Assembly (NCBI GenBank): GCA_050250895.1
Contig: JBFWNU010000003.1
Location: 256,001-320,000, forward strand
Origin: Vulcanimicrobiota bacterium
GTDB taxonomy: Bacteria; Vulcanimicrobiota; Xenobia; Xenobiales; JADMJV01
DNA: 64,000 bases
Direction: 5' to 3'
The notes beneath the pieces were generated by a model. That model made no database searches and was not told the origin of the DNA. It saw only the letters and a list, made by a program, of their open reading frames with translations. Position numbers and translations under genes: made by a program. Numbering within the stretch: the stretch's first letter is position 1; every line of letters starts with the position of its first letter. Below, in pieces: positions 1 through 64,000 of the stretch.

Positions 1-238
1 GAGGACTGGCCAGGATCTCGGCCAGTTTCTGGTGGTCGCCGAAGAGCCGGGCCTTCTCGGCCATCATATAGTGCTCGGCCGTCGAGTAGGTCACTCCGTC
101 GAGCCGGAACTCGGACGGCCACCACTGACTCAGGCAACCCGGGCCCAGGCCGCCGCCGGGCCGGGGCTGGTGACCCCAGAAGAACAGGAATTTGGGCAGC
201 GGCCCGGGATGGGCCAGCAACTCTGCCAGGTTGCGCAT
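1..238 (-). CDS. ybiA: NADAR (YbiA) family protein, 3' end truncated by the window edge
   Basis: Not in the ORF track. Manual translation from ATG at 238: MRNLAELLAHPGPLPKFLFFWGHQP...CLSQWWPSEFRLDGVTYSTAEHYMMAEKARLFGD. FFWGH, LSQW and TAEHYMMAEKA are typical NADAR motifs. Confidence 0.9.
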   Translation of the reverse strand, partial: MRNLAELLAHPGPLPKFLFFWGHQPRPGGGLGPGCLSQWWPSEFRLDGVTYSTAEHYMMAEKARLFGDHQKLAEILASP

Positions 239-318
239 GCACGCTCATACGACGGTCCTGGTTTCGACCCTCCGTCAGAAGCCACAGGAGCTTATCGCAA
301 AAGGGCGAAACCGGCTTC

Positions 319-732
319 ATGGGCAAGGTCAAAATCCTCTTGATCGAAGACAGCGCCGAGGATATCGAGCTCACCCGCGAAGCCTTTCTTGAGCTCTGTC
401 CCTCGGTCGAGCTCCTGACGGCTCGCGACGGTGCCACGGCCATGGAGATTTTGCGGGCTGGCGATACGCCCAGTCTGGTTTTGCTCGATCTCAACCTGCC
501 CCGCATGAATGGTCGCGAGGTCTTGCGCGAGATCAAATCCGACCCCCAGCTGGCCACGATTCCCGTCATCATTTTGACCACCTCGAGCGCCAACGACGAT
601 GTGCTCGAGGCTTACCGCAACCACGCCAACTGCTATCTGACCAAACCGCTCCATTTCGAACAGTTTCTCGAGCAGATGCGTGGGCTTCACCGTTTCTGGG
701 GCGAGCTGGCCAAGCTGCCGCCGGCCAGCTGA
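319..732 (+). CDS. Single-domain response regulator (CheY/Rcp1-like receiver)
   Basis: ILLIED, LLDLNLP (phospho-Asp), LTTS and ANCYLTKP motifs. Confidence 0.92.
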   Translation: MGKVKILLIEDSAEDIELTREAFLELCPSVELLTARDGATAMEILRAGDTPSLVLLDLNLPRMNGREVLREIKSDPQLATIPVIILTTSSANDDVLEAYRNHANCYLTKPLHFEQFLEQMRGLHRFWGELAKLPPAS

Positions 733-780
733 CTCATAGATTCTAGGATTTGGCTGACCCGAGCTTGAATTGCTCGACCC

Positions 781-3700
781 ATGAACGCCAGGAGAACCAG
801 TTGGGGGGCGGCACTACTCGTGCTGTCTCTTGTTTTATTAGCATCCACCCGGCCGAGTTTGGCCCAGAGCCGGCTGCTCGCCCTCTACAAGAGCAGCGAG
901 GGGGTCAACGCCGAGAATTGTGAGATCCGCACCTATCTCGCTCCCATTCTCGAGCGCTTAGGCTGGCAGATCGACTATCACGACGTCATCAGCGGACTAC
1001 CTCCCGAATCGACCATGAAGAACTACGGGGCGGTGGTGGCCTGGTATCGCGGGCCGGTGATGCCCAACGCCCTCAACTATGTGACCTGGCTGCGCGACCA
1101 GGTGACGGCCGGGCGCCGCGTCGTTCTGTTCGGCAACTTCGGAGCTCATAACGACGGAGCCAACTGGCTCTCTCCTGAGCAACTCAACGTCTTCTTCCAG
1201 CCCTTCGGCCTGGACTACCAGGCCCAATACTCCAACGATCCCTCGCAGATCAAGGTGGCCAGCAAGGACCCCAAAATGGTCGAGGCCGAGCTGCCCATCC
1301 CTTCGCCGCCGCCTCTGTTCGTGCTCTTCAAGAGCCCGGCGTCCACCAACCACAACTACCTGGTGCTCGAGCGCAAGGACCTGCCCGATAGCCAGAGCGC
1401 CATGGTGGTCACCACCCCCAGGGGTGGCATGGCCCAGGAACTCTACTTGCTCGAAGCGACCAATAGCGGTATCCAATGGCACCTCGACCGGGAAGACTTT
1501 CTGATGTCGGCTCTCGGCCACAAGATGGTCGACCGACCGACGGCCGTGGCTCCCGCTCCCGCCCCGGTGGCCGCCCCGGCCCCCCCGAGTCCGAAGTTGC
1601 CGGGCGGCGCCCCGCGTATTCTGGGCCTGTTTCGCTCGAGCGAGGGAGCCAGCCTCGAGAACAACGAGATGCGCCTGTTCGCCGAGCGGCCGCTGGCCGA
1701 ACTCGGCTACGCCCTCGACTACTACGACATCGACCAGGGCCTGCCCACGGCCGACCGGATGGCTGGCTACAAGGGGGTCATGACCTGGTATCGCAGCCCC
1801 ACCATCCGCGGCGCCAAAGCGTATATCGAGTGGCTGCTCAACCAGATTCTGGCCGGCCGCAAGGTCATCATCATGGGCAACATGGGCGTCTTTCAAGAGA
1901 TGGTCCAGTCCGACAAGGGCGAAATCGGTCGTTTCTTGCTGGGCCAGGAGTACAATCGCTTTCTCTATCCCTTCGGCCTCGAATTTCGGGCCGACTGGAC
2001 CAACGACAAGAAGACCGTCCAGGTGGTTCATCGGGACCAGCAGATGGTGCCTTTCTTGCCCCCTGAAACGGTCGGCCATTTCCACCTTTTCCGCTCGGTC
2101 GACCCCCGCAACCAGGCCTATTTGACCCTGCGGCGCACCGACCAGCAAGAGAGCGAGAGCGCCGTCATCGTGCGCACGCCCTACGGCGGCATGGCGCTCG
2201 AGAGTTACATCTTCTACCAGGAGCCGTCCACCTATAAGGTCACCATGCACCTGGATATGAAGCAGTTCCTCAACGATTGTCTGAGTTTCCAGGCCGGGGC
2301 GCCACCTCAGAAGATTCAGCTGACCGTCACTCCCAGCCAACGGCCGGGGGCACGCCACCTGGACCCTCCGGCCTATCCCGCTGACGTGAAGCCGATCCAG
2401 CGGCGGGTGCTGGCCTTTTATCAGCGGGACAAGAAGGAGGTGCCGCGTTTCAATTCGGCCCATACCCGCTGCCAGACCGTGCTCGATTATCTGGGCGTGG
2501 CGGTGGATTATCGGCCCGTCGAGGACCCTCTGCCCACCGAGGCCGAAATGGAGAAATATCGGGGCGTCCTGTGCTGGTTCACCGAGGACAATATGGTCGG
2601 CGCCCACAGGTTCAACACCTGGCTCGCGGCTCAGATGAAAGCCGGGCGCAAGGTCATCCTGCTGGGTACTTATGCGGCCGCCTCCGAAACCTCGGATCGT
2701 AGCCTGACCGATCCCCGTCCCGTGTTCTCCGAGTTGGGCATCGCCTACAGCACCGTCGGCAGCACCCCCACCCTGCCCGGCAGTGACGCCTTCAACAAGG
2801 TCGAGTTGCGAGGGCAGAAGATCGTCAGCCTCGACGAGTCGATGATGAACTGGGAGGAGAAGGTCGACCTGTCGGCTCCTGACCTGGCCAAGGCCTTCTG
2901 GCCATCCATCCGCTCGGTCGATCCCAAGAACAAGGTCTATTTGACGGTGGCCGACTCGCGGGGCGAGGCCGATGTGGTGGTGATCTCGCCCAAGGGGGCC
3001 ATCGCCATGGGCAACTTTCCCGGCACCCAACCTCGCGGAGACACTCTCACCGACCGGGTCTCGGGTTTTCGAGGCGACCACGGCCAGGACCGCAAGATCG
3101 CCGAAGACGAAGAGACCATCCCGGCCGCCTGGCGTCTGGACCCGTTCAAGTTCTTTACCGAGGCGCTCGAACTCGAGGAGCTGCCTCGCCCCGACATGAG
3201 CACCCTCAACGGCCACCGCATCTTCTACAGCCACATCGACGGCGACGCCTTTCGCGGAATCTCGCTGACCGACCGGGTCAGTTTCAACGGAGAGGTGATG
3301 TATCGCGAGGTCCTTTCGAAGTATCCCCTGCCGGTCACGGTCAGCTACGTGACCTCTGACATCGAGAAATACCTGGGCGATTACTACTGCCGCGAGTTGA
3401 GTTCGGCGCGCGAGATCATGGAACTCGACAACGTCGAGCCGGCCACGCACACTCACACCCACCCCTTCGACTGGCAACACGGCGACATGGAGGTGGTCAG
3501 CAAGAATCCGGTCCGTCTCGAACTTCGGCCTATCGACCTCGAGCGCGAGATCCATCACTCCATCGATTTCCTCAACCAGGCGCTGCTGCCGCCCGATAAG
3601 CACTGCCGCATCCTGCTCTGGTCGGGACGCTGCAACCCCACCCCAGAAGCCCTCAAGCTGGTGCGCGAGATGGGCATTCCCAACCTCAACGGCGGCGACC

Positions 3701-4482
3701 CGCTCTATGACAGCAAACAGCCCTACATGATGGGAGTCTATCCTCTCTACACTCCCATCGGCGACGGCCTGCAAGTGCATACCGCGGGAGCCGGCGATTT
3801 CATCTATACCGGCTCGTTCACCCGCAACTACGACGGGCTCAAGAAAGTCGTCGAGACCTACGAGAAGACCGAGAAACCTCGCCGCTTGCGCCCGATGAAC
3901 GCTTACTACCACTTCTATCTGGCCGAACGCGAGCCGGCCATCGAGAGCATCACCTTTGTCTATGACTACGTGTTGGCTCACGACCCGGCCCCGATGTTCG
4001 CCTCGGACCAGGTGGACATCGTCAACGATTTCTATCACCTGCGCATGGGGCGCACCGCCGACGGGGGCTACTGGATCGGGAATCTGTCGAATCTGCGCGA
4101 GCTGCGTTTCGAGAACCGAGGCCAGGTCCCCGACCTGGCTCGCTCTCAGGGCGTGCTCGGCTATCTGGTCGAAGGCGACACCCTCTGGGTTCACCTCGAC
4201 GAGACCGAGCAGCATCGCCTCTACCTGCGCGCCCCGGGAGCCCAGGGTCCCTACCTGCGTTCGGCCACCCATTACGTCTCGAAGTGGAAGAGCCAGGGGG
4301 AGAACGTGTCGCTGGTGATGACCGGAGTCGGTCAAGCGAAGCTCCAGCTGGCTGGCTTGACTCCGGGTAAGAGTTACAAACTCAACGGGTCATCCGTCAC
4401 GGCCGACGCCCAGGGCACGGTGGTCTGGACCGGCCGCCTGCGCGGTTATCGGGCTGACCACTCTTTCAAGCTGACGCCTTAG
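781..4482 (+). CDS. PelA-like secreted polysaccharide deacetylase with three tandem N-terminal alpha/beta repeats
   Basis: Signal peptide. The C-terminal part has SHIDGD, HTHTHPFDW, LWSGRCNP, NGGD and YYHFY motifs as in the PelA CE4-like domain. Three repeats begin RLLALY, RILGLF and RVLAFY. Confidence 0.75.
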   Translation: MNARRTSWGAALLVLSLVLLASTRPSLAQSRLLALYKSSEGVNAENCEIRTYLAPILERLGWQIDYHDVISGLPPESTMKNYGAVVAWYRGPVMPNALNYVTWLRDQVTAGRRVVLFGNFGAHNDGANWLSPEQLNVFFQPFGLDYQAQYSNDPSQIKVASKDPKMVEAELPIPSPPPLFVLFKSPASTNHNYLVLERKDLPDSQSAMVVTTPRGGMAQELYLLEATNSGIQWHLDREDFLMSALGHKMVDRPTAVAPAPAPVAAPAPPSPKLPGGAPRILGLFRSSEGASLENNEMRLFAERPLAELGYALDYYDIDQGLPTADRMAGYKGVMTWYRSPTIRGAKAYIEWLLNQILAGRKVIIMGNMGVFQEMVQSDKGEIGRFLLGQEYNRFLYPFGLEFRADWTNDKKTVQVVHRDQQMVPFLPPETVGHFHLFRSVDPRNQAYLTLRRTDQQESESAVIVRTPYGGMALESYIFYQEPSTYKVTMHLDMKQFLNDCLSFQAGAPPQKIQLTVTPSQRPGARHLDPPAYPADVKPIQRRVLAFYQRDKKEVPRFNSAHTRCQTVLDYLGVAVDYRPVEDPLPTEAEMEKYRGVLCWFTEDNMVGAHRFNTWLAAQMKAGRKVILLGTYAAASETSDRSLTDPRPVFSELGIAYSTVGSTPTLPGSDAFNKVELRGQKIVSLDESMMNWEEKVDLSAPDLAKAFWPSIRSVDPKNKVYLTVADSRGEADVVVISPKGAIAMGNFPGTQPRGDTLTDRVSGFRGDHGQDRKIAEDEETIPAAWRLDPFKFFTEALELEELPRPDMSTLNGHRIFYSHIDGDAFRGISLTDRVSFNGEVMYREVLSKYPLPVTVSYVTSDIEKYLGDYYCRELSSAREIMELDNVEPATHTHTHPFDWQHGDMEVVSKNPVRLELRPIDLEREIHHSIDFLNQALLPPDKHCRILLWSGRCNPTPEALKLVREMGIPNLNGGDPLYDSKQPYMMGVYPLYTPIGDGLQVHTAGAGDFIYTGSFTRNYDGLKKVVETYEKTEKPRRLRPMNAYYHFYLAEREPAIESITFVYDYVLAHDPAPMFASDQVDIVNDFYHLRMGRTADGGYWIGNLSNLRELRFENRGQVPDLARSQGVLGYLVEGDTLWVHLDETEQHRLYLRAPGAQGPYLRSATHYVSKWKSQGENVSLVMTGVGQAKLQLAGLTPGKSYKLNGSSVTADAQGTVVWTGRLRGYRADHSFKLTP

Positions 4483-4596
4483 GCCTCACCCTCACGCGGC
4501 TGGGGCTGATCCGCAGGAAACCCAGCAGGAACTGAGAAGGCTCCTTTGGATGGGGTGGGAATGTATGTTCGATTTTCCGCCGCGGAAGGATTTATC

Positions 4597-6492
4597 ATGA
4601 AAACTCTCTCGAGAGTCTTTTTGTTCGCGTCGGTCTGGCTGGTGGCGTTCACCCTGCTGGGTGCGCCGGTGCTGGCTCAGACCGAGACGGCAGACAATCA
4701 GGCCAAAGCCCAACAGGAGTTGGATAAAGCTCGCGAGCTGCTCAAGCAGGGATATACCGACTCTGCCATCGTCAGCTATCAGAGCGCCATTAAACTAGAC
4801 CCCGAGCTGGTGCCCGCCTACAAAGAACTGGGTGAGCTGATGCTCGAACAAAAGAACCACGCGTACGCGATCAAGATGTATCGTGAACTCGAGCGCCTGC
4901 AACCCAACGAGGTGCAGTGGAAGAGCGTGCTGCTGTCGCTCTATGAAACTTACGAGATGCCGCGCGACGCCATCGACACCGGCCAGGCCTGGCTCGAACT
5001 CGAGCCCAACAACGCCGATGTCATGCGACGCCTCATCAAGGTCTACGACAACATGAACTTTCGGGCCGACCAGACCGACATGATGGAGCGTTTGGCCACG
5101 GTCAGCGAGGTGGACGCCCAGTTCTATGTCGAGCTCGGCAAGCTCTATCTCGAGCAGCAGCAGAGCCGCAAGGCCATCGGCGCTTATCAGAAGGCCGTCG
5201 ACAAAGACCCCAGCATCGGCAACCAGGTGCTGCTCAGCCAGGCCTACATGGCCGATGGCAACTACGAGAAGGCCGAGTCCATCCTTCAGGAACTGGCCGA
5301 CAAAAACCCTAACGACCCGGGTGTCAAAGAGCACCTGGCCCGCATTTATCTCGAGGACGGAGACCGTTACTTCGCGACCCGTCGCTACGCCACCGCCAAG
5401 CGGCTTTATCAGAAGGCTCAGGACCTGACCGGCAACAGCGGCGAGGGCGCCGATTCGACCACGGTCAGCGACACCTCGGGCGATGGCGTCGAGTTGACTC
5501 CTGACCGCAGCCGGCGGCTGCGCGGCACCGGCGTGGTGGACTCGGGCGACCCGTTCAACGGCAACTGGTCGCCCAGTCTGCCCGACGCCGGTGACGACCT
5601 GGGCAGCGCCCTGCGCGACCGGGTGGCCCGCGCCAATCGCGGTATGCGTCCCTACGTGGGAGTGCAGGCCGATTTCGGCCACGCCGGATTTGTCGACTAT
5701 ACCCGCACCGAATCGCGGGCCGGCTCGATCATCCCCGACACCGAGTTGACGGTGGAAGCCATCCATCGTTACGCCGATGTCAGCGACCCGTCGGGAACGG
5801 CCTGGGTCGGTCTGGGATTCGGGCGCCTCAATTACAACTTCGACCGTCACTGGAGCGCCCACGCCGAGGCCGGCTCGGAGGGACTCTATCGCGTGGGTAT
5901 GCTGACCGAGGCCGAGCACTTCGCGGCTGGAGCCGATGTCTTTCAGGACCGCTACTACCTGAGCGCCCTGGCCATCGCCAGCGACCTGAAATACACCGGC
6001 ACGAACCTGTTTGCAGACTGGTCCGTTACCCCCTGGCTGAGCCTGGCCGGCAACGTCACCTGGGCCAATTATAACGACGGCACCGACCAGGTGCTTTACA
6101 ACATCGGGCCTTTCTTCACTCTTTACGAAGAGCCCGGCGACAAGAAGTTCGGCGTCTACTACAACCATTCGGCCGACATCAACGACCAGGTGGTCAACCC
6201 GCTACTGCGGTTTGCCCCGCCGAATCTGCAGTTCGACACGGTGGGCTGGGAGTTCCGCCACGCTGTAAACGACTGGTTCCGCTATCGTTTGGGCTACAAC
6301 CATACCTGGCTCAACAACGGCGGCAGCGGCGATAGCTTCCTGATCGGCGGCGACGTTCGCCTCGGCCAGGACGCCTTCGTCGGCCTCGACTACGAGCGCG
6401 GTTTCGTGCCCGGCGGTCTGGTTCCGGTGGGTCAGCAGTTGCTGCGCAACGACAACGACAACCTGCAGTTGAACGTCCGCGTCAACTTCTAA
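4597..6492 (+). CDS. TPR-repeat protein with C-terminal outer-membrane beta-barrel (PelB/PgaA/BcsC-like architecture)
   Basis: RBS GGAAGGA before ATG 4597, signal peptide, TPR helices (AIKLDP, YQKAVDKDP), aromatic/Gly-rich strands, and a terminal Phe (LNVRVNF). Confidence 0.75.
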   Translation: MKTLSRVFLFASVWLVAFTLLGAPVLAQTETADNQAKAQQELDKARELLKQGYTDSAIVSYQSAIKLDPELVPAYKELGELMLEQKNHAYAIKMYRELERLQPNEVQWKSVLLSLYETYEMPRDAIDTGQAWLELEPNNADVMRRLIKVYDNMNFRADQTDMMERLATVSEVDAQFYVELGKLYLEQQQSRKAIGAYQKAVDKDPSIGNQVLLSQAYMADGNYEKAESILQELADKNPNDPGVKEHLARIYLEDGDRYFATRRYATAKRLYQKAQDLTGNSGEGADSTTVSDTSGDGVELTPDRSRRLRGTGVVDSGDPFNGNWSPSLPDAGDDLGSALRDRVARANRGMRPYVGVQADFGHAGFVDYTRTESRAGSIIPDTELTVEAIHRYADVSDPSGTAWVGLGFGRLNYNFDRHWSAHAEAGSEGLYRVGMLTEAEHFAAGADVFQDRYYLSALAIASDLKYTGTNLFADWSVTPWLSLAGNVTWANYNDGTDQVLYNIGPFFTLYEEPGDKKFGVYYNHSADINDQVVNPLLRFAPPNLQFDTVGWEFRHAVNDWFRYRLGYNHTWLNNGGSGDSFLIGGDVRLGQDAFVGLDYERGFVPGGLVPVGQQLLRNDNDNLQLNVRVNF

Positions 6493-6509
6493 TCGGTCGT
6501 CGGCTTAAG

Positions 6510-6534
6510 ACCCCCGCTTCGGCGGGGGTTTTTT
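6510..6534 (+). terminator. Rho-independent terminator
   Basis: ACCCCCGC-TTCG-GCGGGGGT followed by a T run. Confidence 0.9.
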
Positions 6535-6574
6535 CATTTGGCCTGGGTTGGTGTGGCGGGTTTCGACTGGCGGC

Positions 6575-8370
6575 GACGGCGCGGCGCGTGGTCGTAGCAC
6601 AGGTCGGTGTGGCTCGCCAGTGGGGCGCCCGAAAAATAAACCGCGGAGATCAGGAGGGCACGGAGAGGGTTGTGGGGGCGTGGGGTGAGCGTCCTGGCGA
6701 AATTATGGGTTGGGGTTTTGCCCCATCGAACGGGGTGCTCAAAACGGCGGTGGCTCGGTGGCTGCGGATCCCGGCGCACGACCCTCGACCGGCCGGGGCA
6801 ACCCGCGGCTCGGGCAGGGCGGGTGAAGCCCGGCCGGGCTTCCTTGCGGAAGTGGCCGGGCGGGGGTGCCGAATCGCCGCCAGGGCTAGCCACGACTTCC
6901 ACGTGGAAGTGTGCCCGGGGCTGGCGGATGCGGCCGCAGCCGGACTTCCGTCCGGAAGTGGCCTGGCTTGATTCGCTCGCGGCGGGGGCGGCTGGTGTGG
7001 CTCGCCAGTGGGGCGTCCGAAAAATAAACCGCGGAGATCAGGAGGGCCCGGAGAGGGTTGTGGGGGGCGTGGGGTGAGCGTCCTGGCGAAATTGTGGGTT
7101 GGGGTTTTGCCCCATCGAACGGGGTGCTCAAAACGGCGGTGGCTCGGTGGCTGCGGATCCCGGCGCACGACCCTCGACCGGCCGGGGCAACCCGCGGCTC
7201 GGGCAGGGCGGGTGAAGCCCGGCCGGGCTTCTTTGCGGAAGTGGCCGGGCGGGGGTGCCGAATCGCCGCCAGGGCTAGCCACGACTTCCACGTGGAAGTG
7301 TGCCCGGGGCTGGCGGATGCAGCCCGGCCGGACTTCCGTCCGGAAGTGGCTGGGCGGGTTGGCCCGCTTGGCCGCCCGGGTCGGCCGCGACTTCCAGGTG
7401 GAAGTGATGCCTTCGGGCAGGGCGGATGCAGCCCGGCCGGACAGTGGCCTGGCCGATTCGCTCGCGGCGGGGGCGGCTGGTGTGTCTCGCCAGTTGGGTG
7501 CCTGAGAAATCAACCGCGGAGATCAGGAGGGCCCGGAGAGGGGTTGTGGGGGGCGTGGGGTGAGCGTCCTGGCGAAATTATGGGTTAGGGTTTTGCCGCA
7601 TCGAACGGGGTGCTCAAAACGGCGGTGGCTCGGTGGCTGCGGATCCCGGCGCACGACCCTCGACCGGCCGGGGCAACCCGCGGCTCGGGCAGGGCGGGTG
7701 AAGCCCGGCCGGGCTTCCTTGCGGAAGTGGCCGGGCGGGGGTGCCGAATCGCCGCCAGGGCTAGCCACGACTTCCACGTGGAAGTGTGCCCGGGGCTGGC
7801 GGATGCAGCCGCAGCCGGACTTCCTTGCGGAAGTGGCCTGGCGAATCGCTCGCGGCGGGGACGGCCTGGGGCGGCGAGTTGGCTGGCCGCCGCGGGTTTT
7901 GGCTGGCCAGGCGGGCTGCGGTGTGGCCTGGGCCGAACGCTTGCTCGCTAGCAGCCGGCGGTTGTGCGCCGCACAATCAGCTCTGGGCAGTGTGCGGCGC
8001 AAGTGTGCGCCGTACAACGCGATTTGGCTGGTGTGCGGCGCACGATCCTCGACCGGCGCCGGGAAACCCGCGGCTCGGGCAGGGCGGGTGCAGCCCGGCC
8101 GGACTTCCGTCCGGAAGTGGCCGGGCGCTTCGCTCGCGGCGGGGCGGCTGGGCGCGGCGGCTTTGGCCGGCTTGGCCGCCAGGGTCGGCCGCGATTTCCA
8201 CGTGGAAGTGTGCCCTGGGGTTGGCGGGTGCAGCCCGGCCGGACTTCCGTTCGGAAGTGGCCTGGCGACTCGCTCGCGGCGGGGGCGGCTGGGCGCGGCG
8301 AGTAGGCTCGCCGCCGCGGTTTGGCTGGCTTGGCGCCCGGGTCAGCCGCGACTTCCACGTGGAAGTAATG
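6575..8370. repeat. Non-coding repeat mosaic: three near-identical ~320-bp units plus partial copies, with about 14 ACTTCC-N4-GGAAGT-type palindromes
   Basis: Anchor CCGCGGAGATCAGGAGGG at 6641, 7029 and 7514. Palindromes at e.g. 6895, 6944, 7284, 7332, 7770, 8103, 8243 and 8351. ORFs here are incoherent. Confidence 0.9.
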
Positions 8371-8416
8371 CCTTCGGGCCTGGCAGCCGCAGCCAGACTC
8401 CCCATGCGCAAGCGGC

Positions 8417-8827
8417 CTATTCGTCGAGCCAGCCTTCACCAGCGAGCAGGGTTCGGCAGGCCTCACAGAATTCGTGAGCGCGCGAAAAGATGTCCTTGAT
8501 GTCGTTCTCGGCGTAGATCGTCGAGGCATCATCGTCGGCTGCTTCTCGTTCGCCCTGGAGCTGGGTCAAAGCCCGGGGCGCTGAGCTGGGTAGTCTGCCA
8601 GGTCGGACGAAATGCAGGTTGAGAAGGGTGGCGATTCCAGTATGGGTTCGAGCCTCGAGACCTTCGGTCAAAAGAACGGCCCGAGCCGAATGAACCATGG
8701 CGTAGTAGGCCCGCGAGACCGCGTCGGCGTTGAGGCCTGCCTGGCGCAGATTGGCAGCCGCCAGCCAGCTTTCTTGCCCGCGCTTGAGTTCGAGTTTCAG
8801 GTTGCGGCGTCGATTGTCTTCGGTCAT
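8417..8827 (-). CDS. HEPN domain protein (UPF0332-type), partner of the adjacent MNT
   Basis: AVSRAYYAM..AR, THxG and R..AD motifs; 4-nt overlap with the MNT gene. Confidence 0.85.
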   Translation of the reverse strand: MTEDNRRRNLKLELKRGQESWLAAANLRQAGLNADAVSRAYYAMVHSARAVLLTEGLEARTHTGIATLLNLHFVRPGRLPSSAPRALTQLQGEREAADDDASTIYAENDIKDIFSRAHEFCEACRTLLAGEGWLDE

Positions 8828-9132
8828 ACCTGAATGCCTTCTTCCAGAATGTCTCGGGCCAGCCGGCGCTCGTGGTCGAGTAGGCCCTGGAAATGAGACT
8901 CGCTCATGACGTGGGGGCTTGGGGCATATGGCAGCGAAAGCTCGTCAGCCACATCCCAGGCCAGCCCCATCAGCTCCATTCTCAGGGCTCGGTCCTCCTC
9001 TCGTTGCATTACGAACAGGTCAAGGTCCGAGTCGAGCTGGGCGTCACCCCGCGCCCGCGAGCCGAAGATGCGAACTTGCTGAACAGCCTCACCGTATAAC
9101 TCTCTAGCCCGCTCACGGTAGCGTGCGTGCAT
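8824..9132 (-). CDS. Minimal nucleotidyltransferase (MNT); start uncertain
   Basis: FGSRARGDAQLDSDLDL (GS-x10-DxD) motif. Confidence 0.85.
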   Translation of the reverse strand: MHARYRERARELYGEAVQQVRIFGSRARGDAQLDSDLDLFVMQREEDRALRMELMGLAWDVADELSLPYAPSPHVMSESHFQGLLDHERRLARDILEEGIQV

Positions 9133-9319
9133 AGTCCAGGTCAAGCTGGGTGGGCATGGAGAAAGCTTCAGGACCAACAACAGCTCTCCCTGTCGGGCAA
9201 ATTATGGGGAAACCGTAACAATGTGTTCATCTGGTGTCAATATTTAGGGGCCGGGGTCGAAACTTGTCGCGCCAACCGGGATCTAGAATGGTCGAAACAG
9301 ACACCCTCAGGAGGCCCCA

Positions 9320-10015
9320 GTGAACGTAGTCAGTCCGACGACCTTTCCGACCGCACCAGCATTTAATCCCCTCGCGCTCGCGTTCGGGAGCCGGCTGGCG
9401 GCGCCGGTGGCCCCTTCGTTCTTTGCTCCGGGAGAGTTTCTAGGCTCGCTGTCGACCCTCAGTCAGGGTTGGGCCGGTTTTGCGGGCTTTCCGCCGGCCC
9501 TGGCTCTGGCCAATCCAGCCTTCGGCCCCTTCGAGACCATCGCTGTTCCCTCGGTGGGCGACGACTTCCTCAAGTCGCTCACCAGCGGCAAGGTCAGTCT
9601 GCCCAGCGGTGGCGACGGCGCGTTCGCCGGTTTCCCGCCGGCCCTGGGTCTTCCCAATCCGGCCTTTGGTCCGTTTCCCGGCATCGATGTGCCCGCCGTG
9701 GGCGACGATTTCCTCAAAGAGCTGCTGAGCGGTAAAGCCAAGTTGCCCACGGGCTCGGCTGGCGGCGCGCTGCCGGGCTTCCCTCCAGCCCTCGGCCTGG
9801 CCCACCCGGCTTTCGGTCCCTTTGCCAACATCGGCGTCCCGGCGGTGGGGGACGACTTCCTCAAGACCGCCCTGGGTGGCAAAGGCAAGAGCAACGTGCT
9901 GATGGGTGGCTTTCCGGCTCTCGACATGGGCCCCTTCGCCAACCTGGGCATCAACTTCGACATCAGCGCCTCGACCCCTGACCAGGCCGCCAGGCGAGGC
10001 CGCAAAGGCCGCTAG
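9320..10015 (+). CDS. Hypothetical protein with three ~49-aa Pro/Phe/Gly tandem repeats
   Basis: RBS AGGAGG before GTG. The repeat GFPPALxLxxPAFGPFxxIxVPxVGDDFLK occurs three times with synonymous divergence at DNA level. Confidence 0.75.
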   Translation: MNVVSPTTFPTAPAFNPLALAFGSRLAAPVAPSFFAPGEFLGSLSTLSQGWAGFAGFPPALALANPAFGPFETIAVPSVGDDFLKSLTSGKVSLPSGGDGAFAGFPPALGLPNPAFGPFPGIDVPAVGDDFLKELLSGKAKLPTGSAGGALPGFPPALGLAHPAFGPFANIGVPAVGDDFLKTALGGKGKSNVLMGGFPALDMGPFANLGINFDISASTPDQAARRGRKGR

Positions 10016-11103
10016 TCGGTTTCGGCCGGCATCCGTCCGCCCTCGCCTCGCTCGGGCGGGACATCGGCACATTCCTCGGCTCGGCAGTCGTTGAGAAAAT
10101 CGATCATCTGGCGGAGCCGTCCATAGTTGCCGTTGGTAAATCGGAATCGAAGCGAAGGCAGGTTTTCGAGGGTCGGGTCGTAAGCCTCGCCCGAGGGAGC
10201 CGAGCAAGCTTCGATCGGGCCCTCGGCCAGATCGGCAAAGTCGGTGTTGAGCACCTCGAGTTCCTGGGGGTCGACCGAGCGGGTCAGGCGCACGAATAGC
10301 TCTTGCCCGCGGAAGCGAAGCGAATGGTAGCGACGATAGAAACGGCAGATTTCGTCGCAGGCCTCTTCGATACTATGGGTCACTTTGTAGAGGCTCAGAT
10401 CCTCGTCAGAGATCATTCCCTGGGCGAGCAGCGTCTCGCAATTGTAGTGGTGCCAGTCTTGCCAGATGGTGTTGCCTTCGGGAGCCAGGCAGACCACCGG
10501 CAAAAGCTGGGCTTTGCCGGTTTGAATCAGGGTCAGCGTTTCGAACCCCTCGTCGTGGGTTCCGAAGCCGCCGGGGCAGAGCACGACCCCGTGGCAGTCT
10601 TTGAGAAAGGCCAGCTTGCGCGTGAAGAAATACTTGAACGAGATGTCTTTGAGGTCGCCGCGGATGTGGGGGTTCGAGGCTCCTTCGCGGGGCAACAAGA
10701 TTCCCATGCCGAAGCTGTGCTCGCGCCCGGCCCCTTCGTTGCCGGCCGCCATGACGCCCGGCCCGGCCCCGGTGATGACCATGTAGCCGCGCTCGACGAT
10801 GGCCTCGGCGAAGTCTTTAGCCTGCTCATAGACAGGGCTTGAGGGGGCCGAGCGGGCCGAGCCGAAGATGCTGACTTTGCGGCGCTGATAGAACATCTCG
10901 AGCACATCAAAGGAATGCTCCATCTCTTCGAGAGCGGCCGCCGTGATTTTGAGGTCGGCCCGGCGATCGTCGCCCGACATGCGTAAGACCGAGGCGAGCA
11001 TGCGCTCGATCAAGTCGCGATGGGGAACGCTACCGTCCAGGCGGGTCATGAATTCGGAGGCGAGGCCGTCGAAGTGGGCCTTCTGTTGGTGGTTAGGACG
11101 CAT
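10012..11103 (-). CDS. LOG family (lysine-decarboxylase-like, SLOG) nucleotide phosphoribohydrolase
   Basis: FGSAR, ITGAGPGVM, FKYFFTRK and PGGFGTHDE motifs; start taken at MRPNH. Confidence 0.88.
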   Translation of the reverse strand: MRPNHQQKAHFDGLASEFMTRLDGSVPHRDLIERMLASVLRMSGDDRRADLKITAAALEEMEHSFDVLEMFYQRRKVSIFGSARSAPSSPVYEQAKDFAEAIVERGYMVITGAGPGVMAAGNEGAGREHSFGMGILLPREGASNPHIRGDLKDISFKYFFTRKLAFLKDCHGVVLCPGGFGTHDEGFETLTLIQTGKAQLLPVVCLAPEGNTIWQDWHHYNCETLLAQGMISDEDLSLYKVTHSIEEACDEICRFYRRYHSLRFRGQELFVRLTRSVDPQELEVLNTDFADLAEGPIEACSAPSGEAYDPTLENLPSLRFRFTNGNYGRLRQMIDFLNDCRAEECADVPPERGEGGRMPAETD

Positions 11104-11119
11104 CTCCGCCGTTTCGACC

Positions 11120-12244
11120 TCAGGTCGCGGCCTTCTTCTTTTCGGCCAGGCACTCGTTGATGATGGCCCAGACGGCTCCGGCGTCGGTGGTGATGTCCTC
11201 GGGACGGCCGTTGAACCGCCCGCAGAACGAGGATTTGAGCACTTCCGGCAGCACCCGCTTCTGCTCGTTGGCAAAGAGCGGATGCTTGAGATAGAGGCAG
11301 GCTTCTTCGGTGGCTCGGACCGACAGACCAGTGCCTAGCTCGGCGCTGCGGCGGATGGCATCGGCCACCGAGACCAGCTTGGTGATGACGGCCTTAGAAA
11401 CCTCGGGATGGCGGGCCTGCAGCAGTTTGACTTCTTCGGGGGGAGGCAGATAATCCATCTGGAGGGGGGCGAATCGGTCCAACTGGGCGGCGTCAATGCC
11501 GAAGGTCCCCGAGAATTCGTTGCCCCGGTTGACGGCGGCGATGAACTGGACATTGTCGGGCACGGGCAAGAAGTTGTTGTCGACCGGATTGAAGATGCGA
11601 CGGGTGGTGTCGAGGGCCGGCATGAGGGCGTTACGAGCGCTCTCCTGGCAGCGGTTGAACTCGTCGAGAAAGATCAGGGTGCGGCGCGAGCGCTGCTGAT
11701 TGGCGGCTTCTAAGGCCAGCAAGACCTCGGTCTGGAGAAAGTCCATCACCGGTTGACCGGTGTCCGAGGCCCGCACCTGGACGGTGGCCAGAAAATCGCT
11801 GGCCTCGACCACGGCTCCGCAGTTGAAGAAGACGAACTGCATTCCGAGGGCTTCGGCGATAGTGCGGGCTAGCACCGTCTTGCCGCAGCCCTGCGGTCCG
11901 TCGAGCAAGATGTTGAGGCCGCTCTCGAGCAATACCTGCAACTTGCGTGACACGATAGGATCGAGATAGACCCCTTCGAGTCGCATCGGCTGGGACTGGA
12001 CGAACTCGACCAGAATGGCCCCCCGGTCCCTGCGATCGGGCTTTTGCACCTCGACAATCTTGACCAGGCAGGGCATTCCCGGCACGATGCGGGGGTCATC
12101 GCAGAGCACCACCTTGGGGGCTCGACGGCCGTCGAGATGGGTGGCCCGAAAACGAAAGCTCGACTCGTCGACAGGATTGACCCAGAAGGTTGCCTCATGC
12201 ACATTGCCGGGCGCGAGTTCGGAGACGGTCCACTTTTTTTCCAT
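11120..12244 (-). CDS. MoxR/CbbQ-type AAA+ ATPase with small N-terminal beta domain
   Basis: Walker A GPQGCGKT, Walker B FLDEFNR, AAVN and LDRF. Confidence 0.88.
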   Translation of the reverse strand: MEKKWTVSELAPGNVHEATFWVNPVDESSFRFRATHLDGRRAPKVVLCDDPRIVPGMPCLVKIVEVQKPDRRDRGAILVEFVQSQPMRLEGVYLDPIVSRKLQVLLESGLNILLDGPQGCGKTVLARTIAEALGMQFVFFNCGAVVEASDFLATVQVRASDTGQPVMDFLQTEVLLALEAANQQRSRRTLIFLDEFNRCQESARNALMPALDTTRRIFNPVDNNFLPVPDNVQFIAAVNRGNEFSGTFGIDAAQLDRFAPLQMDYLPPPEEVKLLQARHPEVSKAVITKLVSVADAIRRSAELGTGLSVRATEEACLYLKHPLFANEQKRVLPEVLKSSFCGRFNGRPEDITTDAGAVWAIINECLAEKKKAAT

Positions 12245-12286
12245 CGGGGCCGATTCGCAGCCGGCCCGAAGGTGTCCTACGAAATG

Positions 12287-12322
12287 AAAAACGGCCCGGC
12301 CAGGGAGACTGGCCGGGCCGTT
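12287..12322 (-). terminator. Rho-independent terminator of the FG-GAP gene
   Basis: Minus strand AACGGCCCGGCCAG-TCTCC-CTGGCCGGGCCGTTTTT. Confidence 0.85.
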
Positions 12323-12328
12323 CGAGGG

Positions 12329-13561
12329 TTAGTTGGAGGTGTTGAGCAGCAGGTGGGCGGCGCCACCGGCGGCGGTGATGATGTCGGGCTTGTTGTCACC
12401 ATTGAAGTCACCCACCGCGATGGAACGAACGACCTGATTGGCGATTACCGAAAAGACCTGTTGGGCGGCTACGGTTCCGTCGCCGTTGCCCAGGAAGATG
12501 GCCGCCTCGCCGGTGCCGTTGAGGTTGAGGCCAAAAGCGCTACCGGCCACGGGGTCGACCCGACCGTCGAGATTGAAGTCGCCCATGGCGGCTCCGAAGG
12601 GGTCCTGAGAGACGGGGGTGGTGGTGCCAATGGCGAACACGCCGGCTCCGTTGTTGACGAAGGTGCGCAGGACCGAGTTGTTGCCGTCGATGGATGGGAT
12701 GGCGATGTCGTCGATTCCGTCGCCATCGAGGTCACCGGCGGCGATCATCTGGGCCGTGGCGCCGGCCGGCATGGGCAGGCCGTTACTGGCGTTGGCAGCC
12801 GGAAACAGGTTGGCCGCGTTGCCGCTCGATAGCCAGAAGGCGCCGAAGGGGTCGCCGAAGTTGGCGATGGCGAGATCCGGGAAGTTGTCGCCATTGAGGT
12901 TGGCCACCACCAGCCCGCGGATGTTGCTGAGGTTGCCGGCCGAGGTGAAGTTGAAGGCGTTGAAGCCGTTGGCTCCGTCGTTGAGCAAGACGTTGACGCT
13001 GTCGTTGCCCGCATCGGCAATGGCCACATCGAGGCCGTTGACGCCGTCGAAGTCGGCCACGCCGATGCCGCGATTGCTGGTGCCGACGTTGAAGTCGTTG
13101 CGGTTGGGGAAGGCGCCGGTCCCGTCGTTGAGCAGGATGCTCAGCTGGCTGGCCGTGGCCACGGCCAGGTCCAGGTCGTTGTCTCCGTCAAAGTCGCCGA
13201 CCGCGATGGCGGTGGGACCACTGGCGGCGGTGGCAAACAGTTGCTCGGCCCCAAAGCCGCCCGCCCCGTCACCCAGAAAGACGCTGACGTCATTGGTGCC
13301 GTTGTTGGCCACCGCGAAGTCGAGGTTGGCGTCGTTGTTGAACCGGCCCACGGCCACGATTTGAGGGTTGGCCGAGCCGCCGTTACCGGCGTTGAGCACA
13401 ATGGTGGGCTGGGCGGCAAATCCTAGCGTAAGGCCGTTGGCCCCCCCTCCGCCGTCGGTGAAGAAGCCGAGATTGTTCGAGTTGGTGGTGTCACAGGCCG
13501 TGAAGGTCAAAGCTGCGGCCAGCACCAGTGCCGAAGCAAATCGGCGCCATGATATGGACAT
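12329..13561 (-). CDS. FG-GAP/VCBS repeat lipoprotein
   Basis: Lipobox LTFTAC and about seven GDFxGDxxxD repeats; RBS GGGGGA before ATG 13561. Confidence 0.9.
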   Translation of the reverse strand: MSISWRRFASALVLAAALTFTACDTTNSNNLGFFTDGGGGANGLTLGFAAQPTIVLNAGNGGSANPQIVAVGRFNNDANLDFAVANNGTNDVSVFLGDGAGGFGAEQLFATAASGPTAIAVGDFDGDNDLDLAVATASQLSILLNDGTGAFPNRNDFNVGTSNRGIGVADFDGVNGLDVAIADAGNDSVNVLLNDGANGFNAFNFTSAGNLSNIRGLVVANLNGDNFPDLAIANFGDPFGAFWLSSGNAANLFPAANASNGLPMPAGATAQMIAAGDLDGDGIDDIAIPSIDGNNSVLRTFVNNGAGVFAIGTTTPVSQDPFGAAMGDFNLDGRVDPVAGSAFGLNLNGTGEAAIFLGNGDGTVAAQQVFSVIANQVVRSIAVGDFNGDNKPDIITAAGGAAHLLLNTSN

Positions 13562-13661
13562 TAGTCCCCCTTGGAATGAGTTTGATCGCCAGGGGTTCGC
13601 CGGGCCGACCACGGTCCCATCGTGCTCTGCTCAAGAAGTGTCAGAGGGCTTCGTGGTACTT

Positions 13662-16600
13662 CTAGGGTCGAACGGCTCGACTGACCAGCCTGGAGAGAAT
13701 GCGTCCGAAAGCGATGACCGAAGCATCGAGGTCGTTCTCGAGCAGCTCGATGTAGTGGGGGAAGCAGACTTCTTGCAGCTTTCGCACGGCCACCTGAGCG
13801 CACAGTAGACCGCGCCGGCGGGTGAGGTGCCTGACCAGCGCTCGCAGGGCGCTGACCGTGCACTGGGTGGGTAAGCCGTCCGAGATCATCACCAACAGTC
13901 TGGTCTTGCGCGGGCTTGCCAGGGCCAACCCCGCCAGATAGTCGAGCGCACCGGCGTCGTTGTTGCCCCCGCTGCATTCCAGATTGTGGGCGGCGCAGCG
14001 ATTGGCGTCACCGGCATCGTAGAGGGTGGTGTCGGTGAACCCGACCACGCGCACGTCGATCCCGCCTAGTCCGCGGCCGGCCTCCGCCAGCAGGGTGGCG
14101 AACAGGCGCGCTTTGTGCAGCGACTCGCCCTGCATCGAGCCCGAGCAATCGACGGCCAGACCGAGGAAGAGGTCGGTTTCGACCTCGAGGCGTCGGGCCT
14201 CGAGCACCCGCACGTCCCCTCGCAAGACGACCGCCGGTAGTTGGGCGCGGTCCAGGCGACGGCCGCTGGTGCGCCGCTTGTGGGGTCGATAGCGCAGACC
14301 CAAACGCTCGAAAACGGCCCGCAAACGGCGGGCATAGCGCGCCACCGCGCGGACGTGCTCGCGATGGGCTACCGGGTCGAAGGCTACCGGCACCACTGCT
14401 GTCAAGGGGGGAAAGTCGACTTGAGGCCCGTCGTTGAGGACCAGAGCCCGAGCTCCTCCTTTGCGAAGGCGCTCGACTTCGCGACGCAATTCGTCGGGGG
14501 TCAGGCCCTCGGTGCGCACGATGACCTCGGCGTCGTCCCACTCCGGGGTGTCGGGACCGAGGCTTTCGAGCAGCACGGTCTGGGTGCCAAAGAGCCGTTG
14601 CAACTCCAGCGTGATTTCGTAGAGCCTTTCCATGTCTGCATGCCGAAAGTCAGGGCCGAAGAGGGCCAGGGCCTGGCCGACCAGCGGGTCGTGATGACGA
14701 TTGCCCAAACCCATGCGCAGGGCTCGCACGAAGCGCCCAAAGGGAAGCGAACTCTTCTCGAGGGCGCGAAAGACATCGCGACCGCGGACTCGCAGGCAGC
14801 CCCGGCGGCGGGCCAGTTGCAGGCGGGTGGCGGTCAAGACCTCAAAAAGCCCGCGGCCCAGGCTGACCACCAGGCTCTCGAGTTCGACCTCCCGGTCGCG
14901 ATGGCCGAAGGCATAAGCCGTCAGTCGCTTGAGCTTCTGGTCGTTGTCGGCGTGGTTGGCGCGCAGGTTTCGCTCGAGATGCTCATCCGAGACCAGATTG
15001 AGCAGCGAGTGCAAGCCGGCCTTTTCGGCTCGCGTCCAAACAGCTTTGGAGGCCGCGTCGGCGTGGTAGATGTGGTGGCCGAATTCATGCAGCATCAGCC
15101 CTTTGACGATGTCTTCGGCGTGGCGTTCGCCGGTGAAGATGGGCATCACGTTGACGAAGATGCGAGCCTCATGCAGGTAGGTGTAGCCCAGCTTCTCGCC
15201 GGTGAGCATTTCCAGGGCAAAGAGCTTGCCGGTCAGTTCGCGTCCGCGGCTGAGTCCCCAGTGAAAAGCCTCGGCCACCCGGCGCACGCGGGCGGCCCGC
15301 TCCGGGCTGCGACGCAGCTGCTGGACCAGGGGGCCGCAGGTGGCCGGCTTGCGGCTGTCTTTTAACACTTCCAGGGCCAGCGGCTCGAAGTGTTTGGAGG
15401 GCATGGTGACCAGCCATTTGAGCAGCTCGGTTTCCGCCAAACCGCTAGCCAGCAGCCCCACCACCGCGTCTCTCAGGTGCTCGGTGTCGGCGGCGGCCAG
15501 CGCCAGGCGGTGGCGAGTGCCGAAGATCCGTTCCCAGAACAGCAGCGGCAAGCCCGTGGGATCGCCTGCCTCGAAAAGGGCGGTGGCCACCTTGAGACGC
15601 AGCCCGGCCAGACGTTGGGGCCCCGCTAGCAGAAAGTCGCGAAGCCGCCGACGAGCAGTGGGGGAGGGGTGGCTCAGGAGCTGCTCCACGGCCGGATGGT
15701 AGGCGTGAGGGTGGGGGCTGGTGGCCAGTTTTTCAGGCAAATCGGCCAGGCCGAGCCGCTCGAGACGTTCCCAGTGGCCGGCCCCAAGCCAGGTGGTCTG
15801 GGTGGGAGCCAGGGCTGCCTCGAGCAGCACCTCCTCCCATTCTTCGCCCGATTCGGCCAGCGATAGAGCGGCCACGAACCTTACCTCGGCGGGGTAGTGT
15901 CCCGCCCGCAGTCGCTCGCGCACCTGCTCGAGGCTGACAGGATCTGGCCAGAGCCCGACCGACTCGGCCAAAACTCCCAGTTGGGGCAGGTCTTCCTCCA
16001 GCAGTTGCAGCAGTCGCTGGCAACCGCTGGGGCGAAAATCGAGCAGGCGCAGAGCCGCTTCGGCCACGATCTCGGCTTGCGGGCCCCGAGCCCACTCGAC
16101 CAACTGCTCGAGGTCCTGGCAGCGCCCGATGAGACGCTTTTGATCGTCGGTCAACTTGACCCGGCGTCCGCGCGCGGCCTGGCCGAGACCGCGGCTGTCG
16201 AACCAGCGAGCGAGCATGCTGCGGGCCTGGGGGTCGAGATCAGGCAGTAGAGCGGTGACTTCAGCCCGGACCAGACCGGTCGGCCCGCCATGATAGTCCC
16301 AACAGCGATCCAGGCACACGGCCGCGCCGACTCCGCCCGGGCCGGCCAGCGCTGCTACGGCCAGCTCCTCCAGGCTAGAAGTGGCGCAGCTGGCGAAAAG
16401 CGAACGTTCGCGCCATCGCCACATGCCCAGCAAGCGACCGGTGGCCCCCCAGCCTTCTTCGCACAAGCGCGGGTTGCCCTGCGCGATGAAGGCCAACCAA
16501 CTGGTCAGGTTGGCCGGACTCTGGTCGAGGCTCGACCAGAGAAAACCCAGATGCCTTTCCCAGCGCGACAGCCAGGCATGGCCATGGACGGGAAGACCTT

Positions 16601-18524
16601 CATTCATTAGCCAGAGACGACAGGCCCGCTCGTCGAGCGAGGTGAGAAAATCGCTCCCGGTCGAGCTATAGTTCTGAAACTCCGCGTCCACTTCGTGGTA
16701 AGGATCGTGGCACCCCAGCAAGGCCAGGCACACCTCCAGGCAGGGGGTCTCGGGACAGGGGCGTTGGCTCAGGGCGGCGGTCAGGCCTCGGCAGGGGCTG
16801 CGCAGGCAGGGCTCCACCGCGTGGGGCAGGGCGGCGGCAGCGCAGGTCGCGATTTGGCGGGCCTCGGCCCTGGTCAGGCTGCGCACATGGGGGGAAGCTT
16901 TCGTCGCCGGCAGGCTGATTTGAGGCCGACGGGCTCGAGCCCAATCCGCGATCCGCCGGTCAGCGTGCCGTTCTAGCTGGCTGGCCAGACAGACTTCACA
17001 GGCGAAAGGAAAGGCCGAGCAGTGATCGACGCGCCCGAGCAGGGTGAGCAGTCTCGCTTGGGTCAGACGAGTAGCCAGTTCATAGAATTCCTGGGCCCCC
17101 AGTCGTTCGGCCAGCATTTGCAGCAGAATTGGGGTGAGCGGGTTGTCACGGTGGTCTAGTACTCGCTCGAGCACCCCGGCGGGTGGGGCTGCTTCGCTCA
17201 ACTGGCGGGCCAGCAAGCGCAGGCGATTGGGCGAAAAGCCGGGGTTGGGCGGGGCGGCCAGTTCGAGGGCCAGATCCACCGCCTGAAGTTTCTCGGCCGG
17301 CGTCAGGCCGTCTAACGCGGCGCGACCCGCCTCATATTCATCCCCTTCGACCAGATCCGTCAGCGCCGCCGCCGCCATCCAACCGGACGCTCTTCCCAGG
17401 CGCTCAAAGAAGGTTCGGCTGGTCTTGGGGTGGCGACCCGGCGCGGCCAGATGGGCCAGTCCTGCCGGGTGGTGTCGCACGGCCAGCATCAAGGCGTCGA
17501 AGTCGACCCGGCGGATCAGGACTCGCATGGGATCTTCGGCCAATCGCAGCAGGGCCCCAAGCATCAGGAGATCAAGGCGGCCCTGGAAGTCGACCAGGGG
17601 AGGGGCTTGCAGGATGAGCGCGATCTCCTCGTCGTCAAGGCGGTCGGAGCGGTGGCCAAGGCGATACAGGCGAGCCAGACCTCTGCGCCTGGCCCCCTCG
17701 GGAAACCAGGCGAACCTGAGGCTGCGGGGATGAAAGCCCACGATCAGGCCAACGACCCAGTCCGGCCAGTTGCCCTGGCTCAGACCGACTCGGCACAGCG
17801 ACGCGATGGGCCTGGCCCGGTGATCGTGGCTGGACAACCATTGGCCGACCTCGCTCCAGAAAGCACCTTCGACGTCCCAGAAAAGACCAAAGAGAGCGTC
17901 CAGGGGGTCGGGCTCCATGGGCGGAGGGCGGGTGCCCCGGGCCCAATCCTCGCTGCGAGTGGGCACCGCCACCCCGAGCAGCTTAGCGGCCGCCCCTCGG
18001 CGGAGCAGATGGCGCGCTCGGGCGGGCGAGAGCGTCCCTAGCTCGGTCCATTCGAGGATGGGACCGACCAGGCTGGGCGCGAGGTCGGGTAGCTGCTCTC
18101 TCGCCGCTGCCGCCAGCCAGGGGTCTTCCAGCAGAAAGAGGTTCAGCCATTGGGCCGTCGACGGGCTATGATCGAGGGCTAGACGTCTCACCTCGACCCG
18201 CGGGTGAAATACTAAGTGAGCCCAACGGGCCGGGTCGTGGTGGACCGACTCGGTCATGGCCTGGGCGGCCGCTTTCACCACGTCAGGGGCCGGGTCGCCC
18301 AGAAGTTCTAACAACCAGCTCAGGGCCCGCGGACCTTCGGCGCCAGCCAGAGCGCGGGCCGCGGCCGCACGCACTCTGGCCTTGGAGTGGGCCAGGGCCC
18401 GGGGAAGACGTCCCAGGAAAGGGACTCTCTCTTTGAGCTTGAGGGCGGCCAGAAGCTCGAGCTGCTCCACCAGCAAGTCGGCGGGGGCGCCGGGATCGTC
18501 GAGGGCTTCCCACAAGGCCAGCAT
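13662..18524 (-). CDS. Giant HEAT-repeat / HExxH metallopeptidase-like / vWA protein (likely MoxR partner)
   Basis: N-terminal HEAT repeats (VRAAAARALA, LGDPAPDVVKAAA), HEFGH, and a C-terminal vWA MIDAS DCSGSM...ISDG. Start placed at MLALW because the longer ORF overlaps a divergent promoter. Confidence 0.82.
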   Translation of the reverse strand: MLALWEALDDPGAPADLLVEQLELLAALKLKERVPFLGRLPRALAHSKARVRAAAARALAGAEGPRALSWLLELLGDPAPDVVKAAAQAMTESVHHDPARWAHLVFHPRVEVRRLALDHSPSTAQWLNLFLLEDPWLAAAAREQLPDLAPSLVGPILEWTELGTLSPARARHLLRRGAAAKLLGVAVPTRSEDWARGTRPPPMEPDPLDALFGLFWDVEGAFWSEVGQWLSSHDHRARPIASLCRVGLSQGNWPDWVVGLIVGFHPRSLRFAWFPEGARRRGLARLYRLGHRSDRLDDEEIALILQAPPLVDFQGRLDLLMLGALLRLAEDPMRVLIRRVDFDALMLAVRHHPAGLAHLAAPGRHPKTSRTFFERLGRASGWMAAAALTDLVEGDEYEAGRAALDGLTPAEKLQAVDLALELAAPPNPGFSPNRLRLLARQLSEAAPPAGVLERVLDHRDNPLTPILLQMLAERLGAQEFYELATRLTQARLLTLLGRVDHCSAFPFACEVCLASQLERHADRRIADWARARRPQISLPATKASPHVRSLTRAEARQIATCAAAALPHAVEPCLRSPCRGLTAALSQRPCPETPCLEVCLALLGCHDPYHEVDAEFQNYSSTGSDFLTSLDERACRLWLMNEGLPVHGHAWLSRWERHLGFLWSSLDQSPANLTSWLAFIAQGNPRLCEEGWGATGRLLGMWRWRERSLFASCATSSLEELAVAALAGPGGVGAAVCLDRCWDYHGGPTGLVRAEVTALLPDLDPQARSMLARWFDSRGLGQAARGRRVKLTDDQKRLIGRCQDLEQLVEWARGPQAEIVAEAALRLLDFRPSGCQRLLQLLEEDLPQLGVLAESVGLWPDPVSLEQVRERLRAGHYPAEVRFVAALSLAESGEEWEEVLLEAALAPTQTTWLGAGHWERLERLGLADLPEKLATSPHPHAYHPAVEQLLSHPSPTARRRLRDFLLAGPQRLAGLRLKVATALFEAGDPTGLPLLFWERIFGTRHRLALAAADTEHLRDAVVGLLASGLAETELLKWLVTMPSKHFEPLALEVLKDSRKPATCGPLVQQLRRSPERAARVRRVAEAFHWGLSRGRELTGKLFALEMLTGEKLGYTYLHEARIFVNVMPIFTGERHAEDIVKGLMLHEFGHHIYHADAASKAVWTRAEKAGLHSLLNLVSDEHLERNLRANHADNDQKLKRLTAYAFGHRDREVELESLVVSLGRGLFEVLTATRLQLARRRGCLRVRGRDVFRALEKSSLPFGRFVRALRMGLGNRHHDPLVGQALALFGPDFRHADMERLYEITLELQRLFGTQTVLLESLGPDTPEWDDAEVIVRTEGLTPDELRREVERLRKGGARALVLNDGPQVDFPPLTAVVPVAFDPVAHREHVRAVARYARRLRAVFERLGLRYRPHKRRTSGRRLDRAQLPAVVLRGDVRVLEARRLEVETDLFLGLAVDCSGSMQGESLHKARLFATLLAEAGRGLGGIDVRVVGFTDTTLYDAGDANRCAAHNLECSGGNNDAGALDYLAGLALASPRKTRLLVMISDGLPTQCTVSALRALVRHLTRRRGLLCAQVAVRKLQEVCFPHYIELLENDLDASVIAFGRILSRLVSRAVRP

Positions 18525-18559
18525 AGCTGTGCGTTCTGGCGAGGCTGAGCATGTCCCTG

Positions 18560-18588
18560 TTGACAATCTCTGGCCAAACAAGTAATAT
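18560..18588 (+). promoter_or_regulatory. Near-consensus sigma70 promoter
   Basis: TTGACA(18560-65)-17 bp-TAATAT(18583-88) in a GC-rich genome; predicted start about 18595. Confidence 0.75.
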
Positions 18589-18594
18589 TGGATG

Positions 18595-19257
18595 GCCGAA
18601 GGAGGTGAGATTACGTCCAATCCAGCTGAACATTTGACCCGTGTCCGCTCGAGCGCGACGCGCTTGTCGACATCAACCAGACGCGGTGAGTTGCCGGCGC
18701 GGGCGACTCACCTTCGAGTTGCGCCCCCGGCCAGTCACCAATAGGCAAGACTCGAAACGGTTCGCGTGAGGACGGCAGCCTCTCAGGTGGGAGCGGCCGC
18801 ACGCGAGGCCCGAAGCCCCATGGACCACCGCGGAGCTTCTTCTGGTCCCTGGCCGTTTTTCCGTCCCGTCGATCGATGTCGAGTATCGCGAGAAGCTGTG
18901 TCCACAATTCGCTTTTGTCCCCGAGGGCGGCTTTGGTCCGACGGTGACGCGGCGAGGCGTGGGACTGTTCTCGGGCCGGGGAGCGGTGGGTTGAAGAACT
19001 AGTGCGGCTGGTGGTTTGGAGTGGGGGTACTCCGATGACCACCAGCCGCTAGATCTTCGCGTCGAGGCCAGGCCTGTAAAGGGGCAAGGCCTTCTTGCTG
19101 TTTTACCAGCTAGCGAAGCTTTGATATTTCCAGTCTAGCTGGTCTGGGGGAGTAGCAACACATCCATGCTGCTCTTCCCGGAGCATCCCAGCAGGGGGGG
19201 ATTGTTCGGATAGGGGGGGGCTATCCGGACGAGGCTTCCTCGAATCGGACCACCGGC
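18595..19257 (+). ncRNA. Candidate large structured non-coding RNA (~660 nt), family unrecognised
   Basis: No credible ORF; more than 12 nested helices, G-U wobbles favouring the + strand, and 5'/3' end pairing (see findings). Confidence 0.6.
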
Positions 19258-19296
19258 ATACAGTCGTAGAATCAAACACCTGAAGGGGACAGCAAC

Positions 19297-19536
19297 GTGA
19301 TTTCGATCGCCATTTTTCCGGTCGCCGGAGGCCGAACAGCTTCAGTGGAGGGAATTCTCGACGAAACCACCTTCATCACCCTCAAGGATTGGCTCAGTGT
19401 GGTCCTCAGTGGGCCCTCGGGCCGAGTCACTCTAGAGATTTCGGGCCTCTACTCGCCTTGCACCGCCCTCAGACGGCGGCTGCAGCAGCTCGCCACGCGC
19501 TACGACTTCGACCTGGTCGACCAGCCCGTCGAATAA
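19297..19536 (+). CDS. Small hypothetical protein
   Basis: RBS GAAGGGGA before GTG; followed by a terminator hairpin. Confidence 0.55.
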   Translation: MISIAIFPVAGGRTASVEGILDETTFITLKDWLSVVLSGPSGRVTLEISGLYSPCTALRRRLQQLATRYDFDLVDQPVE

Positions 19537-19544
19537 CCAGAAAG

Positions 19545-19575
19545 ACCCCTCGGACGAGCCGAGGGGTTGTGTTTT
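19545..19575. terminator. Terminator hairpin between convergent genes
   Basis: ACCCCTCGG-ACGAG-CCGAGGGGT followed by TGTGTTTT. Confidence 0.65.
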
Positions 19576-19601
19576 CCGGGGGGAGGGAGGGTCTGGGGTA
19601 T

Positions 19602-19985
19602 CTATGTGATCTGTAGCCTCGACTGCCGGGGCGTTTGCAGGCGAGGCCGGGTGGGCTCGAGGCCCATATCGTGACCGGATGCATTCAGTAGTTGGCCTAT
19701 CCAGCCCCGTTCTCCAAAGAACTGAATGCCGGCTTCGCGCCGACCGGTCATAGGCTCCTCAATTTGCCACACTACGGTACCCCGGCAGGAAGGGAGGCCG
19801 GAATAGGCGCCTGATAGTGGAGCGAGGTCAACAGTGGTGTCGAGATCGAGCGGAGGCTGGCAGAGCAGTCGGAGTCCGTGGGCGCTAACGTCGGTAACGA
19901 TACCTACCGAGCCTTGTTCACCGGTGCGGTAGGCCACCAGAGCGTTGCAACGCAGTCTTGGAGATTGGCGGTTATCAAGAGTCAT
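19602..19985 (-). CDS. PilZ domain protein (c-di-GMP receptor)
   Basis: RQSPR (RxxxR) and DVSAHG (DxSxxG) motifs, GTVVW, GIQF. Confidence 0.85.
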   Translation of the reverse strand: MTLDNRQSPRLRCNALVAYRTGEQGSVGIVTDVSAHGLRLLCQPPLDLDTTVDLAPLSGAYSGLPSCRGTVVWQIEEPMTGRREAGIQFFGERGWIGQLLNASGHDMGLEPTRPRLQTPRQSRLQIT

Positions 19986-19987
19986 GG

Positions 19988-20188
19988 CTATTTCCTTGGC
20001 TGCTCGGGGGTGAGTTCTTCATACCCGAGACGGGTCAGATCCTCGTGGAAGGGAGCAATATCGCGAGCCCGATAGAGCGGTCCCTTGCGTCCGGTGCTGG
20101 TGCAGTTCCAGCTGCCGGTTCGGTAGTCCCATTCGCAGATGACGGCGTGCTTGCGTTCCGGATCTAGGAAGTGGCGAGTGGAGGGCAT
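19988..20188 (-). CDS. Small hypothetical protein
   Basis: RBS GAAAGGA before ATG (MPSTRH); tightly coupled to the PilZ gene. Confidence 0.6.
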   Translation of the reverse strand: MPSTRHFLDPERKHAVICEWDYRTGSWNCTSTGRKGPLYRARDIAPFHEDLTRLGYEELTPEQPRK

Positions 20189-20287
20189 GCGGTTCCTTTC
20201 AATCAACCTGAGCTTCGTAGCACAGATCCTGCAGCAACAGGCTCCAAGGCAGGTCGTAGGTGGTCTGGGTGGTGAGGAGATCGGATT

Positions 20288-20518
20288 TTACCATCGGATC
20301 GCCTCCGCTTCAGAAGAGTCCACGGCCGTCCCGGCCCCGATGAAGACCAGGCTATCGGAGTTATAGAAACGACGCTGACTCCTTTCCCAGGCGCGATCCA
20401 TTCGTAACAGACTGCGCTGCAGACGCAGAGCGCGACGGTGAGCACGGTCGGGATCCAGGCCGGGTTCGTCACAAAGACAGGCAGCCACCAATCGTTCGAG
20501 CGGAACTTTCTTTACCAT
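20288..20518 (-). CDS. Small hypothetical protein
   Basis: Strong RBS GGAGGTG before ATG. Confidence 0.6.
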   Translation of the reverse strand: MVKKVPLERLVAACLCDEPGLDPDRAHRRALRLQRSLLRMDRAWERSQRRFYNSDSLVFIGAGTAVDSSEAEAIRW

Positions 20519-20542
20519 ATTTTCACCTCCGGATGAGGGCTC

Positions 20543-20665
20543 GATGGAAAGGCTTGCATAATCCGCTCGTTCGTGCTATGCTGCGGATGCATTATGCGGT
20601 AGCCCAGCTACCCGTCAGCCCTGCGCCAACTTCCCGGACGGAGCAGGGCTACGTGCTTTTCCACC
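20543..20665 (-). promoter_or_regulatory. Candidate structured 5' leader (closing stem plus three hairpins)
   Basis: Minus strand GGTGGAAA/TTTCCATC encloses AGCCCTGC/GCAGGGCT, GGTAGC/GCTACC and GCATAAT/ATTATGC. Confidence 0.4.
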
Positions 20666-20813
20666 GTTATTTAGTTTACCCTGATGTCGAGCCTTCAAAC
20701 ACCCATTTAAGGCGATTTTCTGGCGAGGGATCGCCTGGCTGCTCTCGAAGTTCACGGGCCGTGCCGGCCGTTACTCTCAGTCTATCCCCTGGCGAGGTCC
20801 TCTGTCTGTCGCG

Positions 20814-23597
20814 GTGACGGTGGTCCGAGTCCAGGCCACCTGGAAGGAGGACCGTTTTTGGTTGTGGCTCCGCGACGCTCCCTCCGGCTATTCTCTGGAA
20901 CAGCTGGTCCCCGGTCTTCCGAATAGTGACGCCCAACCGCTCGAGCTTCGTCTGCCCAACGGGCCGGTGACGGTGAGCGGTTGGCCGTTCGAGGTGGGAC
21001 CAATGGTGGCTCCCCTGGCTCGCCTGCCGGTCGACTGCCCCGCCGGTAGTGACCTGAGAGTGTTCAGCCTGGCCGCGCGCTGGTTGTTGGCCTTGCTGGT
21101 GCGTCAACGCTGGCTGCCGTCGGTGCAAGACGGTCAGACCTTCTTTCGCCCCTCCTTTGACGACATGAAAGACCAGGCTCGCCTGCAACAACTCGAGCAA
21201 CTGTTGCCCCCGTCGGCCCGAGCGGCCCAACCCGAACTCTCGCCGCGACAGGTGCTCGAGCGCTTTGCCGAGGTGGGCGTCCACCAGTTGCTGAGCGATT
21301 GGCTGGGCGAAGGCCGGGTCCGGCTGCCGGCCAACCGGCTCAAGTCGCTGCCGGAGGACTACGCTAGCTGGTTGACGGATCTGGCCCAGGGCCACATCCA
21401 GGAGCTGGCACCAACCCTCGAGCGAGAGCTGGCCCGTTGGCAGATGCCTCTGGCTCCTGAACTGGCCACCACTCGTCTGGCCTTTGCCCTGGTACCGCCA
21501 GACCAGGGCGGCTGGCGCTTGGAAATCAGGTTGGAGAGCCGGCTCGGACCCGGTCTATCAGCCGGAGTGGAGGATATCTGGGACAGGCCTCACGAGTTGC
21601 CTCAAGAGTTACGCCTCGACCCACGAGGACCCATGGTGGCTCTGCTGGTGGATCTGGGTCGGGCCATTCGCGTCTTTCCCGAGCTGGGACCGGCTATGGC
21701 CGGTCCTCGTCCCGAGGCGCTCGAGCTTGACCACCAGGAGGTCTACCAGTTCTTGCGCTCGACCGCCTGGCTGTTAGAAGAGATGGGCTTCGGGGTGGGG
21801 ATGCCCTCGAGTCTGCGCCAATTTCAGCCCCTGTCGATGCACTTGAGCGTGAAGGAATCCGCCCAGGGCGGCAAAGGTCTCGACATTCTGGTTGATTACG
21901 ACTGGCAGGTTCGCCTGGGGGAACAGCCGCTCAACGAGGCCGAGCTGCGTCAGCTGGCCGGAGCCACTTTGCCCCTGGTGTGCCTGCGCGGGCAATGGTA
22001 CCTGCTCGAACCCGATAGTCTGCGCCGGGCCCTGGAGCTATGGAATCGGGGCGGGGCCAGAGGGGCGACTCTGGGTGAGGCCCTGGCCGCCTCGCGCGTA
22101 GGGTTGGCGGTCGACTTTACCTTTGAAGGCGGTCTGGCCGGGCTGTCGGGACGTTTCGCGCTGGAACCCCCGCCCTCGACCCTGCGCGCCCAACTGCGGC
22201 CCTATCAAGAACGAGGTTACTCCTGGCTGGTGTTCCTACGCGAGCGCGGGCTGGGGGCCTGCCTGGCCGACGATATGGGCCTGGGTAAGACAGTGCAGTT
22301 GATCGCGTTGCTCTTGCGCGAGCGTGAGCAACATCCCGGATTGGGACCCACCCTGCTGGTATGTCCCACTTCGATCGTGGGCAACTGGTGTAAGGAACTC
22401 GAGCGCTTTGGTCCAGAGCTGCAGGTGATGGTCCACCACGGGCCGGGGCGGCCGAAGAGTCTCGAGCCAGCCGGAGTGGACCTGGTGGTGACGACCTATG
22501 GTTTGGTTCACCGTGATCGCCAGGTGCTGGCCCGGGTCAAGTGGCGGGGCCTGGTGCTTGACGAAGCCCAGAATGTCAAGAATCCGGCCTCTCTGCAAGC
22601 GAAAGCAGTGCGCGCCATGACGGCTGGGTTTCGAGTCGCCATGACAGGCACGCCGGTGGAGAACCGGTTGGCCGACCTGTGGGCCCTGATGGACTTTCTT
22701 CAGCCTCGCTTGCTGGGCACCCGGCGGGGCTTTCAGAAACAGTTCGCCGTGCCGATCGAACGCTACGGCGATGAAGCCTGCCGCGAGGGGCTCAAGAATC
22801 TGGTTGGACCGTTCTTGCTGCGCCGCAAGAAGACCGATCCCGATATCGCGCCCGACCTGCCCGACAAGGTGGAGTACAACCTCTACTGCCGGCTCACCGG
22901 CGAACAGTCGACCCTTTACGAGCAAGCCGCCGAGCAGTTGCTCGAAGAGGTCAGCCTGGCCGAAGGCATCACCCGCAAGGGTCTGGTGCTCAAGCTTTTG
23001 ACCCGGCTCAAGCAACTCTGCAACCATCCCGGCCTCTATCTGGGCGGACTCGACCCCATGGCAGGCCGCTCAGGCAAACTCGAGCGGCTCGAGGAGATGC
23101 TCGAGGAGGTGGTGGCCTGCGGCGACGCGGCCCTGGTGTTCACCCAGTTTGCCGGTTTCGCGCAACGGCTGGCCGGGCATCTGAGTGGCCGTCTCGACCG
23201 CGAAGTGCTCTGTCTGCACGGCGGCCTCTCGCGAGTTGCCCGCGACCGGGTGGTGCATCGCTTTAGCCTGAGCTACGGACCGCCGGTGATGGTCATCTCG
23301 GTGCGAGCCGGTGGCGTGGGCCTCAACCTCACCCGGGCAAGTCGCGTGTTTCACTTTGACCGCTGGTGGAACCCGGCCGTCGAAGCTCAGGCCACCGATC
23401 GCGCGTTTCGTATCGGCCAGACCCGCAAGGTCGAGGTCTATAAGTTCATCTGTAGCGGCACTCTCGAAGAGCGCATCGACCTGATGCTGGCCCACAAAGC
23501 CCGACTGGCCGAGACGGTGGTGGGCAGCGGTGAGGACTGGCTGACCAGCCTGGACGACGAAAGTCTGGGAGCACTGCTCCGGTTGGAGCGGCGATGA
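20814..23597 (+). CDS. SNF2-family helicase (YwqA/DUF3670 type)
   Basis: LRPYQ, LADDMGLGKT, LDEAQ, TGTPVEN, SGK and QATDRAFRIGQ. Confidence 0.93.
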   Translation: MTVVRVQATWKEDRFWLWLRDAPSGYSLEQLVPGLPNSDAQPLELRLPNGPVTVSGWPFEVGPMVAPLARLPVDCPAGSDLRVFSLAARWLLALLVRQRWLPSVQDGQTFFRPSFDDMKDQARLQQLEQLLPPSARAAQPELSPRQVLERFAEVGVHQLLSDWLGEGRVRLPANRLKSLPEDYASWLTDLAQGHIQELAPTLERELARWQMPLAPELATTRLAFALVPPDQGGWRLEIRLESRLGPGLSAGVEDIWDRPHELPQELRLDPRGPMVALLVDLGRAIRVFPELGPAMAGPRPEALELDHQEVYQFLRSTAWLLEEMGFGVGMPSSLRQFQPLSMHLSVKESAQGGKGLDILVDYDWQVRLGEQPLNEAELRQLAGATLPLVCLRGQWYLLEPDSLRRALELWNRGGARGATLGEALAASRVGLAVDFTFEGGLAGLSGRFALEPPPSTLRAQLRPYQERGYSWLVFLRERGLGACLADDMGLGKTVQLIALLLREREQHPGLGPTLLVCPTSIVGNWCKELERFGPELQVMVHHGPGRPKSLEPAGVDLVVTTYGLVHRDRQVLARVKWRGLVLDEAQNVKNPASLQAKAVRAMTAGFRVAMTGTPVENRLADLWALMDFLQPRLLGTRRGFQKQFAVPIERYGDEACREGLKNLVGPFLLRRKKTDPDIAPDLPDKVEYNLYCRLTGEQSTLYEQAAEQLLEEVSLAEGITRKGLVLKLLTRLKQLCNHPGLYLGGLDPMAGRSGKLERLEEMLEEVVACGDAALVFTQFAGFAQRLAGHLSGRLDREVLCLHGGLSRVARDRVVHRFSLSYGPPVMVISVRAGGVGLNLTRASRVFHFDRWWNPAVEAQATDRAFRIGQTRKVEVYKFICSGTLEERIDLMLAHKARLAETVVGSGEDWLTSLDDESLGALLRLERR

Positions 23598-24343
23598 GGT
23601 TCGGCTCGACCTGGTGGTCGCGACGCTGGCTGCGCTCTCTAGAGGGCAGCGTATGGTCCACCCGTCTGCCCGCCGACTCGGGACAGGTGGTTGCCATCGA
23701 GATTCACCAGGGAGTGGTCCAGGCCGAAGTGCTCGACGGCGAGCAATATCATGTTCGCTTCGAACTCGAGCCGCTCGGGCAGGCCGATTGGCAAGAGGTC
23801 CTCGATGTCATTGCTGGTCGCGTCTCGATGGCGGCGAGTTTGCTGAACCGGCGCATGCCGGCCGATGTCGAAGAGGCCTTCTCGGTGTGTGGACGCTCGC
23901 TTCTGCCGACTTCAGCCCACGATCTCGAAGCGCGTTGCAGCTGCGAAGACACCAGGACTCCCTGCCGCCACGCGGCGGCCGTAGCCTACGTCCTGGCCGA
24001 AGCGCTTGACCACACTCCGCTCTTGATGTTTAGTTTGCGGGGCCTCGAGCCGGAGCGGGTGATCGAAGCGCTGGTCCGGCGCTGGGGGGGCCAACCCGTG
24101 AGTCTGGAGCCGCCGGTTGCGCCGGCCGCCCCCCCTTTGCCCGAAGACCCCGACGAGTTCTGGGGCGAGGGTCGGCCGGTCGAACTGGAGGTCGGCCTCA
24201 AGGCCCCCCGGCTGGCGTTGGCACTGGTGCGGCGCCTGGGCGTTCCCTATCGACGTATCGATGAGCAAGACTGGGAGGCTTTGCTGGGCAAGATCTATGA
24301 CGAAGTGGCCCGAGTGGCCCGCAAGACCGCCCTCGAGCCCTAG
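23594..24343 (+). CDS. SWIM zinc finger protein (YwqB-like)
   Basis: FGSTWWSRRW N-terminus and CSC..PCRH motif; 4-nt overlap with SNF2. Confidence 0.9.
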   Translation: MRFGSTWWSRRWLRSLEGSVWSTRLPADSGQVVAIEIHQGVVQAEVLDGEQYHVRFELEPLGQADWQEVLDVIAGRVSMAASLLNRRMPADVEEAFSVCGRSLLPTSAHDLEARCSCEDTRTPCRHAAAVAYVLAEALDHTPLLMFSLRGLEPERVIEALVRRWGGQPVSLEPPVAPAAPPLPEDPDEFWGEGRPVELEVGLKAPRLALALVRRLGVPYRRIDEQDWEALLGKIYDEVARVARKTALEP

Positions 24344-24354
24344 CCGCGCCGCGC

Positions 24355-24663
24355 CGTCGCTCCCTTCGGCGCTTCGCGCCGCGCCGCTGGGCCGACTTTA
24401 GATGAGCGTCGGCCCGGGCGCGGCTTGACGGGATCGACGAGAACGCAAGATCAGAGGGCGGGGCTGGAGTGGGAGGCGACGTTCTCGTCGCTCCCTTCGG
24501 CGCTTCGCGCCGCGCCGCTGGGCCGACTTTAGATGAGCGTCGGCCCGGGCGCGGCTTGACGGGATCGACGAGAACGCAAGATCAGAGGGCGGGGCTGGAG
24601 TGGGAGGCGACGTTCTCGTCGCTCCCTTCGGCGCTTCGCGCCGCGCCGCTGGGCCGACTTTAG
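24355..24663. repeat. 131-bp tandem repeat, about 2.4 identical copies, containing hairpins
   Basis: TCCCTTCGGCGCTTCGCGCC at 24361, 24492 and 24623. Confidence 0.92.
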
Positions 24664-24718
24664 CAAATCTTAAGAAAGGGTCGAGGCAAACTTCAGCTTG
24701 GTGACTTAGTCTGGTTGC

Positions 24719-25651
24719 ATGAAGAAGGCGTCGATCTCGAAAGTCCTGCTTCTGCAGGCCTCGCTGATGTGCTCGATCCTGGCCATCCTTCTGGTGGCCG
24801 CCCTATCTCACCTGGACCTGGGCCCGGGGCCGCTCTTGTTGTCGGCCCTGGTTTGCATTACCGCGATCTTGATGCTCGAACCGGCCCGAGAGCGGCGGCG
24901 GGTGGCCAGCGGCGGCCTTCCTCGCGCTCTCGAGCACGGCTGGCTGCCGCCTGAGGAAGTCAACCGCTTGCGTTACTCCGGCGACGGCTTCGAAGTCTAC
25001 GGCCAGATCATGAGTGGTGGGCGCCAACCGTCGGACTTTTGCGAAGTGTTCGACCAGGACCGAAGTCACCTGGGTCTGGCCCTGGGCAAGGTCGGTGGCC
25101 AGGGCCTGCCGGCCGCTCTCTTTCGTTCCCGCTGTCGCACGCTCTTGGCCGGCACCCTGGGCTGCGGAGATTCGCCCGCCAGCACCGTGGCGGCGCTCAA
25201 TCAGGAGCTGTTTCGTCAGGACGGCCAGAACTTTGCCTCACTCGAATGCGCCAGCTTCGAGCCTTGCACCGGCACCCTCGAGGTTGTCAGTGCCGCTCAT
25301 CCGGCGGCTTTGCTGCTGCGCGACGGGCGGTTGACCGGCCTGGCCACCGGTAACAGCTTGCCGGTCGGCCTGACCGACGATGGAAGATGGCGCAGCCACC
25401 GCTACCAGCTACGCCCCGGGGACCAGGTTATCTTTTTCAGCGACGGCGCCCTCGAGGCCCAGAACTCGAACCGCGAAAGCTTCGGCCTGCGCCGGCTGAG
25501 CAGGGTGCTCGCCCAGGGACTACGCCCGCGCGAATTGCCCGCGCGCGTGCGACGGGCCGTGCTCGATTTCGCCCACGGCCAGACCGACGATATCACGGTC
25601 CTCATTCTGAAGGTGACCCAGACCTCTCAAAGAATGCAGAAGACGGCTTGA
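24719..25651 (+). CDS. Membrane-anchored PP2C/SpoIIE-family phosphatase (possibly degenerate)
   Basis: Two TM helices; AAHP, FSDG and DDIT motifs; KVGGQG in place of DVSGKG. Confidence 0.8.
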   Translation: MKKASISKVLLLQASLMCSILAILLVAALSHLDLGPGPLLLSALVCITAILMLEPARERRRVASGGLPRALEHGWLPPEEVNRLRYSGDGFEVYGQIMSGGRQPSDFCEVFDQDRSHLGLALGKVGGQGLPAALFRSRCRTLLAGTLGCGDSPASTVAALNQELFRQDGQNFASLECASFEPCTGTLEVVSAAHPAALLLRDGRLTGLATGNSLPVGLTDDGRWRSHRYQLRPGDQVIFFSDGALEAQNSNRESFGLRRLSRVLAQGLRPRELPARVRRAVLDFAHGQTDDITVLILKVTQTSQRMQKTA

Positions 25652-26331
25652 GCACCGACAGCAAGACAAAGATCCTGGTGGTCGACGACGAGACGTCGAT
25701 CATCGATTATTTACGGCTGGGCTTCAAGTATGAGGGCTATGACGTTGCCAGCGCTCTCAATGGCCAGGACGCTCTTGAATTGGTGCGCTCGGACGCGCCC
25801 GATCTGGTCGTACTGGATCGCATGTTGCCTGATCTCGACGGACTGACCGTGTGCCAGCGCATCCGCACTTTTACGGATATTCCCATCTTGATGCTCTCTG
25901 CCCGGGGCGAGGTAGAAGACCGGGTCGAAGGCCTGCAGAAGGGGGCCGACGACTACCTTCCCAAGCCGTTCGAGTTCGAAGAACTGCTGGCCCGCGTCCA
26001 GGCCCTTTTGCGGCGCAGCGGGCGGGTTTCCGACTCCAGGCAACTGACCTATGGCTCCCTCGAGCTCGATCCACGAGCCCGGCGTTTGCGAAGCCAGGGT
26101 GAGACGATCGAACTGACGGCGCGCGAGTTCGAGATCCTCGAGTTGCTGATGAGCCACCAGGGCCAGGTGATGACCCGCGAGCAGCTGATCACCCGCTTGT
26201 GGGGCTTTGACTTCGAAGGCAACACCAGTGTGGTCGAGGTTCACATTAGCGCCCTGCGCTCCAAGCTCGGCGACGACCACAAAGAGATCATTCGCACGGT
26301 GCGAGGAGTGGGCTATGTACTCGGCGGGTAG
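25648..26331 (+). CDS. OmpR-family response regulator
   Basis: VVDDE, LDRMLP, GADDYLPKPF, LTAREF and IRTVRGVGY; TTG start overlaps the upstream stop. Confidence 0.93.
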   Translation: MSTDSKTKILVVDDETSIIDYLRLGFKYEGYDVASALNGQDALELVRSDAPDLVVLDRMLPDLDGLTVCQRIRTFTDIPILMLSARGEVEDRVEGLQKGADDYLPKPFEFEELLARVQALLRRSGRVSDSRQLTYGSLELDPRARRLRSQGETIELTAREFEILELLMSHQGQVMTREQLITRLWGFDFEGNTSVVEVHISALRSKLGDDHKEIIRTVRGVGYVLGG

Positions 26332-27760
26332 GCCCCCTCTGCGCAAGATTCTGTCTTTAAGCCACAGTCTGATGCTATTTTTGTGTTTGGTGATGGTCAG
26401 TTGCGGGGTCTATTTCATGGTCACCGCCTATCTGTTTCGGGCCGGCGAGTTTCGCTTGATTAGTTCGGTGGTGGAAGGACTTCATGAGCTATTCCCCGAG
26501 CATCGCAGCCACCGTCGCTTCTTCACTCCCGATCACAACAGTAGCCCGCGCGAAGAGAAGAAGCCCCGCCGCTTCGAACGCCCCACCACGCTCATCTATC
26601 CCGAGGGTCTTGAAGGACGAGGCCAGCAACTAGTGGATCGCATTTCCACTCCGGGCACCTGGGCCATGCTGTACTCTAGCCGGGGGGAGCTTTTGGCCAA
26701 GCACGTGAGCCGTCGCTTCGGCCCGCGCTTTGAAAAATTGCCCGACGAACCGGCCTTCGAGAGTTTCCTCGTCAGCGAGGGAGACCGCGAGTGGCAGGCG
26801 GTGTTGATTCCCCTAGAGAGCGATGCCGGTCGGGCTACCCTGGTCGTTGGCGCGGTCTGGAATCCGTCTCGCGACCTGTTGCGGGCCCTGGCCACCTACC
26901 AGGCCCTGGTGGGGGTCTTCATCCTGATCGTGGTGCTGATTTTTAGTCGCGTTCTGGCGGCTCGCCTGGCTCGGCCGGTGGAAGAACTCTCGAATTTCGC
27001 CAATCGGGTGGCGGCCGGCGACTTTACGGTCCGGGCCCCGGCTGGATGTGGTGACTCCGAGCTGGATCGATTGGCCCGTACCTTCAACAGCATGGTGCGT
27101 CGCCTCGACGAGTCTTTCTCGGCCCAGCAGCGGTTTGTGGCCGACGCCTCTCACGAGTTGAAAACGCCGCTGACCTCGATTCGCGGGATGGCCGAGATGT
27201 TGCGGCGAGGTGCCGCCGATGATCCCACCGATCGCGAATTGGCCCTGGCTACCATCGAGCGCGAGGTCGTCCGCATGAGTTTGTTGGTCAGCGACCTGTT
27301 GGCTCTGTCCAAGGCCGAGCACCTGCCCATGCAGGACGCTCAACCCGTCGACCTGGCGGCTCTGCTGCAAGAATTCGCCGGCGAGGCTCGGCTGGATTGC
27401 CCGGCCGGCCTGATGGCCCGGGCGCACCCCGAGCCGCTGCGGCGAGTGGTCCGCAATCTGGTGGACAACGCTCACAAGTATTCGCCTGAAGAGGGCAGTG
27501 TGAGCATTCAGGTCCGCAATGTGCCGGAGGGAGTCGAGATTCGGGTCGAGGACACCGGCATCGGTATCGAGCCTGACGATCTCGAGCGTGTCTTCGACCG
27601 TTTCTATCGAACTGACCCGGCCCGGGCCCGCGATACCGGCGGCACTGGCCTGGGGTTGTCGATCGTGGCCGCTCTGGTCGAGCGGATGGGCGGCCGGGTC
27701 TGGCTCGAGAGCGAGAGAGGTGTGGGCACTCGGGCCATGGTGGTTCTGCCAGGCCCCTAG
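26315..27760 (+). CDS. Sensor histidine kinase (2 TM, HAMP, HisKA, HATPase)
   Basis: ASHELKTP, NLVDNA, DTGIG and GTGLGL; RBS GAGGAG. Confidence 0.93.
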   Translation: MYSAGRPPLRKILSLSHSLMLFLCLVMVSCGVYFMVTAYLFRAGEFRLISSVVEGLHELFPEHRSHRRFFTPDHNSSPREEKKPRRFERPTTLIYPEGLEGRGQQLVDRISTPGTWAMLYSSRGELLAKHVSRRFGPRFEKLPDEPAFESFLVSEGDREWQAVLIPLESDAGRATLVVGAVWNPSRDLLRALATYQALVGVFILIVVLIFSRVLAARLARPVEELSNFANRVAAGDFTVRAPAGCGDSELDRLARTFNSMVRRLDESFSAQQRFVADASHELKTPLTSIRGMAEMLRRGAADDPTDRELALATIEREVVRMSLLVSDLLALSKAEHLPMQDAQPVDLAALLQEFAGEARLDCPAGLMARAHPEPLRRVVRNLVDNAHKYSPEEGSVSIQVRNVPEGVEIRVEDTGIGIEPDDLERVFDRFYRTDPARARDTGGTGLGLSIVAALVERMGGRVWLESERGVGTRAMVVLPGP

Positions 27761-27867
27761 GGTCCTATCCGTTGGGACCCCCCAGCCGGGGTCCCACGGA
27801 TGTCGGATGGTCGGTGGCGGGCCGTTACTCTAAGAGCAGCAATCTTTCTCTAAGGAGTTCATCCGCC

Positions 27868-28632
27868 ATGACGGAACAACATCACCACTACCACGAGCGT
27901 CCCACCCGAGCCGAGGTGGAACTCAAACCGACTCCTCCCCGCGGGGACTCGACCCCCTGGATTATCGGCCTCACCTTGTTCGCCCTGTTGATTTTCGGCG
28001 GGCTGATCTGGGCCACCAGCAGCGACCACGACCGAGACACCCATGTGGCGGTGACCTCGGAACAGCCGGTCGCTGACCAGGACCCCGAGACCTTCGTGCG
28101 CGAGTCGTCGCTGGTCATCACCGACCTTCGCTCGGACGTGGACACTCTGGCCCGCTCGACTTCGGCTGAGAATCAGGCCGCCATCGCGGCTTATCGCCAG
28201 CGTCTCGACCAGCTCGAAGCCGAGCTGCAACAGGCCCGTCAAGAATCGCCGGAAGCTCGCGCCGAGCTGCAGGCTCAGGTCGACAGCCTGAAAGCTGATT
28301 ATGGCCAGCTAGAAGAGAAGGTGGGCGAGTCTGAAGCCACCGCCCAGCAGGCCGAACAGACCAGTGAGCTGACCGCTTACGCCGAGCAAGCTGAAGAGCG
28401 CGTCGAAGACCTCGAGCGTCGCCTCGACGAACTAGAGGATCGCGCCCCGGCCGATAGCGTTGCCACCGAGCTTGAGCTGATGAGCCAGCGCATCGACGAG
28501 GTCTCTGACAAGGTGGACGAGATGCAGGCCGCCGACGATTCACAGGCGCGTCAGCAACTCAAGTCCGAGATCGACCTTGCTCTCAACAATCTTGAACGAG
28601 AGCTGACCGATTTGGCCACTCAGGTCGGCTAA
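27868..28632 (+). CDS. Single-TM coiled-coil hypothetical protein
   Basis: RBS AAGGAG, one TM helix, long acidic heptad region. Confidence 0.8.
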   Translation: MTEQHHHYHERPTRAEVELKPTPPRGDSTPWIIGLTLFALLIFGGLIWATSSDHDRDTHVAVTSEQPVADQDPETFVRESSLVITDLRSDVDTLARSTSAENQAAIAAYRQRLDQLEAELQQARQESPEARAELQAQVDSLKADYGQLEEKVGESEATAQQAEQTSELTAYAEQAEERVEDLERRLDELEDRAPADSVATELELMSQRIDEVSDKVDEMQAADDSQARQQLKSEIDLALNNLERELTDLATQVG

Positions 28633-28669
28633 CCGGCCGCTTGCAGCCAGACGAGATCATCGACTCCAG

Positions 28670-28695
28670 CACCCCCGCTCCGGCGGGGGTGTCTT
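28670..28695 (+). terminator. Terminator hairpin
   Basis: CACCCCCGC-TCCG-GCGGGGGTG followed by TCTT. Confidence 0.65.
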
Positions 28696-28807
28696 GCTTG
28701 GCGGGCCGGGCCGATCGGATAGGGGGACTGGATGCCGGGGCATCTATCTGGCCCTCACCACGCCGGGCTACCATCGTTTCATAACCTTTAAGAAAAGAGG
28801 GATCTTT

Positions 28808-30220
28808 ATGCTTGCCAAGCTGAAAAAGAACATCCGAAAAAATATGAAGCGGGCCGCCGTGGTCGGCACGGCTCTGGCCGTCACGGCCACTGCCGGCCTG
28901 GCTCAGTCTCGCATCGAGACCGAACTCAATGGGCGCACCCTCCACTTTGACCAGTCGCCCATCATGCAAGACGGCCGCGTGATGGTTCCCCTGCGCGGTA
29001 TCTTCGAAAGCCTGGGTGCCGATGTGCTCTATCAGCCGGCCCAGCGGACCATCAAAGCCACCGGCAACGGCAACACCGTCGAGTTGACGCTGGGCAGCCA
29101 ACGAGCCTCAATCAACGGCCGTTCGGTTTATCTCGACGTTCCCGCCGATACCATCTCGGGACGCACCATGGTGCCGTTGCGTTTCGTCTCGGAAGCCATG
29201 GGAGCCGACGTTCGCTGGCTGCCGGCCACTCGCACCGTGGCCATCGAGCAGTCCGAGGCTCCGGTCGCCAACGAGCCCCAGCCTCAACAGCCACCGGCTC
29301 AGGCCGACCTCGACATCGACAGCCTGATTCACAACGCCCGCGGGACCCTGCGCCAGGGTGACCGGCTGACCGTGACCATGACCGGTGATTCCGGCGGTCA
29401 GGCCAGCTTCGACATTCTGGGAGTGCTCAACAACGTGCCTATGCGCGAGGTCAGCTCGGGTCGCTATCAGGGTGAAGTGACCATCGGGCCCGGTATGGTG
29501 GTCGAGCGGGGAACACTGGTGGCCCACTTGACTCGCAACGGTCAGCAGGCCGTGATGGAGGCCGACCGGGCCGTCACCATCGCCTCGACCGGAACGCTCA
29601 ATCCACCCACCCAGGGCAACGTGACCATGACGCCGTCCTACGGCTCGACCATTAGCGTGGCTCGTCCGACCATCCGGGCTCAGTTCGATCGTCAGGTTCG
29701 CCCCGAGACGATCCAGATGACCGTTGATGGCCGGGACGTCACCAATCTGGCCTCCAAGACCTCGAACTGGATCAACTTCGTGCCCGGCTACGACCTGCAG
29801 GTAGGCAGCCATCAGGTCGAGGTTCAGGCTACCGACCAGTATGGTCAGTATGTCCATCAGCAGTGGAACTTCTACACCGACAACTACGCCTATAACAACA
29901 CCGGTGTGCCCTCCCTGTCGGTTTCGAACCTCTCCGACGGAACGACCGTGCCCGCCGTGTTCAACATTCAGGGGCAGACATCTCCCTATACCACCGTCAA
30001 GGTGCAGGCCACTTCTCAGCGTGACCTGGTGCCGGGTGTGATCGGCATTCGAGGACGGACCTTCACGGCCAGCACCGTGGCCGACGCTCAGGGTCGCTTC
30101 GACATTCAGCTCGACACCTCGAGCCTGCCCACCAATACCCAGCTTGACCTGACCATCTCGCCGGTTAACAACGCCGGCGTGACCGGTAATCCGGTCGAAC
30201 TGGAACTGACCCGTCGATAG
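28808..30220 (+). CDS. Secreted protein with copper-amine-oxidase N-terminal (stalk) domain and Ig-like domains
   Basis: Signal peptide; GRVMVPLRGIFESLGADV and GRTMVPLRFVSEAMGADV repeats. Confidence 0.88.
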   Translation: MLAKLKKNIRKNMKRAAVVGTALAVTATAGLAQSRIETELNGRTLHFDQSPIMQDGRVMVPLRGIFESLGADVLYQPAQRTIKATGNGNTVELTLGSQRASINGRSVYLDVPADTISGRTMVPLRFVSEAMGADVRWLPATRTVAIEQSEAPVANEPQPQQPPAQADLDIDSLIHNARGTLRQGDRLTVTMTGDSGGQASFDILGVLNNVPMREVSSGRYQGEVTIGPGMVVERGTLVAHLTRNGQQAVMEADRAVTIASTGTLNPPTQGNVTMTPSYGSTISVARPTIRAQFDRQVRPETIQMTVDGRDVTNLASKTSNWINFVPGYDLQVGSHQVEVQATDQYGQYVHQQWNFYTDNYAYNNTGVPSLSVSNLSDGTTVPAVFNIQGQTSPYTTVKVQATSQRDLVPGVIGIRGRTFTASTVADAQGRFDIQLDTSSLPTNTQLDLTISPVNNAGVTGNPVELELTRR

Positions 30221-30230
30221 TTGTCCTCAC

Positions 30231-30266
30231 GGTAGGATGCGGCCTCTCGAGAGGCCGCGTCCTACC
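30231..30266 (+). terminator. Strong hairpin after the stalk-domain gene
   Basis: GGTAGGATGCGGCCTC-TCGA-GAGGCCGCGTCCTACC. Confidence 0.6.
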
Positions 30267-30290
30267 CATTCTTTGTGACCGGAGCAAGTC

Positions 30291-31187
30291 ATGAACAAGT
30301 CGACTCTGAACCTTTGGCCCTTTGGACTCATCGCTTGCCTCGCGCTGGGTTTTCTCGACCGAGCCGGGGCGCTCAATCTGACCGAGGCTCAGACCTGTCT
30401 GACCATCGGCCTCATCGCGGTCTTGCCGCTGTGCGGGGACTTCTTCTTGGGTGAACGCGGACAGTCGGCCGGCCGGGCCATCACCCTCGTGATGGCGGCC
30501 GCGCTCCTGGACGTGCTCACCGGTTGGCGCTGGCCCCTGTGGCTGCTGATGGCGGCCCTGTTAATGACCGCCTGGCTGGTAGCCTCGCCCCAGCAAACAG
30601 AGTTGTCCAATCGGCTGGCCGGCCTGCATCTGGCCGTGGTGGCCACCATGCTGCCGCTGCGCGAAGACCCTGTCTGGCTCAGCCAGAGCCTGCTCCACTT
30701 GCTGTTTGGCGTCGGCCTGATGAGCACCGTGGGTTACTGGCGCCAGAGCGTTGTCAGCACTCGCCTGCGCGATTGGACCCTCAGCGGAATGGCCGTTCTC
30801 TCTCTCGGCTTGTGGCTGACCACAGCGGGTGAACTGGCAAGGCAACCGCAGCTCTCAGTGCTAGGCAGCTACGTGGTCGGAATCTATCTCATCTGCTCGC
30901 CTGTGGTCGGATGGGCCATCTCGCGCCAGTCGTCGGGCGTCCTGGCCTTGCCGTTGCTGGCCGCAGCCACGCTCTCCTCGGCCTTTTTCGGAGTGCTCAT
31001 CGTGTTGGCTCTGATGCATCACGATGCGCCCGTGCTGCAGTGCCTCGAAGCGTGGCTACCCTTCTTTGTGCCCGGTCTGCTGGCCGGCTTGAGCAGCGAG
31101 TTCGAGCGCAATCCTCTGGTCTTCGACGACGATTTCGGCGGCTCAGGAGTCAGCTTTCAAGAGGGTCTGCACCCGGTCGGCCAGTAG
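30291..31187 (+). CDS. Polytopic membrane hypothetical protein
   Basis: About nine hydrophobic segments; RBS GGAG. Confidence 0.7.
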   Translation: MNKSTLNLWPFGLIACLALGFLDRAGALNLTEAQTCLTIGLIAVLPLCGDFFLGERGQSAGRAITLVMAAALLDVLTGWRWPLWLLMAALLMTAWLVASPQQTELSNRLAGLHLAVVATMLPLREDPVWLSQSLLHLLFGVGLMSTVGYWRQSVVSTRLRDWTLSGMAVLSLGLWLTTAGELARQPQLSVLGSYVVGIYLICSPVVGWAISRQSSGVLALPLLAAATLSSAFFGVLIVLALMHHDAPVLQCLEAWLPFFVPGLLAGLSSEFERNPLVFDDDFGGSGVSFQEGLHPVGQ

Positions 31188-32123
31188 CCTGATCGGCAAG
31201 GCTTCGTGGGCCGCTCCAAGCGCCAGGGCGGCCGAGGGCATCCCGGTCACGGCCGCCGTGGTGGGGTCCTCCACCAGGGCCAGCCCCCCCGCCTGACGCA
31301 ACTCCAGCAGGCCCAGAGCTCCGTCCGAGCCCATCCCGGAGAGGATGACTCCGATAGTGTGACTGGCCGGACCCCGGGCCAACGAGCGAAAGAGAGCGCT
31401 GATCGACGGGCAGTGTCCATCTACCGAGGCTCCGGTCTCGACCTTGAGGCCGTCCTTGCTCCAGCGCAGATGATAGCCCCGTTCTACCAGGTAGACCACC
31501 CCCTCTCTGGGTGTTTCGAGATGTTCGGTCAGGCGACAGTCCCAACCGCTCGCTCGGGATAGCCAGCGGGCGAAGCTTTCGACCGCTCCGGTCGGCAGGT
31601 GTTGCACCAGCATCACCGATAGACCGCAGTCCGGTCCTAGCTTGCTCAGCAAGTGCTCGACCGATTGAGGTCCCCCCGAGGACGAACCGATGGCCAGGTT
31701 GCGAAAGGAACGTAATTGCAGCCGTCGGGGCGGAAATTGGCGAATCACTTTCACCTGATTCATGAGCAATACCATCCGCCGCAATTCCGTCAGCGAAGCT
31801 TCTCCGTCTTCCCCTTTGGCCACGGTGGCGACCGCGCCTCCGGCCTCGGCTTCGGACTGCCAGCGCTCGGGACTCGCTGAGTAGAGAATCACCGGGACCG
31901 GATGGACCTGGAGGATGCGGGCCAGAGTTTCGGGACCGCTCAGTCCCGGCAGCCCTCCGTCGAGGACGATCACGTCGGGTCGGGTCAAAACCAGCATCTC
32001 CAGAGCCTGCTCCCCGCTGCCGGCGATACCCACCACCCGCAAACGAGGGTCCCGCTCGAGCCCGGCGCAAATGACGCCCCGCTGCACTGGACTGTCCTCG
32101 ACCACCAGGATGTTGATGGTCAT
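31143..32123 (-). CDS. cheB: Chemotaxis methylesterase CheB (WspF-like)
   Basis: Receiver domain plus GSSSGGP, QH and GMGSDG catalytic triad. Confidence 0.92.
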   Translation of the reverse strand: MTINILVVEDSPVQRGVICAGLERDPRLRVVGIAGSGEQALEMLVLTRPDVIVLDGGLPGLSGPETLARILQVHPVPVILYSASPERWQSEAEAGGAVATVAKGEDGEASLTELRRMVLLMNQVKVIRQFPPRRLQLRSFRNLAIGSSSGGPQSVEHLLSKLGPDCGLSVMLVQHLPTGAVESFARWLSRASGWDCRLTEHLETPREGVVYLVERGYHLRWSKDGLKVETGASVDGHCPSISALFRSLARGPASHTIGVILSGMGSDGALGLLELRQAGGLALVEDPTTAAVTGMPSAALALGAAHEALPIRLLADRVQTLLKADS

Positions 32124-33949
32124 AACAGCTCGGCCACCAGATCCAACATCTTCTTCTCTTCAAAGGCCTGTTTGGCCACGCAGCGGTCAGCCCCGATGGT
32201 GAGCGCCTTGCGGAACGAGGCCGGGTCATCTTTCGAGGTGAGCAGGATGAACGGCAAGCTGCTCAGAGGGGGAGCCAGCGCTCGCAAGCGCTCGAGCAGT
32301 CCGAGCCCATCCAAAACCGGCATCTGCAAGTCAGAGACGATCAGGTCCACCGACTCTTGCTCGAGCAACTCAAGTGCTTCTTGACCGTTGGCCGCCGACA
32401 AGGTATGGTAGCCAGCTCGTCCCATCACCCCGAGGACGACCGAGCGCGTGGTCACCGAGTCGTCGACCACCAGAATGGTCGAGGAACGACCTGCCTCGGC
32501 CGGCGGGGGGGAGGCTCCCACCCGAGTGCCGAGCTTGGCCAGGTCCAGCAGAAAGAGGGGCGCTCCGCCTCGGTGGGCCACCCCGCTTACGGCTGCCGGC
32601 AAGCCCTCGATCTCGGGAATGGGGCTGATCACCAGCTGCCGATAACGACCGCACTCGGCCACCGAAGCCGTGGCCTGATGTTGAGGCTCGCGAATGTGGA
32701 GCAGGTTGGTCTCGTTGCCAGCGACCTCTTCGTAACCCAGCAAGAAGCTGAGGCTGGGAGCCTGTTGCTCGCGATGATAGCTGACATGAGAAAGGCTGCG
32801 GGCCAGCACGGCAAATTCCCGGCCGCCGCTGGTCACCAGTAATACTTCTTCATACTCCCAGGGAGCCGGTACCCTCAATTCAAAGCGCAGGCCCGCCTCG
32901 AGCACTCGACAGACGATGTCGCCACCGAGCCGGCGCACGGCCTGACGCACCGCCGCCAACCCCAACCCCCGACCGGCGTCAAGGTCGCTGGCCAGTCGTG
33001 TGGTTACCCCCACCTCGAAGAGCCAACTGGCCATCTCGTCGGGGCTCAGGGACTCCCACTGGTCGGTGGACAGGTGGCCCAGCGCCACCACCCGTTCGCC
33101 CAGGCGGTCACGGGCCAGCCCGGCCCCATCGTCCTGCACCCAGACTTCCAGGCCCGATTGGCGGCGACGCACCCCGACCTCGATGCGGCCCGACGGCTCC
33201 TTGCCGGCCTGTTCGCGCTGCCGGGGCGGCTCCACGCCATGCACGATCGCGTTACTGACCAGGTGAAGCAGGACGGGGCGCAACTCGAGCATATGCTCGC
33301 GCAACACGAAGGTCGAGGGCACGTCGACGGCCAGGTCGACCTGTTTATGCTGCACTCCGGCGAGTTTATGGACCATCTCGGGCAGGCCGGCCAACAGTTC
33401 CTGGGCCTGGCGCAGGGTCAGCTGAAACGCCAGCTCTCCCAGTTCGTTTGTTTCGCGGGCCAAGCGCTGTTGAAAGTCCTGCCACAGCCGGCCTTCCATC
33501 AGGCCGGTCTCGGCCGCCAGCAGCCGCTCGCAACGAGTTTGCAGATCCTGCAGGTTGGTGGCCGACAGCAGTAGGGTCTGGGCCAGTTCCGGGGCCAACC
33601 GTCCGGAGCTAGCCACTGTTTCCTCCAGGCTCGTCGTTTGTTTGGGAGTGGGAGCGCGCTCCCCTTCGAGTTCATGGAGCTGGGCGCGCAGAGCTGTCAA
33701 GCGCGAGCGCTGGTGGGAAGGTTCCAGTCCGGGCAGAGCCAGCAACTCTTCCTCGAGTTGATGAATGTGCCTGGCCATCGCGTCTAACCCCAGTAGCCTG
33801 GCACTTCCCTTGAGCGTGTGCAGGTGCAGCGGAGCATCCCCCAGCGAGCGGCTGGTGGGAAACTGCTCGAGCACGCGAGCCACGGCTGCCAACACCTGCT
33901 GGCGCTCGCCGTCGAAGCTCTGTTGGAGACGCTCGAGGCGGTCGCTCAC
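32120..33949 (-). CDS. cheA: Hybrid CheA-receiver kinase (WspE-like)
   Basis: HTLKGSAR Hpt, HLVSNAIVHG, DDGAG, GRGLGL and a C-terminal REC. Confidence 0.9.
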   Translation of the reverse strand: MSDRLERLQQSFDGERQQVLAAVARVLEQFPTSRSLGDAPLHLHTLKGSARLLGLDAMARHIHQLEEELLALPGLEPSHQRSRLTALRAQLHELEGERAPTPKQTTSLEETVASSGRLAPELAQTLLLSATNLQDLQTRCERLLAAETGLMEGRLWQDFQQRLARETNELGELAFQLTLRQAQELLAGLPEMVHKLAGVQHKQVDLAVDVPSTFVLREHMLELRPVLLHLVSNAIVHGVEPPRQREQAGKEPSGRIEVGVRRRQSGLEVWVQDDGAGLARDRLGERVVALGHLSTDQWESLSPDEMASWLFEVGVTTRLASDLDAGRGLGLAAVRQAVRRLGGDIVCRVLEAGLRFELRVPAPWEYEEVLLVTSGGREFAVLARSLSHVSYHREQQAPSLSFLLGYEEVAGNETNLLHIREPQHQATASVAECGRYRQLVISPIPEIEGLPAAVSGVAHRGGAPLFLLDLAKLGTRVGASPPPAEAGRSSTILVVDDSVTTRSVVLGVMGRAGYHTLSAANGQEALELLEQESVDLIVSDLQMPVLDGLGLLERLRALAPPLSSLPFILLTSKDDPASFRKALTIGADRCVAKQAFEEKKMLDLVAELL

Positions 33950-34359
33950 AACAGTCCCTCCCAGTCGGCCAGGCGAGGCTGCCCACTATCCCCGAGCAGG
34001 TTCGGATCGAGCACTTCCAACCAGCTATCGGCCGAGACTTCGAGGGCCAGCGGGCGTTCCCTGAGCACCAGGTAGACGGCCGCCTGCGGCCTGGCCACGC
34101 CCACTAGATGCGACCAGGCGATGACGGGCAAGGGTCGCCGGTCAAACAGCAGGATGCCCACGCAAACGTGTCGGCCGAGGCGAGCACCCGTGGGGGTCGC
34201 CAGCAAAGGCCCGGCCAGAATGCGAGCGAACCCTGTTTCGGGAAAGGCCCAGGTTATGTCTTTCCAGCGGCTGAGCACATAGCGACGCTGTACGAGTTCG
34301 GACGACCGGTCGCGATTGGCCAACTGCTCGGCCCGTTGTTGTAACAACCGGCTATCCAT
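33946..34359 (-). CDS. Divergent CheW-like protein (WspD position)
   Basis: Position in the operon, L..RA..LA start and G....LPVI motif. Confidence 0.65.
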   Translation of the reverse strand: MDSRLLQQRAEQLANRDRSSELVQRRYVLSRWKDITWAFPETGFARILAGPLLATPTGARLGRHVCVGILLFDRRPLPVIAWSHLVGVARPQAAVYLVLRERPLALEVSADSWLEVLDPNLLGDSGQPRLADWEGLL

Positions 34360-35395
34360 GGGCCTCGTCCAAACGTTTTAGGGCCAGGGCGGCGGCGCCC
34401 CGTAGCTGCTGCCACGTCGAGTTCTGAGCCTGCAGGATTTGGTTGGTGTGTTGGTCGGGGGTCACATCCTCGGTGAGCAGGCGGTTCAGGCGCGTCCGCG
34501 CCTCGTCGGGCCGGCCCATCTCGAGCAACAACCGGCCGTGCAGAAAATGGCCCACCAGCATTCCTGGCTCGCCGCGCAGATAGTCCGACAGGAGTTGCTC
34601 GGCCAGTTCTAGCTCACCGCTCGAGTGGGCGGCCACGGCTGCATCAAAGCTATCACGACCGGGGCGAGCGGGGGGAAGCGGGGTAGGCAAAGTAAAGCTA
34701 GATTGCTTGCGATAGATGGCCAGGTCCGGCAGGGGAACCAGGTCCGGGTGGGCCAGCAGGGTGGCTTCAGGATAGCCCAGGACGAGATAGCCGCCCATTT
34801 CCAGGGCGTCGACCAGCAGGTTGATCACACGCCGGGCCGCGCTGGGCTCGAAGTAGATCAGTACGTTGCGACAGAGGATGATGTCAAACTCTGGACGCGG
34901 CTTGGGCGCCAACAGGTTTTCGACTTCGAAGTTGACCAACGAGCGAAGTTGGGGTTGCACTCGGGCTAGCTTGGGGTCGGCCTCGAGATAGCGCTCGGCC
35001 AGCTCAGCCGGAAGCCCGCGCAAAGCCGAGAGAGGGTAAACCCCGGCCCTGGCCGTCTCGATATTGCGCTCGACCAGGTCAGTGCCGAGGACCAGACCGT
35101 CGCGGCCCGCCTCGCGCAGGGCGATAGCCAGGCTGTAGGTTTCGGCTCCGGTCGAGCAGCCGGCCGACCAGACATGCGTCCCGATCCGGTCGCAAGCCCA
35201 GGCCCTGGTCAGAAATTCGAATTGTTGGGGGTGACGCCAGAAATGCGAGTGGGCGTTGAGCACGGTGCCGAGAGCCGAGCGCCAGCGCTCGGGACCCAGT
35301 CCCATCTTCTCGAGGTTTTGGTGCAGGTCCGACAGTTGCGAGGCGCTTAGACGCACCCCCGTGGCCCGGCTGATGACTTCGGCCAGGTCGTTCAT
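34352..35395 (-). CDS. cheR: CheR methyltransferase with C-terminal TPR (WspC-like)
   Basis: WSAGCSTGAE, GTDL and IILCRNVLIYF; TPR tail. Confidence 0.9.
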   Translation of the reverse strand: MNDLAEVISRATGVRLSASQLSDLHQNLEKMGLGPERWRSALGTVLNAHSHFWRHPQQFEFLTRAWACDRIGTHVWSAGCSTGAETYSLAIALREAGRDGLVLGTDLVERNIETARAGVYPLSALRGLPAELAERYLEADPKLARVQPQLRSLVNFEVENLLAPKPRPEFDIILCRNVLIYFEPSAARRVINLLVDALEMGGYLVLGYPEATLLAHPDLVPLPDLAIYRKQSSFTLPTPLPPARPGRDSFDAAVAAHSSGELELAEQLLSDYLRGEPGMLVGHFLHGRLLLEMGRPDEARTRLNRLLTEDVTPDQHTNQILQAQNSTWQQLRGAAALALKRLDEAHG

Positions 35396-35889
35396 GAAGG
35401 TTCGTCCTCGGCCAATAGCTCTTCGGCGACCCGTTCGCGCTGCTCGAGCTGATCCCGGCTTCGGGTGAGCAGCAACCGCTCTTTCTCGAGCAGCAGACGA
35501 GGCGTACTCAAGAGAAGGGCCGGCTCTTCACCGTGGCTTACGGTGGCCGCTTGAGCTCCCCCCTCGCCCCCCACGTTTTCCATGGGTAAGAGCGCCTCCC
35601 AGGTGACCGCGTCCACACACTCGACCCGCTCCAGGCGCAGACACGACTGGGGTTGACTCGAAAGCAGCAGCAGAGGATCGTTGAGTGACGGGGCCGGGGT
35701 CTCTAGACCGAGCAGGCTAGCCAGAGGCACTACCGGAACCCAGTTGCGACCGAGGCGAAACCACCCTTCGACCAGCGGCTTCGAGAGCTTGGTGGCGGTG
35801 AGGGTGGGCCTGAGCAACACCTCCTCGATCTCGGAGGCATAGAAGGCTACCCGCTGGCCGCCGCTGCGTCCGAACAGCAGGGGGATCAT
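35392..35889 (-). CDS. cheW: CheW-like protein (WspB position)
   Basis: IEEVL..P, GWFRLGRNWVPVV.L..LLG and LLLEKE. Confidence 0.75.
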   Translation of the reverse strand: MIPLLFGRSGGQRVAFYASEIEEVLLRPTLTATKLSKPLVEGWFRLGRNWVPVVPLASLLGLETPAPSLNDPLLLLSSQPQSCLRLERVECVDAVTWEALLPMENVGGEGGAQAATVSHGEEPALLLSTPRLLLEKERLLLTRSRDQLEQRERVAEELLAEDEPS

Positions 35890-37505
35890 CGACCCGCCTT
35901 ACGAGCCCAGGAGAGGGGTGCCCGCTCCAGGTCACCGCTGAGCTGGGTGAGCGACTCGGCCTCCTTCTCCAGGCGTCGACTACCCAACGACACCTGTTCA
36001 GAACTCTCGCGAATGTTGAGTAGAGCTTCTTCCACCTGGCGCAAGGCCAGGCTCTGTTGGCGGGTGGCCGCCACGATCTGTTGAAAAGCGTCGTCTCCGC
36101 GTTGGAGCACCTCGACCAGAGCTCGGATCGACTCGTCGGCGCGCGAGGCGTGGCGTTCGCCGGCCTCGACTCGCTTGACCGCTTCTTCGCTCAGCATCAC
36201 CACCCGGTGAATCTCGCCCCGGATCTCGTGGAGGATCTGATGGGCTTCGACGGTGGCCTCCTTCGAGCGGACCGCCAGACGTTGCATTTCGTTGGCCAGT
36301 ACTCCGAAGGGTTTGCCCTGGTCACCGGCGCTGGCCGCCAGCAAGGCAGCGTTGATCGAGAGGATGTTCGAGCGTTCGGCCAGTTCGTTGACCGAGAAGA
36401 CAATCTGCTCGACCTTCTCGGCCCGCTCGTTGAGGGCCACCGTAGTTTCGGCCATGGTTTCCACTCCCCGACGCACGGCCTGAGCAGCGTCGCTACTCTC
36501 TTGCACGGCCCGCAAGCCCCGGTTGCCCGAGGCCCGGATCTCGCGGGATTCGCCCCCGACCTCCGAGGCTTGTTGGGCGACCTGGGCGGCCGAGTGCGAC
36601 AACTCCTGAAGGGTGGTCGACATCTCTTGCACCCCGGCCGCTTGCTGAGTCACCGCGGCCGCCTGCTCGACGGCACTCTGGGACAGGGCCAGCGAGGTCT
36701 GGTGGACCTTCTTTTGGGCGTCCTCCGTCTGGGCGGCGGCTTCGATCAGGCCGTCAAGCATGCGGTTGAGCGAAGCGGTGAGGGCGCCCACTTCATCAAA
36801 AGCCTGGACCTCGAGCTTCTGCTCGGGAAAGCCGCCCTGGGCCACCAGGCCGGCCATTTCGACACAATCGGTCAGAGGCTCGAGCCGGCGCTTCACCTGC
36901 GAAAGCCAGACCAGGGCCAGAATGAACAAGCCCACTAAACCCGCCGCCAGAACGACTTCTAACAGACGAGTAGCCTGTTGAAAGTTCTTGCGGTGCTGCT
37001 CGACCAGCCCGTCTTCACTGGCGTCGCCCTGCTCGAGCAGGCTGTCGAGCTGAACCATCAGACTGTGACCCACGCCCTGCAACACTACAGCCTTCGCCTG
37101 CTCGGGTTGACCACTTTCATAGAGGCGCACGGAGTCGGCAAGTTCGCGTAGCTTGAGTTCGGACAGGCGGCGAATCTCGATTAGTCGCGACTTCTGGTCG
37201 CGGTCTACGACCAGTTGCTCACCTTCGCGAAAGAGTTCGTCGAGCTTTTGCCGCTCCTGGTCAAGATCGAGCCAGTAAGCGGTCTGGCCGGTGTAAAGAT
37301 AGCCCCGTTGGGCGCTCTCGATCGTGAGCAGCTCAGACTTGATCTTGCGAAAGACACCTCGGATCTGGGCCGAACGCATGGATTGCGCCAGCGCCTCGTT
37401 GGAGGCCATGATGGTCCACCCACAGGCAAGCGCCAGCAAGACCAGCACGGCCGAGAAATAGCCCAGTGTTTGCTTGGCGGAATCGTAGAGTGAGAGTGTC
37501 TTCAT
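35886..37505 (-). CDS. Methyl-accepting chemotaxis protein with CHASE3 sensor (WspA-like)
   Basis: [11 protein letters not shown] (CHASE3), HAMP, and the [23 protein letters not shown] signalling tip. Confidence 0.9.
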
Positions 37506-39340
37506 TTCGCTCCTGTTCGAGTTCGGGCCAAGAGGCCCTCAATGGTTTCTAACAACAATTCAAAGCTGGGAGGCTTGACCAGGAAGGCGTTCATACCGAC
37601 ATCGGCGGCTTTCTCCTGGTCTTCAGGCAGGGTGCGGGCGGTAAGGGCCACGATAGGTACCCGAGGTCTGCGCTGGGCTTCTTCGGCCGTTCGGATGCGA
37701 CGGCAGGCCTCGAGGCCGTCGAGCCCCGGCATCTGCAGGTCCATCAAGATCAGGTCGCAAGGCTCGCGCGACTGCTTTTCAACCGCCTCCAGTCCGTCGC
37801 GCACCCAATCCACCTGGTAGCCCTCTCGCTCCAGACTGAGGCTCATCACCCGGCCGTTGATGGGATTGTCCTCAGCGATGAGGATGCGTTTGCCGGGTGC
37901 GGCCCGCCGTGGTCGGGCCACTTCTTGCGAACTCTCGACGGTGCAGGTTGCTGCGGCCAGCTCGCGCAAACCCCAGCTGGTGGGCAGCCCACGCACCAGA
38001 CGGGAATGCTCTTGACCCTCCATCACCAACTCGTCGTCCTGCAGCCGCAGTGTGGCCGGCCCGCTCGCGCCCGGGCCCAGCAAACGATGGACGAAGTCGC
38101 GTAGTTTTCCCGAAGGGAGGTCCAGGTTGGGGGCCGGCAGTGCCGGCTCTGGCTCAGAGCGCCGCTGAGCCGGAATCGTCAACACAAAGGTGGAGCCCTC
38201 CCCGAGCTGGCTGGTCAGACTGAGCTGGCCGCCCAGTAGCTGGGCCAGTTGCAAAGAGATGGCCAGACCCAGCCCGGTGCCTCCGCGCGGCCGGTGGAAC
38301 GAGTCATCCACCTGGCGAAACTCTTCAAAGATTCTCTCTCGGGATTCTTCGGGCACTCCACATCCGGTGTCCTCCACGGCAAACTCGAGGCCGCCCTCGG
38401 GGGTCACCCGCGCACTTAGCAAGACGTGGCCGCTGGTGGTGAACTTTAGAGCGTTGCCCAGAAGGTTGATCAGAATCTGACGGATCAGGGCCGGGTCTGA
38501 CTCCCACTGGTCAGCCAGCCCCGCCTCGAGGCAGGCCCCCACCAACACCTCCTGGTAGTCAAGATCCCGCTGAAAGGGCGCAATCGACTGGTCGAGCAGG
38601 CCGCGCAAGCTGAAGGTGCGAGGGTTGGGCTCGAGCTTATGGGCGGCCAGCTTCGAGAAATCGAGCACATTGTTGATTACGTCCAGCAGATTCTCGGCGC
38701 TGCGGTGGATGTTAGCCACCGATTGCCGGGTCTCTTGGCCGAGTTCCTCGTCCTCGAGCAGCAACCGCGAGATGCCCAGGACACCGGTCATGGGGGTGCG
38801 GATCTCATGCGAGATATTGGCGAGAAAGATGTCTTTGGCGCGGTTGGCCTCTTCCGCCTGGGCCCGCGCCGTCTGCAGTTCCTGGTTGCGTTGGGACAAC
38901 TTCTGATTGGTCTGCTCGGCCCGGCGCAGCTCTTCTTGGAGACGCGCCTCCAGGCCCAGAATGCGTTGCGGCACCCTCAGGAGCAACTCGAGTTCGGCAC
39001 TATCGAGGGTCTTGGATAAGAATGCATCGGCCCCCGCGCGGAGGGCCTCGATGTGCTCTTCCTGGCCGGTGCGGGCCGTCATGACGATCAAGTAGAGGTG
39101 GGCCTGAGCAGTGGAGCGGCGCACCCATCGACACAGGTCCAGGCCCGTCATGTTAGGCATCACCCAGTCGGTGATGACGGCATGCAGGTCGTCGCGCCCA
39201 TTCAGGGCGGCCATGGCCTCAATAGCCGAAGCACAGGTGGTCACCTGATGCCCCCACTCTCTGAGTAAATCGGCCAAAGCCTCGCGCGAGCCTCGGTGAT
39301 CGTCCACCAGCAACAGGTTCAAGTGGGGAAGTCGGTGCAT
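37502..39340 (-). CDS. Hybrid histidine kinase REC-HisKA-HATPase-REC; start uncertain
   Basis: [28 protein letters not shown] and two receivers; 4-nt overlap with the MCP. Confidence 0.9.
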
Positions 39341-39490
39341 CAGGTGCGTACAGGCAGGGTCAGGCGCCGGCGGGCGCGTCACTCTATTCTCCTCGTCATA
39401 CAGCTCAGCATATGCCAAAGCCCCCCCCGGTCCGGCCCATCATAACACTGGTCCTTGAGCCAGCCTATGTCCGGTTTTGATACACCCCCC

Positions 39491-39506
39491 CTATCCCAGG
39501 GGATGG
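39491..39506. promoter_or_regulatory. Palindromic site ATCC-N4-GGAT upstream of the glycosyltransferase
   Basis: CTATCC-CAGG-GGATGG; the motif recurs in other intergenic regions. Confidence 0.5.
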
Positions 39507-39609
39507 GGTCGGGATAGTCGGACCGGTGGGATGCCCCGGGCGGGGCTGCCGGGATGTGCCAGGGCTAACCCGGTTCGCCTAGGATGAGGAGTGAAAGGCG
39601 GTATTTCGC

Positions 39610-40851
39610 ATGCAAAAGCTTCACGTAGCAATGTTCTCGAATGTCTACGCCCCGGTTGTCAACGGCGTGGCCACCTCGGTCAAATCGTTCCGGGAAGGGC
39701 TCGAAGAGTTGGGGCATCAGGTCTACATCTTTGCTCCCGGGGGCGACACAGAGCATGAGGAGCGATTCGTCTTCCACTATCCCGCCATCGAACTGCCGAT
39801 GCAGAAATATCCGTTGGCCGTGCCGGTCTCGACCCTGGCCGACCAGGTCTTTCCCGTGCTCAAACCCGACATCATCCACGCCCACCACCCCGCGCTGTTG
39901 GGGCGAGCGGCAGCGCGTAAGTCGGAAGAGTACGGCATTCCCTTCGTCTTTACCTATCACACCCGCTATCATGACTACGCGCACTACGCCGAGCCCTTTC
40001 CTAAAGACCGGATCAAGGAATTGATCACCCACTGGCTGGGGCATTTCATGACCAGCTGCCACCGCCTGATCGTGCCCAGCCAGAGTATCAAAGAACTGGT
40101 GGCTGAGACCTACGGGGTCGATCGCAACGTGTCGGTCGTAGCCACCGGCATCGATTTCGAGCGCTTCGGTCGAGCCGAATCCCGACGACAGTCGCTGGGG
40201 TGGAAGGAGGATGAAGTCATCCTGATCAGTGCCGGCCGGCTGGCGCGCGAGAAGAATTTCGACCTGCTGATCGAGGCTTTCTCCAGGCTACCGCGAGAGC
40301 TAGGCGCTCGCCTGGTGATCCTGGGCGAGGGGGACCACCGACCGGTGCTCGAGCAATTGGCCGAGCAACTGGGCGTGGCCGACCGCGTCGATTTATTAGG
40401 GCTGGTGCCGTTCGACCAGATGCCCCACTATCTGAGTTCGGCTGACCTGTTCTGCTTTGCCTCGGTGACCGAGACCCAGGGGCTGGTCACGCTGGAGGCC
40501 ATGGCCACGGGTCTGCCCGTCGCCGCTGTCGAGGCTTCCGGCACCAGTGACGTGGTCGACTCCGGCGTCGAGGGGCTCTTGACTGAAGTCGACGCCTCGG
40601 CGCTGGCTCAAGCCATGGAACGGCTCGTGCGCAGTCGGGAGCTGCGCCACGTCTACGCCGAGGCCGCTCGCAGCAAGGCTCGCCAGTACGACCATCTAGC
40701 CCAGGCCCAGAAGCTGACCGACGTCTATCTGCAGGCTCGGGAGGACTGCCTGAGCGGTCGACGCTTGCAGGTCGAGCTGCAGAGCCACTGGGAGGCCTTC
40801 GTGGACTTCTTCCGGGGCCCGGTAGCCACCCCTGAACGACGAGCATCGTGA
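39610..40851 (+). CDS. GT4 glycosyltransferase (diacylglycerol glycosyltransferase-like)
   Basis: NGVATS, HAHHP, TYHT, GRLAREKN and ETQGLVTLEAM. Confidence 0.9.
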   Translation: MQKLHVAMFSNVYAPVVNGVATSVKSFREGLEELGHQVYIFAPGGDTEHEERFVFHYPAIELPMQKYPLAVPVSTLADQVFPVLKPDIIHAHHPALLGRAAARKSEEYGIPFVFTYHTRYHDYAHYAEPFPKDRIKELITHWLGHFMTSCHRLIVPSQSIKELVAETYGVDRNVSVVATGIDFERFGRAESRRQSLGWKEDEVILISAGRLAREKNFDLLIEAFSRLPRELGARLVILGEGDHRPVLEQLAEQLGVADRVDLLGLVPFDQMPHYLSSADLFCFASVTETQGLVTLEAMATGLPVAAVEASGTSDVVDSGVEGLLTEVDASALAQAMERLVRSRELRHVYAEAARSKARQYDHLAQAQKLTDVYLQAREDCLSGRRLQVELQSHWEAFVDFFRGPVATPERRAS

Positions 40852-40868
40852 CCGCTTGCCGCCGGATA

Positions 40869-40884
40869 CCATCCGGTGGGATGG
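40869..40884. promoter_or_regulatory. Palindromic site ATCC-N4-GGAT
   Basis: CCATCC-GGTG-GGATGG upstream of 40966. Confidence 0.5.
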
Positions 40885-40965
40885 GGGTGATTGGTCCCCC
40901 GGTGCCGTGTTCTCGAAGCCAGCCCAGCCTATGCTAAGGACAACCAACGAAGGAGAGGACTCAGA

Positions 40966-41343
40966 ATGAAAAGACTGACGATGATGTCCGCTGTGGTAGC
41001 CCTGCTCCTGGGAGTCTACGCGACCACCTATTCGCGGCCGGCCGAGGCCCAGATTTTACTGGTGACCGGTAAATACCGGATTGTATCGGTGGACGAGGGC
41101 GAGCGCCGCTTTGGAGTGGCCCTGCCCGAAGACGATCCCCAGGTTCGCCAAAACTGGATCTACATCGACAACGATACCAAGATGGTGGTGCGAACCTACG
41201 CCGCCAACGGCTACTTCAAGGACGAATTCATTACCGAAGAAGGCATGTACGACGTGCTTCGTAACCATCGCGGCGATGTCATCCGAATTCACGGAGGACG
41301 CGACTGGGACGGTTCGATCGACGCCAAGAAGATCTGGATGTAA
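40966..41343 (+). CDS. Secreted hypothetical protein (small beta/OB-like)
   Basis: RBS AGGAGAGG; signal peptide ending AEA-Q. Confidence 0.75.
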   Translation: MKRLTMMSAVVALLLGVYATTYSRPAEAQILLVTGKYRIVSVDEGERRFGVALPEDDPQVRQNWIYIDNDTKMVVRTYAANGYFKDEFITEEGMYDVLRNHRGDVIRIHGGRDWDGSIDAKKIWM

Positions 41344-41349
41344 AGCTGC

Positions 41350-43158
41350 GTGAGCGAACACTCGTTGCTCGCATTTGCGGGCATCTTTGCCCTTGGCGTA
41401 GGAGCTCAGTGGTTCGCCCACCTGACCAGGCGGCCAGCAATCTTGATGCTGCTGGCCGCCGGGCTGTTGGCCGGACCCGTTTTCGGGCTCCTCAATCCTG
41501 ACGACCTGTTCGGCGACTTCTTGTTGCCCTTCGTATCCCTGGCTGTGGCGGTCATTCTCTTTGAGGGCGGCCTATCGTTGCGCTTGAGCGATCTGGGCGA
41601 CCCGGAGGTCCGCAACAGCGTGACTTCGATGGTTCTGCTCGGCTCGCTGGTCACCTTGACGCTGGTATCGCTGAGCGCCTACTGGTTGCTGGGATTCGAG
41701 CCAGAACTAGCCATTCTGCTGGGAGCAATCCTGGTGGTGACGGGGCCGACCGTGATCGTGCCCTTGCTGCGGCAGTTGCGACTGCGCGGCCGCGTGGGGC
41801 CGATTTTGCGCTGGGAAGGGATGATGAACGACCCGCTGGGAGCCATCCTGGCCCTGCTTGTCTTTGAAGGCATCCTCACCGGTGACCTGCTGCAAGCCCG
41901 CACTATCGCGGTGGCCGGCATGGTCCGCGCCCTATTGGTGGGAGCGGTGGGAGCGATTGTTTTCGCGCGCGCCCTGCGGGTGGCCCTGGTCCGCTTCTGG
42001 ATGCCCGACCATCTGCGAGCTCCGGTGGCCCTGATGATGGCTCTCACTCTGTTCGGACTGTGCGACCTGTTCCAGGCCGAGTCGGGACTGGTGGCCGTGA
42101 CCCTGATGGGAGTGCTGCTGGCCAACGACGAGAAGGTCGAAGTAGGCTCGATTCTCGAGTTCAAAGAGACGCTCAGCGTGCTCTTGATCTCGGTCTTGTT
42201 CATCCTGCTTTCGGCCCGGGTGACCCGCGAATCGCTGCTTAGCTATAGCGGCCAGTCGCTGGTGTTCGTGGCCGTGGTGGTCCTGGCCGTCCGACCCCTG
42301 GCGGTCTTCGTGTCCACCGTGAGGACCGGACTCGATTATCGCGACAAGCTGTTGCTCTCGGTCCTCGGACCCCGAGGTATCGTGGCCGCGGCCGTCTCGT
42401 CGGTGTTTGCGCTCCGGCTGGAAGCCGAGGGATTTCCCCGAGCGGCCGAGTTGATGACGATGACTTTCCTGGTCATCGCCGTCACGGTGGCGTGCGCTGG
42501 TCTCGCCGGACCGATCGTGGCTCGCTGCTTTGGGCTAAGCGAGGATCAGGTGGACGGCTTGCTGCTGGTGGGTGCCCATTTGCCAGCGCGCGAGATAGCT
42601 TCTCAGGTGGCCAGCCGCGGCTCGCGGGTGCTACTGGTCGACACCAATCCGGCCAACGTGGCCACGGCTCGACTGGCGGGTCTCGAGGCGGTGCGAGGCA
42701 ATGTGCTGACCCGAGACCTGCGCGAACGGCTCGATATGCGAGGCATCGGGCATGTGCTGGCTTTGACCCCAAACGACGAGGTCAACACCCTGGTGGCGGC
42801 CATTTACGAACGGGAATTTGAACGCTCCCGGGTCTTTCGCCTGACCGGCACCTTGAACGGTCCGGGCCGGGCGCTACATCAAGAATTGTCTTTCCGCCGT
42901 CTCGACGAGCTGTGGAAAGAGGGCTGGCGGCCGTTCTGGTCGGCCTGGCCCGAAGGGGCCGCCAAAGGCGCAGTGGCTCTGGTCTATCGCGATGACGATG
43001 GCCGGATGCACTGGCTTGGTCCCGAGCTGACCAGCAACCTCAAAGAGGGGACGGAGGTGCTGGCACTTGCTCCCCCTCGACCCGATCCGGTGATCCCGCC
43101 GGAGCGGATAGACTATACACCCCGGCTAGTAGCCGCGGGGAACGGAGAGAAGAACTGA
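41350..43158 (+). CDS. CPA1-family Na+/H+ antiporter with TrkA-N domain
   Basis: ILFEGG, TGPTV, EGMMND and GPRGIVAAA; NAD-binding-like tail. Confidence 0.9.
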   Translation: MSEHSLLAFAGIFALGVGAQWFAHLTRRPAILMLLAAGLLAGPVFGLLNPDDLFGDFLLPFVSLAVAVILFEGGLSLRLSDLGDPEVRNSVTSMVLLGSLVTLTLVSLSAYWLLGFEPELAILLGAILVVTGPTVIVPLLRQLRLRGRVGPILRWEGMMNDPLGAILALLVFEGILTGDLLQARTIAVAGMVRALLVGAVGAIVFARALRVALVRFWMPDHLRAPVALMMALTLFGLCDLFQAESGLVAVTLMGVLLANDEKVEVGSILEFKETLSVLLISVLFILLSARVTRESLLSYSGQSLVFVAVVVLAVRPLAVFVSTVRTGLDYRDKLLLSVLGPRGIVAAAVSSVFALRLEAEGFPRAAELMTMTFLVIAVTVACAGLAGPIVARCFGLSEDQVDGLLLVGAHLPAREIASQVASRGSRVLLVDTNPANVATARLAGLEAVRGNVLTRDLRERLDMRGIGHVLALTPNDEVNTLVAAIYEREFERSRVFRLTGTLNGPGRALHQELSFRRLDELWKEGWRPFWSAWPEGAAKGAVALVYRDDDGRMHWLGPELTSNLKEGTEVLALAPPRPDPVIPPERIDYTPRLVAAGNGEKN

Positions 43159-43826
43159 TGAAAGACGTCAAGCTAGTGATCGTGGACGACCACCCGGTGG
43201 TCCTGCAAGGACTCAAGCACATGATGAACGAGGCCGATGGCATCGAGGTGGTCGGTCAGGCCAACAGCGGCGACGAGGCCCTGGACAAGATTCCCAAATG
43301 GAAACCCGATGTGGTTCTCATGGATGTGCGTCTGCCGGGCATGAACGGTCTGGAAGTGATGCGTCGCCTCAAAGAGCAGATGCGGGATCTCCACATCATC
43401 TTGATCACCGTTTCCGATAGCGACCTCTACCTGGTCGAGGCACTGCGGTGGGGGGCCAGTGGTTACCTCTCGAAGGACTCGTCCAAGGAGCTGATCAGCC
43501 ACGCCGTCAAAGCCGCCGTGCAGGGTGGTACCACGCTGGCTCAGCCCCTGGTGGACAAAGGCTTCGGCGCCATCGCGCGCTCGGCCGTCAACCTGGGCAA
43601 GCCCAAGGATGACGAATCGCTGCCGTCGCTGGTCGAACTCACCCCCCGTGAACTCGACGTGCTGCGCCTGGTCTCGGAAGGAAAAACCAACCGCACCATC
43701 GCCGGCGAGTTGAGTCTGGCCGAGGTGACGGTCAAAAAGCACGTCCAGTCGATCCTCAGCAAGCTGGGAGTCCGCGACCGGACCCAGGCGGCTCTGCGGG
43801 GGGTTCGTCTGGCCTTGATCGATTAG
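43158..43826 (+). CDS. NarL/LuxR-family response regulator
   Basis: VDDHP, MDVRLP, LTPRELDVL, TVKKHV and KLGVRDRTQA. Confidence 0.95.
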   Translation: MKDVKLVIVDDHPVVLQGLKHMMNEADGIEVVGQANSGDEALDKIPKWKPDVVLMDVRLPGMNGLEVMRRLKEQMRDLHIILITVSDSDLYLVEALRWGASGYLSKDSSKELISHAVKAAVQGGTTLAQPLVDKGFGAIARSAVNLGKPKDDESLPSLVELTPRELDVLRLVSEGKTNRTIAGELSLAEVTVKKHVQSILSKLGVRDRTQAALRGVRLALID

Positions 43827-43844
43827 CACGACCCAGGCTCTTCG

Positions 43845-43860
43845 GTATCCGAGTGGATGG
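43845..43860. promoter_or_regulatory. Palindromic site ATCC-N4-GGAT
   Basis: GTATCC-GAGT-GGATGG upstream of 43935. Confidence 0.45.
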
Positions 43861-43934
43861 GCGGGTCGGATACCCGCGGGGCACCTTCGACTCCCCTGGC
43901 GCTGCTAAGCTAGAGCCAGAAAGGGAGGAACATC

Positions 43935-44534
43935 GTGCGCTACATCATCGACCTGGTTGCTCTAGTAGGCTTGACTCTGGTGCTGGGGGCCGCGCGGCCC
44001 CAGCAGTTGCTGGGAGTCAGCCACAACGGCTCGGCCGGTTTACGGGCCGGCGACTTCTTGCAAGTCGACTACCACGGCAAGCCCGGACGGCTCGTTTCAT
44101 TCGGTTTGCCCGGCATCGCCGATGGCTGGTTGATGGAAGAGATCGAACCCGGCGTCTATCGAGGCTCGGTGATGATTCTGCCGTCGTTTGGGCGTTATCA
44201 CTCTGCCCTGCAAGTGCGGGTCAGTCGAGGCCACGAATCCTCCGAGGTGTTCGAATCCGAACGTCCGGTCGTTCTGTTACCCCCCGACTCGCAGCGGCAG
44301 GTCTTTCTCCATCAGACTCCGGACGGACTGCGCCTGGCTTTCGACACCACGGTCTTGATCAATACGCTCGACGTGCGGCTGGATGGTCAGCCGTTGGGCA
44401 ACGACTATCGGCCCACCAATAACTACTTTGAAGTAGCTCTTCCAGGCGGACTCAAAGGCTCGCATAAGCTGGAGGTATCGGTCACCACCCTCGACGATCG
44501 CCGCCTCAGCCTGGAGCGATCATTCATTCAGTAA
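43935..44534 (+). CDS. Exported hypothetical protein (Ig-like, resembles domains of 28808-30220)
   Basis: RBS GGAGG; HN...LRAGD.L.V and MEEIEPGVYRG resemble HNARGTLRQGDRLTV and MREVSSGRYQG. Confidence 0.7.
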   Translation: MRYIIDLVALVGLTLVLGAARPQQLLGVSHNGSAGLRAGDFLQVDYHGKPGRLVSFGLPGIADGWLMEEIEPGVYRGSVMILPSFGRYHSALQVRVSRGHESSEVFESERPVVLLPPDSQRQVFLHQTPDGLRLAFDTTVLINTLDVRLDGQPLGNDYRPTNNYFEVALPGGLKGSHKLEVSVTTLDDRRLSLERSFIQ

Positions 44535-44581
44535 CGGCTGGGGACGAAGGATTCATTTTGGATTGGGTCAATAGAGCCCCC

Positions 44582-49174
<4,593 letters not shown>

Positions 49175-49192
<18 letters not shown>

Positions 49193-50104
49193 GGCGTCTT
49201 GCAGGGCTCGATGGCGGCGCGAGATGATGCGCACGTAGTCGCGGGTCTCTTGGTAGGGTGGCACGCCGCGATAGCGGCTGACCGCGCCGGGGCCAGCATT
49301 ATAGGCCGCCAGGGCCAGGCGTTGCTTGCCGCCAAAGCGACGCATCTGCTGGCTGAGGTAGCGAGCGGCGCCACGTAGATTCTGTTCGTCGTCGCGAGGG
49401 TTGACCCCGAGTTCTCGAGCCGTCTCGGGCATCAGCTGGCCGTAACCCAGCGCGCCCACGGGCGAAACGGCGTCGGCGCGAAAGGCCGACTCGGTAGCTA
49501 CCAGCGAGGCCAGGAGTTCAGGCTCGAGTGAATTCTCGCGAGCCGTGTCGCAAATCATCGCGGCCAGCTCCATCGACTGGTCGGGCGACAGACCTCCATT
49601 GAACTGCCGAATGTAGGCGCCCAGCACGGTGAGTTCGCGCTCGTCGCCAAGGGCGACCAAATTCTGGCTACGAAACGCCTGGGCGAGGTCGCGCCCGGGA
49701 CGAGTGGCCACGGCCACGCGAGACAGGGAAATGGCGGTCAGGCTGTGGTCGAATTCGCGACGGGTCAAGACCATCACTTCACAGCCGGGCTCGAGCCAGG
49801 AAGCATCCTGGCTGGACGGCGAGATCTCCATGAGGTGTTCGCCAGCCTGGACGAAGAGTTTGCCCTTGCGGCGGCTGAGCAGGGTGCCTCGGATATTGGC
49901 GACCTCACCGACATTGTCGCCGATGGGTGGGGGAGCTATCGGCCTTAGTCCGCGAGGCTTCGGCTCTTCGGCCTCGACCGGAGCTTCGGTGACAATGGAC
50001 TCAGAGACGACCACTGGCTGATTGAGCGTCGTCGGGGTGTGGGGCTTCGTGAAGAAGAATAGCGCGGATAGGGAGGCGATCCCAAGATACAATCCCGCTC
50101 GCAT
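49175..50104 (-). CDS. Lytic transglycosylase (SLT domain)
   Basis: TESAF catalytic Glu, [16 protein letters not shown] and PPYQET. Confidence 0.9.
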
Positions 50105-50155
50105 TGAGAGACTCCGTGTTTAGTTGTCAGCACCCTGTCTCGGCCATGTAAGCAC

Positions 50156-50181
50156 AAAAAAAGGGGTCTGACAACCCCTTT
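50156..50181 (-). terminator. Rho-independent terminator
   Basis: Minus strand AAGGGGT-TGTCAG-ACCCCTT followed by a T run. Confidence 0.75.
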
Positions 50182-50202
50182 GTAAACATTTTGTAAACAG
50201 GC

Positions 50203-50556
50203 TTAGCCGCCGACATAGTTCGTCGAGCCGGCCGTCCTCTCTCTGGTTGGCATCGGCGCCAGTCGGCGAGCGTGCATCTTGCCATCCAGATAGCGGGTAA
50301 CGGTAACGTCCACCATGCGTCCACGCAGGCGGGTGCGTGGCATACCCATCAGGTCCTCACCGTAGCTCACGGTGATTCGCTTCGAGCCGTCAACCAGAAC
50401 GGTCATGGAGTCTTGGTCGGGGTCCACCGACAGCACGCGACCTCGAATGTGATCGAGGCCGCGATGTCGGGCCACGGTCGCGCCCATAGCAGCGATATAT
50501 AGAAAGCCCCCGAGCAGGAGCACGATAGCGATGGTATTGCGTGTTCTCTTCTTCAT
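50203..50556 (-). CDS. Membrane-anchored hypothetical protein (OB-fold-like)
   Basis: MKKRTR plus a TM helix; GRVLSVD strand pattern. Confidence 0.6.
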   Translation of the reverse strand: MKKRTRNTIAIVLLLGGFLYIAAMGATVARHRGLDHIRGRVLSVDPDQDSMTVLVDGSKRITVSYGEDLMGMPRTRLRGRMVDVTVTRYLDGKMHARRLAPMPTRERTAGSTNYVGG

Positions 50557-50650
50557 ACTTCCATTGTGGCGCATGGCAGCCGCGGCCCGAGAGACTCGCC
50601 AGGACACTGATGGGGGATTCGCTTGGCGGGCCGGAGGATAGGCTTTTCCA

Positions 50651-50668
50651 CCTATCCCGCCGGATAGG
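50651..50668. promoter_or_regulatory. Perfect palindromic site CCTATCC-N4-GGATAGG between divergent genes
   Basis: CCTATCC-CGCC-GGATAGG, with an extra half-site at 50636. Confidence 0.55.
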
Positions 50669-50793
50669 CCCGGCAAATACCGGCGAGGCTCCAGGGCTGT
50701 GTGATCATCGGACTACACTGGGCATGCAATACCCTGTCACCGGTCGCGGCCCGCCCGGGCCGCGACCACTCTCAGGGAGCATCGGGAGGAAAC

Positions 50794-53010
50794 GTGAAGC
50801 GTCGTAAGACTCTGAGTAGGAAGGCCTGGCGGGTCTTGGGCCGCCTGGTCATCGTATTGTTGGTCGCGGTCGGGATCACCGGCATTTTGGCCGCCCGAAC
50901 CATCCGTCAGATCTATCGTGATGTGGCCGAGACGCTGCCTCCCCTGACCCGCCTCGAGGAGCCCAGGCTGGCCCAGACCACCAAGCTCTTCTCGCACGAC
51001 GGCCAGCTGATCGCTACTCTCTTTCATGAGAACCGCCGTCCGGTCGCGCTCGACGAGGTAGCGCCCTCGATGCTGGCCGCTTTGATGTCTATCGAGGACC
51101 AGCGTTTCTATCTGCATGACGGAGTCGATCCGATGGGCGTGCTGCGGGCCGCCCTGGCTAACGTGATGCACGGAGGCATCGACCAGGGGGCCAGCACCTT
51201 GACGATGCAGTTGGCTCGACGCCTGTATTTGACCGACGAGCGCTCCTATTGGAGAAAATTCCGGGAGGCGCTGCTGGCCAGGCGGATCGAGCAAGAGTTC
51301 ACCAAAGAGCAGATCCTCGAGGCCTATCTCAACGAGGTCTATTTCGGCGAGGGAACCTACGGTGTAGCCGCCGCCTCCAGTCACTACTTCGGCCTTGCTC
51401 CCGACCGGCTGACTCCGGCCCAGAGCGCCATGCTGGCGGGCCTGGTGCAATCCCCCTCGGCCCTGGCCCCGGGCGCCGACCCCGAGGCTTGCCGTCGCCG
51501 CCAACTGTCGGTGCTCGAACGCATGCACGAACTGGGCTATCTCGAGGACGTCGAATACGCCGAGGCGACTCACGAGGCCAAGACGATGAAGGTGCGCGAC
51601 ACCAAAGCGGTGCAGCCCGTGCTCAAGTATCCCTACTTCACCACCTACGCCATCAAGGAGCTGTCCGAGCAGTTCAGCCAGGCCAAGCTCTATGAGTCGG
51701 GCTTCAAGATCTATACCACCCTCGATATCGAGCTTCAGCGGATGGCGGAGCATCACCTGACCCAGGTCATCCAGAGCATGGGCCCGGGCTACCACGCCGA
51801 CTCGGCCGCCCTGGTCCTGATCGAAAACGATACCGGCGCTATCCGCGCCATGGTGGGCGGGGTCGGTTGGAGCGACAAGAACCAATTCAATCGCGCCTGG
51901 CAGGCAGCCCGCCAACCTGGCTCATGCTTTAAGGCCTTTCTCTACACCGCCGCGCTCGAGTCTGGCATGAACCCGGAAGACCTGGTAAAGGACACCGCTG
52001 TCACCCTTAAATTGACCAACGGCCAGACCTGGAAGCCCCACAACGCCGACGGCAGGAGCCTGGGTGAAATTCCCTTGCGCGAGGCGCTCAAGCGCTCCCG
52101 CAACCTGGTCGCGGCTCGGCTGGTAGCTAAACTCGGTCCCGACCGGGTGGTCGATGTGGCTCACCGATGCGGCGTCGAGAGCGACCTGCCCACGGTGCCG
52201 GCCGTGGCCCTGGGAGCCGCGGAAGTAACACCGCTCGAGATGGCCCAGGCCTTCTCGACCTTTCCCAACGCCGGCCGCCGCCATCACGCCTACGCCGTCG
52301 GGCTGGTCGCCAACCAGCAGGGCGAGCCCGTGGCCAACATGGCTAGCCACTGGACCCGGCAAGCCCTGTCACCGATCACCGCCGAACGCATGACCGAGAT
52401 GCTGGCCCGAGTCGTTCGCTCGGGCACCGGCACCGGGGCAGCTATTCCCTATCAGCTGGTGGCTGGCAAGACCGGCACGACCGATAGTTACAAGGACGCC
52501 TGGTTCGTCGGCTTCACTCCCTACTACACCTGCGCCGTCTGGGTCGGAAACACCGATAATTCGCCCACCTGGGGTGTCTTCGGTGGAGGTCTGCCGGCCG
52601 AGATTTTCCGGCGCGTCATGACCGACGCTCACCGCGACCTGCCCCCGTCCACCTACGCCGGGTTCGGCGAACCCACCAAACTCAAGCTCTGCAAAAACAG
52701 CCATCAACTGGCCTCGCCCGAGTGTGCAGAAACTTACCAGGAGGTCTTCTTTACCTCCACCCGCCCAGACGAACAGTGCGACGAGTGCGGCCAGACCAGG
52801 ATGTTCCTCGAGTTCGACTATCCACGGGCCGACACGCCCTATCCAGAGGCGGATCAGCCCGAGCTCGACCAGCAGCCGTCCTGGCCGCAGGACACCAGCC
52901 AGGATGAGCCTTCCTCCTCCGAGCCGGTAAGTCAGGAGGAAACCGCCGATCCATCGGGATGGGGGTCGCCTAACCAGGAGTACGTTCCGGATTCCCCGCC
53001 GGTAGAATAG
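50794..53010 (+). CDS. Class A penicillin-binding protein (PBP1A family)
   Basis: EDQRFY.H.G, GASTLTMQL, SCFK, SRN and KTGT; RBS GGAGG before GTG. Confidence 0.93.
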   Translation: MKRRKTLSRKAWRVLGRLVIVLLVAVGITGILAARTIRQIYRDVAETLPPLTRLEEPRLAQTTKLFSHDGQLIATLFHENRRPVALDEVAPSMLAALMSIEDQRFYLHDGVDPMGVLRAALANVMHGGIDQGASTLTMQLARRLYLTDERSYWRKFREALLARRIEQEFTKEQILEAYLNEVYFGEGTYGVAAASSHYFGLAPDRLTPAQSAMLAGLVQSPSALAPGADPEACRRRQLSVLERMHELGYLEDVEYAEATHEAKTMKVRDTKAVQPVLKYPYFTTYAIKELSEQFSQAKLYESGFKIYTTLDIELQRMAEHHLTQVIQSMGPGYHADSAALVLIENDTGAIRAMVGGVGWSDKNQFNRAWQAARQPGSCFKAFLYTAALESGMNPEDLVKDTAVTLKLTNGQTWKPHNADGRSLGEIPLREALKRSRNLVAARLVAKLGPDRVVDVAHRCGVESDLPTVPAVALGAAEVTPLEMAQAFSTFPNAGRRHHAYAVGLVANQQGEPVANMASHWTRQALSPITAERMTEMLARVVRSGTGTGAAIPYQLVAGKTGTTDSYKDAWFVGFTPYYTCAVWVGNTDNSPTWGVFGGGLPAEIFRRVMTDAHRDLPPSTYAGFGEPTKLKLCKNSHQLASPECAETYQEVFFTSTRPDEQCDECGQTRMFLEFDYPRADTPYPEADQPELDQQPSWPQDTSQDEPSSSEPVSQEETADPSGWGSPNQEYVPDSPPVE

Positions 53011-53053
53011 GCTGGATATATGACGTCGACCCTCGGGTCGGGAAGGAGAGACT

Positions 53054-53545
53054 ATGTTAAATGTCAGACTAGAAGAACTTAAGGCTAAGCTAGAGGCCTT
53101 ACGAGAAGACGAGAAGATCGAGGCCGCTCAGGGGCGACTGCGCCGGGCGGGTCGAAAGACCTCGCGCTTCCTATCCGACAACGCGGCTCCCCTGGCCCTG
53201 ATCGTGGCCGGCGCCGGCTGGTTGTTATCCAAACAGAGGACTTCCAACGGGGCGGAGGTGCCCGTGCCCCAAGAGCTCGAGAAACCCGAGTTTCCGATGA
53301 CCGGGCTCGACCCCGCTGTGCCCAGCCCTGAAGAGGCCAGGTCCCAAGACCACACCGACGAGCCCTCGGAGTTGTCTCAGAGTGTGAGCCAGCACTTGAT
53401 CGAATCGGCTCGTAAACGACCCCTCTTCGCCGGAGCGGCCCTGGTTGCGGCCGGGCTGGGCATCGGTATTGCCCACGAGGCAGCTTCACGGCACAAAGCT
53501 CAGGCGCTTGGCGAGGTACCAGTAGAAGAGTTGATCACACCCTGA
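53054..53545 (+). CDS. Hypothetical membrane-associated protein (DUF883/DUF3618-like stress protein pattern)
   Basis: RBS AAGGAG; two P-L-A-L-x-x-A-G-x-G hydrophobic motifs. Confidence 0.7.
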   Translation: MLNVRLEELKAKLEALREDEKIEAAQGRLRRAGRKTSRFLSDNAAPLALIVAGAGWLLSKQRTSNGAEVPVPQELEKPEFPMTGLDPAVPSPEEARSQDHTDEPSELSQSVSQHLIESARKRPLFAGAALVAAGLGIGIAHEAASRHKAQALGEVPVEELITP

Positions 53546-53612
53546 TCCAACTCACGATGCAGGGAGTTGAGGTGGGGCGTCGAGCCCCGCCTCGACCGAG
53601 GGGGAGGTAGAC

Positions 53613-54914
53613 ATGAATTCATCGGTTCGCTGGCCATCGGCTTTGCTATTTCGCAAGGTAGTGGCCAGTCTCTATTTCTTTCCCACGACCATCGTGGGTT
53701 TGTCGATCGCGCTCGCGGTCGGCCTGCTGTGGATGGGCCCGTCCCTGGAGGTCTTCCAGGCGCTGGGGACCCGCTGGGGCGGAGACCCCGATAGCGCGCG
53801 CTCTTTTCTCTCCACCGTCGCGTCCTCCTTGATGGGCATCGCCGGGGTGGCCTTCTCGGTGGTGGTGGTGGCCCTGACCCTGGCCAGCAACCAGTTTTGT
53901 CCTCGCGTCTTGAGACACTTCGTCGAGGACCGGATCAACCGCGTCTTCTTCGGCCTGTTGTTGGGCAACTTCTCGTATGCGGTCACGGTGCTGGGCGCCA
54001 TCTCGGACAAGAGTGAGGAGTTGCCCGGATTGGCTTTGCTAGTCTGCTTTGCGTACGTGCTGCTGACCACCGGCATGTTCATCTATTTCATCCATCACCT
54101 GGCCTCGGGCTTGCAAATCGACGCCATCGTGCGGGTGGTGGCCCATCAGACCGAAACCCAGATCGACCGCCTCAAACGAAACCAGCGGCTGCTCGGACCA
54201 GCCCTTCCCGCCCCACCAGCGCATCTGGAGCCGGGCCAACAGCAGCACACGGTAGTGGCCGACACCGACGGCTATGTTCAGGCCGTCGACCTGGAGGAGT
54301 TGCTCGAATTGTCGGGCCGTTGGTCCGAGCCCATCCATCTTCTGGTCGGAGATGGCGACTATGTGACCCGTGGCACCCCGCTGCTACAGCCCCTCAAGCG
54401 TTCCCTCGACGAGGGCGAGAAAGAGCGGATTCGGGAAGCGTTCGAACTGGGCCACCAGCGTTATCTCGACGAGGATATCTCCTATGGCTTTCGCGAGATC
54501 GCCGACATCGCCATCAAAGCGATCTCGCCAGCCATCAACGATCCTACCACTGCCTGCTTTTGTCTGGACACGCTGGCCTGTCTGATGCTGCGCCTGGGCC
54601 AGGATGCCTGGCCGCCAGCGTGTCGCGAAGGGGAAGACGGAGCCAGTGTCACTTTGACTCGCAATCGCCCGGAGTTCTATCTCAGGTTGTGCTGTCTGCA
54701 AATCACGCATTTCGCCCAGAACGATCCGATGGTGTTGCTGGGTTTGCTACACTTCCTGGCCCGAGTCAAGCCCGTTGACGAAAGCCAGAGTTGGACCGAT
54801 GCCCTCCAGACCCAGATTGACGCGGTGGTCGAGGCAGCCCGCGCCGGCCAGCTCGCGCCCCGCTTAGCGGCCGAGATCGAGTCGATGGCCTCAGATGTCT
54901 TTAGCCATTCTTAA
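53613..54914 (+). CDS. DUF2254 family membrane protein
   Basis: LTLASNQFCPR, GYVQAVD and DIAIKAISPAINDPTTA. Confidence 0.88.
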   Translation: MNSSVRWPSALLFRKVVASLYFFPTTIVGLSIALAVGLLWMGPSLEVFQALGTRWGGDPDSARSFLSTVASSLMGIAGVAFSVVVVALTLASNQFCPRVLRHFVEDRINRVFFGLLLGNFSYAVTVLGAISDKSEELPGLALLVCFAYVLLTTGMFIYFIHHLASGLQIDAIVRVVAHQTETQIDRLKRNQRLLGPALPAPPAHLEPGQQQHTVVADTDGYVQAVDLEELLELSGRWSEPIHLLVGDGDYVTRGTPLLQPLKRSLDEGEKERIREAFELGHQRYLDEDISYGFREIADIAIKAISPAINDPTTACFCLDTLACLMLRLGQDAWPPACREGEDGASVTLTRNRPEFYLRLCCLQITHFAQNDPMVLLGLLHFLARVKPVDESQSWTDALQTQIDAVVEAARAGQLAPRLAAEIESMASDVFSHS

Positions 54915-54986
54915 GAAAACCGAGAGCAAGCCTTAAGCCCTCCCGGCTAGGATAAGCCCATCAAAAGTTTCGGAGGAAACACACGG

Positions 54987-55544
54987 ATGAAAACCAGGAT
55001 TCTTGGCGCCCTTCTCGCCGGCCTTTGCATTCTCGGTGCCCCCGCCTGGGCCAACCGCGGCCACGGTGACAACCTCGAGAGGATGCAAAAGCACCTCGGC
55101 CTGAGCGACGAGCAACTCCAACAGCTCAAGCCTTACGCCGAGAATATGCAACACCGGATTCAAAGCGAGCGGGACGCCTTCAAAGCTACGCTGACCCAGG
55201 AACAGATTGCCAAGTTTGAAGAGGCCAAAAAGAGTCACCGCGGCAAGGGCGAGTGGAAAAAGCACCGCAAAGGCAACGGTGAACAAGCCAACGGCGAGCG
55301 CCCCAAGCGCGAACGCCCGACCCCCGAGCAGATGGCCCAATGGCGCCAGCAGATGGCCGCCAAGTTCGCTCAGGAATACAACTTGACCGCCCAGCAGCAG
55401 GCTGCCTTCACCCGGATGCAAACCGCTATCCAAGCTGAGCGCCAGGCATTCCGCAGCCAACTGATGTCGGTGCTGACCGCCGAGCAACAGCAGAAGATGC
55501 AAGAGCGCAAACACCGTGGTGGCCGACACCACCAAGAGAGTTAA
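54987..55544 (+). CDS. Spy/CpxP-like periplasmic chaperone
   Basis: Signal peptide; LSDEQ, LTQEQ, LTAQQ and VLTAEQ (LTxxQ) motifs. Confidence 0.8.
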   Translation: MKTRILGALLAGLCILGAPAWANRGHGDNLERMQKHLGLSDEQLQQLKPYAENMQHRIQSERDAFKATLTQEQIAKFEEAKKSHRGKGEWKKHRKGNGEQANGERPKRERPTPEQMAQWRQQMAAKFAQEYNLTAQQQAAFTRMQTAIQAERQAFRSQLMSVLTAEQQQKMQERKHRGGRHHQES

Positions 55545-55578
55545 CTAGCGAAGCCCCCTCCTAACACACCCGATCCCC

Positions 55579-55613
55579 GGCCGGAGCTACCCAGCTCCGG
55601 CCTCTTTTTTTTT
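55579..55613 (+). terminator. Rho-independent terminator
   Basis: GGCCGGAGCT-ACCC-AGCTCCGGCC followed by a T run. Confidence 0.9.
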
Positions 55614-55639
55614 GGCGGGCAGGCTGGGGATTTTGGCGG

Positions 55640-56059
55640 TGCGGCGCGCGGTCGAAGCACAGGTCGGTGTGGCACGCCAGTGCGGCACCTGAGAGATAAA
55701 CCGCGGAGATCAGGAGGGCACGGAGAGGTTGTGGGGGGCGTGGGGTGAGCGTCCTGGCGAATTTATGGGTCAGGGTTTTGCCACCTCGAACGGGGTGCTC
55801 AAAACGGCGGTGGCTCGGTGGTTGGTGGTTGCCCGATCCCGATGCGCGTCTGTCGTGGCGGCGCGGCGCGTGGTCGAAGCACAGGTCGGTGTGGCACGCC
55901 AGTGGGGCGCCTGAGAAATAAACCGCGGAGATCAGGAGGGCACGGAGAGGGTTGTGGGGGGCGTGGGGTGAGCGTCCTGGCGAATTCATGGGTTAGGGTT
56001 TTGCCACCTCGAACGGGGTGCTCAAAACGGCGGTGGCTTGGTGGCTACCCGATCCCGAT
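55640..56059. repeat. Two tandem copies (~222-bp period) of the core of the 6.6-kb repeat
   Basis: CCGCGGAGATCAGGAGGG at 55701 and 55923, each followed by GGGGTGAGCGTCCTGGCGAA...GGGGTGCTCAAAACGGCGG. Confidence 0.9.
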
Positions 56060-56251
56060 CAATATGGAGGCCACTCTCAAGGTAAGCGGGCCGCGGAGGG
56101 GGTATGCGTCACGTCTGCGCTCGACCGGATGAACCGCGGGGGCCGCGGAGTGCCGCGGAGGGGTAGGCGTAAGCTGGAAGCGGGGACGATCTTGTTTCCG
56201 CGGGTGCCAGCCTCGACGGGTGAAGGTGGAAAGTGGGCCGAAGCTAGCTCG

Positions 56252-56668
56252 ATGATTCGGTTGTCTAAGAACGCTACTGATGCCCAGATAGTGGAGGCCG
56301 TTGAGCAGTGGGTTCGTCTATTGGCGGCTGGCGACTATCGGGGCGCTTTCGAGCTTACTGACCATGGGCCCGATGACCACCTGACGCCCGAGGTGATTCG
56401 GACGCTGATTCGCAATTACGGCAGTATCGAGCCAATGAAGGATGGATCAGTCTATCGCGTGACTGAACCTCGAGAGGCCGTCGTGGTAGACGTAACGCCT
56501 CGGCCTCAAATAGAGAGGTTCTCTGACGGGCCTCCCGACTATCTTGGCTACGTCCACTACGACCTGCCTCTCAACGGCCGGTGGAGCGACCTGACGGCGG
56601 TCTTCACGCTGACTCTCGCCGAGTGCGGGGCTCTCACGCTTGCTCTCGACGAGATTCACGTGCTCTAG
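56252..56668 (+). CDS. Hypothetical protein, immunity-protein-like
   Basis: YDLPLNGRWSDLTAVF motif and C-terminal DEIHVL; codon usage looks different from neighbours. Confidence 0.65.
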   Translation: MIRLSKNATDAQIVEAVEQWVRLLAAGDYRGAFELTDHGPDDHLTPEVIRTLIRNYGSIEPMKDGSVYRVTEPREAVVVDVTPRPQIERFSDGPPDYLGYVHYDLPLNGRWSDLTAVFTLTLAECGALTLALDEIHVL

Positions 56669-56678
56669 GCCCGCCCCC

Positions 56679-57455
56679 TTACCGCCGCGTGGTGAGGTTG
56701 AGGGTCGACTCGGTGTGGCTGAGCACCTTGTCGGAGCCGAGCACCACGGTCTGGTCAATGGTGGTGTGGGTGGTTTGTTTAACGGCCACGCCGGTGGCCA
56801 GGTCGACTTGCATCGTCCAATGGACCTTGCCGTTCGACGCGGTGCTGGCCCAGGTGGTGGCTTGCGGCTGGCCGTTGGCGTCGCGAGGGCCCAGGGCCTG
56901 GCTCTCGAGATTGAACTCGAGTTTGGCCTGGCCGCCCTCGACGGCCACCAGGGTGCCGGTTCCCCAGATACGGGTGTGGACCGGCAGGCTCTGGTTTCCA
57001 ACCGCAACCACGGCGTGGTTGTTGCCCTCGACCGGCCAGCTCTCGCCGACCGCGACCGAGGTCAGGGGATAGAGCGCGGGCTGGTTGAAGGAGCTGGCTA
57101 GTGCGCCGGGGGTCGAGTTGGCCACCTGTTGCTCGGCGAACTTGGTAATCTGGAAGCCGATGGGCAAGACGGGCAGGACGTTCTCTTGGCCTGGGCTACT
57201 CCAGCGCTTCAACTCGCGTTGCTGGACCACCGCCCCGGTGAGGTCGCGCGAGACGACCCTGTCTTGCCAGGCCAGGTCATACTGTTCGGTCGAGCTGGTC
57301 TGGGCTCCGTCGGGGAAGGTCACCGTGTTCTTGACGGTGAGCGTGCCCGAGGTCGACCAGTCAGATTGCGGTTCGGGTTTGTAGCGCAGTTGAATTTTGC
57401 CGGCCGCCAGCACCGCCGAACAGAGCAGCAGGCACAACAGAATTCTTGTTTTCAT
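56679..57455 (-). CDS. Secreted beta-rich hypothetical protein (DUF6263-like)
   Basis: Signal peptide; LRYKP, VAVGESW and DLATG. Confidence 0.75.
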   Translation of the reverse strand: MKTRILLCLLLCSAVLAAGKIQLRYKPEPQSDWSTSGTLTVKNTVTFPDGAQTSSTEQYDLAWQDRVVSRDLTGAVVQQRELKRWSSPGQENVLPVLPIGFQITKFAEQQVANSTPGALASSFNQPALYPLTSVAVGESWPVEGNNHAVVAVGNQSLPVHTRIWGTGTLVAVEGGQAKLEFNLESQALGPRDANGQPQATTWASTASNGKVHWTMQVDLATGVAVKQTTHTTIDQTVVLGSDKVLSHTESTLNLTTRR

Positions 57456-58384
57456 CTTGTCATCGTGCCTCTCTGAATGGTTGGTTGAGCGTCAGCGGCC
57501 GGAGTGGCCGGAACCTTGGCCGGACCGAGGGCCGGCTGACTGAAGACTCCATTGTAGTGGTCGGGGCCGTGGACCGAGTCAGGGTTGCCGCTTTGGGCCG
57601 CGTGGGGGTCGAGGATGATGACCAGCTTCGGGTTGCGAGTGGATTGCAGGGCGGCCATGTTGTGCTCGGTATTGCGCGTGCCGAGGGCCACGATCAAACC
57701 GGTCGTTCCGCCGACCAGGGTGCCCAGGGGGCCACCCAGTGCGGTTCCGCCGGCGGCCATCTTGACGATGATGATGCCACCGATGGGGGCACCGAAATAG
57801 GCTCCATACTGCCGTCCGGCTCCCGGGTCCCAGCTATAACTGTGGACTGTGAACGGATTGGAACCGCCGGTTTGAGGGCCGAGGACCTCGAGAGTCTTGT
57901 CGGACATGTCGGCACAACCGCGAGTGAACGTATCGCCGCTGAAGCTGTTGAAGAAGTTGCGCAGGCCTCCGGGAGCTCCGTCGAAGACGCGGGGATTGGC
58001 CTTGACGTAGCCGTTGATGCCGTTCTGGTATTTGGTCAGCAGGTCGCCCAGGTTGCCCAGTTCGGAAGGGGTCAGCTGGTTAAGCACGTTGTTCAGGGCG
58101 GGGTCGTTGTTGGCCTGGTTGGCAAGAGCTGCGATGGGCGAATCAGGGTGGTCTTTCACCCAATTGCTGAAGTCCCCAACCGACTCTTCATCGGCCGAGG
58201 CTCCGGGTTGGTCGGGAGTGTCGGGGTCGACCCGGCCTGGGTCAAGCGACGGCGGGGCCGAGATGCCGGTAGGCGTGGTGGTCGAGCTGCCCGGTGGACA
58301 GGTGCAGTTCGGGGGTTGGGCCCAGGCGATACCCAAGACTAGAATGAGTAGGCAGAGGGTCCATCGTCTGATCAGGTTTTGCAT
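57452..58384 (-). CDS. Secreted protein with possible papain/transglutaminase-like C-H-D triad
   Basis: RBS GGAGG; signal peptide; GCADMS, EHN and ILDP; glycine-zipper insert. Confidence 0.65.
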   Translation of the reverse strand: MQNLIRRWTLCLLILVLGIAWAQPPNCTCPPGSSTTTPTGISAPPSLDPGRVDPDTPDQPGASADEESVGDFSNWVKDHPDSPIAALANQANNDPALNNVLNQLTPSELGNLGDLLTKYQNGINGYVKANPRVFDGAPGGLRNFFNSFSGDTFTRGCADMSDKTLEVLGPQTGGSNPFTVHSYSWDPGAGRQYGAYFGAPIGGIIIVKMAAGGTALGGPLGTLVGGTTGLIVALGTRNTEHNMAALQSTRNPKLVIILDPHAAQSGNPDSVHGPDHYNGVFSQPALGPAKVPATPAADAQPTIQRGTMTR

Positions 58385-58483
58385 GGCTACCTCCAATGCT
58401 CCCACCTAATCTGTAGCAGAATTTGAGCGGAGGGAGTATGTCCGCGATCATTTCCAAGCCGGATTTTGGGGGGCACGGCCGCT

Positions 58484-60022
58484 TTACCCGGCCGCGTTTC
58501 GCGGTAGCCTGGCCGGGCGATAGCCGTTGGTGACCGGCATCAGGCGGCCGCCGCCGAAGGCGGTAACCGAAACCTTGAGCACGATCGGGCCCTGGCGGCG
58601 CTTGAGCTGATGGCGCTCGAGGCCCGGGTCGACGCGCCGCTCGGCGATGGTTGCCTCGATCCGCGGGGCCACCCGCGCGTAGTCGAAAGGGTCGACCTGC
58701 TCGGGCCGCAGTTCGGCGCTGGGAGGTCGCTCCAGGATGAAGTCGGGAATCACGGTGCGACGGGCCAGTTGATAGACCTGGGGCTTGGTGAGGTCACCCA
58801 GGGGGCTCAAGGTGCCGGCCAGGTCGCCATAAAGAGTGCCATAGCCCAGGCTCAACTCGGTCTTGTTGCTGGTGTTGAGCAGGGTACCTCCGAAGCGGTT
58901 GACATAAGCCATAAGAATGACCATGCGCAGGCGGGCCTGAACGTTCTCGGCTCCGGTGCCCTCGAGCAAGCCGTCGAGGCTGGCCTCGGCCGCCGCGTGC
59001 AGCGGCTCGAGCGATCGGACCTCGAATTTGATGCCGAGCCGGCGTGCGAGTTCGGCGGCCGATTCGGTCGAACGCGGGTCGTTGTGGCGCGATGGCAGGG
59101 CCACGGCCAGGACTCGCTCGGGTCCCACTGCGTCGGCAGCCAGGCAGGCGACCAGGGCCGAGTCGATCCCGCCCGACAGGCCCAGCACAGCGTAGTAGAG
59201 GCGATTCTTGTCAAGAAAGTCGCGCACTCCCAACTTGAGCGCCTGCCAGGTTCGGGCCTCCCAGCTGGGCTCGGGAAGGAGGCAGCAGGAGCCGGGTGTG
59301 ACGATCGTAATACACTCGTCGAATTGGTCCACCTGGTGCAGACTACCAGCCTGGTGGCAGAAGCTGCCTCCGTCAAAGATCAGCTCGTCTTGACCTCCCA
59401 CTGCGTTGACGTAGATCAGCGGCAACTTCTGACGGGCCGCCATTTCTAGCCGCCGCTGCTCGATACCCTGGCGATAGGGCGAGGCCGAGAGACAGACCAG
59501 GATCTCGGCTCCGGCGCGGGTCAGTTCGGCTCCGGGGTGGATGGTGTAACTCTCATCCCAGAGGTCTTCGCAGAGCAAGATTCCCAGGCGTTTTCCAGCC
59601 ACCTCGACCGGAGTGGTGGGAGGCCCCGGCTCGAACCAGCGAGGCTCATGGAAGACATCATAGCAGGGGAGTATCTGCTTGGCCCGGCGGGCCAGGATGT
59701 GGCCACCCTCGGCCACCACGGCCTGGTTGTAGAGGCCGGGCGAGTTGGGTCGAGCAAAGTCGGCCCGACCCAGGCTGCCCAAGATCATGGCCGGCCCTCC
59801 GGCCGTGGCCTCGGCCAGTTCGTGGTTGATGGCCTCGACGCGGGTCACCAGGGCGCTGTCGTAAACCAGGTCCAGCGGGGGGTAGCCGGTCACGATCATT
59901 TCGGGAAAGACCACCAGTTCCGCGCGACGTTCGGCAGCGTAGGCATAGGCCGCCAGTATGCGGGCGCGATTGCCCTCCAGGTCGCCTACACGGCTATTAA
60001 TCTGGGCGATGGCGATACGCAT
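58484..60022 (-). CDS. nadE: Glutamine-dependent NAD+ synthetase
   Basis: Nitrilase triad FPE / K..LP / CEDLW; LSGGIDS, ENVQARLR, NKTE and PSAEL; RBS AAGGAGG. Confidence 0.95.
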   Translation of the reverse strand: MRIAIAQINSRVGDLEGNRARILAAYAYAAERRAELVVFPEMIVTGYPPLDLVYDSALVTRVEAINHELAEATAGGPAMILGSLGRADFARPNSPGLYNQAVVAEGGHILARRAKQILPCYDVFHEPRWFEPGPPTTPVEVAGKRLGILLCEDLWDESYTIHPGAELTRAGAEILVCLSASPYRQGIEQRRLEMAARQKLPLIYVNAVGGQDELIFDGGSFCHQAGSLHQVDQFDECITIVTPGSCCLLPEPSWEARTWQALKLGVRDFLDKNRLYYAVLGLSGGIDSALVACLAADAVGPERVLAVALPSRHNDPRSTESAAELARRLGIKFEVRSLEPLHAAAEASLDGLLEGTGAENVQARLRMVILMAYVNRFGGTLLNTSNKTELSLGYGTLYGDLAGTLSPLGDLTKPQVYQLARRTVIPDFILERPPSAELRPEQVDPFDYARVAPRIEATIAERRVDPGLERHQLKRRQGPIVLKVSVTAFGGGRLMPVTNGYRPARLPRNAAG

Positions 60023-60915
60023 GGGAGGACCTCCTTGGCCACTTCTTCCAGCAGGTTGAGGGCGGCCAGCACCGTGTCTCGGCGCAGGCAAACCTCGTCC
60101 CCGAGCATGAAGGTTCGATAGCCCAGCCCGATCAGATAAGCGGCGTCGCTGATATCGGCCGCGCTGGGCACGAGGTCGCTGGCCAGCGAGCCAAACAGGC
60201 GGCTGGCCACGATGGCGGTCGGGTCGGCCTCGATGACGGTTTTGAGGGCGGCCAGAATCCGGTGGGGCCGCATCACCTCGACAAAGAGATCGCCGCGGGC
60301 GGCCATCAGGCGCCCGTGGCCGGCACCCTCGCGGCGGGCCAGTTCAAGACCGGCCAGGCTCTCGATCTTGAGCACCACCTCGGCCTCGGGCAAGCGCCCT
60401 CGCACGGCCGCCACGTCCTGGCCAGACTGGGCGAAGCTAAGCATCACCCGCCGCAGTCCTAGTTCGCGCATAGCAGCCAGATAGCTCTCGTCGGTCGGGG
60501 TGAGCAGCCCCTCGACTTCAAGACTGGGGTCGACAAGGTTGACCGACTCGCCCGGACCGACCAGTCGCCGTGGGCCATCGGCCAGGATGAGCCGGTCGCC
60601 ATCCACCGCCACCACTCTGGCTCGCTCGCGACCATCGTTGAAGTAGGCGTCGCAGGGCGTGTTCACCTGCAGGCGATGGCTGACCCTCACTTCGGTGAAA
60701 GGCGGAACGGCCGCTCCCACCACCCGCAACTGGCGCGCTTTGAGATCGACCCACAGTGGTTGCCCAAACCCCGCCAACCGCTCGAGCACGGGAGCGGGCG
60801 GCCCGGCCAGCGGCATGACCGTGTTCAGGCGCAAACCGCCGACCAGGGGATGGGCGGCCACTTCCGCCACGAAGTCGGCATAAGGCGGCACGGTGACGAT
60901 GGCCGAGAGATTCAT
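59986..60915 (-). CDS. Pyruvate-kinase-like protein lacking the C-terminal domain
   Basis: RLN, DLK, SFAQ..DV, KIE, ARGDL.VE, PSAADISD and ML.DE; about 309 aa. Confidence 0.8.
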   Translation of the reverse strand: MNLSAIVTVPPYADFVAEVAAHPLVGGLRLNTVMPLAGPPAPVLERLAGFGQPLWVDLKARQLRVVGAAVPPFTEVRVSHRLQVNTPCDAYFNDGRERARVVAVDGDRLILADGPRRLVGPGESVNLVDPSLEVEGLLTPTDESYLAAMRELGLRRVMLSFAQSGQDVAAVRGRLPEAEVVLKIESLAGLELARREGAGHGRLMAARGDLFVEVMRPHRILAALKTVIEADPTAIVASRLFGSLASDLVPSAADISDAAYLIGLGYRTFMLGDEVCLRRDTVLAALNLLEEVAKEVLPCVSPSPRLIAV

Positions 60916-61814
60916 CAGGCTGTCCGTCCGGTGTCGCGCATGACGCGGGTGATGCGGCGCTCGATCTTGGCGATGGCCGCCTCTTCCTGGCGGGCCGACA
61001 TGTTGACCTTGAAGTCGCCGAAGTGTCCCCAATGGCGAGCGATCAGGCCCATCGCATAGTCGACCGCCCGGGGCTCGTCGTGAATCTGGATAATCTTTTG
61101 CTCACCCACGGCCTGGCTCCACTGCTTGTCGACCTTGTCGCCTTTGCGACCGGCTCGGCGCAAGAACCAGGTGTCCCAGGTGCGGGCCACCTGTTGCCAT
61201 GTCTTGATCGAGTCCTGGTTCTGAGACTCGCGAGCACCCAGGATGTCGGTCAACTCGCTGGCCTTGATCTTGGCATGCATGGTGGCGTCACCAAAGACGA
61301 TGAGGAAAGGCTTCTCGCCGGTCTTCTTGATGCTCACATGGTTGGCCAGCCACCAGGCGAAGAGGCCGTAGCTCTCGGGCTCGTCGCCGCCGCCGCCTTC
61401 GCCGTAGAGCGACTTGAGTTCGGTTTCTAGGGCGAAGCCTTTGGCAAAGCGGGTTACCTGCAAAGGCCAGCGGTCGCAGTGAGCGTCACCGATGGCGGCA
61501 AAGCAGATCTCGAGGTCGGGTCGATACTGAGAGAGGGTGTTGTAGACCAGCGGTAGGCGGTCAAAAATCTCGGCCGGCCACCCGGCCATCGAGCCGGTGA
61601 CATCGACGGCGATGACCAGCGGAGTCTTGGTCTTCGGAGCCAGATGCTTCTTGGGGTCGATGAGGCTCTCGTCAGGTCCCCGGTGGTTGTAAGTACGCGG
61701 GCCGCGCGAAGCAGCTTCGCGGGCGTCTTTGGCGCGCTCGGCCTTGCGAGCGGAGTCGAATCGATAGGCGCCCGGTCGGGCCCAGTCTTCCATAGAATCT
61801 CCCCAAGAATACAT
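60915..61814 (-). CDS. vWA domain protein
   Basis: MIDAS DVTGSM, IGDAHCD..PLQV, EGGGG...ESY and FGD; RBS GGAGG. Confidence 0.85.
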   Translation of the reverse strand: MYSWGDSMEDWARPGAYRFDSARKAERAKDAREAASRGPRTYNHRGPDESLIDPKKHLAPKTKTPLVIAVDVTGSMAGWPAEIFDRLPLVYNTLSQYRPDLEICFAAIGDAHCDRWPLQVTRFAKGFALETELKSLYGEGGGGDEPESYGLFAWWLANHVSIKKTGEKPFLIVFGDATMHAKIKASELTDILGARESQNQDSIKTWQQVARTWDTWFLRRAGRKGDKVDKQWSQAVGEQKIIQIHDEPRAVDYAMGLIARHWGHFGDFKVNMSARQEEAAIAKIERRITRVMRDTGRTA

Positions 61815-61825
61815 GGTAGCCTCCT

Positions 61826-61870
61826 AGGTGTAGTGTCTACACTTAATAATAGTGTATAGCAAACACTATT
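61826..61870. promoter_or_regulatory. Tandem NrtR-type operators (GT-N7-AC) in an AT-rich promoter region
   Basis: AATAGTGT-ATAGCAA-ACACTATT (61848-61870, perfect) and GTGT-AGTGTCT-ACAC (61828-61842). Confidence 0.7.
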
Positions 61871-62591
61871 TCAAGAGGTGGCGTTCAAAAATCTTGAGGG
61901 GGTCGTCTTTGTCCCAGCGGGGACGGCGTTCTGGCTCCTTTCGGCTGAGACTGACCAAAAGCGCAAGCAGCGGCTCGGGCACGCCCTCGGGGAGGATGCG
62001 CCGCTCGATGTCACCACCCATGGCATAAAGAAGCGAGACGGCCAGCGAGTAGAGGTCGGACTCAGGTAGGGGAGGCGCGCCGGCGGCCACCTCGGGAGCC
62101 ACGAACAGGGGCGTGAAGCCGGCCGCGCTCGAGCCCCGGCGCGGCTTGACGGTGGAGACTCCGAAGTCGACCAGGACCACCCCATGCCGGTCGGGCTCGA
62201 GGAGGATGTTCTCGGGCTTGATGTCGTTGTGCACGATACCCCGATGGTGCAGCAGCCGCAGGGCTCGCAGCAGCCGCCCCAGGACCTGCACGGCCACGGC
62301 CGAATCGATGGGGAGCATGGCTTCCAGGGTGGCTCCTTCGACGAATCGCATGACCAGTGCCAGTCGGCCGTCATCGAGGCGAAACACCTCGCGCAAAGTA
62401 GGCAAGCTAGGATGGTGCAGGTCCCAGAGTATTCTGGCTTCGGCCAGAAACAGGTCGCTGTGGGCGGTCGTGTTGGCCACCTTGATGCAGGCGCGGGTCT
62501 TGAGCAACCGATGGACGGCCTCATAGGTGGTAGCAAATCCGCCCGCTCCCAGCTCGCGCACCAGGTCATAGTTGCCGAGCTTCGCTAGCAC
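61866..62591 (-). CDS. Stand-alone Hanks-type Ser/Thr protein kinase
   Basis: GAGGFA, IK, HNDIKPEN, DFG, APE and DLYS; no sensor domain. Confidence 0.92.
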   Translation of the reverse strand: MLAKLGNYDLVRELGAGGFATTYEAVHRLLKTRACIKVANTTAHSDLFLAEARILWDLHHPSLPTLREVFRLDDGRLALVMRFVEGATLEAMLPIDSAVAVQVLGRLLRALRLLHHRGIVHNDIKPENILLEPDRHGVVLVDFGVSTVKPRRGSSAAGFTPLFVAPEVAAGAPPLPESDLYSLAVSLLYAMGGDIERRILPEGVPEPLLALLVSLSRKEPERRPRWDKDDPLKIFERHLLK

Positions 62592-63109
62592 CCGAACTGC
62601 TCGCGATAGCGCCGGTCGAGACCGTTGTCGGTGAGATACTTTTCAATGCAACCGGGAACCAGATGCTGCCATGGCTCGCCAAGGAGCATGGCTTGGCGGA
62701 CCATGGTGGCGTTGATGGGTTGGCGCTGCTCCTCGGGCACCAGATGGACCGGGTGAACCACCTGATAGTCCTCCAGCAGCAGGCTGCGCACGTAGCCGTT
62801 GGCGGTGATGAACAGATCGAGGGGACCGAGCCGCTCCACCACCATCTGGCGCCAGCGTGGCCCGTGGCCAAGATCGGGAAACTCCTCCACCTCGAAGTCG
62901 TGACCGGCTAGCACGAGCTCGAGCATGCGCCTGGTTTCGGCCACCGTGAAAGGGTTGTCGCGGTCGTAGCGATTGCTGCTGCCGATGCCGATGACCACCT
63001 GGTCGGCGTAGTCGACCAGGGCCTGCAAGACAGCCTGATGGCCGAGGTGGACGGGCTTCCAGCGGGCGATCATGGCTAACCGCCCCACGTGGGCCGGAAG
63101 AATGTTCAT
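62585..63109 (-). CDS. nadM: NadM-type nicotinamide-nucleotide adenylyltransferase
   Basis: RWKPVHLGH (HxGH), IGIGSS, NPFT..E and INATMVR. Confidence 0.8.
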   Translation of the reverse strand: MNILPAHVGRLAMIARWKPVHLGHQAVLQALVDYADQVVIGIGSSNRYDRDNPFTVAETRRMLELVLAGHDFEVEEFPDLGHGPRWRQMVVERLGPLDLFITANGYVRSLLLEDYQVVHPVHLVPEEQRQPINATMVRQAMLLGEPWQHLVPGCIEKYLTDNGLDRRYREQFGC

Positions 63110-63112
63110 TGG

Positions 63113-63472
63113 CTACTTGTGGGCCTGGATGGTGACCTCGAAGTTGGCCTCACGCTCGGCCGTCAACACCACCGTATAGGTGCCCGCGCGCAGTGGCTTG
63201 AGCAGCAGTTTGCGATAGCCGTAGGGGTCGAGGCGGCCGCTGCCGGCCAGGTTGCCGTCGGGGTCGGTGACCTCGAAGTTGGCCGACTTTTGCGAACTTC
63301 TGAAATAGACCCACAGCTCTTGCCCAGGCGCGCCTTCGACCACGAAGACCTGCATCGACCCCGGCACCAGATGGCCCGTGAACGTGCCCCCGTCAGCCGG
63401 CACCGTGGTCGCCGTCTGGGCCATCGCGGCCAGGCTCAGTAGTAAGGATAGCAAAGTGAGTTGAAGTCGCAT
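63113..63472 (-). CDS. Small secreted PPC-like beta-sandwich protein
   Basis: RBS GAGGA; signal peptide; GQEL.V, V.DPDG and GTYTV. Confidence 0.7.
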   Translation of the reverse strand: MRLQLTLLSLLLSLAAMAQTATTVPADGGTFTGHLVPGSMQVFVVEGAPGQELWVYFRSSQKSANFEVTDPDGNLAGSGRLDPYGYRKLLLKPLRAGTYTVVLTAEREANFEVTIQAHK

Positions 63473-63529
63473 GTTCGTGTCCTCTCGCCAGTAGTTTCCC
63501 ACCGATGCGCCCGCCAACCTGCACTTGCC

Positions 63530-63587
63530 GACGACCGGTCGCGGGTCGTGGCTCACCGGTTGCCTGCCCACACTTCCGCGCGGAAGT
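63530..63587 (-). repeat. Degenerate solo copy of the ACTTCC-N4-GGAAGT repeat family
   Basis: ACTTCC-GCGC-GGAAGT at 63572-63587; on the minus strand CACGACCCGCGACCGG resembles CACGACCCTCGACCGG of the 6.6-kb unit. Confidence 0.55.
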
Positions 63588-64000
63588 CAGGATGCGTTTC
63601 GAGGACTGGCGCGTTTGTGTCCTGGAAGTCTTGGACTGCAATCGCAAGCGATGGTCCTTCTGGCTCGTTCGAGCGGAGGCTGTGCAGGCATTGGTCGGGG
63701 GGGTCTGGCGCGGTCTACTGCGGCTGTCGACCCAGTTTCTTGTCCGTCCTCAGGCCCGTGGAGCCGTTCTATCGGTGCCATGGCCCAAAAAGAACCCTAG
63801 TTTCATGACGCTTCGCTGACCACCCCGTAGGCCCTCATGGAATGTAACCACCAGCGATCCCGCAAGAGCAACGAGAGCGCACAACCAACCCAGTGATGCC
63901 CTAACTCGTCGAAGCGACGGGGTGCATACTCGCTGTGTAGTCTCGCATTCATCCACCCGTCCTCACCTCGCCAGGTCTTCGAATAGTCGCTGAATGAACT

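Follow-up and report, generated by a model that had tools for sequence, protein, structure and literature searches.

Background

The locus studied here contains an intergenic gap of 772 bp (18525-19296) beside the gene of a giant HEAT-HExxH-vWA protein. The original prediction, made from the window (the whole 64-kb stretch of DNA analysed), placed in the gap a single structured RNA of about 660 nt (18596-19257), comparable in size to OLE, ROOL or GOLLD, closed by pairing of its ends, transcribed divergently from the HEAT-vWA and MoxR genes and possibly working together with their products. MoxR-vWA systems occur widely and are little understood, and a covarying RNA that occurs near one-to-one with the giant HEAT-vWA gene represents a concrete handle on the system.

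Gene content of the cluster

The HEAT-vWA gene clusters with genes for a MoxR-type AAA+ ATPase, an FG-GAP propeller protein and a SLOG/LOG-like protein (Table 1). At E ≤ 0.01, Pfam assigned only HEAT_2 (4e-8), HEAT and CobT_C to the giant protein. Its vWA domain is weakly seen as CobT_C (21.2 bits versus a cut-off of 21; residues ~1521-1567 of 1620), and a DxSGS motif is visible in the translation. Among solved structures (PDB), this protein matched only CobT (E 3e-4) and, at E 0.73, an artificial alpha-repeat protein. PADLOC and the solved-structure search yielded no meaningful match for the proteins, and neither these nor Pfam recognised an RNA-binding domain in the cluster proteins. At three of four other loci checked (G013, G057 and L012), the HEAT-vWA gene is immediately followed by the MoxR gene; in G156, no MoxR gene was located within 5.4 kb of it. 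Both the window and G057 have an open HEAT-vWA frame with a MoxR gene after it.

This composition resembles the MoxR-vWA-centred 'ternary' conflict systems as outlined in the main text of Kaur, Burroughs, Iyer and Aravind (2020; PMC7159879): a MoxR AAA+ ATPase accompanies a very long vWA protein with an alpha-helical N-terminal region, beta-propeller (FG-GAP) and SLOG/LOG-like genes belong to the cluster, and the distribution is patchy and favours large-genome bacteria. As in MoxR-vWA systems generally, the MoxR ATPase gene of the window lies in one cluster with a vWA protein gene, the vWA match being weak. The beta-propeller subtype, as the main text describes it, carries the propeller after the vWA domain in one protein, whereas the window has a C-terminal vWA domain and encodes the propeller in a gene of its own; the cluster differs from this subtype accordingly. 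The word 'non-coding' occurs zero times in the main text of that article, where an RNA component is unmentioned, and no description of an RNA component of MoxR-vWA systems was found in the literature searched.

Only short ORFs are present in the gap, in agreement with the prediction that it holds no credible one. The longest (143 aa, 18611-19042, minus strand, R/S/P-rich) is without Pfam match, as is a 79-aa ORF at 19297-19536, for which neither G001 nor G013 contains a relative. GC periodicity is weak across the gap. A coding reading of the conserved stretch described below was rejected because its copies vary by 1- and 2-nt indels.

Table 1 Features of the locus in window coordinates
Feature	Position	Strand	Remarks
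SLOG/LOG-like gene	10012-11274		same cluster
MoxR-type AAA+ ATPase gene	11120-12244	-	AAA_5 (7e-15), AAA_3
FG-GAP propeller gene	12329-13612		between MoxR and HEAT-vWA genes; absent in G013
Giant HEAT/HExxH/vWA protein gene	13662-18524	-	1620 aa from ATG at 18524; conserved neighbour
Promoter-like site TTGACA-17-TAATAT	18560-18588	+	sigma-70-like; 10 of 12 consensus matches
RNA-library contig cover	18610-19059	+ (strand inferred, not shown by contigs)	related strain
11-bp hairpin (I9)	18685-18712	+	upstream of core; specific to the window's lineage
Conserved core, ~103 nt	18748-18850	+	match to model R2, 103.8 bits
Hairpin A	18762-18806	+	outer stem 18762-18768/18800-18806; inner stem 18776-18780/18795-18799
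Hairpin A apex	18782-18784/18791-18793	+	CUC/GAG; loop AGGUGG 18785-18790
Loop-loop (kissing) helix, 5 bp	18786-18829	+	GGUGG 18786-18790 with CCACC 18825-18829
Hairpin B	18812-18839	+	stem 18812-18819/18832-18839; CCACC 18825-18829 in loop
3' conserved blocks	18840-18880	+	CUUUGG-like UUCUGG after hairpin B; CCGNNCNNUCGAUCGA 18861-18877
Perfect 12-bp hairpin (I10)	19004-19049	+	main source of low folding energy
Weak terminator-like hairpin, then U-rich tail	19071-19104	+	19081-19093 plus CTTGCTGTTT

Distribution, position and orientation of the element

The stretch 18560-19300 is single-copy in its own genome, and BLAST against 40 relatives yielded chance matches of 21-31 nt only. A core of ~100 nt is nevertheless common to the regions upstream of both HEAT-vWA orthologues in the window's family, where it is inverted relative to the window. 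An exact-pattern search retrieved this core from 3 of 40 genomes of the window's order and its reversed control pattern from none. Covariance model R1 matched a Polyangiaceae locus at which a HEAT-vWA homologue (28 % identity) follows after ~220 nt. The sense model R2 matched 18 of 151 genomes from the order of this Polyangiaceae genome at E ≤ 0.05 (12 at E ≤ 1e-5), and the HEAT-vWA protein was found in 17 of the 151. Both are present in 15 genomes, the protein only in 2, a weak RNA match only in 3 (E 0.026-0.05), and neither in 131. With three genomes of the window's family added to these 15, the element and the giant HEAT-vWA gene occur together in 18 genomes. These counts support a genetic tie of the element to the HEAT-vWA/MoxR genes, as had been proposed.

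In a protein-pattern scan of genome contigs, L012 was one locus among the matches listed. A metagenome pattern scan gave three loci, one of which (L013) repeats the G013 region over the stretch compared, while L014 and L015 have the pattern alone in common. Several model matches were set aside: one in G040 lying inside a coding region, two in the window (61139-61252 and 48492-48596; R1, 18-24 bits) with poor gapped alignments, and weak ones in L036, L037, L038, L039, G076, G106, G138, G255 and G268.

In 15 of the 18 genomes (13 of the 15 Polyangiaceae-order genomes with both, plus G001 and G013), the element shares the strand of the HEAT-vWA gene and precedes it by ~170-500 nt. In the window and in G057 it diverges from this gene, and in G142 it lies 26 kb away; the ORFs downstream of that remote copy have no Pfam match. 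The divergent arrangement originally described is thus real in the window and not the norm; it is an inversion, which recurs independently in G057. As natural experiments, the two independent inversions bear on cis versus trans action.

Fold and covariation of the conserved core

The conserved part comprises ~100-135 nt, i.e., the core followed by short blocks to ~18880, and conservation beyond ~18880 was not recognised in the 18-locus alignment. Nested helices were counted on the model-fitted alignment: 16 of 23 nested pairs are changed on both sides yet still paired, and 92.4 % of cells are paired, whereas shuffles reach 76.9 % and slid partners 37-54 %. The observed pairing and covariation values were reached by none of 500 shuffles; cell counts overstate independent events because the sequences are mutually related. 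The covariation anticipated for the HEAT-vWA upstream regions is present in the core. RNAalifold independently gives hairpin A plus the base of hairpin B. The loop-loop helix is outside the model; 95.6 % of its cells are paired and two of its five positions covary by GC/AU/GU and UA/CG exchanges (pair 42-91: GC 12, AU 3, GU 2, other 1; pair 43-90: UA 14, CG 2, other 2). Since G-U cells outnumber A-C cells (34 versus 11), the element is assigned to the + strand, in line with the predicted structured RNA downstream of the promoter-like site.

For hairpin B, the comparative data favour GAAGCCCC (18812) paired with GGAGCTTC (18832), leaving GGACCACC within the loop. The GGACCA/TGGTCC helix proposed earlier has two of its six pairs broken in a related strain ~92 % identical to the window, and is not supported. 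None of the 24 substitutions listed for this strain falls within 18740-18819 or in hairpin A. Its 18834 A>G turns the sole C-A mismatch of hairpin B into C-G, and 18828 C>T retains the kissing pair as G-U.

Conserved blocks 3' of the hairpins across the class read CUUUGG and YCGAUGG; the 3' blocks were spotted by eye in a MAFFT alignment of the 18 loci. In 7 of the 18 loci, long-range enclosing arms exceed the shuffled scores by 3 SD or more; L012 and L029 differ by compensatory changes in them, and in several genomes the arms enclose a domain of ~320-440 nt. For the window copy, flanking sequence up to 260 nt gave no significant enclosing helix (z -0.2). On the basis of this fold, 18748-18850 (+) with its flanks may well be a copy of a structured RNA class absent from catalogues, which extends the set of orphan bacterial RNAs by a kissing-loop fold with good support.

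Transcription signals, RNA-library coverage and folding energy

The promoter-like site of the window is present exactly as predicted (Table 1). Three such sites were detected in 18300-20900 versus 0.4 expected from shuffles. The site faces away from the HEAT-vWA gene, with ~36 nt to the start codon, and a comparable one (TTGACT-17-TACAAT) precedes the RNA element of G013 in the same sense. The window transcript is predicted to start near 18596, and the terminator-like hairpin at 19071-19104 represents a possible 3' end. Scans of L007, L012, L022, L025 and L031 revealed neither a promoter-like site nor a terminator-like site on the element strand; for L012, L022 and L025, no terminator-like sites were found between element and gene. 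G013 has an atypical T7 run ~75 nt before the gene, which is not preceded by a canonical hairpin.

RNA-library contigs from the related strain (three runs of one study) cover much of the stretch: a 396-nt contig over 18610-18991 in run X1, contigs over 18637-18746, 18742-18932 and 18995-19059 in run X3, and one over 18637-18817 in run X5. The stretch 18610-19059 is thereby represented in RNA libraries, by contigs that reveal neither strand, ends nor level. The regions 18000-18440, 18518-18591, 19110-19553 and 19850-20071 were without contig in any run, which is not counted as silence.

The folding z-score of the whole stretch (18590-19260; 20 shuffles) is -4.4 on the + and -4.55 on the - strand, so that the strands are not told apart. 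With 200 shuffles, 18596-18865 gave -1.2 and the core (18740-18862) -0.3; the signal originates from 18866-19110 (-3.4 on +, -4.4 on -). Because 3 of 98 random 245-nt windows of the same genome reach -3.42, the thermodynamic stability is noteworthy and not exceptional. The expected excess of folding thus applies to the stretch as a whole and neither to the core nor to one strand, and with a z-score of -0.3 thermodynamics was dismissed as evidence for the core. The inverted repeats named in the original prediction (I5, I9, I10, I11, I12 and I20) do exist, most of them in the minimum-energy fold. No counterpart of the perfect 12-bp hairpin was recognised at other loci.

Comparison with known RNAs

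Across the 64-kb window, no Rfam family reached its gathering score, which upholds the predicted novelty. Within 18200-20900, three matches were obtained at E 3.8-6.4 (16-19 bits versus gathering scores of 36-90). No matches at E ≤ 1 were found in L005 and L007, and the sole match among 11 Polyangiales-order loci was to a plant miRNA model (E 0.81) away from the element. The element fits no family of Rfam 15, including OLE, ROOL, GOLLD, HEARO, raiA, Y_RNA, 6S, tmRNA, RNase P and the riboswitches.

Riboswitch-type and protein-binding 5' leader RNAs form a general class in bacteria. The element shares with riboswitch-type leaders a conserved covarying fold, a loop-loop contact and a position ~170-500 nt ahead of one particular gene, RNA-library contigs over the leader region, and an orientation on the strand of that gene in 15 of the 18 genomes, i.e., all except the window, G057 and G142. 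Unlike riboswitches, it has no ligand or Rfam match found, nor an expression platform in the loci scanned (L012, L022, L025 and G013), and, unlike leaders, its three copies uncoupled from the gene are intact. The enclosed domain of several loci (~320-440 nt) also exceeds most aptamers.

Ro60 (Rsr) pairs with Y RNA or YrlA. Here too, a protein with HEAT-type repeats and vWA is encoded beside a structured non-coding RNA, in either orientation. In contrast to Ro60, the HEAT-vWA protein is about three times longer, carries an HExxH motif, and has neither a TROVE match (Pfam) nor a Ro60 match among solved structures. The conserved part of the element consists of two internal hairpins rather than the terminal 5'/3' stem of Y RNA, on which the conserved Ro-binding helix is located, and no Y_RNA or YrlA-type Rfam match was found for it.

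OLE RNA works with Oap proteins, and ROOL, GOLLD and HEARO are likewise large RNAs. Like OLE, the element is a sizeable structured RNA adjoining genes with which it may work. It differs from all four in a conserved core of only ~103-135 nt, in taxonomy and in neighbouring genes, and none of their Rfam models matched 18200-20900 at E ≤ 10.

Proposed function

With a probability of about 0.5, the element is read as a leader-type structured RNA class of HEAT-vWA/MoxR systems that in the window has been displaced by inversion. The RNA consists of two adjacent hairpins locked by a 5-bp loop-loop helix and followed by conserved blocks; in several genomes, a long-range helix encloses the whole RNA as a domain of ~320-440 nt. 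It normally belongs 5' of giant HEAT-HExxH-vWA genes, ahead of which it would be transcribed on the same strand in most genomes. In the same-strand species, it would most likely act as a cis-regulatory leader with a sensing domain, in which a ligand or a protein of the system may set the leader fold and thereby the expression level of the operon. In the window, the unit including its own sigma-70-like promoter is inverted in place; it would yield a free-standing + strand transcript of ~410-510 nt (~18596 to 19060-19105), and the HEAT-vWA gene is beyond its cis control. The element probably regulates or partners the HEAT-vWA protein system. If the RNA senses the activating signal, it would be a candidate for a new riboswitch or an autoregulatory leader.

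Among the observations that speak against a leader are the following. An expression platform was not found in L012, L022 and L025, G013 offering only the atypical T7 run; moreover, the element is intact in the 3 of 18 genomes where cis action is impossible (window, G057 and G142).

Such intact uncoupled copies, together with the open HEAT-vWA frame, are at least equally compatible with a trans-acting RNA. Tentatively, the element may be a stable non-coding partner RNA working with the HEAT-vWA protein and MoxR as scaffold, sensor or guide-like component, usually made from the 5' end of the operon and equally functional if separately transcribed, as in the window. This possibility is consistent with the two independent inverted copies and the remote one of G142 (26 kb), with the MoxR gene following the open frame in window and G057, with the strong promoter-like site owned by the window copy and the RNA-library contigs over it, with a core free of substitutions relative to the 92 %-identical strain despite a layout precluding cis control, and with the nearly identical distribution of element and gene. 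It is opposed by 15 of 18 copies occupying the exact leader position (~170-500 nt before the start codon, same strand), by the absence of a recognised RNA-binding domain in the proteins, and by neither terminator nor promoter separating RNA and gene in L012, L022 and L025.

By analogy to Ro60-Y RNA, the element could also be the RNA component of a novel ribonucleoprotein machine, bound by the HEAT-repeat part of the giant protein and loaded or remodelled by MoxR. This putative assignment is a rather doubtful minority reading. If true, the RNA would be part of the machine itself, the inverted (window, G057) and remote (G142) copies would be fully functional RNA genes, and the ribonucleoprotein would sit in the kind of MoxR-vWA system proposed for biological conflict.

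It is improbable that leader and promoter form an invertible switch that flips between ON (into the HEAT-vWA gene) and OFF (as assembled), with phase variation of the system as the outcome. In-place inversions have occurred in two unrelated lineages at equal distance from the gene (~200-340 nt), the window promoter is directed away from the gene ~36 nt from its start codon, and the element of G057 sits between 29-nt imperfect inverted repeats. However, the flanking inverted repeat of the window is not above chance (best score 17 versus a shuffled mean of 19.1), and the long arms look like an RNA helix, because similar ones also surround non-inverted copies, with compensatory changes.

The single end-closed RNA of ~660 nt is even less probable. 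The z-score of -4.4 for the whole stretch, a minimum-energy fold joining the 5' end with 19230-19255 and the enclosed domains of ~320-440 nt at related loci would agree with it. Opposed to this are a minus strand that folds equally well, random genomic windows (3 of 98) that match the folding of its best sub-region, and the lack of Rfam matches to large RNA families. Instead of an RNA of OLE, ROOL or GOLLD size, the conserved part amounts to ~103-135 nt with no conservation recognised past ~18880, the contigs (18610-19059) stop at 19059, and no support from relatives was found for the end-closing pairings and the last 150-200 nt (19110-19257).

A reading as a conserved DNA element, whether operator or palindrome, or as a chance likeness in a fast-evolving spacer can practically be dismissed: TCGA-centred palindromes are frequent in the block that follows the core and the folding energy of the core is unremarkable, but compensatory changes occur in three helices and the loop-loop pairing, G-U cells exceed A-C cells 34:11, RNA libraries contain the stretch, and the model matches (E 1e-14 to 1e-6 per genome) are always beside the same gene.

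Upstream of the core, the lineage-specific 11-bp hairpin contains a U-G pair at 18692/18705, and the substitution 18706 A>G of the related strain generates a second U-G on the + strand.

Structured RNA element beside the HEAT-vWA gene

A structured RNA element resides in the gap next to the gene for the giant HEAT/HExxH/vWA protein (HEAT-vWA). It represents a real RNA class, undescribed as far as the present searches reach. The original prediction of something structured and novel beside the HEAT-vWA/MoxR genes is borne out by a covarying fold and the lack of an Rfam match at the element. The proposed size of ~660 nt and several of the proposed helices are not, the conserved part being a two-hairpin core (see table).

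The translated HEAT-vWA protein contains an HEFGHH motif. Within the cluster, an FG-GAP propeller gene is located between the HEAT-vWA gene and that for the MoxR AAA+ ATPase, and a SLOG/LOG-like gene follows. The start codon (ATG, 18524) is separated from a 79-aa ORF by 772 bp. As anticipated, this gap contains no credible ORF: ORFs are short, the longest (143 aa) having an odd composition and no Pfam match; GC periodicity is weak relative to the flanking genes. The predicted promoter and the inverted repeats were likewise confirmed in the window sequence, and the element lies in the promoter's reading direction, ~150 nt past the predicted start of transcription.

Coordinates of features in the window
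Feature	Position	Strand	Remarks
MoxR protein	11120-12244		AAA+ ATPase
HEAT-vWA gene	13662-18524	-	1620 aa; Pfam HEAT_2; weak CobT_C vWA match
Promoter TTGACA-17-TAATAT	18560-18588		10/12 positions match
Conserved core	18748-18850	+	
Hairpin A	18762-18806	+	
Hairpin B	18812-18839	+	
Block after core	18861-18882		palindromic
Core, folding	18740-18862		z -0.3 (+), -0.5 (-)
Segment, folding	18596-18865		z -1.2 (+), -0.2 (-)
Segment, folding	18866-19110		z -3.4 (+), -4.4 (-)
Segment, folding	19111-19296		z -1.8 (+), -0.8 (-)
X1 contig	18610-18991		one 396-nt contig
X3 contigs	18637-18746, 18742-18932, 18995-19059		
X5 contig	18637-18817		
79-aa ORF	19297-19536		
Low-GC stretch	19300-20530		GC 0.57-0.60 vs about 0.65-0.69 around
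Strong bidirectional terminator	19544-19568		adjoins spacer in contig island
Second contig island	19575-19813		depths 82.9 (X1), 7.1 (X3), 13.7 (X5)
PilZ-domain ORF	19602-19985	-	

Homologues and novelty

The stretch 18560-19300 is single-copy in its own genome, and BLAST detected it in none of 40 relatives. HEAT-vWA orthologues were identified in two of 25 relatives, G013 (42% identity, full length) and G001 (same genus, fragments). A ~100-nt block 5' of both orthologues corresponds to window 18750-18850, its orientation relative to the gene being opposite. An exact pattern derived from this block was found in 3/40 genomes of the window's order (reversed control pattern, 0/40). Covariance model R1, trained on the three copies, retrieved from 44 genomes of the class these training copies and no further true match; one extra match, falling within a coding region, was dismissed as chance. 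A protein-pattern scan of species-representative genomes revealed at least one distant HEAT-vWA homologue (28% identical) in a Polyangiaceae MAG, with an R1 match ~220 nt upstream of its gene (24.6 bits). The sense-strand model R2, derived from four copies and comprising 103 positions with 23 pairs, was used to search three sets of 151 genomes. In the MAG's order, 18 genomes matched at E<=0.05, 12 of these at E<=1e-5; two matched at E<=0.001 in its phylum, both already in the order sample; the window's phylum yielded the three known copies and two weak matches (E 0.002 and 0.008). The highest R2 score (103.8 bits) is that of the window copy, itself a training sequence. Two weak, full-length R1 matches with many gaps elsewhere in the window, 61139-61252 (-, 24.0 bits) and 48492-48596 (+, 18.1 bits), are probably due to chance.

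In agreement with the prediction of no known family, Rfam 15 gave no match at gathering score across the whole window and just three chance-level matches in 18200-20900 (E 3.8-6.4); at the element, none was obtained in 11 Polyangiales-order loci. Full-text literature searches turned up no account of an RNA associated with MoxR-vWA systems. The term "non-coding" is absent from the main text of PMC7159879, and none of the terms MoxR, vWA, von Willebrand, Myxococc-, Polyangi- or kissing appears in two 2026 preprints on intergenic elements.

Fold and covariation

Three nested helices were scored on a 20-sequence alignment, which is fitted to the model and hence favours it: 92.4% of the cells pair, versus 76.9% in column shuffles and 37-54% with partners slid by 1-3 columns, and 0/500 shuffles attain any observed measure. 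The covariation sought across homologous loci was found, 16 of the 23 pairs in this model-fitted alignment having changed on both sides. From the same alignment, RNAalifold independently predicted hairpin A and the base of hairpin B. The strongest single line of evidence is a helix outside the model, formed by the apical loop of hairpin A with the hairpin B loop; it is 95.6% paired, and the few exceptions lie in one misaligned and two marginal rows. The loops read GGUGG/CCACC in most loci, the window included, GAUGG/CCAUC in L007, L026 and L034, GGCGG/CCGCC in L012 (the MAG locus) and L029, and GGUGG/CCAUC, with G-U, in L005 and L027. Altogether, the 28 pairs comprise 455 Watson-Crick, 34 G-U, 11 A-C and 26 other cells; the excess of G-U (34) over A-C (11) identifies the modelled strand, i.e. 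the + strand of the window, as that of the RNA.

Long complementary arms (17-41 nt, >=3 SD above shuffles) flank the core in 7/18 loci, 20-136 nt before and about 100-230 nt after it, with compensatory differences between L012 and L029 and between L033 and L035; the enclosed domains measure roughly 320-440 nt where measured. No significant enclosing arms were found around the window copy (z -0.2). By eye, two conserved blocks follow hairpin B, CUUUGG and then CCGNNCNNUCGAUGG, the second often being a palindrome about TCGA. Palindromes in the block after the core, centred on TCGA or CGATCG, are TCGATCGA in the window and L028, CCATCGATGG in L022 and CCGTCGACGG in L029; this block may serve either for RNA dimerisation or as a site acting at the DNA level.

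Folding of the whole stretch is better than that of shuffles on the + strand, as predicted, but both strands are alike (z -4.4 and -4.55, 20 shuffles). Segments were assessed with 200 shuffles each (see table); random 245-nt windows of the same genome (n=98) have a mean z of -0.53 (SD 1.3), and 3/98 reach -3.42. The RNA claim is not carried by thermodynamics alone.

RNA libraries

A search identified 13 sequencing runs containing a small part of the stretch, including four metatranscriptomes of a single study. Contigs of its RNA libraries X1, X3 and X5, placed on the window at 90% likeness, carry no information on strand, ends or abundance and belong to a strain ~92% identical to the window. 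None of its 24 listed substitutions falls within 18740-18819. The exchange 18834 A>G converts the sole mismatch of hairpin B to C-G, 18828 C>T converts one kissing pair to G-U, and 18706 A>G and 18882 A>G each give U-G on the + strand in two window-lineage-specific helices. Among the originally proposed helices, GGACCA/TGGTCC is not sustained, two of its pairs being broken by 18822 G>T and 18846 T>C.

In an X3 contig (depth 3.1), 19059 is linked through AGA to 18637, a step back of 423; the minimum-energy fold of 18596-19110 contains a 5-bp helix, 18680-18684/19059-19063. This junction may be explained by an artefact of assembly or reverse transcription, by tandemly arranged sequence in that strain, or by an RNA that is circular or permuted.

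Association with HEAT-vWA/MoxR genes and possible function

The HEAT-vWA protein was found in 17 of the 151 genomes of the MAG's order. Protein and element co-occur in 15 genomes, the protein alone was detected in two (G068, G183), the element alone in three, with the weakest matches only (E 0.026-0.05), and neither in 131. Gene layout was deduced from element and protein match coordinates and, for loci set in the element's orientation, from tblastn. Of the 15 genomes with both, 13 carry the element upstream of the HEAT-vWA gene on the same strand, and in the loci examined the protein match starts about 170-500 nt past the element's end; in G057 the element is divergent, ~340 nt apart, and in G142 it is 26 kb away on the same contig. 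With G001, G013 and the window added, the 18 copies comprise 15 adjacent on the same strand, two adjacent but divergent and one remote, so that the divergent orientation assumed at first is not typical. The G142 element (L045, 10268-10376, minus strand, 44 bits) is followed by ORFs with neither a Pfam match nor similarity to HEAT-vWA or MoxR.

Because in most genomes it is placed and built like a 5' leader, the element is favoured to be a putative cis-regulatory sensing domain for the HEAT-vWA/MoxR operon (probability about 0.5). A trans-acting partner RNA, which would agree with three uncoupled copies still being intact, is a less probable alternative to this leader function. In G013, a promoter-like TTGACT-17-TACAAT lies ~310 nt upstream of the element, in the same sense, and ~640 nt upstream of the HEAT-vWA start codon. 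Since flipping 18530-19295 would restore this layout, the window leader, predicted promoter included, is read as inverted in place. That such inversion acts as a reversible switch is possible but unlikely. Flanking inverted repeats above chance were not found around the window segment. A 29-nt, 83%-complementary inverted repeat (1408-1436 and 1787-1815 of L031) flanks the inverted element of G057 and, as similar arms flank non-inverted copies, is better read as an RNA helix than as a recombination site.

A MoxR gene is located directly 3' of the HEAT-vWA gene in G013, G057 and the MAG; none was found in the 5.4 kb checked near that of G156. In a comparison with L005, L047 and L012, which reaches into Polyangiales-order genomes, the window MoxR shows 67-75% identity, versus 36-44% for HEAT-vWA. 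Together with the patchy distribution (3/151 genomes sampled in the window's phylum), this difference in sequence identity suggests that the cassette moved horizontally.

Neighbouring low-GC stretch

The low-GC stretch has no counterpart beside the HEAT-vWA gene in G001 or G013. It contains small ORFs only: the 79-aa and PilZ ORFs and two of 72 and 76 aa, the last with a strong ribosome-binding site, GGAGGTGA. The second contig island, deeper than the first, spans the last third of the PilZ-domain ORF and the spacer by the terminator. Its folding z is about 0 on either strand. The island may represent a small RNA or else a stable 3' fragment.

Follow-up and report, generated by a model that had tools for sequence, protein, structure and literature searches.

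Five co-oriented genes at 58484-63109 on the minus strand of a 64,000-nt window, the whole stretch of Vulcanimicrobiota bacterium DNA analyzed here by ORF calling and domain search, may form an accessory NAD-resynthesis operon that is controlled by an NrtR-type repressor and carries a mobile regulatory and ATP-supplying module. We infer the biochemistry of this operon and give the interpretation as a whole an even chance of being correct. The first gene encodes a NadM-like nucleotide adenylyltransferase of 174 aa (62585-63109; PF01467, Pfam CTP_transf_like, E 4e-07; archaeal-type NMNAT in NCBIfam), and its stop overlaps by 7 nt the GTG start of a 241-aa Ser/Thr protein kinase that consists of the catalytic domain alone (61866-62591; Pkinase, E 1.8e-31). 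After the sole intergenic gap of the cluster (61815-61865) comes a 299-aa vWA-fold protein (60915-61814), recognized from an AlphaFold2 model with Foldseek and from a match to phrog_2971 (E 3.5e-19). The TGA of the vWA gene has 1 nt in common with the ATG of the next gene (TGATG), which encodes a mini pyruvate kinase, hereafter PKL, of 309 aa from that ATG with A and B domains (59986-60915; model fold, and PF00224 at 32.9 bits versus 30, a marginal match). PKL in turn overlaps by 37 nt with nadE, encoding a glutamine-dependent NAD synthetase of 512 aa from the ATG at 60022 (58484-60022; PF00795 and PF02540). ORF coordinates and a reading of the sequence bear out the layout described in the earlier note, with five genes in one orientation, three overlaps between them, and operator boxes at the only gap.

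Most of this arrangement is conserved. One-genome-per-species contigs contained at least 250 tblastn-confirmed vWA loci, and the best 80, spanning several phyla, were kept. Among these best 80 of at least 250, PKL lies directly downstream of the vWA gene in 64 of 65 assessable loci, nadM directly upstream of it in 67/74, and nadE downstream of PKL in 39/52; the kinase is found at 3 of the 80. Clustering of neighboring ORFs at the 80 loci revealed no further conserved neighbor. The commonest conserved core is nadM, the box, and vWA-PKL-nadE, without the kinase. The gene set is thus kept together in other genomes, a point on which the earlier note had staked its proposal, and of its five-gene unit the nadM/box/vWA-PKL-nadE core stands while the kinase drops out of the commonest form. 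Since 77 of these 80 loci lack the kinase, it cannot be essential to that form, which counts against our explanation. A literature search found no published description of this operon.

NadE has an N-terminal CN-hydrolase domain (PF00795, E 5.5e-20) and a C-terminal NAD_synthase domain (PF02540, E 6.7e-55), and scores slightly below the NF010588 cut-off (444.5 bits versus 479). NadM contains an HxGH-type motif (PVHLGH) and falls below the cut-offs of both PRK01153 (79 bits versus 127) and TIGR01527 (64 versus 181). NadM and PKL are both under NCBIfam equivalog cut-offs, and they may act on substrates other than those of the families after which they are named. Elsewhere the genome encodes nadD, nadABC (with nadC adjoining a second nrtR), a second nadE of 654 aa, and two full pyruvate kinases, so that the cluster is an accessory module and does not hold the only housekeeping copies, the outcome that would have told against the earlier note. 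The genome also contains a weak NAPRTase-like match, which together with nadC constitutes a route to NaMN.

A sigma70-like promoter for vWA-PKL-nadE is predicted on the minus strand at 61846-61874 (TTGAAA-17 nt-TATTAT, 10 of 12 consensus matches), and two NrtR-type boxes, assigned to neither strand, lie within or just past it. Box 1 (61850-61868) is a perfect TAGTGT-N7-ACACTA palindrome that overlaps the promoter spacer and the -10 hexamer; box 2 (61826-61844), placed 24 bp from box 1, reads AAGTGT-N7-ACACCT on the minus strand and has 2 mismatches. In the part of Rodionov et al. 2008 (PMC2330246) available to us, NrtR sites are described as 21-bp palindromes with the same GT-N7-AC core, binding is suppressed by ADP-ribose, and nadM and nadE are known targets, as in Synechocystis nrtR-#nadE and #nadM-nadV. 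The cluster resembles these regulons in having a GT-N7-AC palindromic operator that overlaps an NAD-gene promoter, and in the presence of an NrtR with Nudix and winged-helix domains in the genome. It differs from them in that the unit begins with the vWA protein and the mini pyruvate kinase, neither of which is among the NAD functions of Table 1 in that source, although the table does include unidentified targets 'nrtX-nrtY'.

With up to 2 mismatches allowed, 0.23 chance matches to the box motif are expected in the window; at least one match appeared in 20 of 100 shuffled versions. Box 1 is the only perfect copy of the palindrome in the whole 9.5-Mb genome. The 80 vWA loci contain 24 motif matches in 913,906 bases, 21 of which are no more than 250 nt upstream of the vWA gene and 2 more upstream of nadM; those upstream of vWA fall in only 18 of the 80 loci, a sparse distribution of the consensus that counts against our explanation. 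Two Chloroflexota genomes (G003 and G002) have tandem boxes between nrtR (Nudix plus NrtR_WHD) and a downstream Band_7 gene, and G002 has an additional box upstream of nadC. The NrtR at C6:553823-554899 of the cluster's own genome (NrtR_WHD at 101 bits, plus NUDIX) is 55-57% identical to these box-linked NrtRs, and the second nrtR, on C1, adjoins nadABC. A scan of this genome at nadD, the second nadE, nadABC, and both nrtR genes found no box. The linkage of the motif to vWA promoters, nrtR, and nadC in related genomes agrees with the identification of the boxes as NrtR-type in the earlier note, and supports, from sequence, the view that these putative boxes behave as NrtR operators and that the C6 NrtR looks to be cognate. 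A one-mismatch box is also found in this genome adjoining a KptA / IMPase-ARG operon.

A Pfam search of the 299-aa vWA-fold protein gave no match, including none to the Pfam vWA model. Its AlphaFold2 model (pLDDT 82) has a Rossmann-like vWA fold and is matched by Foldseek to integrin beta-I and NorD vWA domains with probability 1.0. A MIDAS-like D71-V-T73-G-S75 stretch (the MIDAS reference being D-x-S-x-S plus a downstream Thr/Asp) and an 'FGD176' stretch are invariant in 20 vWA sequences, a GEGGGG loop is invariant as well, and the alignment (A1) has a mean column identity of 63% across phyla. In our reading this protein would serve PKL, and perhaps also NadE and NadM, as a Mg-dependent adaptor or regulatory partner.

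The PKL model (pLDDT 92) contains an A-domain barrel with an inserted B domain, for which the best match in a Foldseek search of the PDB was 5ws9_A (TMq 0.81, E 6e-21), and ends after the barrel. The KIES, ARGDL-VE, and ASR stretches align with KIEN, ARGDLGVE, and ATQ of solved pyruvate kinases, placing K183 and E185 (KIES), D209 (ARGDL), and S238, which replaces Thr, opposite their counterparts; R29/N31 and D57/K59/R64 are invariant in the PKL alignment (A2). We take these residues to have the catalytic Lys/Glu/Asp/Thr and substrate-binding Arg/Asn roles that they have in pyruvate kinase, in the binding of phosphoenolpyruvate, Mg, and nucleotide phosphate. PKL is therefore like pyruvate kinase (PF00224; 5ws9, 1pky) in its A barrel, B domain, catalytic Lys/Glu and Asp stretches, and N-terminal Arg/Asn stretch. 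It is unlike pyruvate kinase in its length (309 aa versus ~470 in the matched solved structures), in its missing C-terminal allosteric domain, in its constant pairing with a vWA gene, and in scoring under the NCBIfam pyruvate-kinase cut-offs. PKL keeps the catalytic residues but not the allosteric domain, and it would produce ATP from phosphoenolpyruvate and ADP. In favor of this, one member of the PKL family is fused to a PP-loop ATPase domain. Two full pyruvate kinases are already encoded in the genome, so a further source of ATP is not obviously needed, which speaks against this part of our explanation.

An unlikely alternative is that PKL and the vWA protein act on another substrate, for instance by phosphorylating a precursor of NAD or an intermediate derived from ADP-ribose, or by making a nucleotide metabolite, and so supply a missing biochemical step and not energy. 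PKL belongs to its own family of ~300-aa proteins (162 representatives at E<=1e-30) and reaches 51 bits with TIGR01064, far below the equivalog cut-off of 306. Both PKL and the vWA protein are ~55-70% identical across phyla, closer conservation than is usual for a simple adaptor, and elsewhere the place of PKL is taken by ligases or kinases whose small-molecule substrates are specific. However, the retained phosphoenolpyruvate, Mg, and nucleotide-phosphate residues, if we have their roles right, argue for the pyruvate kinase reaction, and with a route to NaMN in the genome and pncA and pncB in a related metagenome operon (below) no salvage step is obviously missing.

In the NAD-resynthesis operon that we prefer, cleavage of NAD would produce ADP-ribose that frees NrtR from its operator, as published NrtR behavior leads one to expect, and vWA-PKL-nadE would then be transcribed; nadM and the kinase, being upstream of the operator, would be transcribed separately. 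The last two steps to NAD, both of which consume ATP, would fall to NadM and NadE; PKL would supply that ATP when NAD and energy charge have dropped, and the dedicated kinase may switch the vWA-PKL pair by phosphorylation.

The kinase itself is part of a distinct mobile trio (kinase-vWA-PKL) that is found mostly without NAD genes. The 485-kb jumbo phage LR745208 has an orthologous trio of J-domain kinase, vWA, and PKL, and its J-domain kinase shares 36% identity (E 4e-52) with the kinase of the cluster. Among kinase orthologs in metagenomes the vWA gene comes next in 16 of 17 assessable loci, usually followed by PKL, and none of 60 weaker metagenome kinase matches has vWA or PKL nearby. PKL is replaced in variants by a PurA-like or a PPAT/DPCK-like enzyme, and one genome (G040) has kinase-vWA-PKL and, separately, vWA-PurA-like. 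The substrates of these partner enzymes are in every case adenine nucleotides or adenylated cofactors. The earlier note had asked about co-occurrence with pncA, pncB, and Nudix genes, and this is seen in metagenome contig L129, where the order pncB-pncA-nadE-Nudix-nadM-kinase-vWA-unknown-PKL embeds the trio in a full nicotinamide-to-NAD salvage operon. The trio is thus joined to NAD genes in at least 2 independent architectures, that of the window and L123 and that of L129.

Since NAD genes are missing from most kinase-vWA-PKL loci, the role of the trio may not concern NAD specifically. It could even be a general phosphorylation-switch signaling module whose output is unrelated to NAD, with the NAD genes being promoter-sharing neighbors by accident of operon assembly. 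The J domain in some of the kinases suggests a link to chaperones, and a discussion of NrtR-linked systems (PMC9503650 section 3.8) treats vWA proteins as chaperones that bind peptides. We nevertheless find this reading very improbable, given the recurrence of nadM before and nadE after the vWA-PKL pair in several phyla, the candidate NrtR operator on the vWA promoter, the independent joinings of trio and NAD genes, and the adenylate or adenylated-cofactor chemistry of every alternative partner enzyme.

Operons that combine a vWA protein with a Ser/Thr kinase include the TerY-P triad. In the portion available to us, the Deinococcus vWA-STPK-FHA-PP2C operon (10.64898/2026.01.23.701218) likewise has a cytoplasmic vWA gene beside a sensor-less Ser/Thr kinase. 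Unlike such operons, the cluster has no PP2C phosphatase or FHA protein, and its third partner is a nucleotide- or cofactor-metabolizing enzyme. The ADP-ribosylglycohydrolase-centered NrtR/WYL systems (Iyer et al. 2022, PMC9503650 section 3.8) are similar in their ADP-ribose-sensing Nudix-HTH regulator and accessory vWA 'chaperone', but the cluster contains no ADP-ribosylglycohydrolase or phosphatase and its enzymes make NAD instead of removing ADP-ribose. Phage NARP1, NARP2, and NARP3, as far as the partial accounts available to us describe them, are also compact NAD-rebuilding gene sets common to phages and bacteria, with an NMN adenylyltransferase step in NARP2 and NARP3. The five genes include no Adps/Namat (NARP1), NadV (NARP2), or PnuC/NadR (NARP3), and in these accounts NadE, the vWA protein, the mini pyruvate kinase, and the protein kinase belong to none of the three.

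The joining of the last two NAD-synthesis enzymes to an uncharacterized trio that large phages also carry suggests an undescribed way to rebuild NAD and ATP after NAD breakdown. More broadly, and here we are doubtful, kinase-vWA-(PKL / PurA-like / PPAT/DPCK-like) could be an unrecognized mobile adenylate and cofactor restoration module of bacteria and large phages, which in this cluster would be fused to NadM and NadE and governed by an ADP-ribose sensor. Such a module would add a fourth type to the known NAD reconstitution systems, restoring both NAD and ATP once NADase or nucleotide-depleting immunity has acted, and the vWA-kinase pair would be its damage-detecting switch. The loss of NAD and its restoration now have a central place in the conflict between phages and bacteria, and three such pathways are known from phages. 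Should the vWA-PKL pair regenerate ATP or gate the synthesis of NAD, it would newly tie cofactor repair to energy charge and protein phosphorylation, and 'hypothetical' proteins of phages and bacteria that make up a family of considerable size (phrog_2971 and relatives) would gain a function.

A related possibility, to which we give less than even odds, is that the cluster serves conflict and not ordinary cofactor homeostasis, providing bacteria with resilience to NAD-depleting toxins or abortive infection and phages with a counter-defense beside NARP1-3. Homologs of the vWA protein are found in 209 phage records, Bixzunavirus phages encode kinase-vWA-PurA-like, a Vibrio phage has vWA-PurA-like adjoining an NADAR gene, and to these can be added the orthologous trio of the 485-kb phage. 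The cluster is patchy in its own phylum (9 of 121 sampled genomes) and the GC content of trio contigs ranges from 28 to 69%. Induction through an ADP-ribose sensor, insofar as the available part of PMC2330246 describes it, would suit a response to NAD cleavage, and phage NAD reconstitution is an established strategy in the partial accounts cited. Against this, no recognized defense or anti-defense gene adjoins the cluster in the window or 20 kb beyond, PADLOC matched the kinase domain only (generic models mad6 and PD-T4-6) and left vWA, PKL, NadM, and NadE unmatched, and the bacterial vWA profile, scanned against IMG/VR, matched no relative. The nadM-vWA-PKL-nadE form, moreover, is located on large chromosomal contigs. 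Several kb from the cluster in the window's genome are a DUF6602 gene and an nSTAND-like gene.

The minus-strand stretch 58484-63109 consists of five tightly packed open reading frames. The first encodes a 174-aa cytidylyltransferase-like protein (nadM-like, 62585-63109), for which the top NCBIfam models are archaeal-type nicotinamide-nucleotide adenylyltransferases (79 bits, short of the 127 required). It is followed by a 241-aa Ser/Thr kinase that comprises a catalytic domain alone (61866-62591), a 299-aa vWA-fold protein (60915-61814), a 309-aa protein with a pyruvate-kinase barrel, referred to here as PKL (59986-60915), and a 512-aa glutamine-dependent NAD synthetase with two domains, NadE (58484-60022). 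The overlaps that the earlier note had described between nadM and kinase, vWA and PKL, and PKL and nadE are borne out, and measure 7 nt, 1 nt, and 37 nt. The vWA protein matches phrog_2971, while Pfam, NCBIfam, and PADLOC models gave no match to it; its AlphaFold2 model (pLDDT 82) resembles integrin beta-I-like and NorD vWA domains.

A vWA profile search of one-genome-per-species contigs gave 250 confirmed loci, and the best 80 of these 250 were kept, which fall in the Chloroflexota, Myxococcota, Acidobacteriota, Eremiobacterota-like lineages, and others. The window's proteins were mapped onto these best 80 of 250 loci using ORFs called with a simple longest-ORF script and named by tblastn, with loci counted as assessable where they had enough flanking DNA. 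PKL is directly downstream of vWA in 64 of 65 assessable loci, nadM is found within 1.5 kb upstream of vWA in 67 of 74, and nadE follows PKL in 39 of 52, while a kinase with at least 50% identity is present in 3 of 80. Across these phyla, the vWA and PKL homologues share about 55-72% identity with the window proteins. Of 121 sampled genomes from the window's own phylum, 9 carry the vWA gene, counting the window's own, and the distribution there is therefore patchy. Clustering of all neighbour ORFs in the best 80 of 250 loci gave no other conserved neighbour; a large group (cluster 3) was rejected as antisense low-complexity ORFs, an artefact of the ORF caller. The sole "longer" vWA homologue, the 597-aa P0121, proved to be a frameshifted vWA+PKL miscall and not a true fusion. 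A 152-aa minus-strand ORF (63113-63571) with a hydrophobic signal-like stretch ends just 3 nt ahead of the nadM start, so the two genes may share a transcript; this ORF has no family match, and no relative among the best 80 of 250 vWA loci.

The window's genome has other genes for the same functions. nadD is present and scores above its cut-off, along with nadC, a weak NAPRTase-like gene, a second nadE of 654 aa next to a prs-like gene, and two full-length pyruvate kinases besides PKL. The earlier note had named two findings that would count against its reading, namely a gene set that is not conserved together elsewhere, and a nadE and pyruvate kinase that are the only housekeeping copies. Conservation across the loci speaks to the first, the 654-aa NadE and the two full-length pyruvate kinases to the second, and both points are therefore answered in the note's favour. 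The cluster is accessory to the genome's other NAD genes. In the region of the second nadE (L090, G000:C14:11001-18000), the prs-like gene (Pribosyltran_N and Pribosyl_synth, 308 aa) is directly upstream of nadE, a PNP_UDP_1 and DUF952 gene is nearby, and no TAGTGT box was found. Such a neighbour of NAD genes is reminiscent of NARP1-type ADP-ribose-recycling chemistry.

The single intergenic gap of the cluster (61815-61865) is the site of a sigma70-like promoter (TTGAAA-17-TATTAT) matching 10 of 12 consensus positions. A perfect TAGTGT-N7-ACACTA palindrome (61850-61868) spans the promoter spacer and -10 hexamer, and a second box with 2 mismatches is found at 61826-61844. The perfect box occurs only once in the whole 9.5-Mb genome. 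No Rfam family matched between 58000 and 64000 at E<=1. Rodionov et al. 2008 (PMC2330246) describe most NrtR sites as palindromes of 21 bp built around a GT-N7-AC core, and NrtR binding in vitro as suppressed by ADP-ribose; "nrtX-nrtY" appear there as NrtR targets without identity. Within the 913,906 bases of the best 80 of 250 vWA loci there are 24 box matches (up to 2 mismatches, core intact), 21 of which lie no more than 250 nt upstream of a vWA start (18 loci), with 2 upstream of nadM and 1 elsewhere. Because 21 of 24 boxes precede vWA, what is regulated is as a rule vWA-PKL-nadE, and nadM lies on the upstream side of the operator. In five other operon-carrying genomes, boxes with up to one mismatch are no more numerous than matches to a reversed-pattern control; perfect and tandem sites alone are informative. 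In G002 and G003, tandem boxes occupy the stretch between nrtR (Nudix plus NrtR winged helix) and the Band_7 gene that follows it, and in G002 nadC is also preceded by a box in the same promoter context. Judged by sequence and placement, these boxes appear to behave as NrtR operators.

A candidate repressor in the window's own genome is encoded on contig C6, divergent from NAD kinase, and is 55-57% identical to the box-linked NrtRs of G002 and G003. A second, more distant NrtR-like gene is on contig C1, 3.6 kb upstream of nadC; that nadA and nadB lie between them is a guess from ORF sizes. Neither nrtR gene has a box ahead of it that would indicate autoregulation, and none was found at nadD, the second nadE, or nadABC. 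One-mismatch boxes do adjoin a Band_7 gene and an operon of KptA and an IMPase-ADP-ribosylglycohydrolase. In the latter region (L088, G000:C6:235501-240500) the one-mismatch box, TGGTGTATATGATACACTA, separates the operon of KptA/Tpt1 and the inositol-monophosphatase/ADP-ribosylglycohydrolase fusion from a divergent unit that encodes a 615-aa protein without a Pfam match, an arrangement resembling the NrtR-linked ADP-ribosylglycohydrolase systems of PMC9503650. The Band_7/SPFH gene is found behind TAGTGT-N7-ACACTA boxes in three genomes (L098 in G003, L107 in G002, and L089 at G000:C6:398965), directly after nrtR in two of them, and may be an overlooked member of the NrtR regulon. A TIR-domain gene is close to a one-mismatch box in G002 (L103, G002:C9:89714-92732), and in G003 nrtR and a Ser/Thr kinase gene (L098:2525-3019) are divergently oriented.

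PKL resembles the pyruvate-kinase barrel weakly by sequence and strongly by structure (model pLDDT 92; TMq 0.81 to 5ws9_A). When its profile is aligned to solved pyruvate kinases, the stretches "KIES", "ARGDL-VE", and "ASR" correspond to "KIEN", "ARGDLGVE", and "ATQ", and the N-terminal stretches "RLNTV" and "DLKGRQLR" are invariant in the family alignment. In pyruvate kinase, these conserved stretches supply the catalytic Lys, the ligands of Mg, and the residues that bind phosphoenolpyruvate and the nucleotide. PKL shares fold and catalytic residues with pyruvate kinase, but falls short of that family in length, domain content, and score, and the C-terminal allosteric domain is missing. An exhaustive profile search returned 162 representatives at E<=1e-30, and since nearly all are about 300 aa, PKL is a separate family. 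A single representative, P0157 (568 aa), joins a mini pyruvate kinase to a QueC-like PP-loop ATPase domain with an SGGxDS motif; the PP-loop ATPase superfamily includes the NadE synthetase domain.

Relatives of the vWA protein occur in 209 phage records. Bixzunavirus mycobacteriophages have the order Ser/Thr kinase, vWA, PurA-like adenylosuccinate synthetase, and a Vibrio phage has NADAR, hypothetical protein, vWA, PurA-like. The 485-kb uncultured phage LR745208 encodes a J-domain kinase, vWA, and PKL in this order, with identities to the window proteins of 36% for the kinase (E 4e-52), 35% for PKL (E 5e-48), and 27% for vWA. Scans of IMG/VR gave no relative with the bacterial vWA profile, and matched only the query's own phage with the phage vWA. 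In G040, a genome of the same phylum, J-domain kinase, vWA, and PKL are found without NAD genes, and vWA with a PurA-like gene elsewhere. The phage kinase (L110:3932-4966) has a Pfam DnaJ match, the N-terminal extension of the G040 kinase (L121:4516-5625) aligns with the phage kinase, and "HPD" is present in both; the window kinase has no J-domain part. The J domain suggests that the fuller form of the trio may be linked to Hsp70.

A metagenome scan with the kinase profile returned 80 loci, 20 of which have kinases scoring at least 100 bits against the window kinase, and 17 of these have enough downstream DNA. The gene directly behind the kinase is vWA in 16 of these 17 loci and PKL in the remaining one. 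Ten loci extend 1 kb or more past vWA, and PKL follows it in 8 of them. Among the 60 lower-scoring kinase matches, neither vWA nor PKL was found nearby. The GC content of trio contigs ranges from 28 to 69%. The kinase is a member of a mobile kinase-vWA-PKL trio.

One metagenome locus, L123, repeats the window's order of nadM, kinase, vWA, PKL, nadE. For neighbours in three others (L129, L137, and L138), the names given come solely from PDB sequence matches. L129, on a 172,740-bp contig, has pncB (E 7.5e-36), pncA, a single-domain nadE-like gene, Nudix, and a nadM-like gene, followed by kinase, vWA, a 296-aa gene, PKL, and a weak NAD-kinase-like gene; for the 296-aa gene the one lead, a weak one from the Atlas, points to amidotransferase-like folds. 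In L137 (1-894) and L138 (3-977) a PPAT/DPCK-like fusion is directly upstream of kinase-vWA, matching dephospho-CoA kinase (E 2e-10) and phosphopantetheine adenylyltransferase (E 4e-5) by PDB profile. The two metagenome contigs share just 33% identity. Their gene order resembles a coenzyme-A-type equivalent of the arrangement with NAD genes.

Published NrtR properties would predict that NAD cleavage raises ADP-ribose, which would release NrtR from the two boxes and allow vWA-PKL-nadE to be transcribed. By family membership, NadM would carry out adenylylation and NadE amidation, with ATP used at each step. Our confidence in the remaining roles is moderate to low: PKL would convert phosphoenolpyruvate and ADP to ATP, with no allosteric activation needed, feeding the NadM and NadE steps; vWA would be its Mg-dependent partner or adaptor; and the kinase would switch the vWA-PKL pair. 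The chief support for a theme of adenylate supply is that all the alternative vWA partners (PKL, the PurA-like and PPAT/DPCK-like enzymes, and the PP-loop fusion) work on adenine nucleotides or adenylated cofactors. The main arguments against it are that two pyruvate kinases are already in the genome and that most trio copies have no NAD genes. The copies in phages, the patchy distribution, and the predicted ADP-ribose control favour a module that serves conflict rather than homeostasis, but the chromosomal setting and the lack of recognisable defence genes next to the cluster do not; a conflict role is somewhat less likely than the reading above. The five-gene cluster of the earlier note is confirmed, and its interpretation as an NAD-rebuilding system coupled to signalling is supported in part only.

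By every feature tested the cluster would qualify as a member of an NrtR regulon. It lacks the defining genes of NARP1, NARP2, and NARP3, and is none of these. vWA/Ser-Thr-kinase signalling operons have a similar kinase-vWA pairing, but their phosphatase is absent here. A literature search, mainly of sources outside subscription journals, found no account of a vWA/mini-pyruvate-kinase pair with NadM, NadE, NrtR, or PurA-like proteins. The cluster is best read as an NrtR-controlled NAD operon bearing a mobile kinase-vWA-enzyme module that is undescribed in the literature searched.

Adjoining HEPN-domain and minimal nucleotidyltransferase genes at 8417-9180 on the minus strand form a typical HEPN/MNT toxin-antitoxin pair, and at 20814-24343 on the plus strand the gene for a SNF2-family helicase with DUF3670 precedes that for a SWIM zinc-finger protein. 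Much of the remainder of the window encodes two-component and chemotaxis-type signalling proteins. At 3-9 kb past the window's end, in a locus reaching beyond it, are genes for a DUF6602 protein (L001:2588-3850) and an nSTAND1/AAA_16 STAND NTPase (L001:7084-9018); these lie a few kb upstream of the cluster, non-adjacent to it, and may be of defence-island type.
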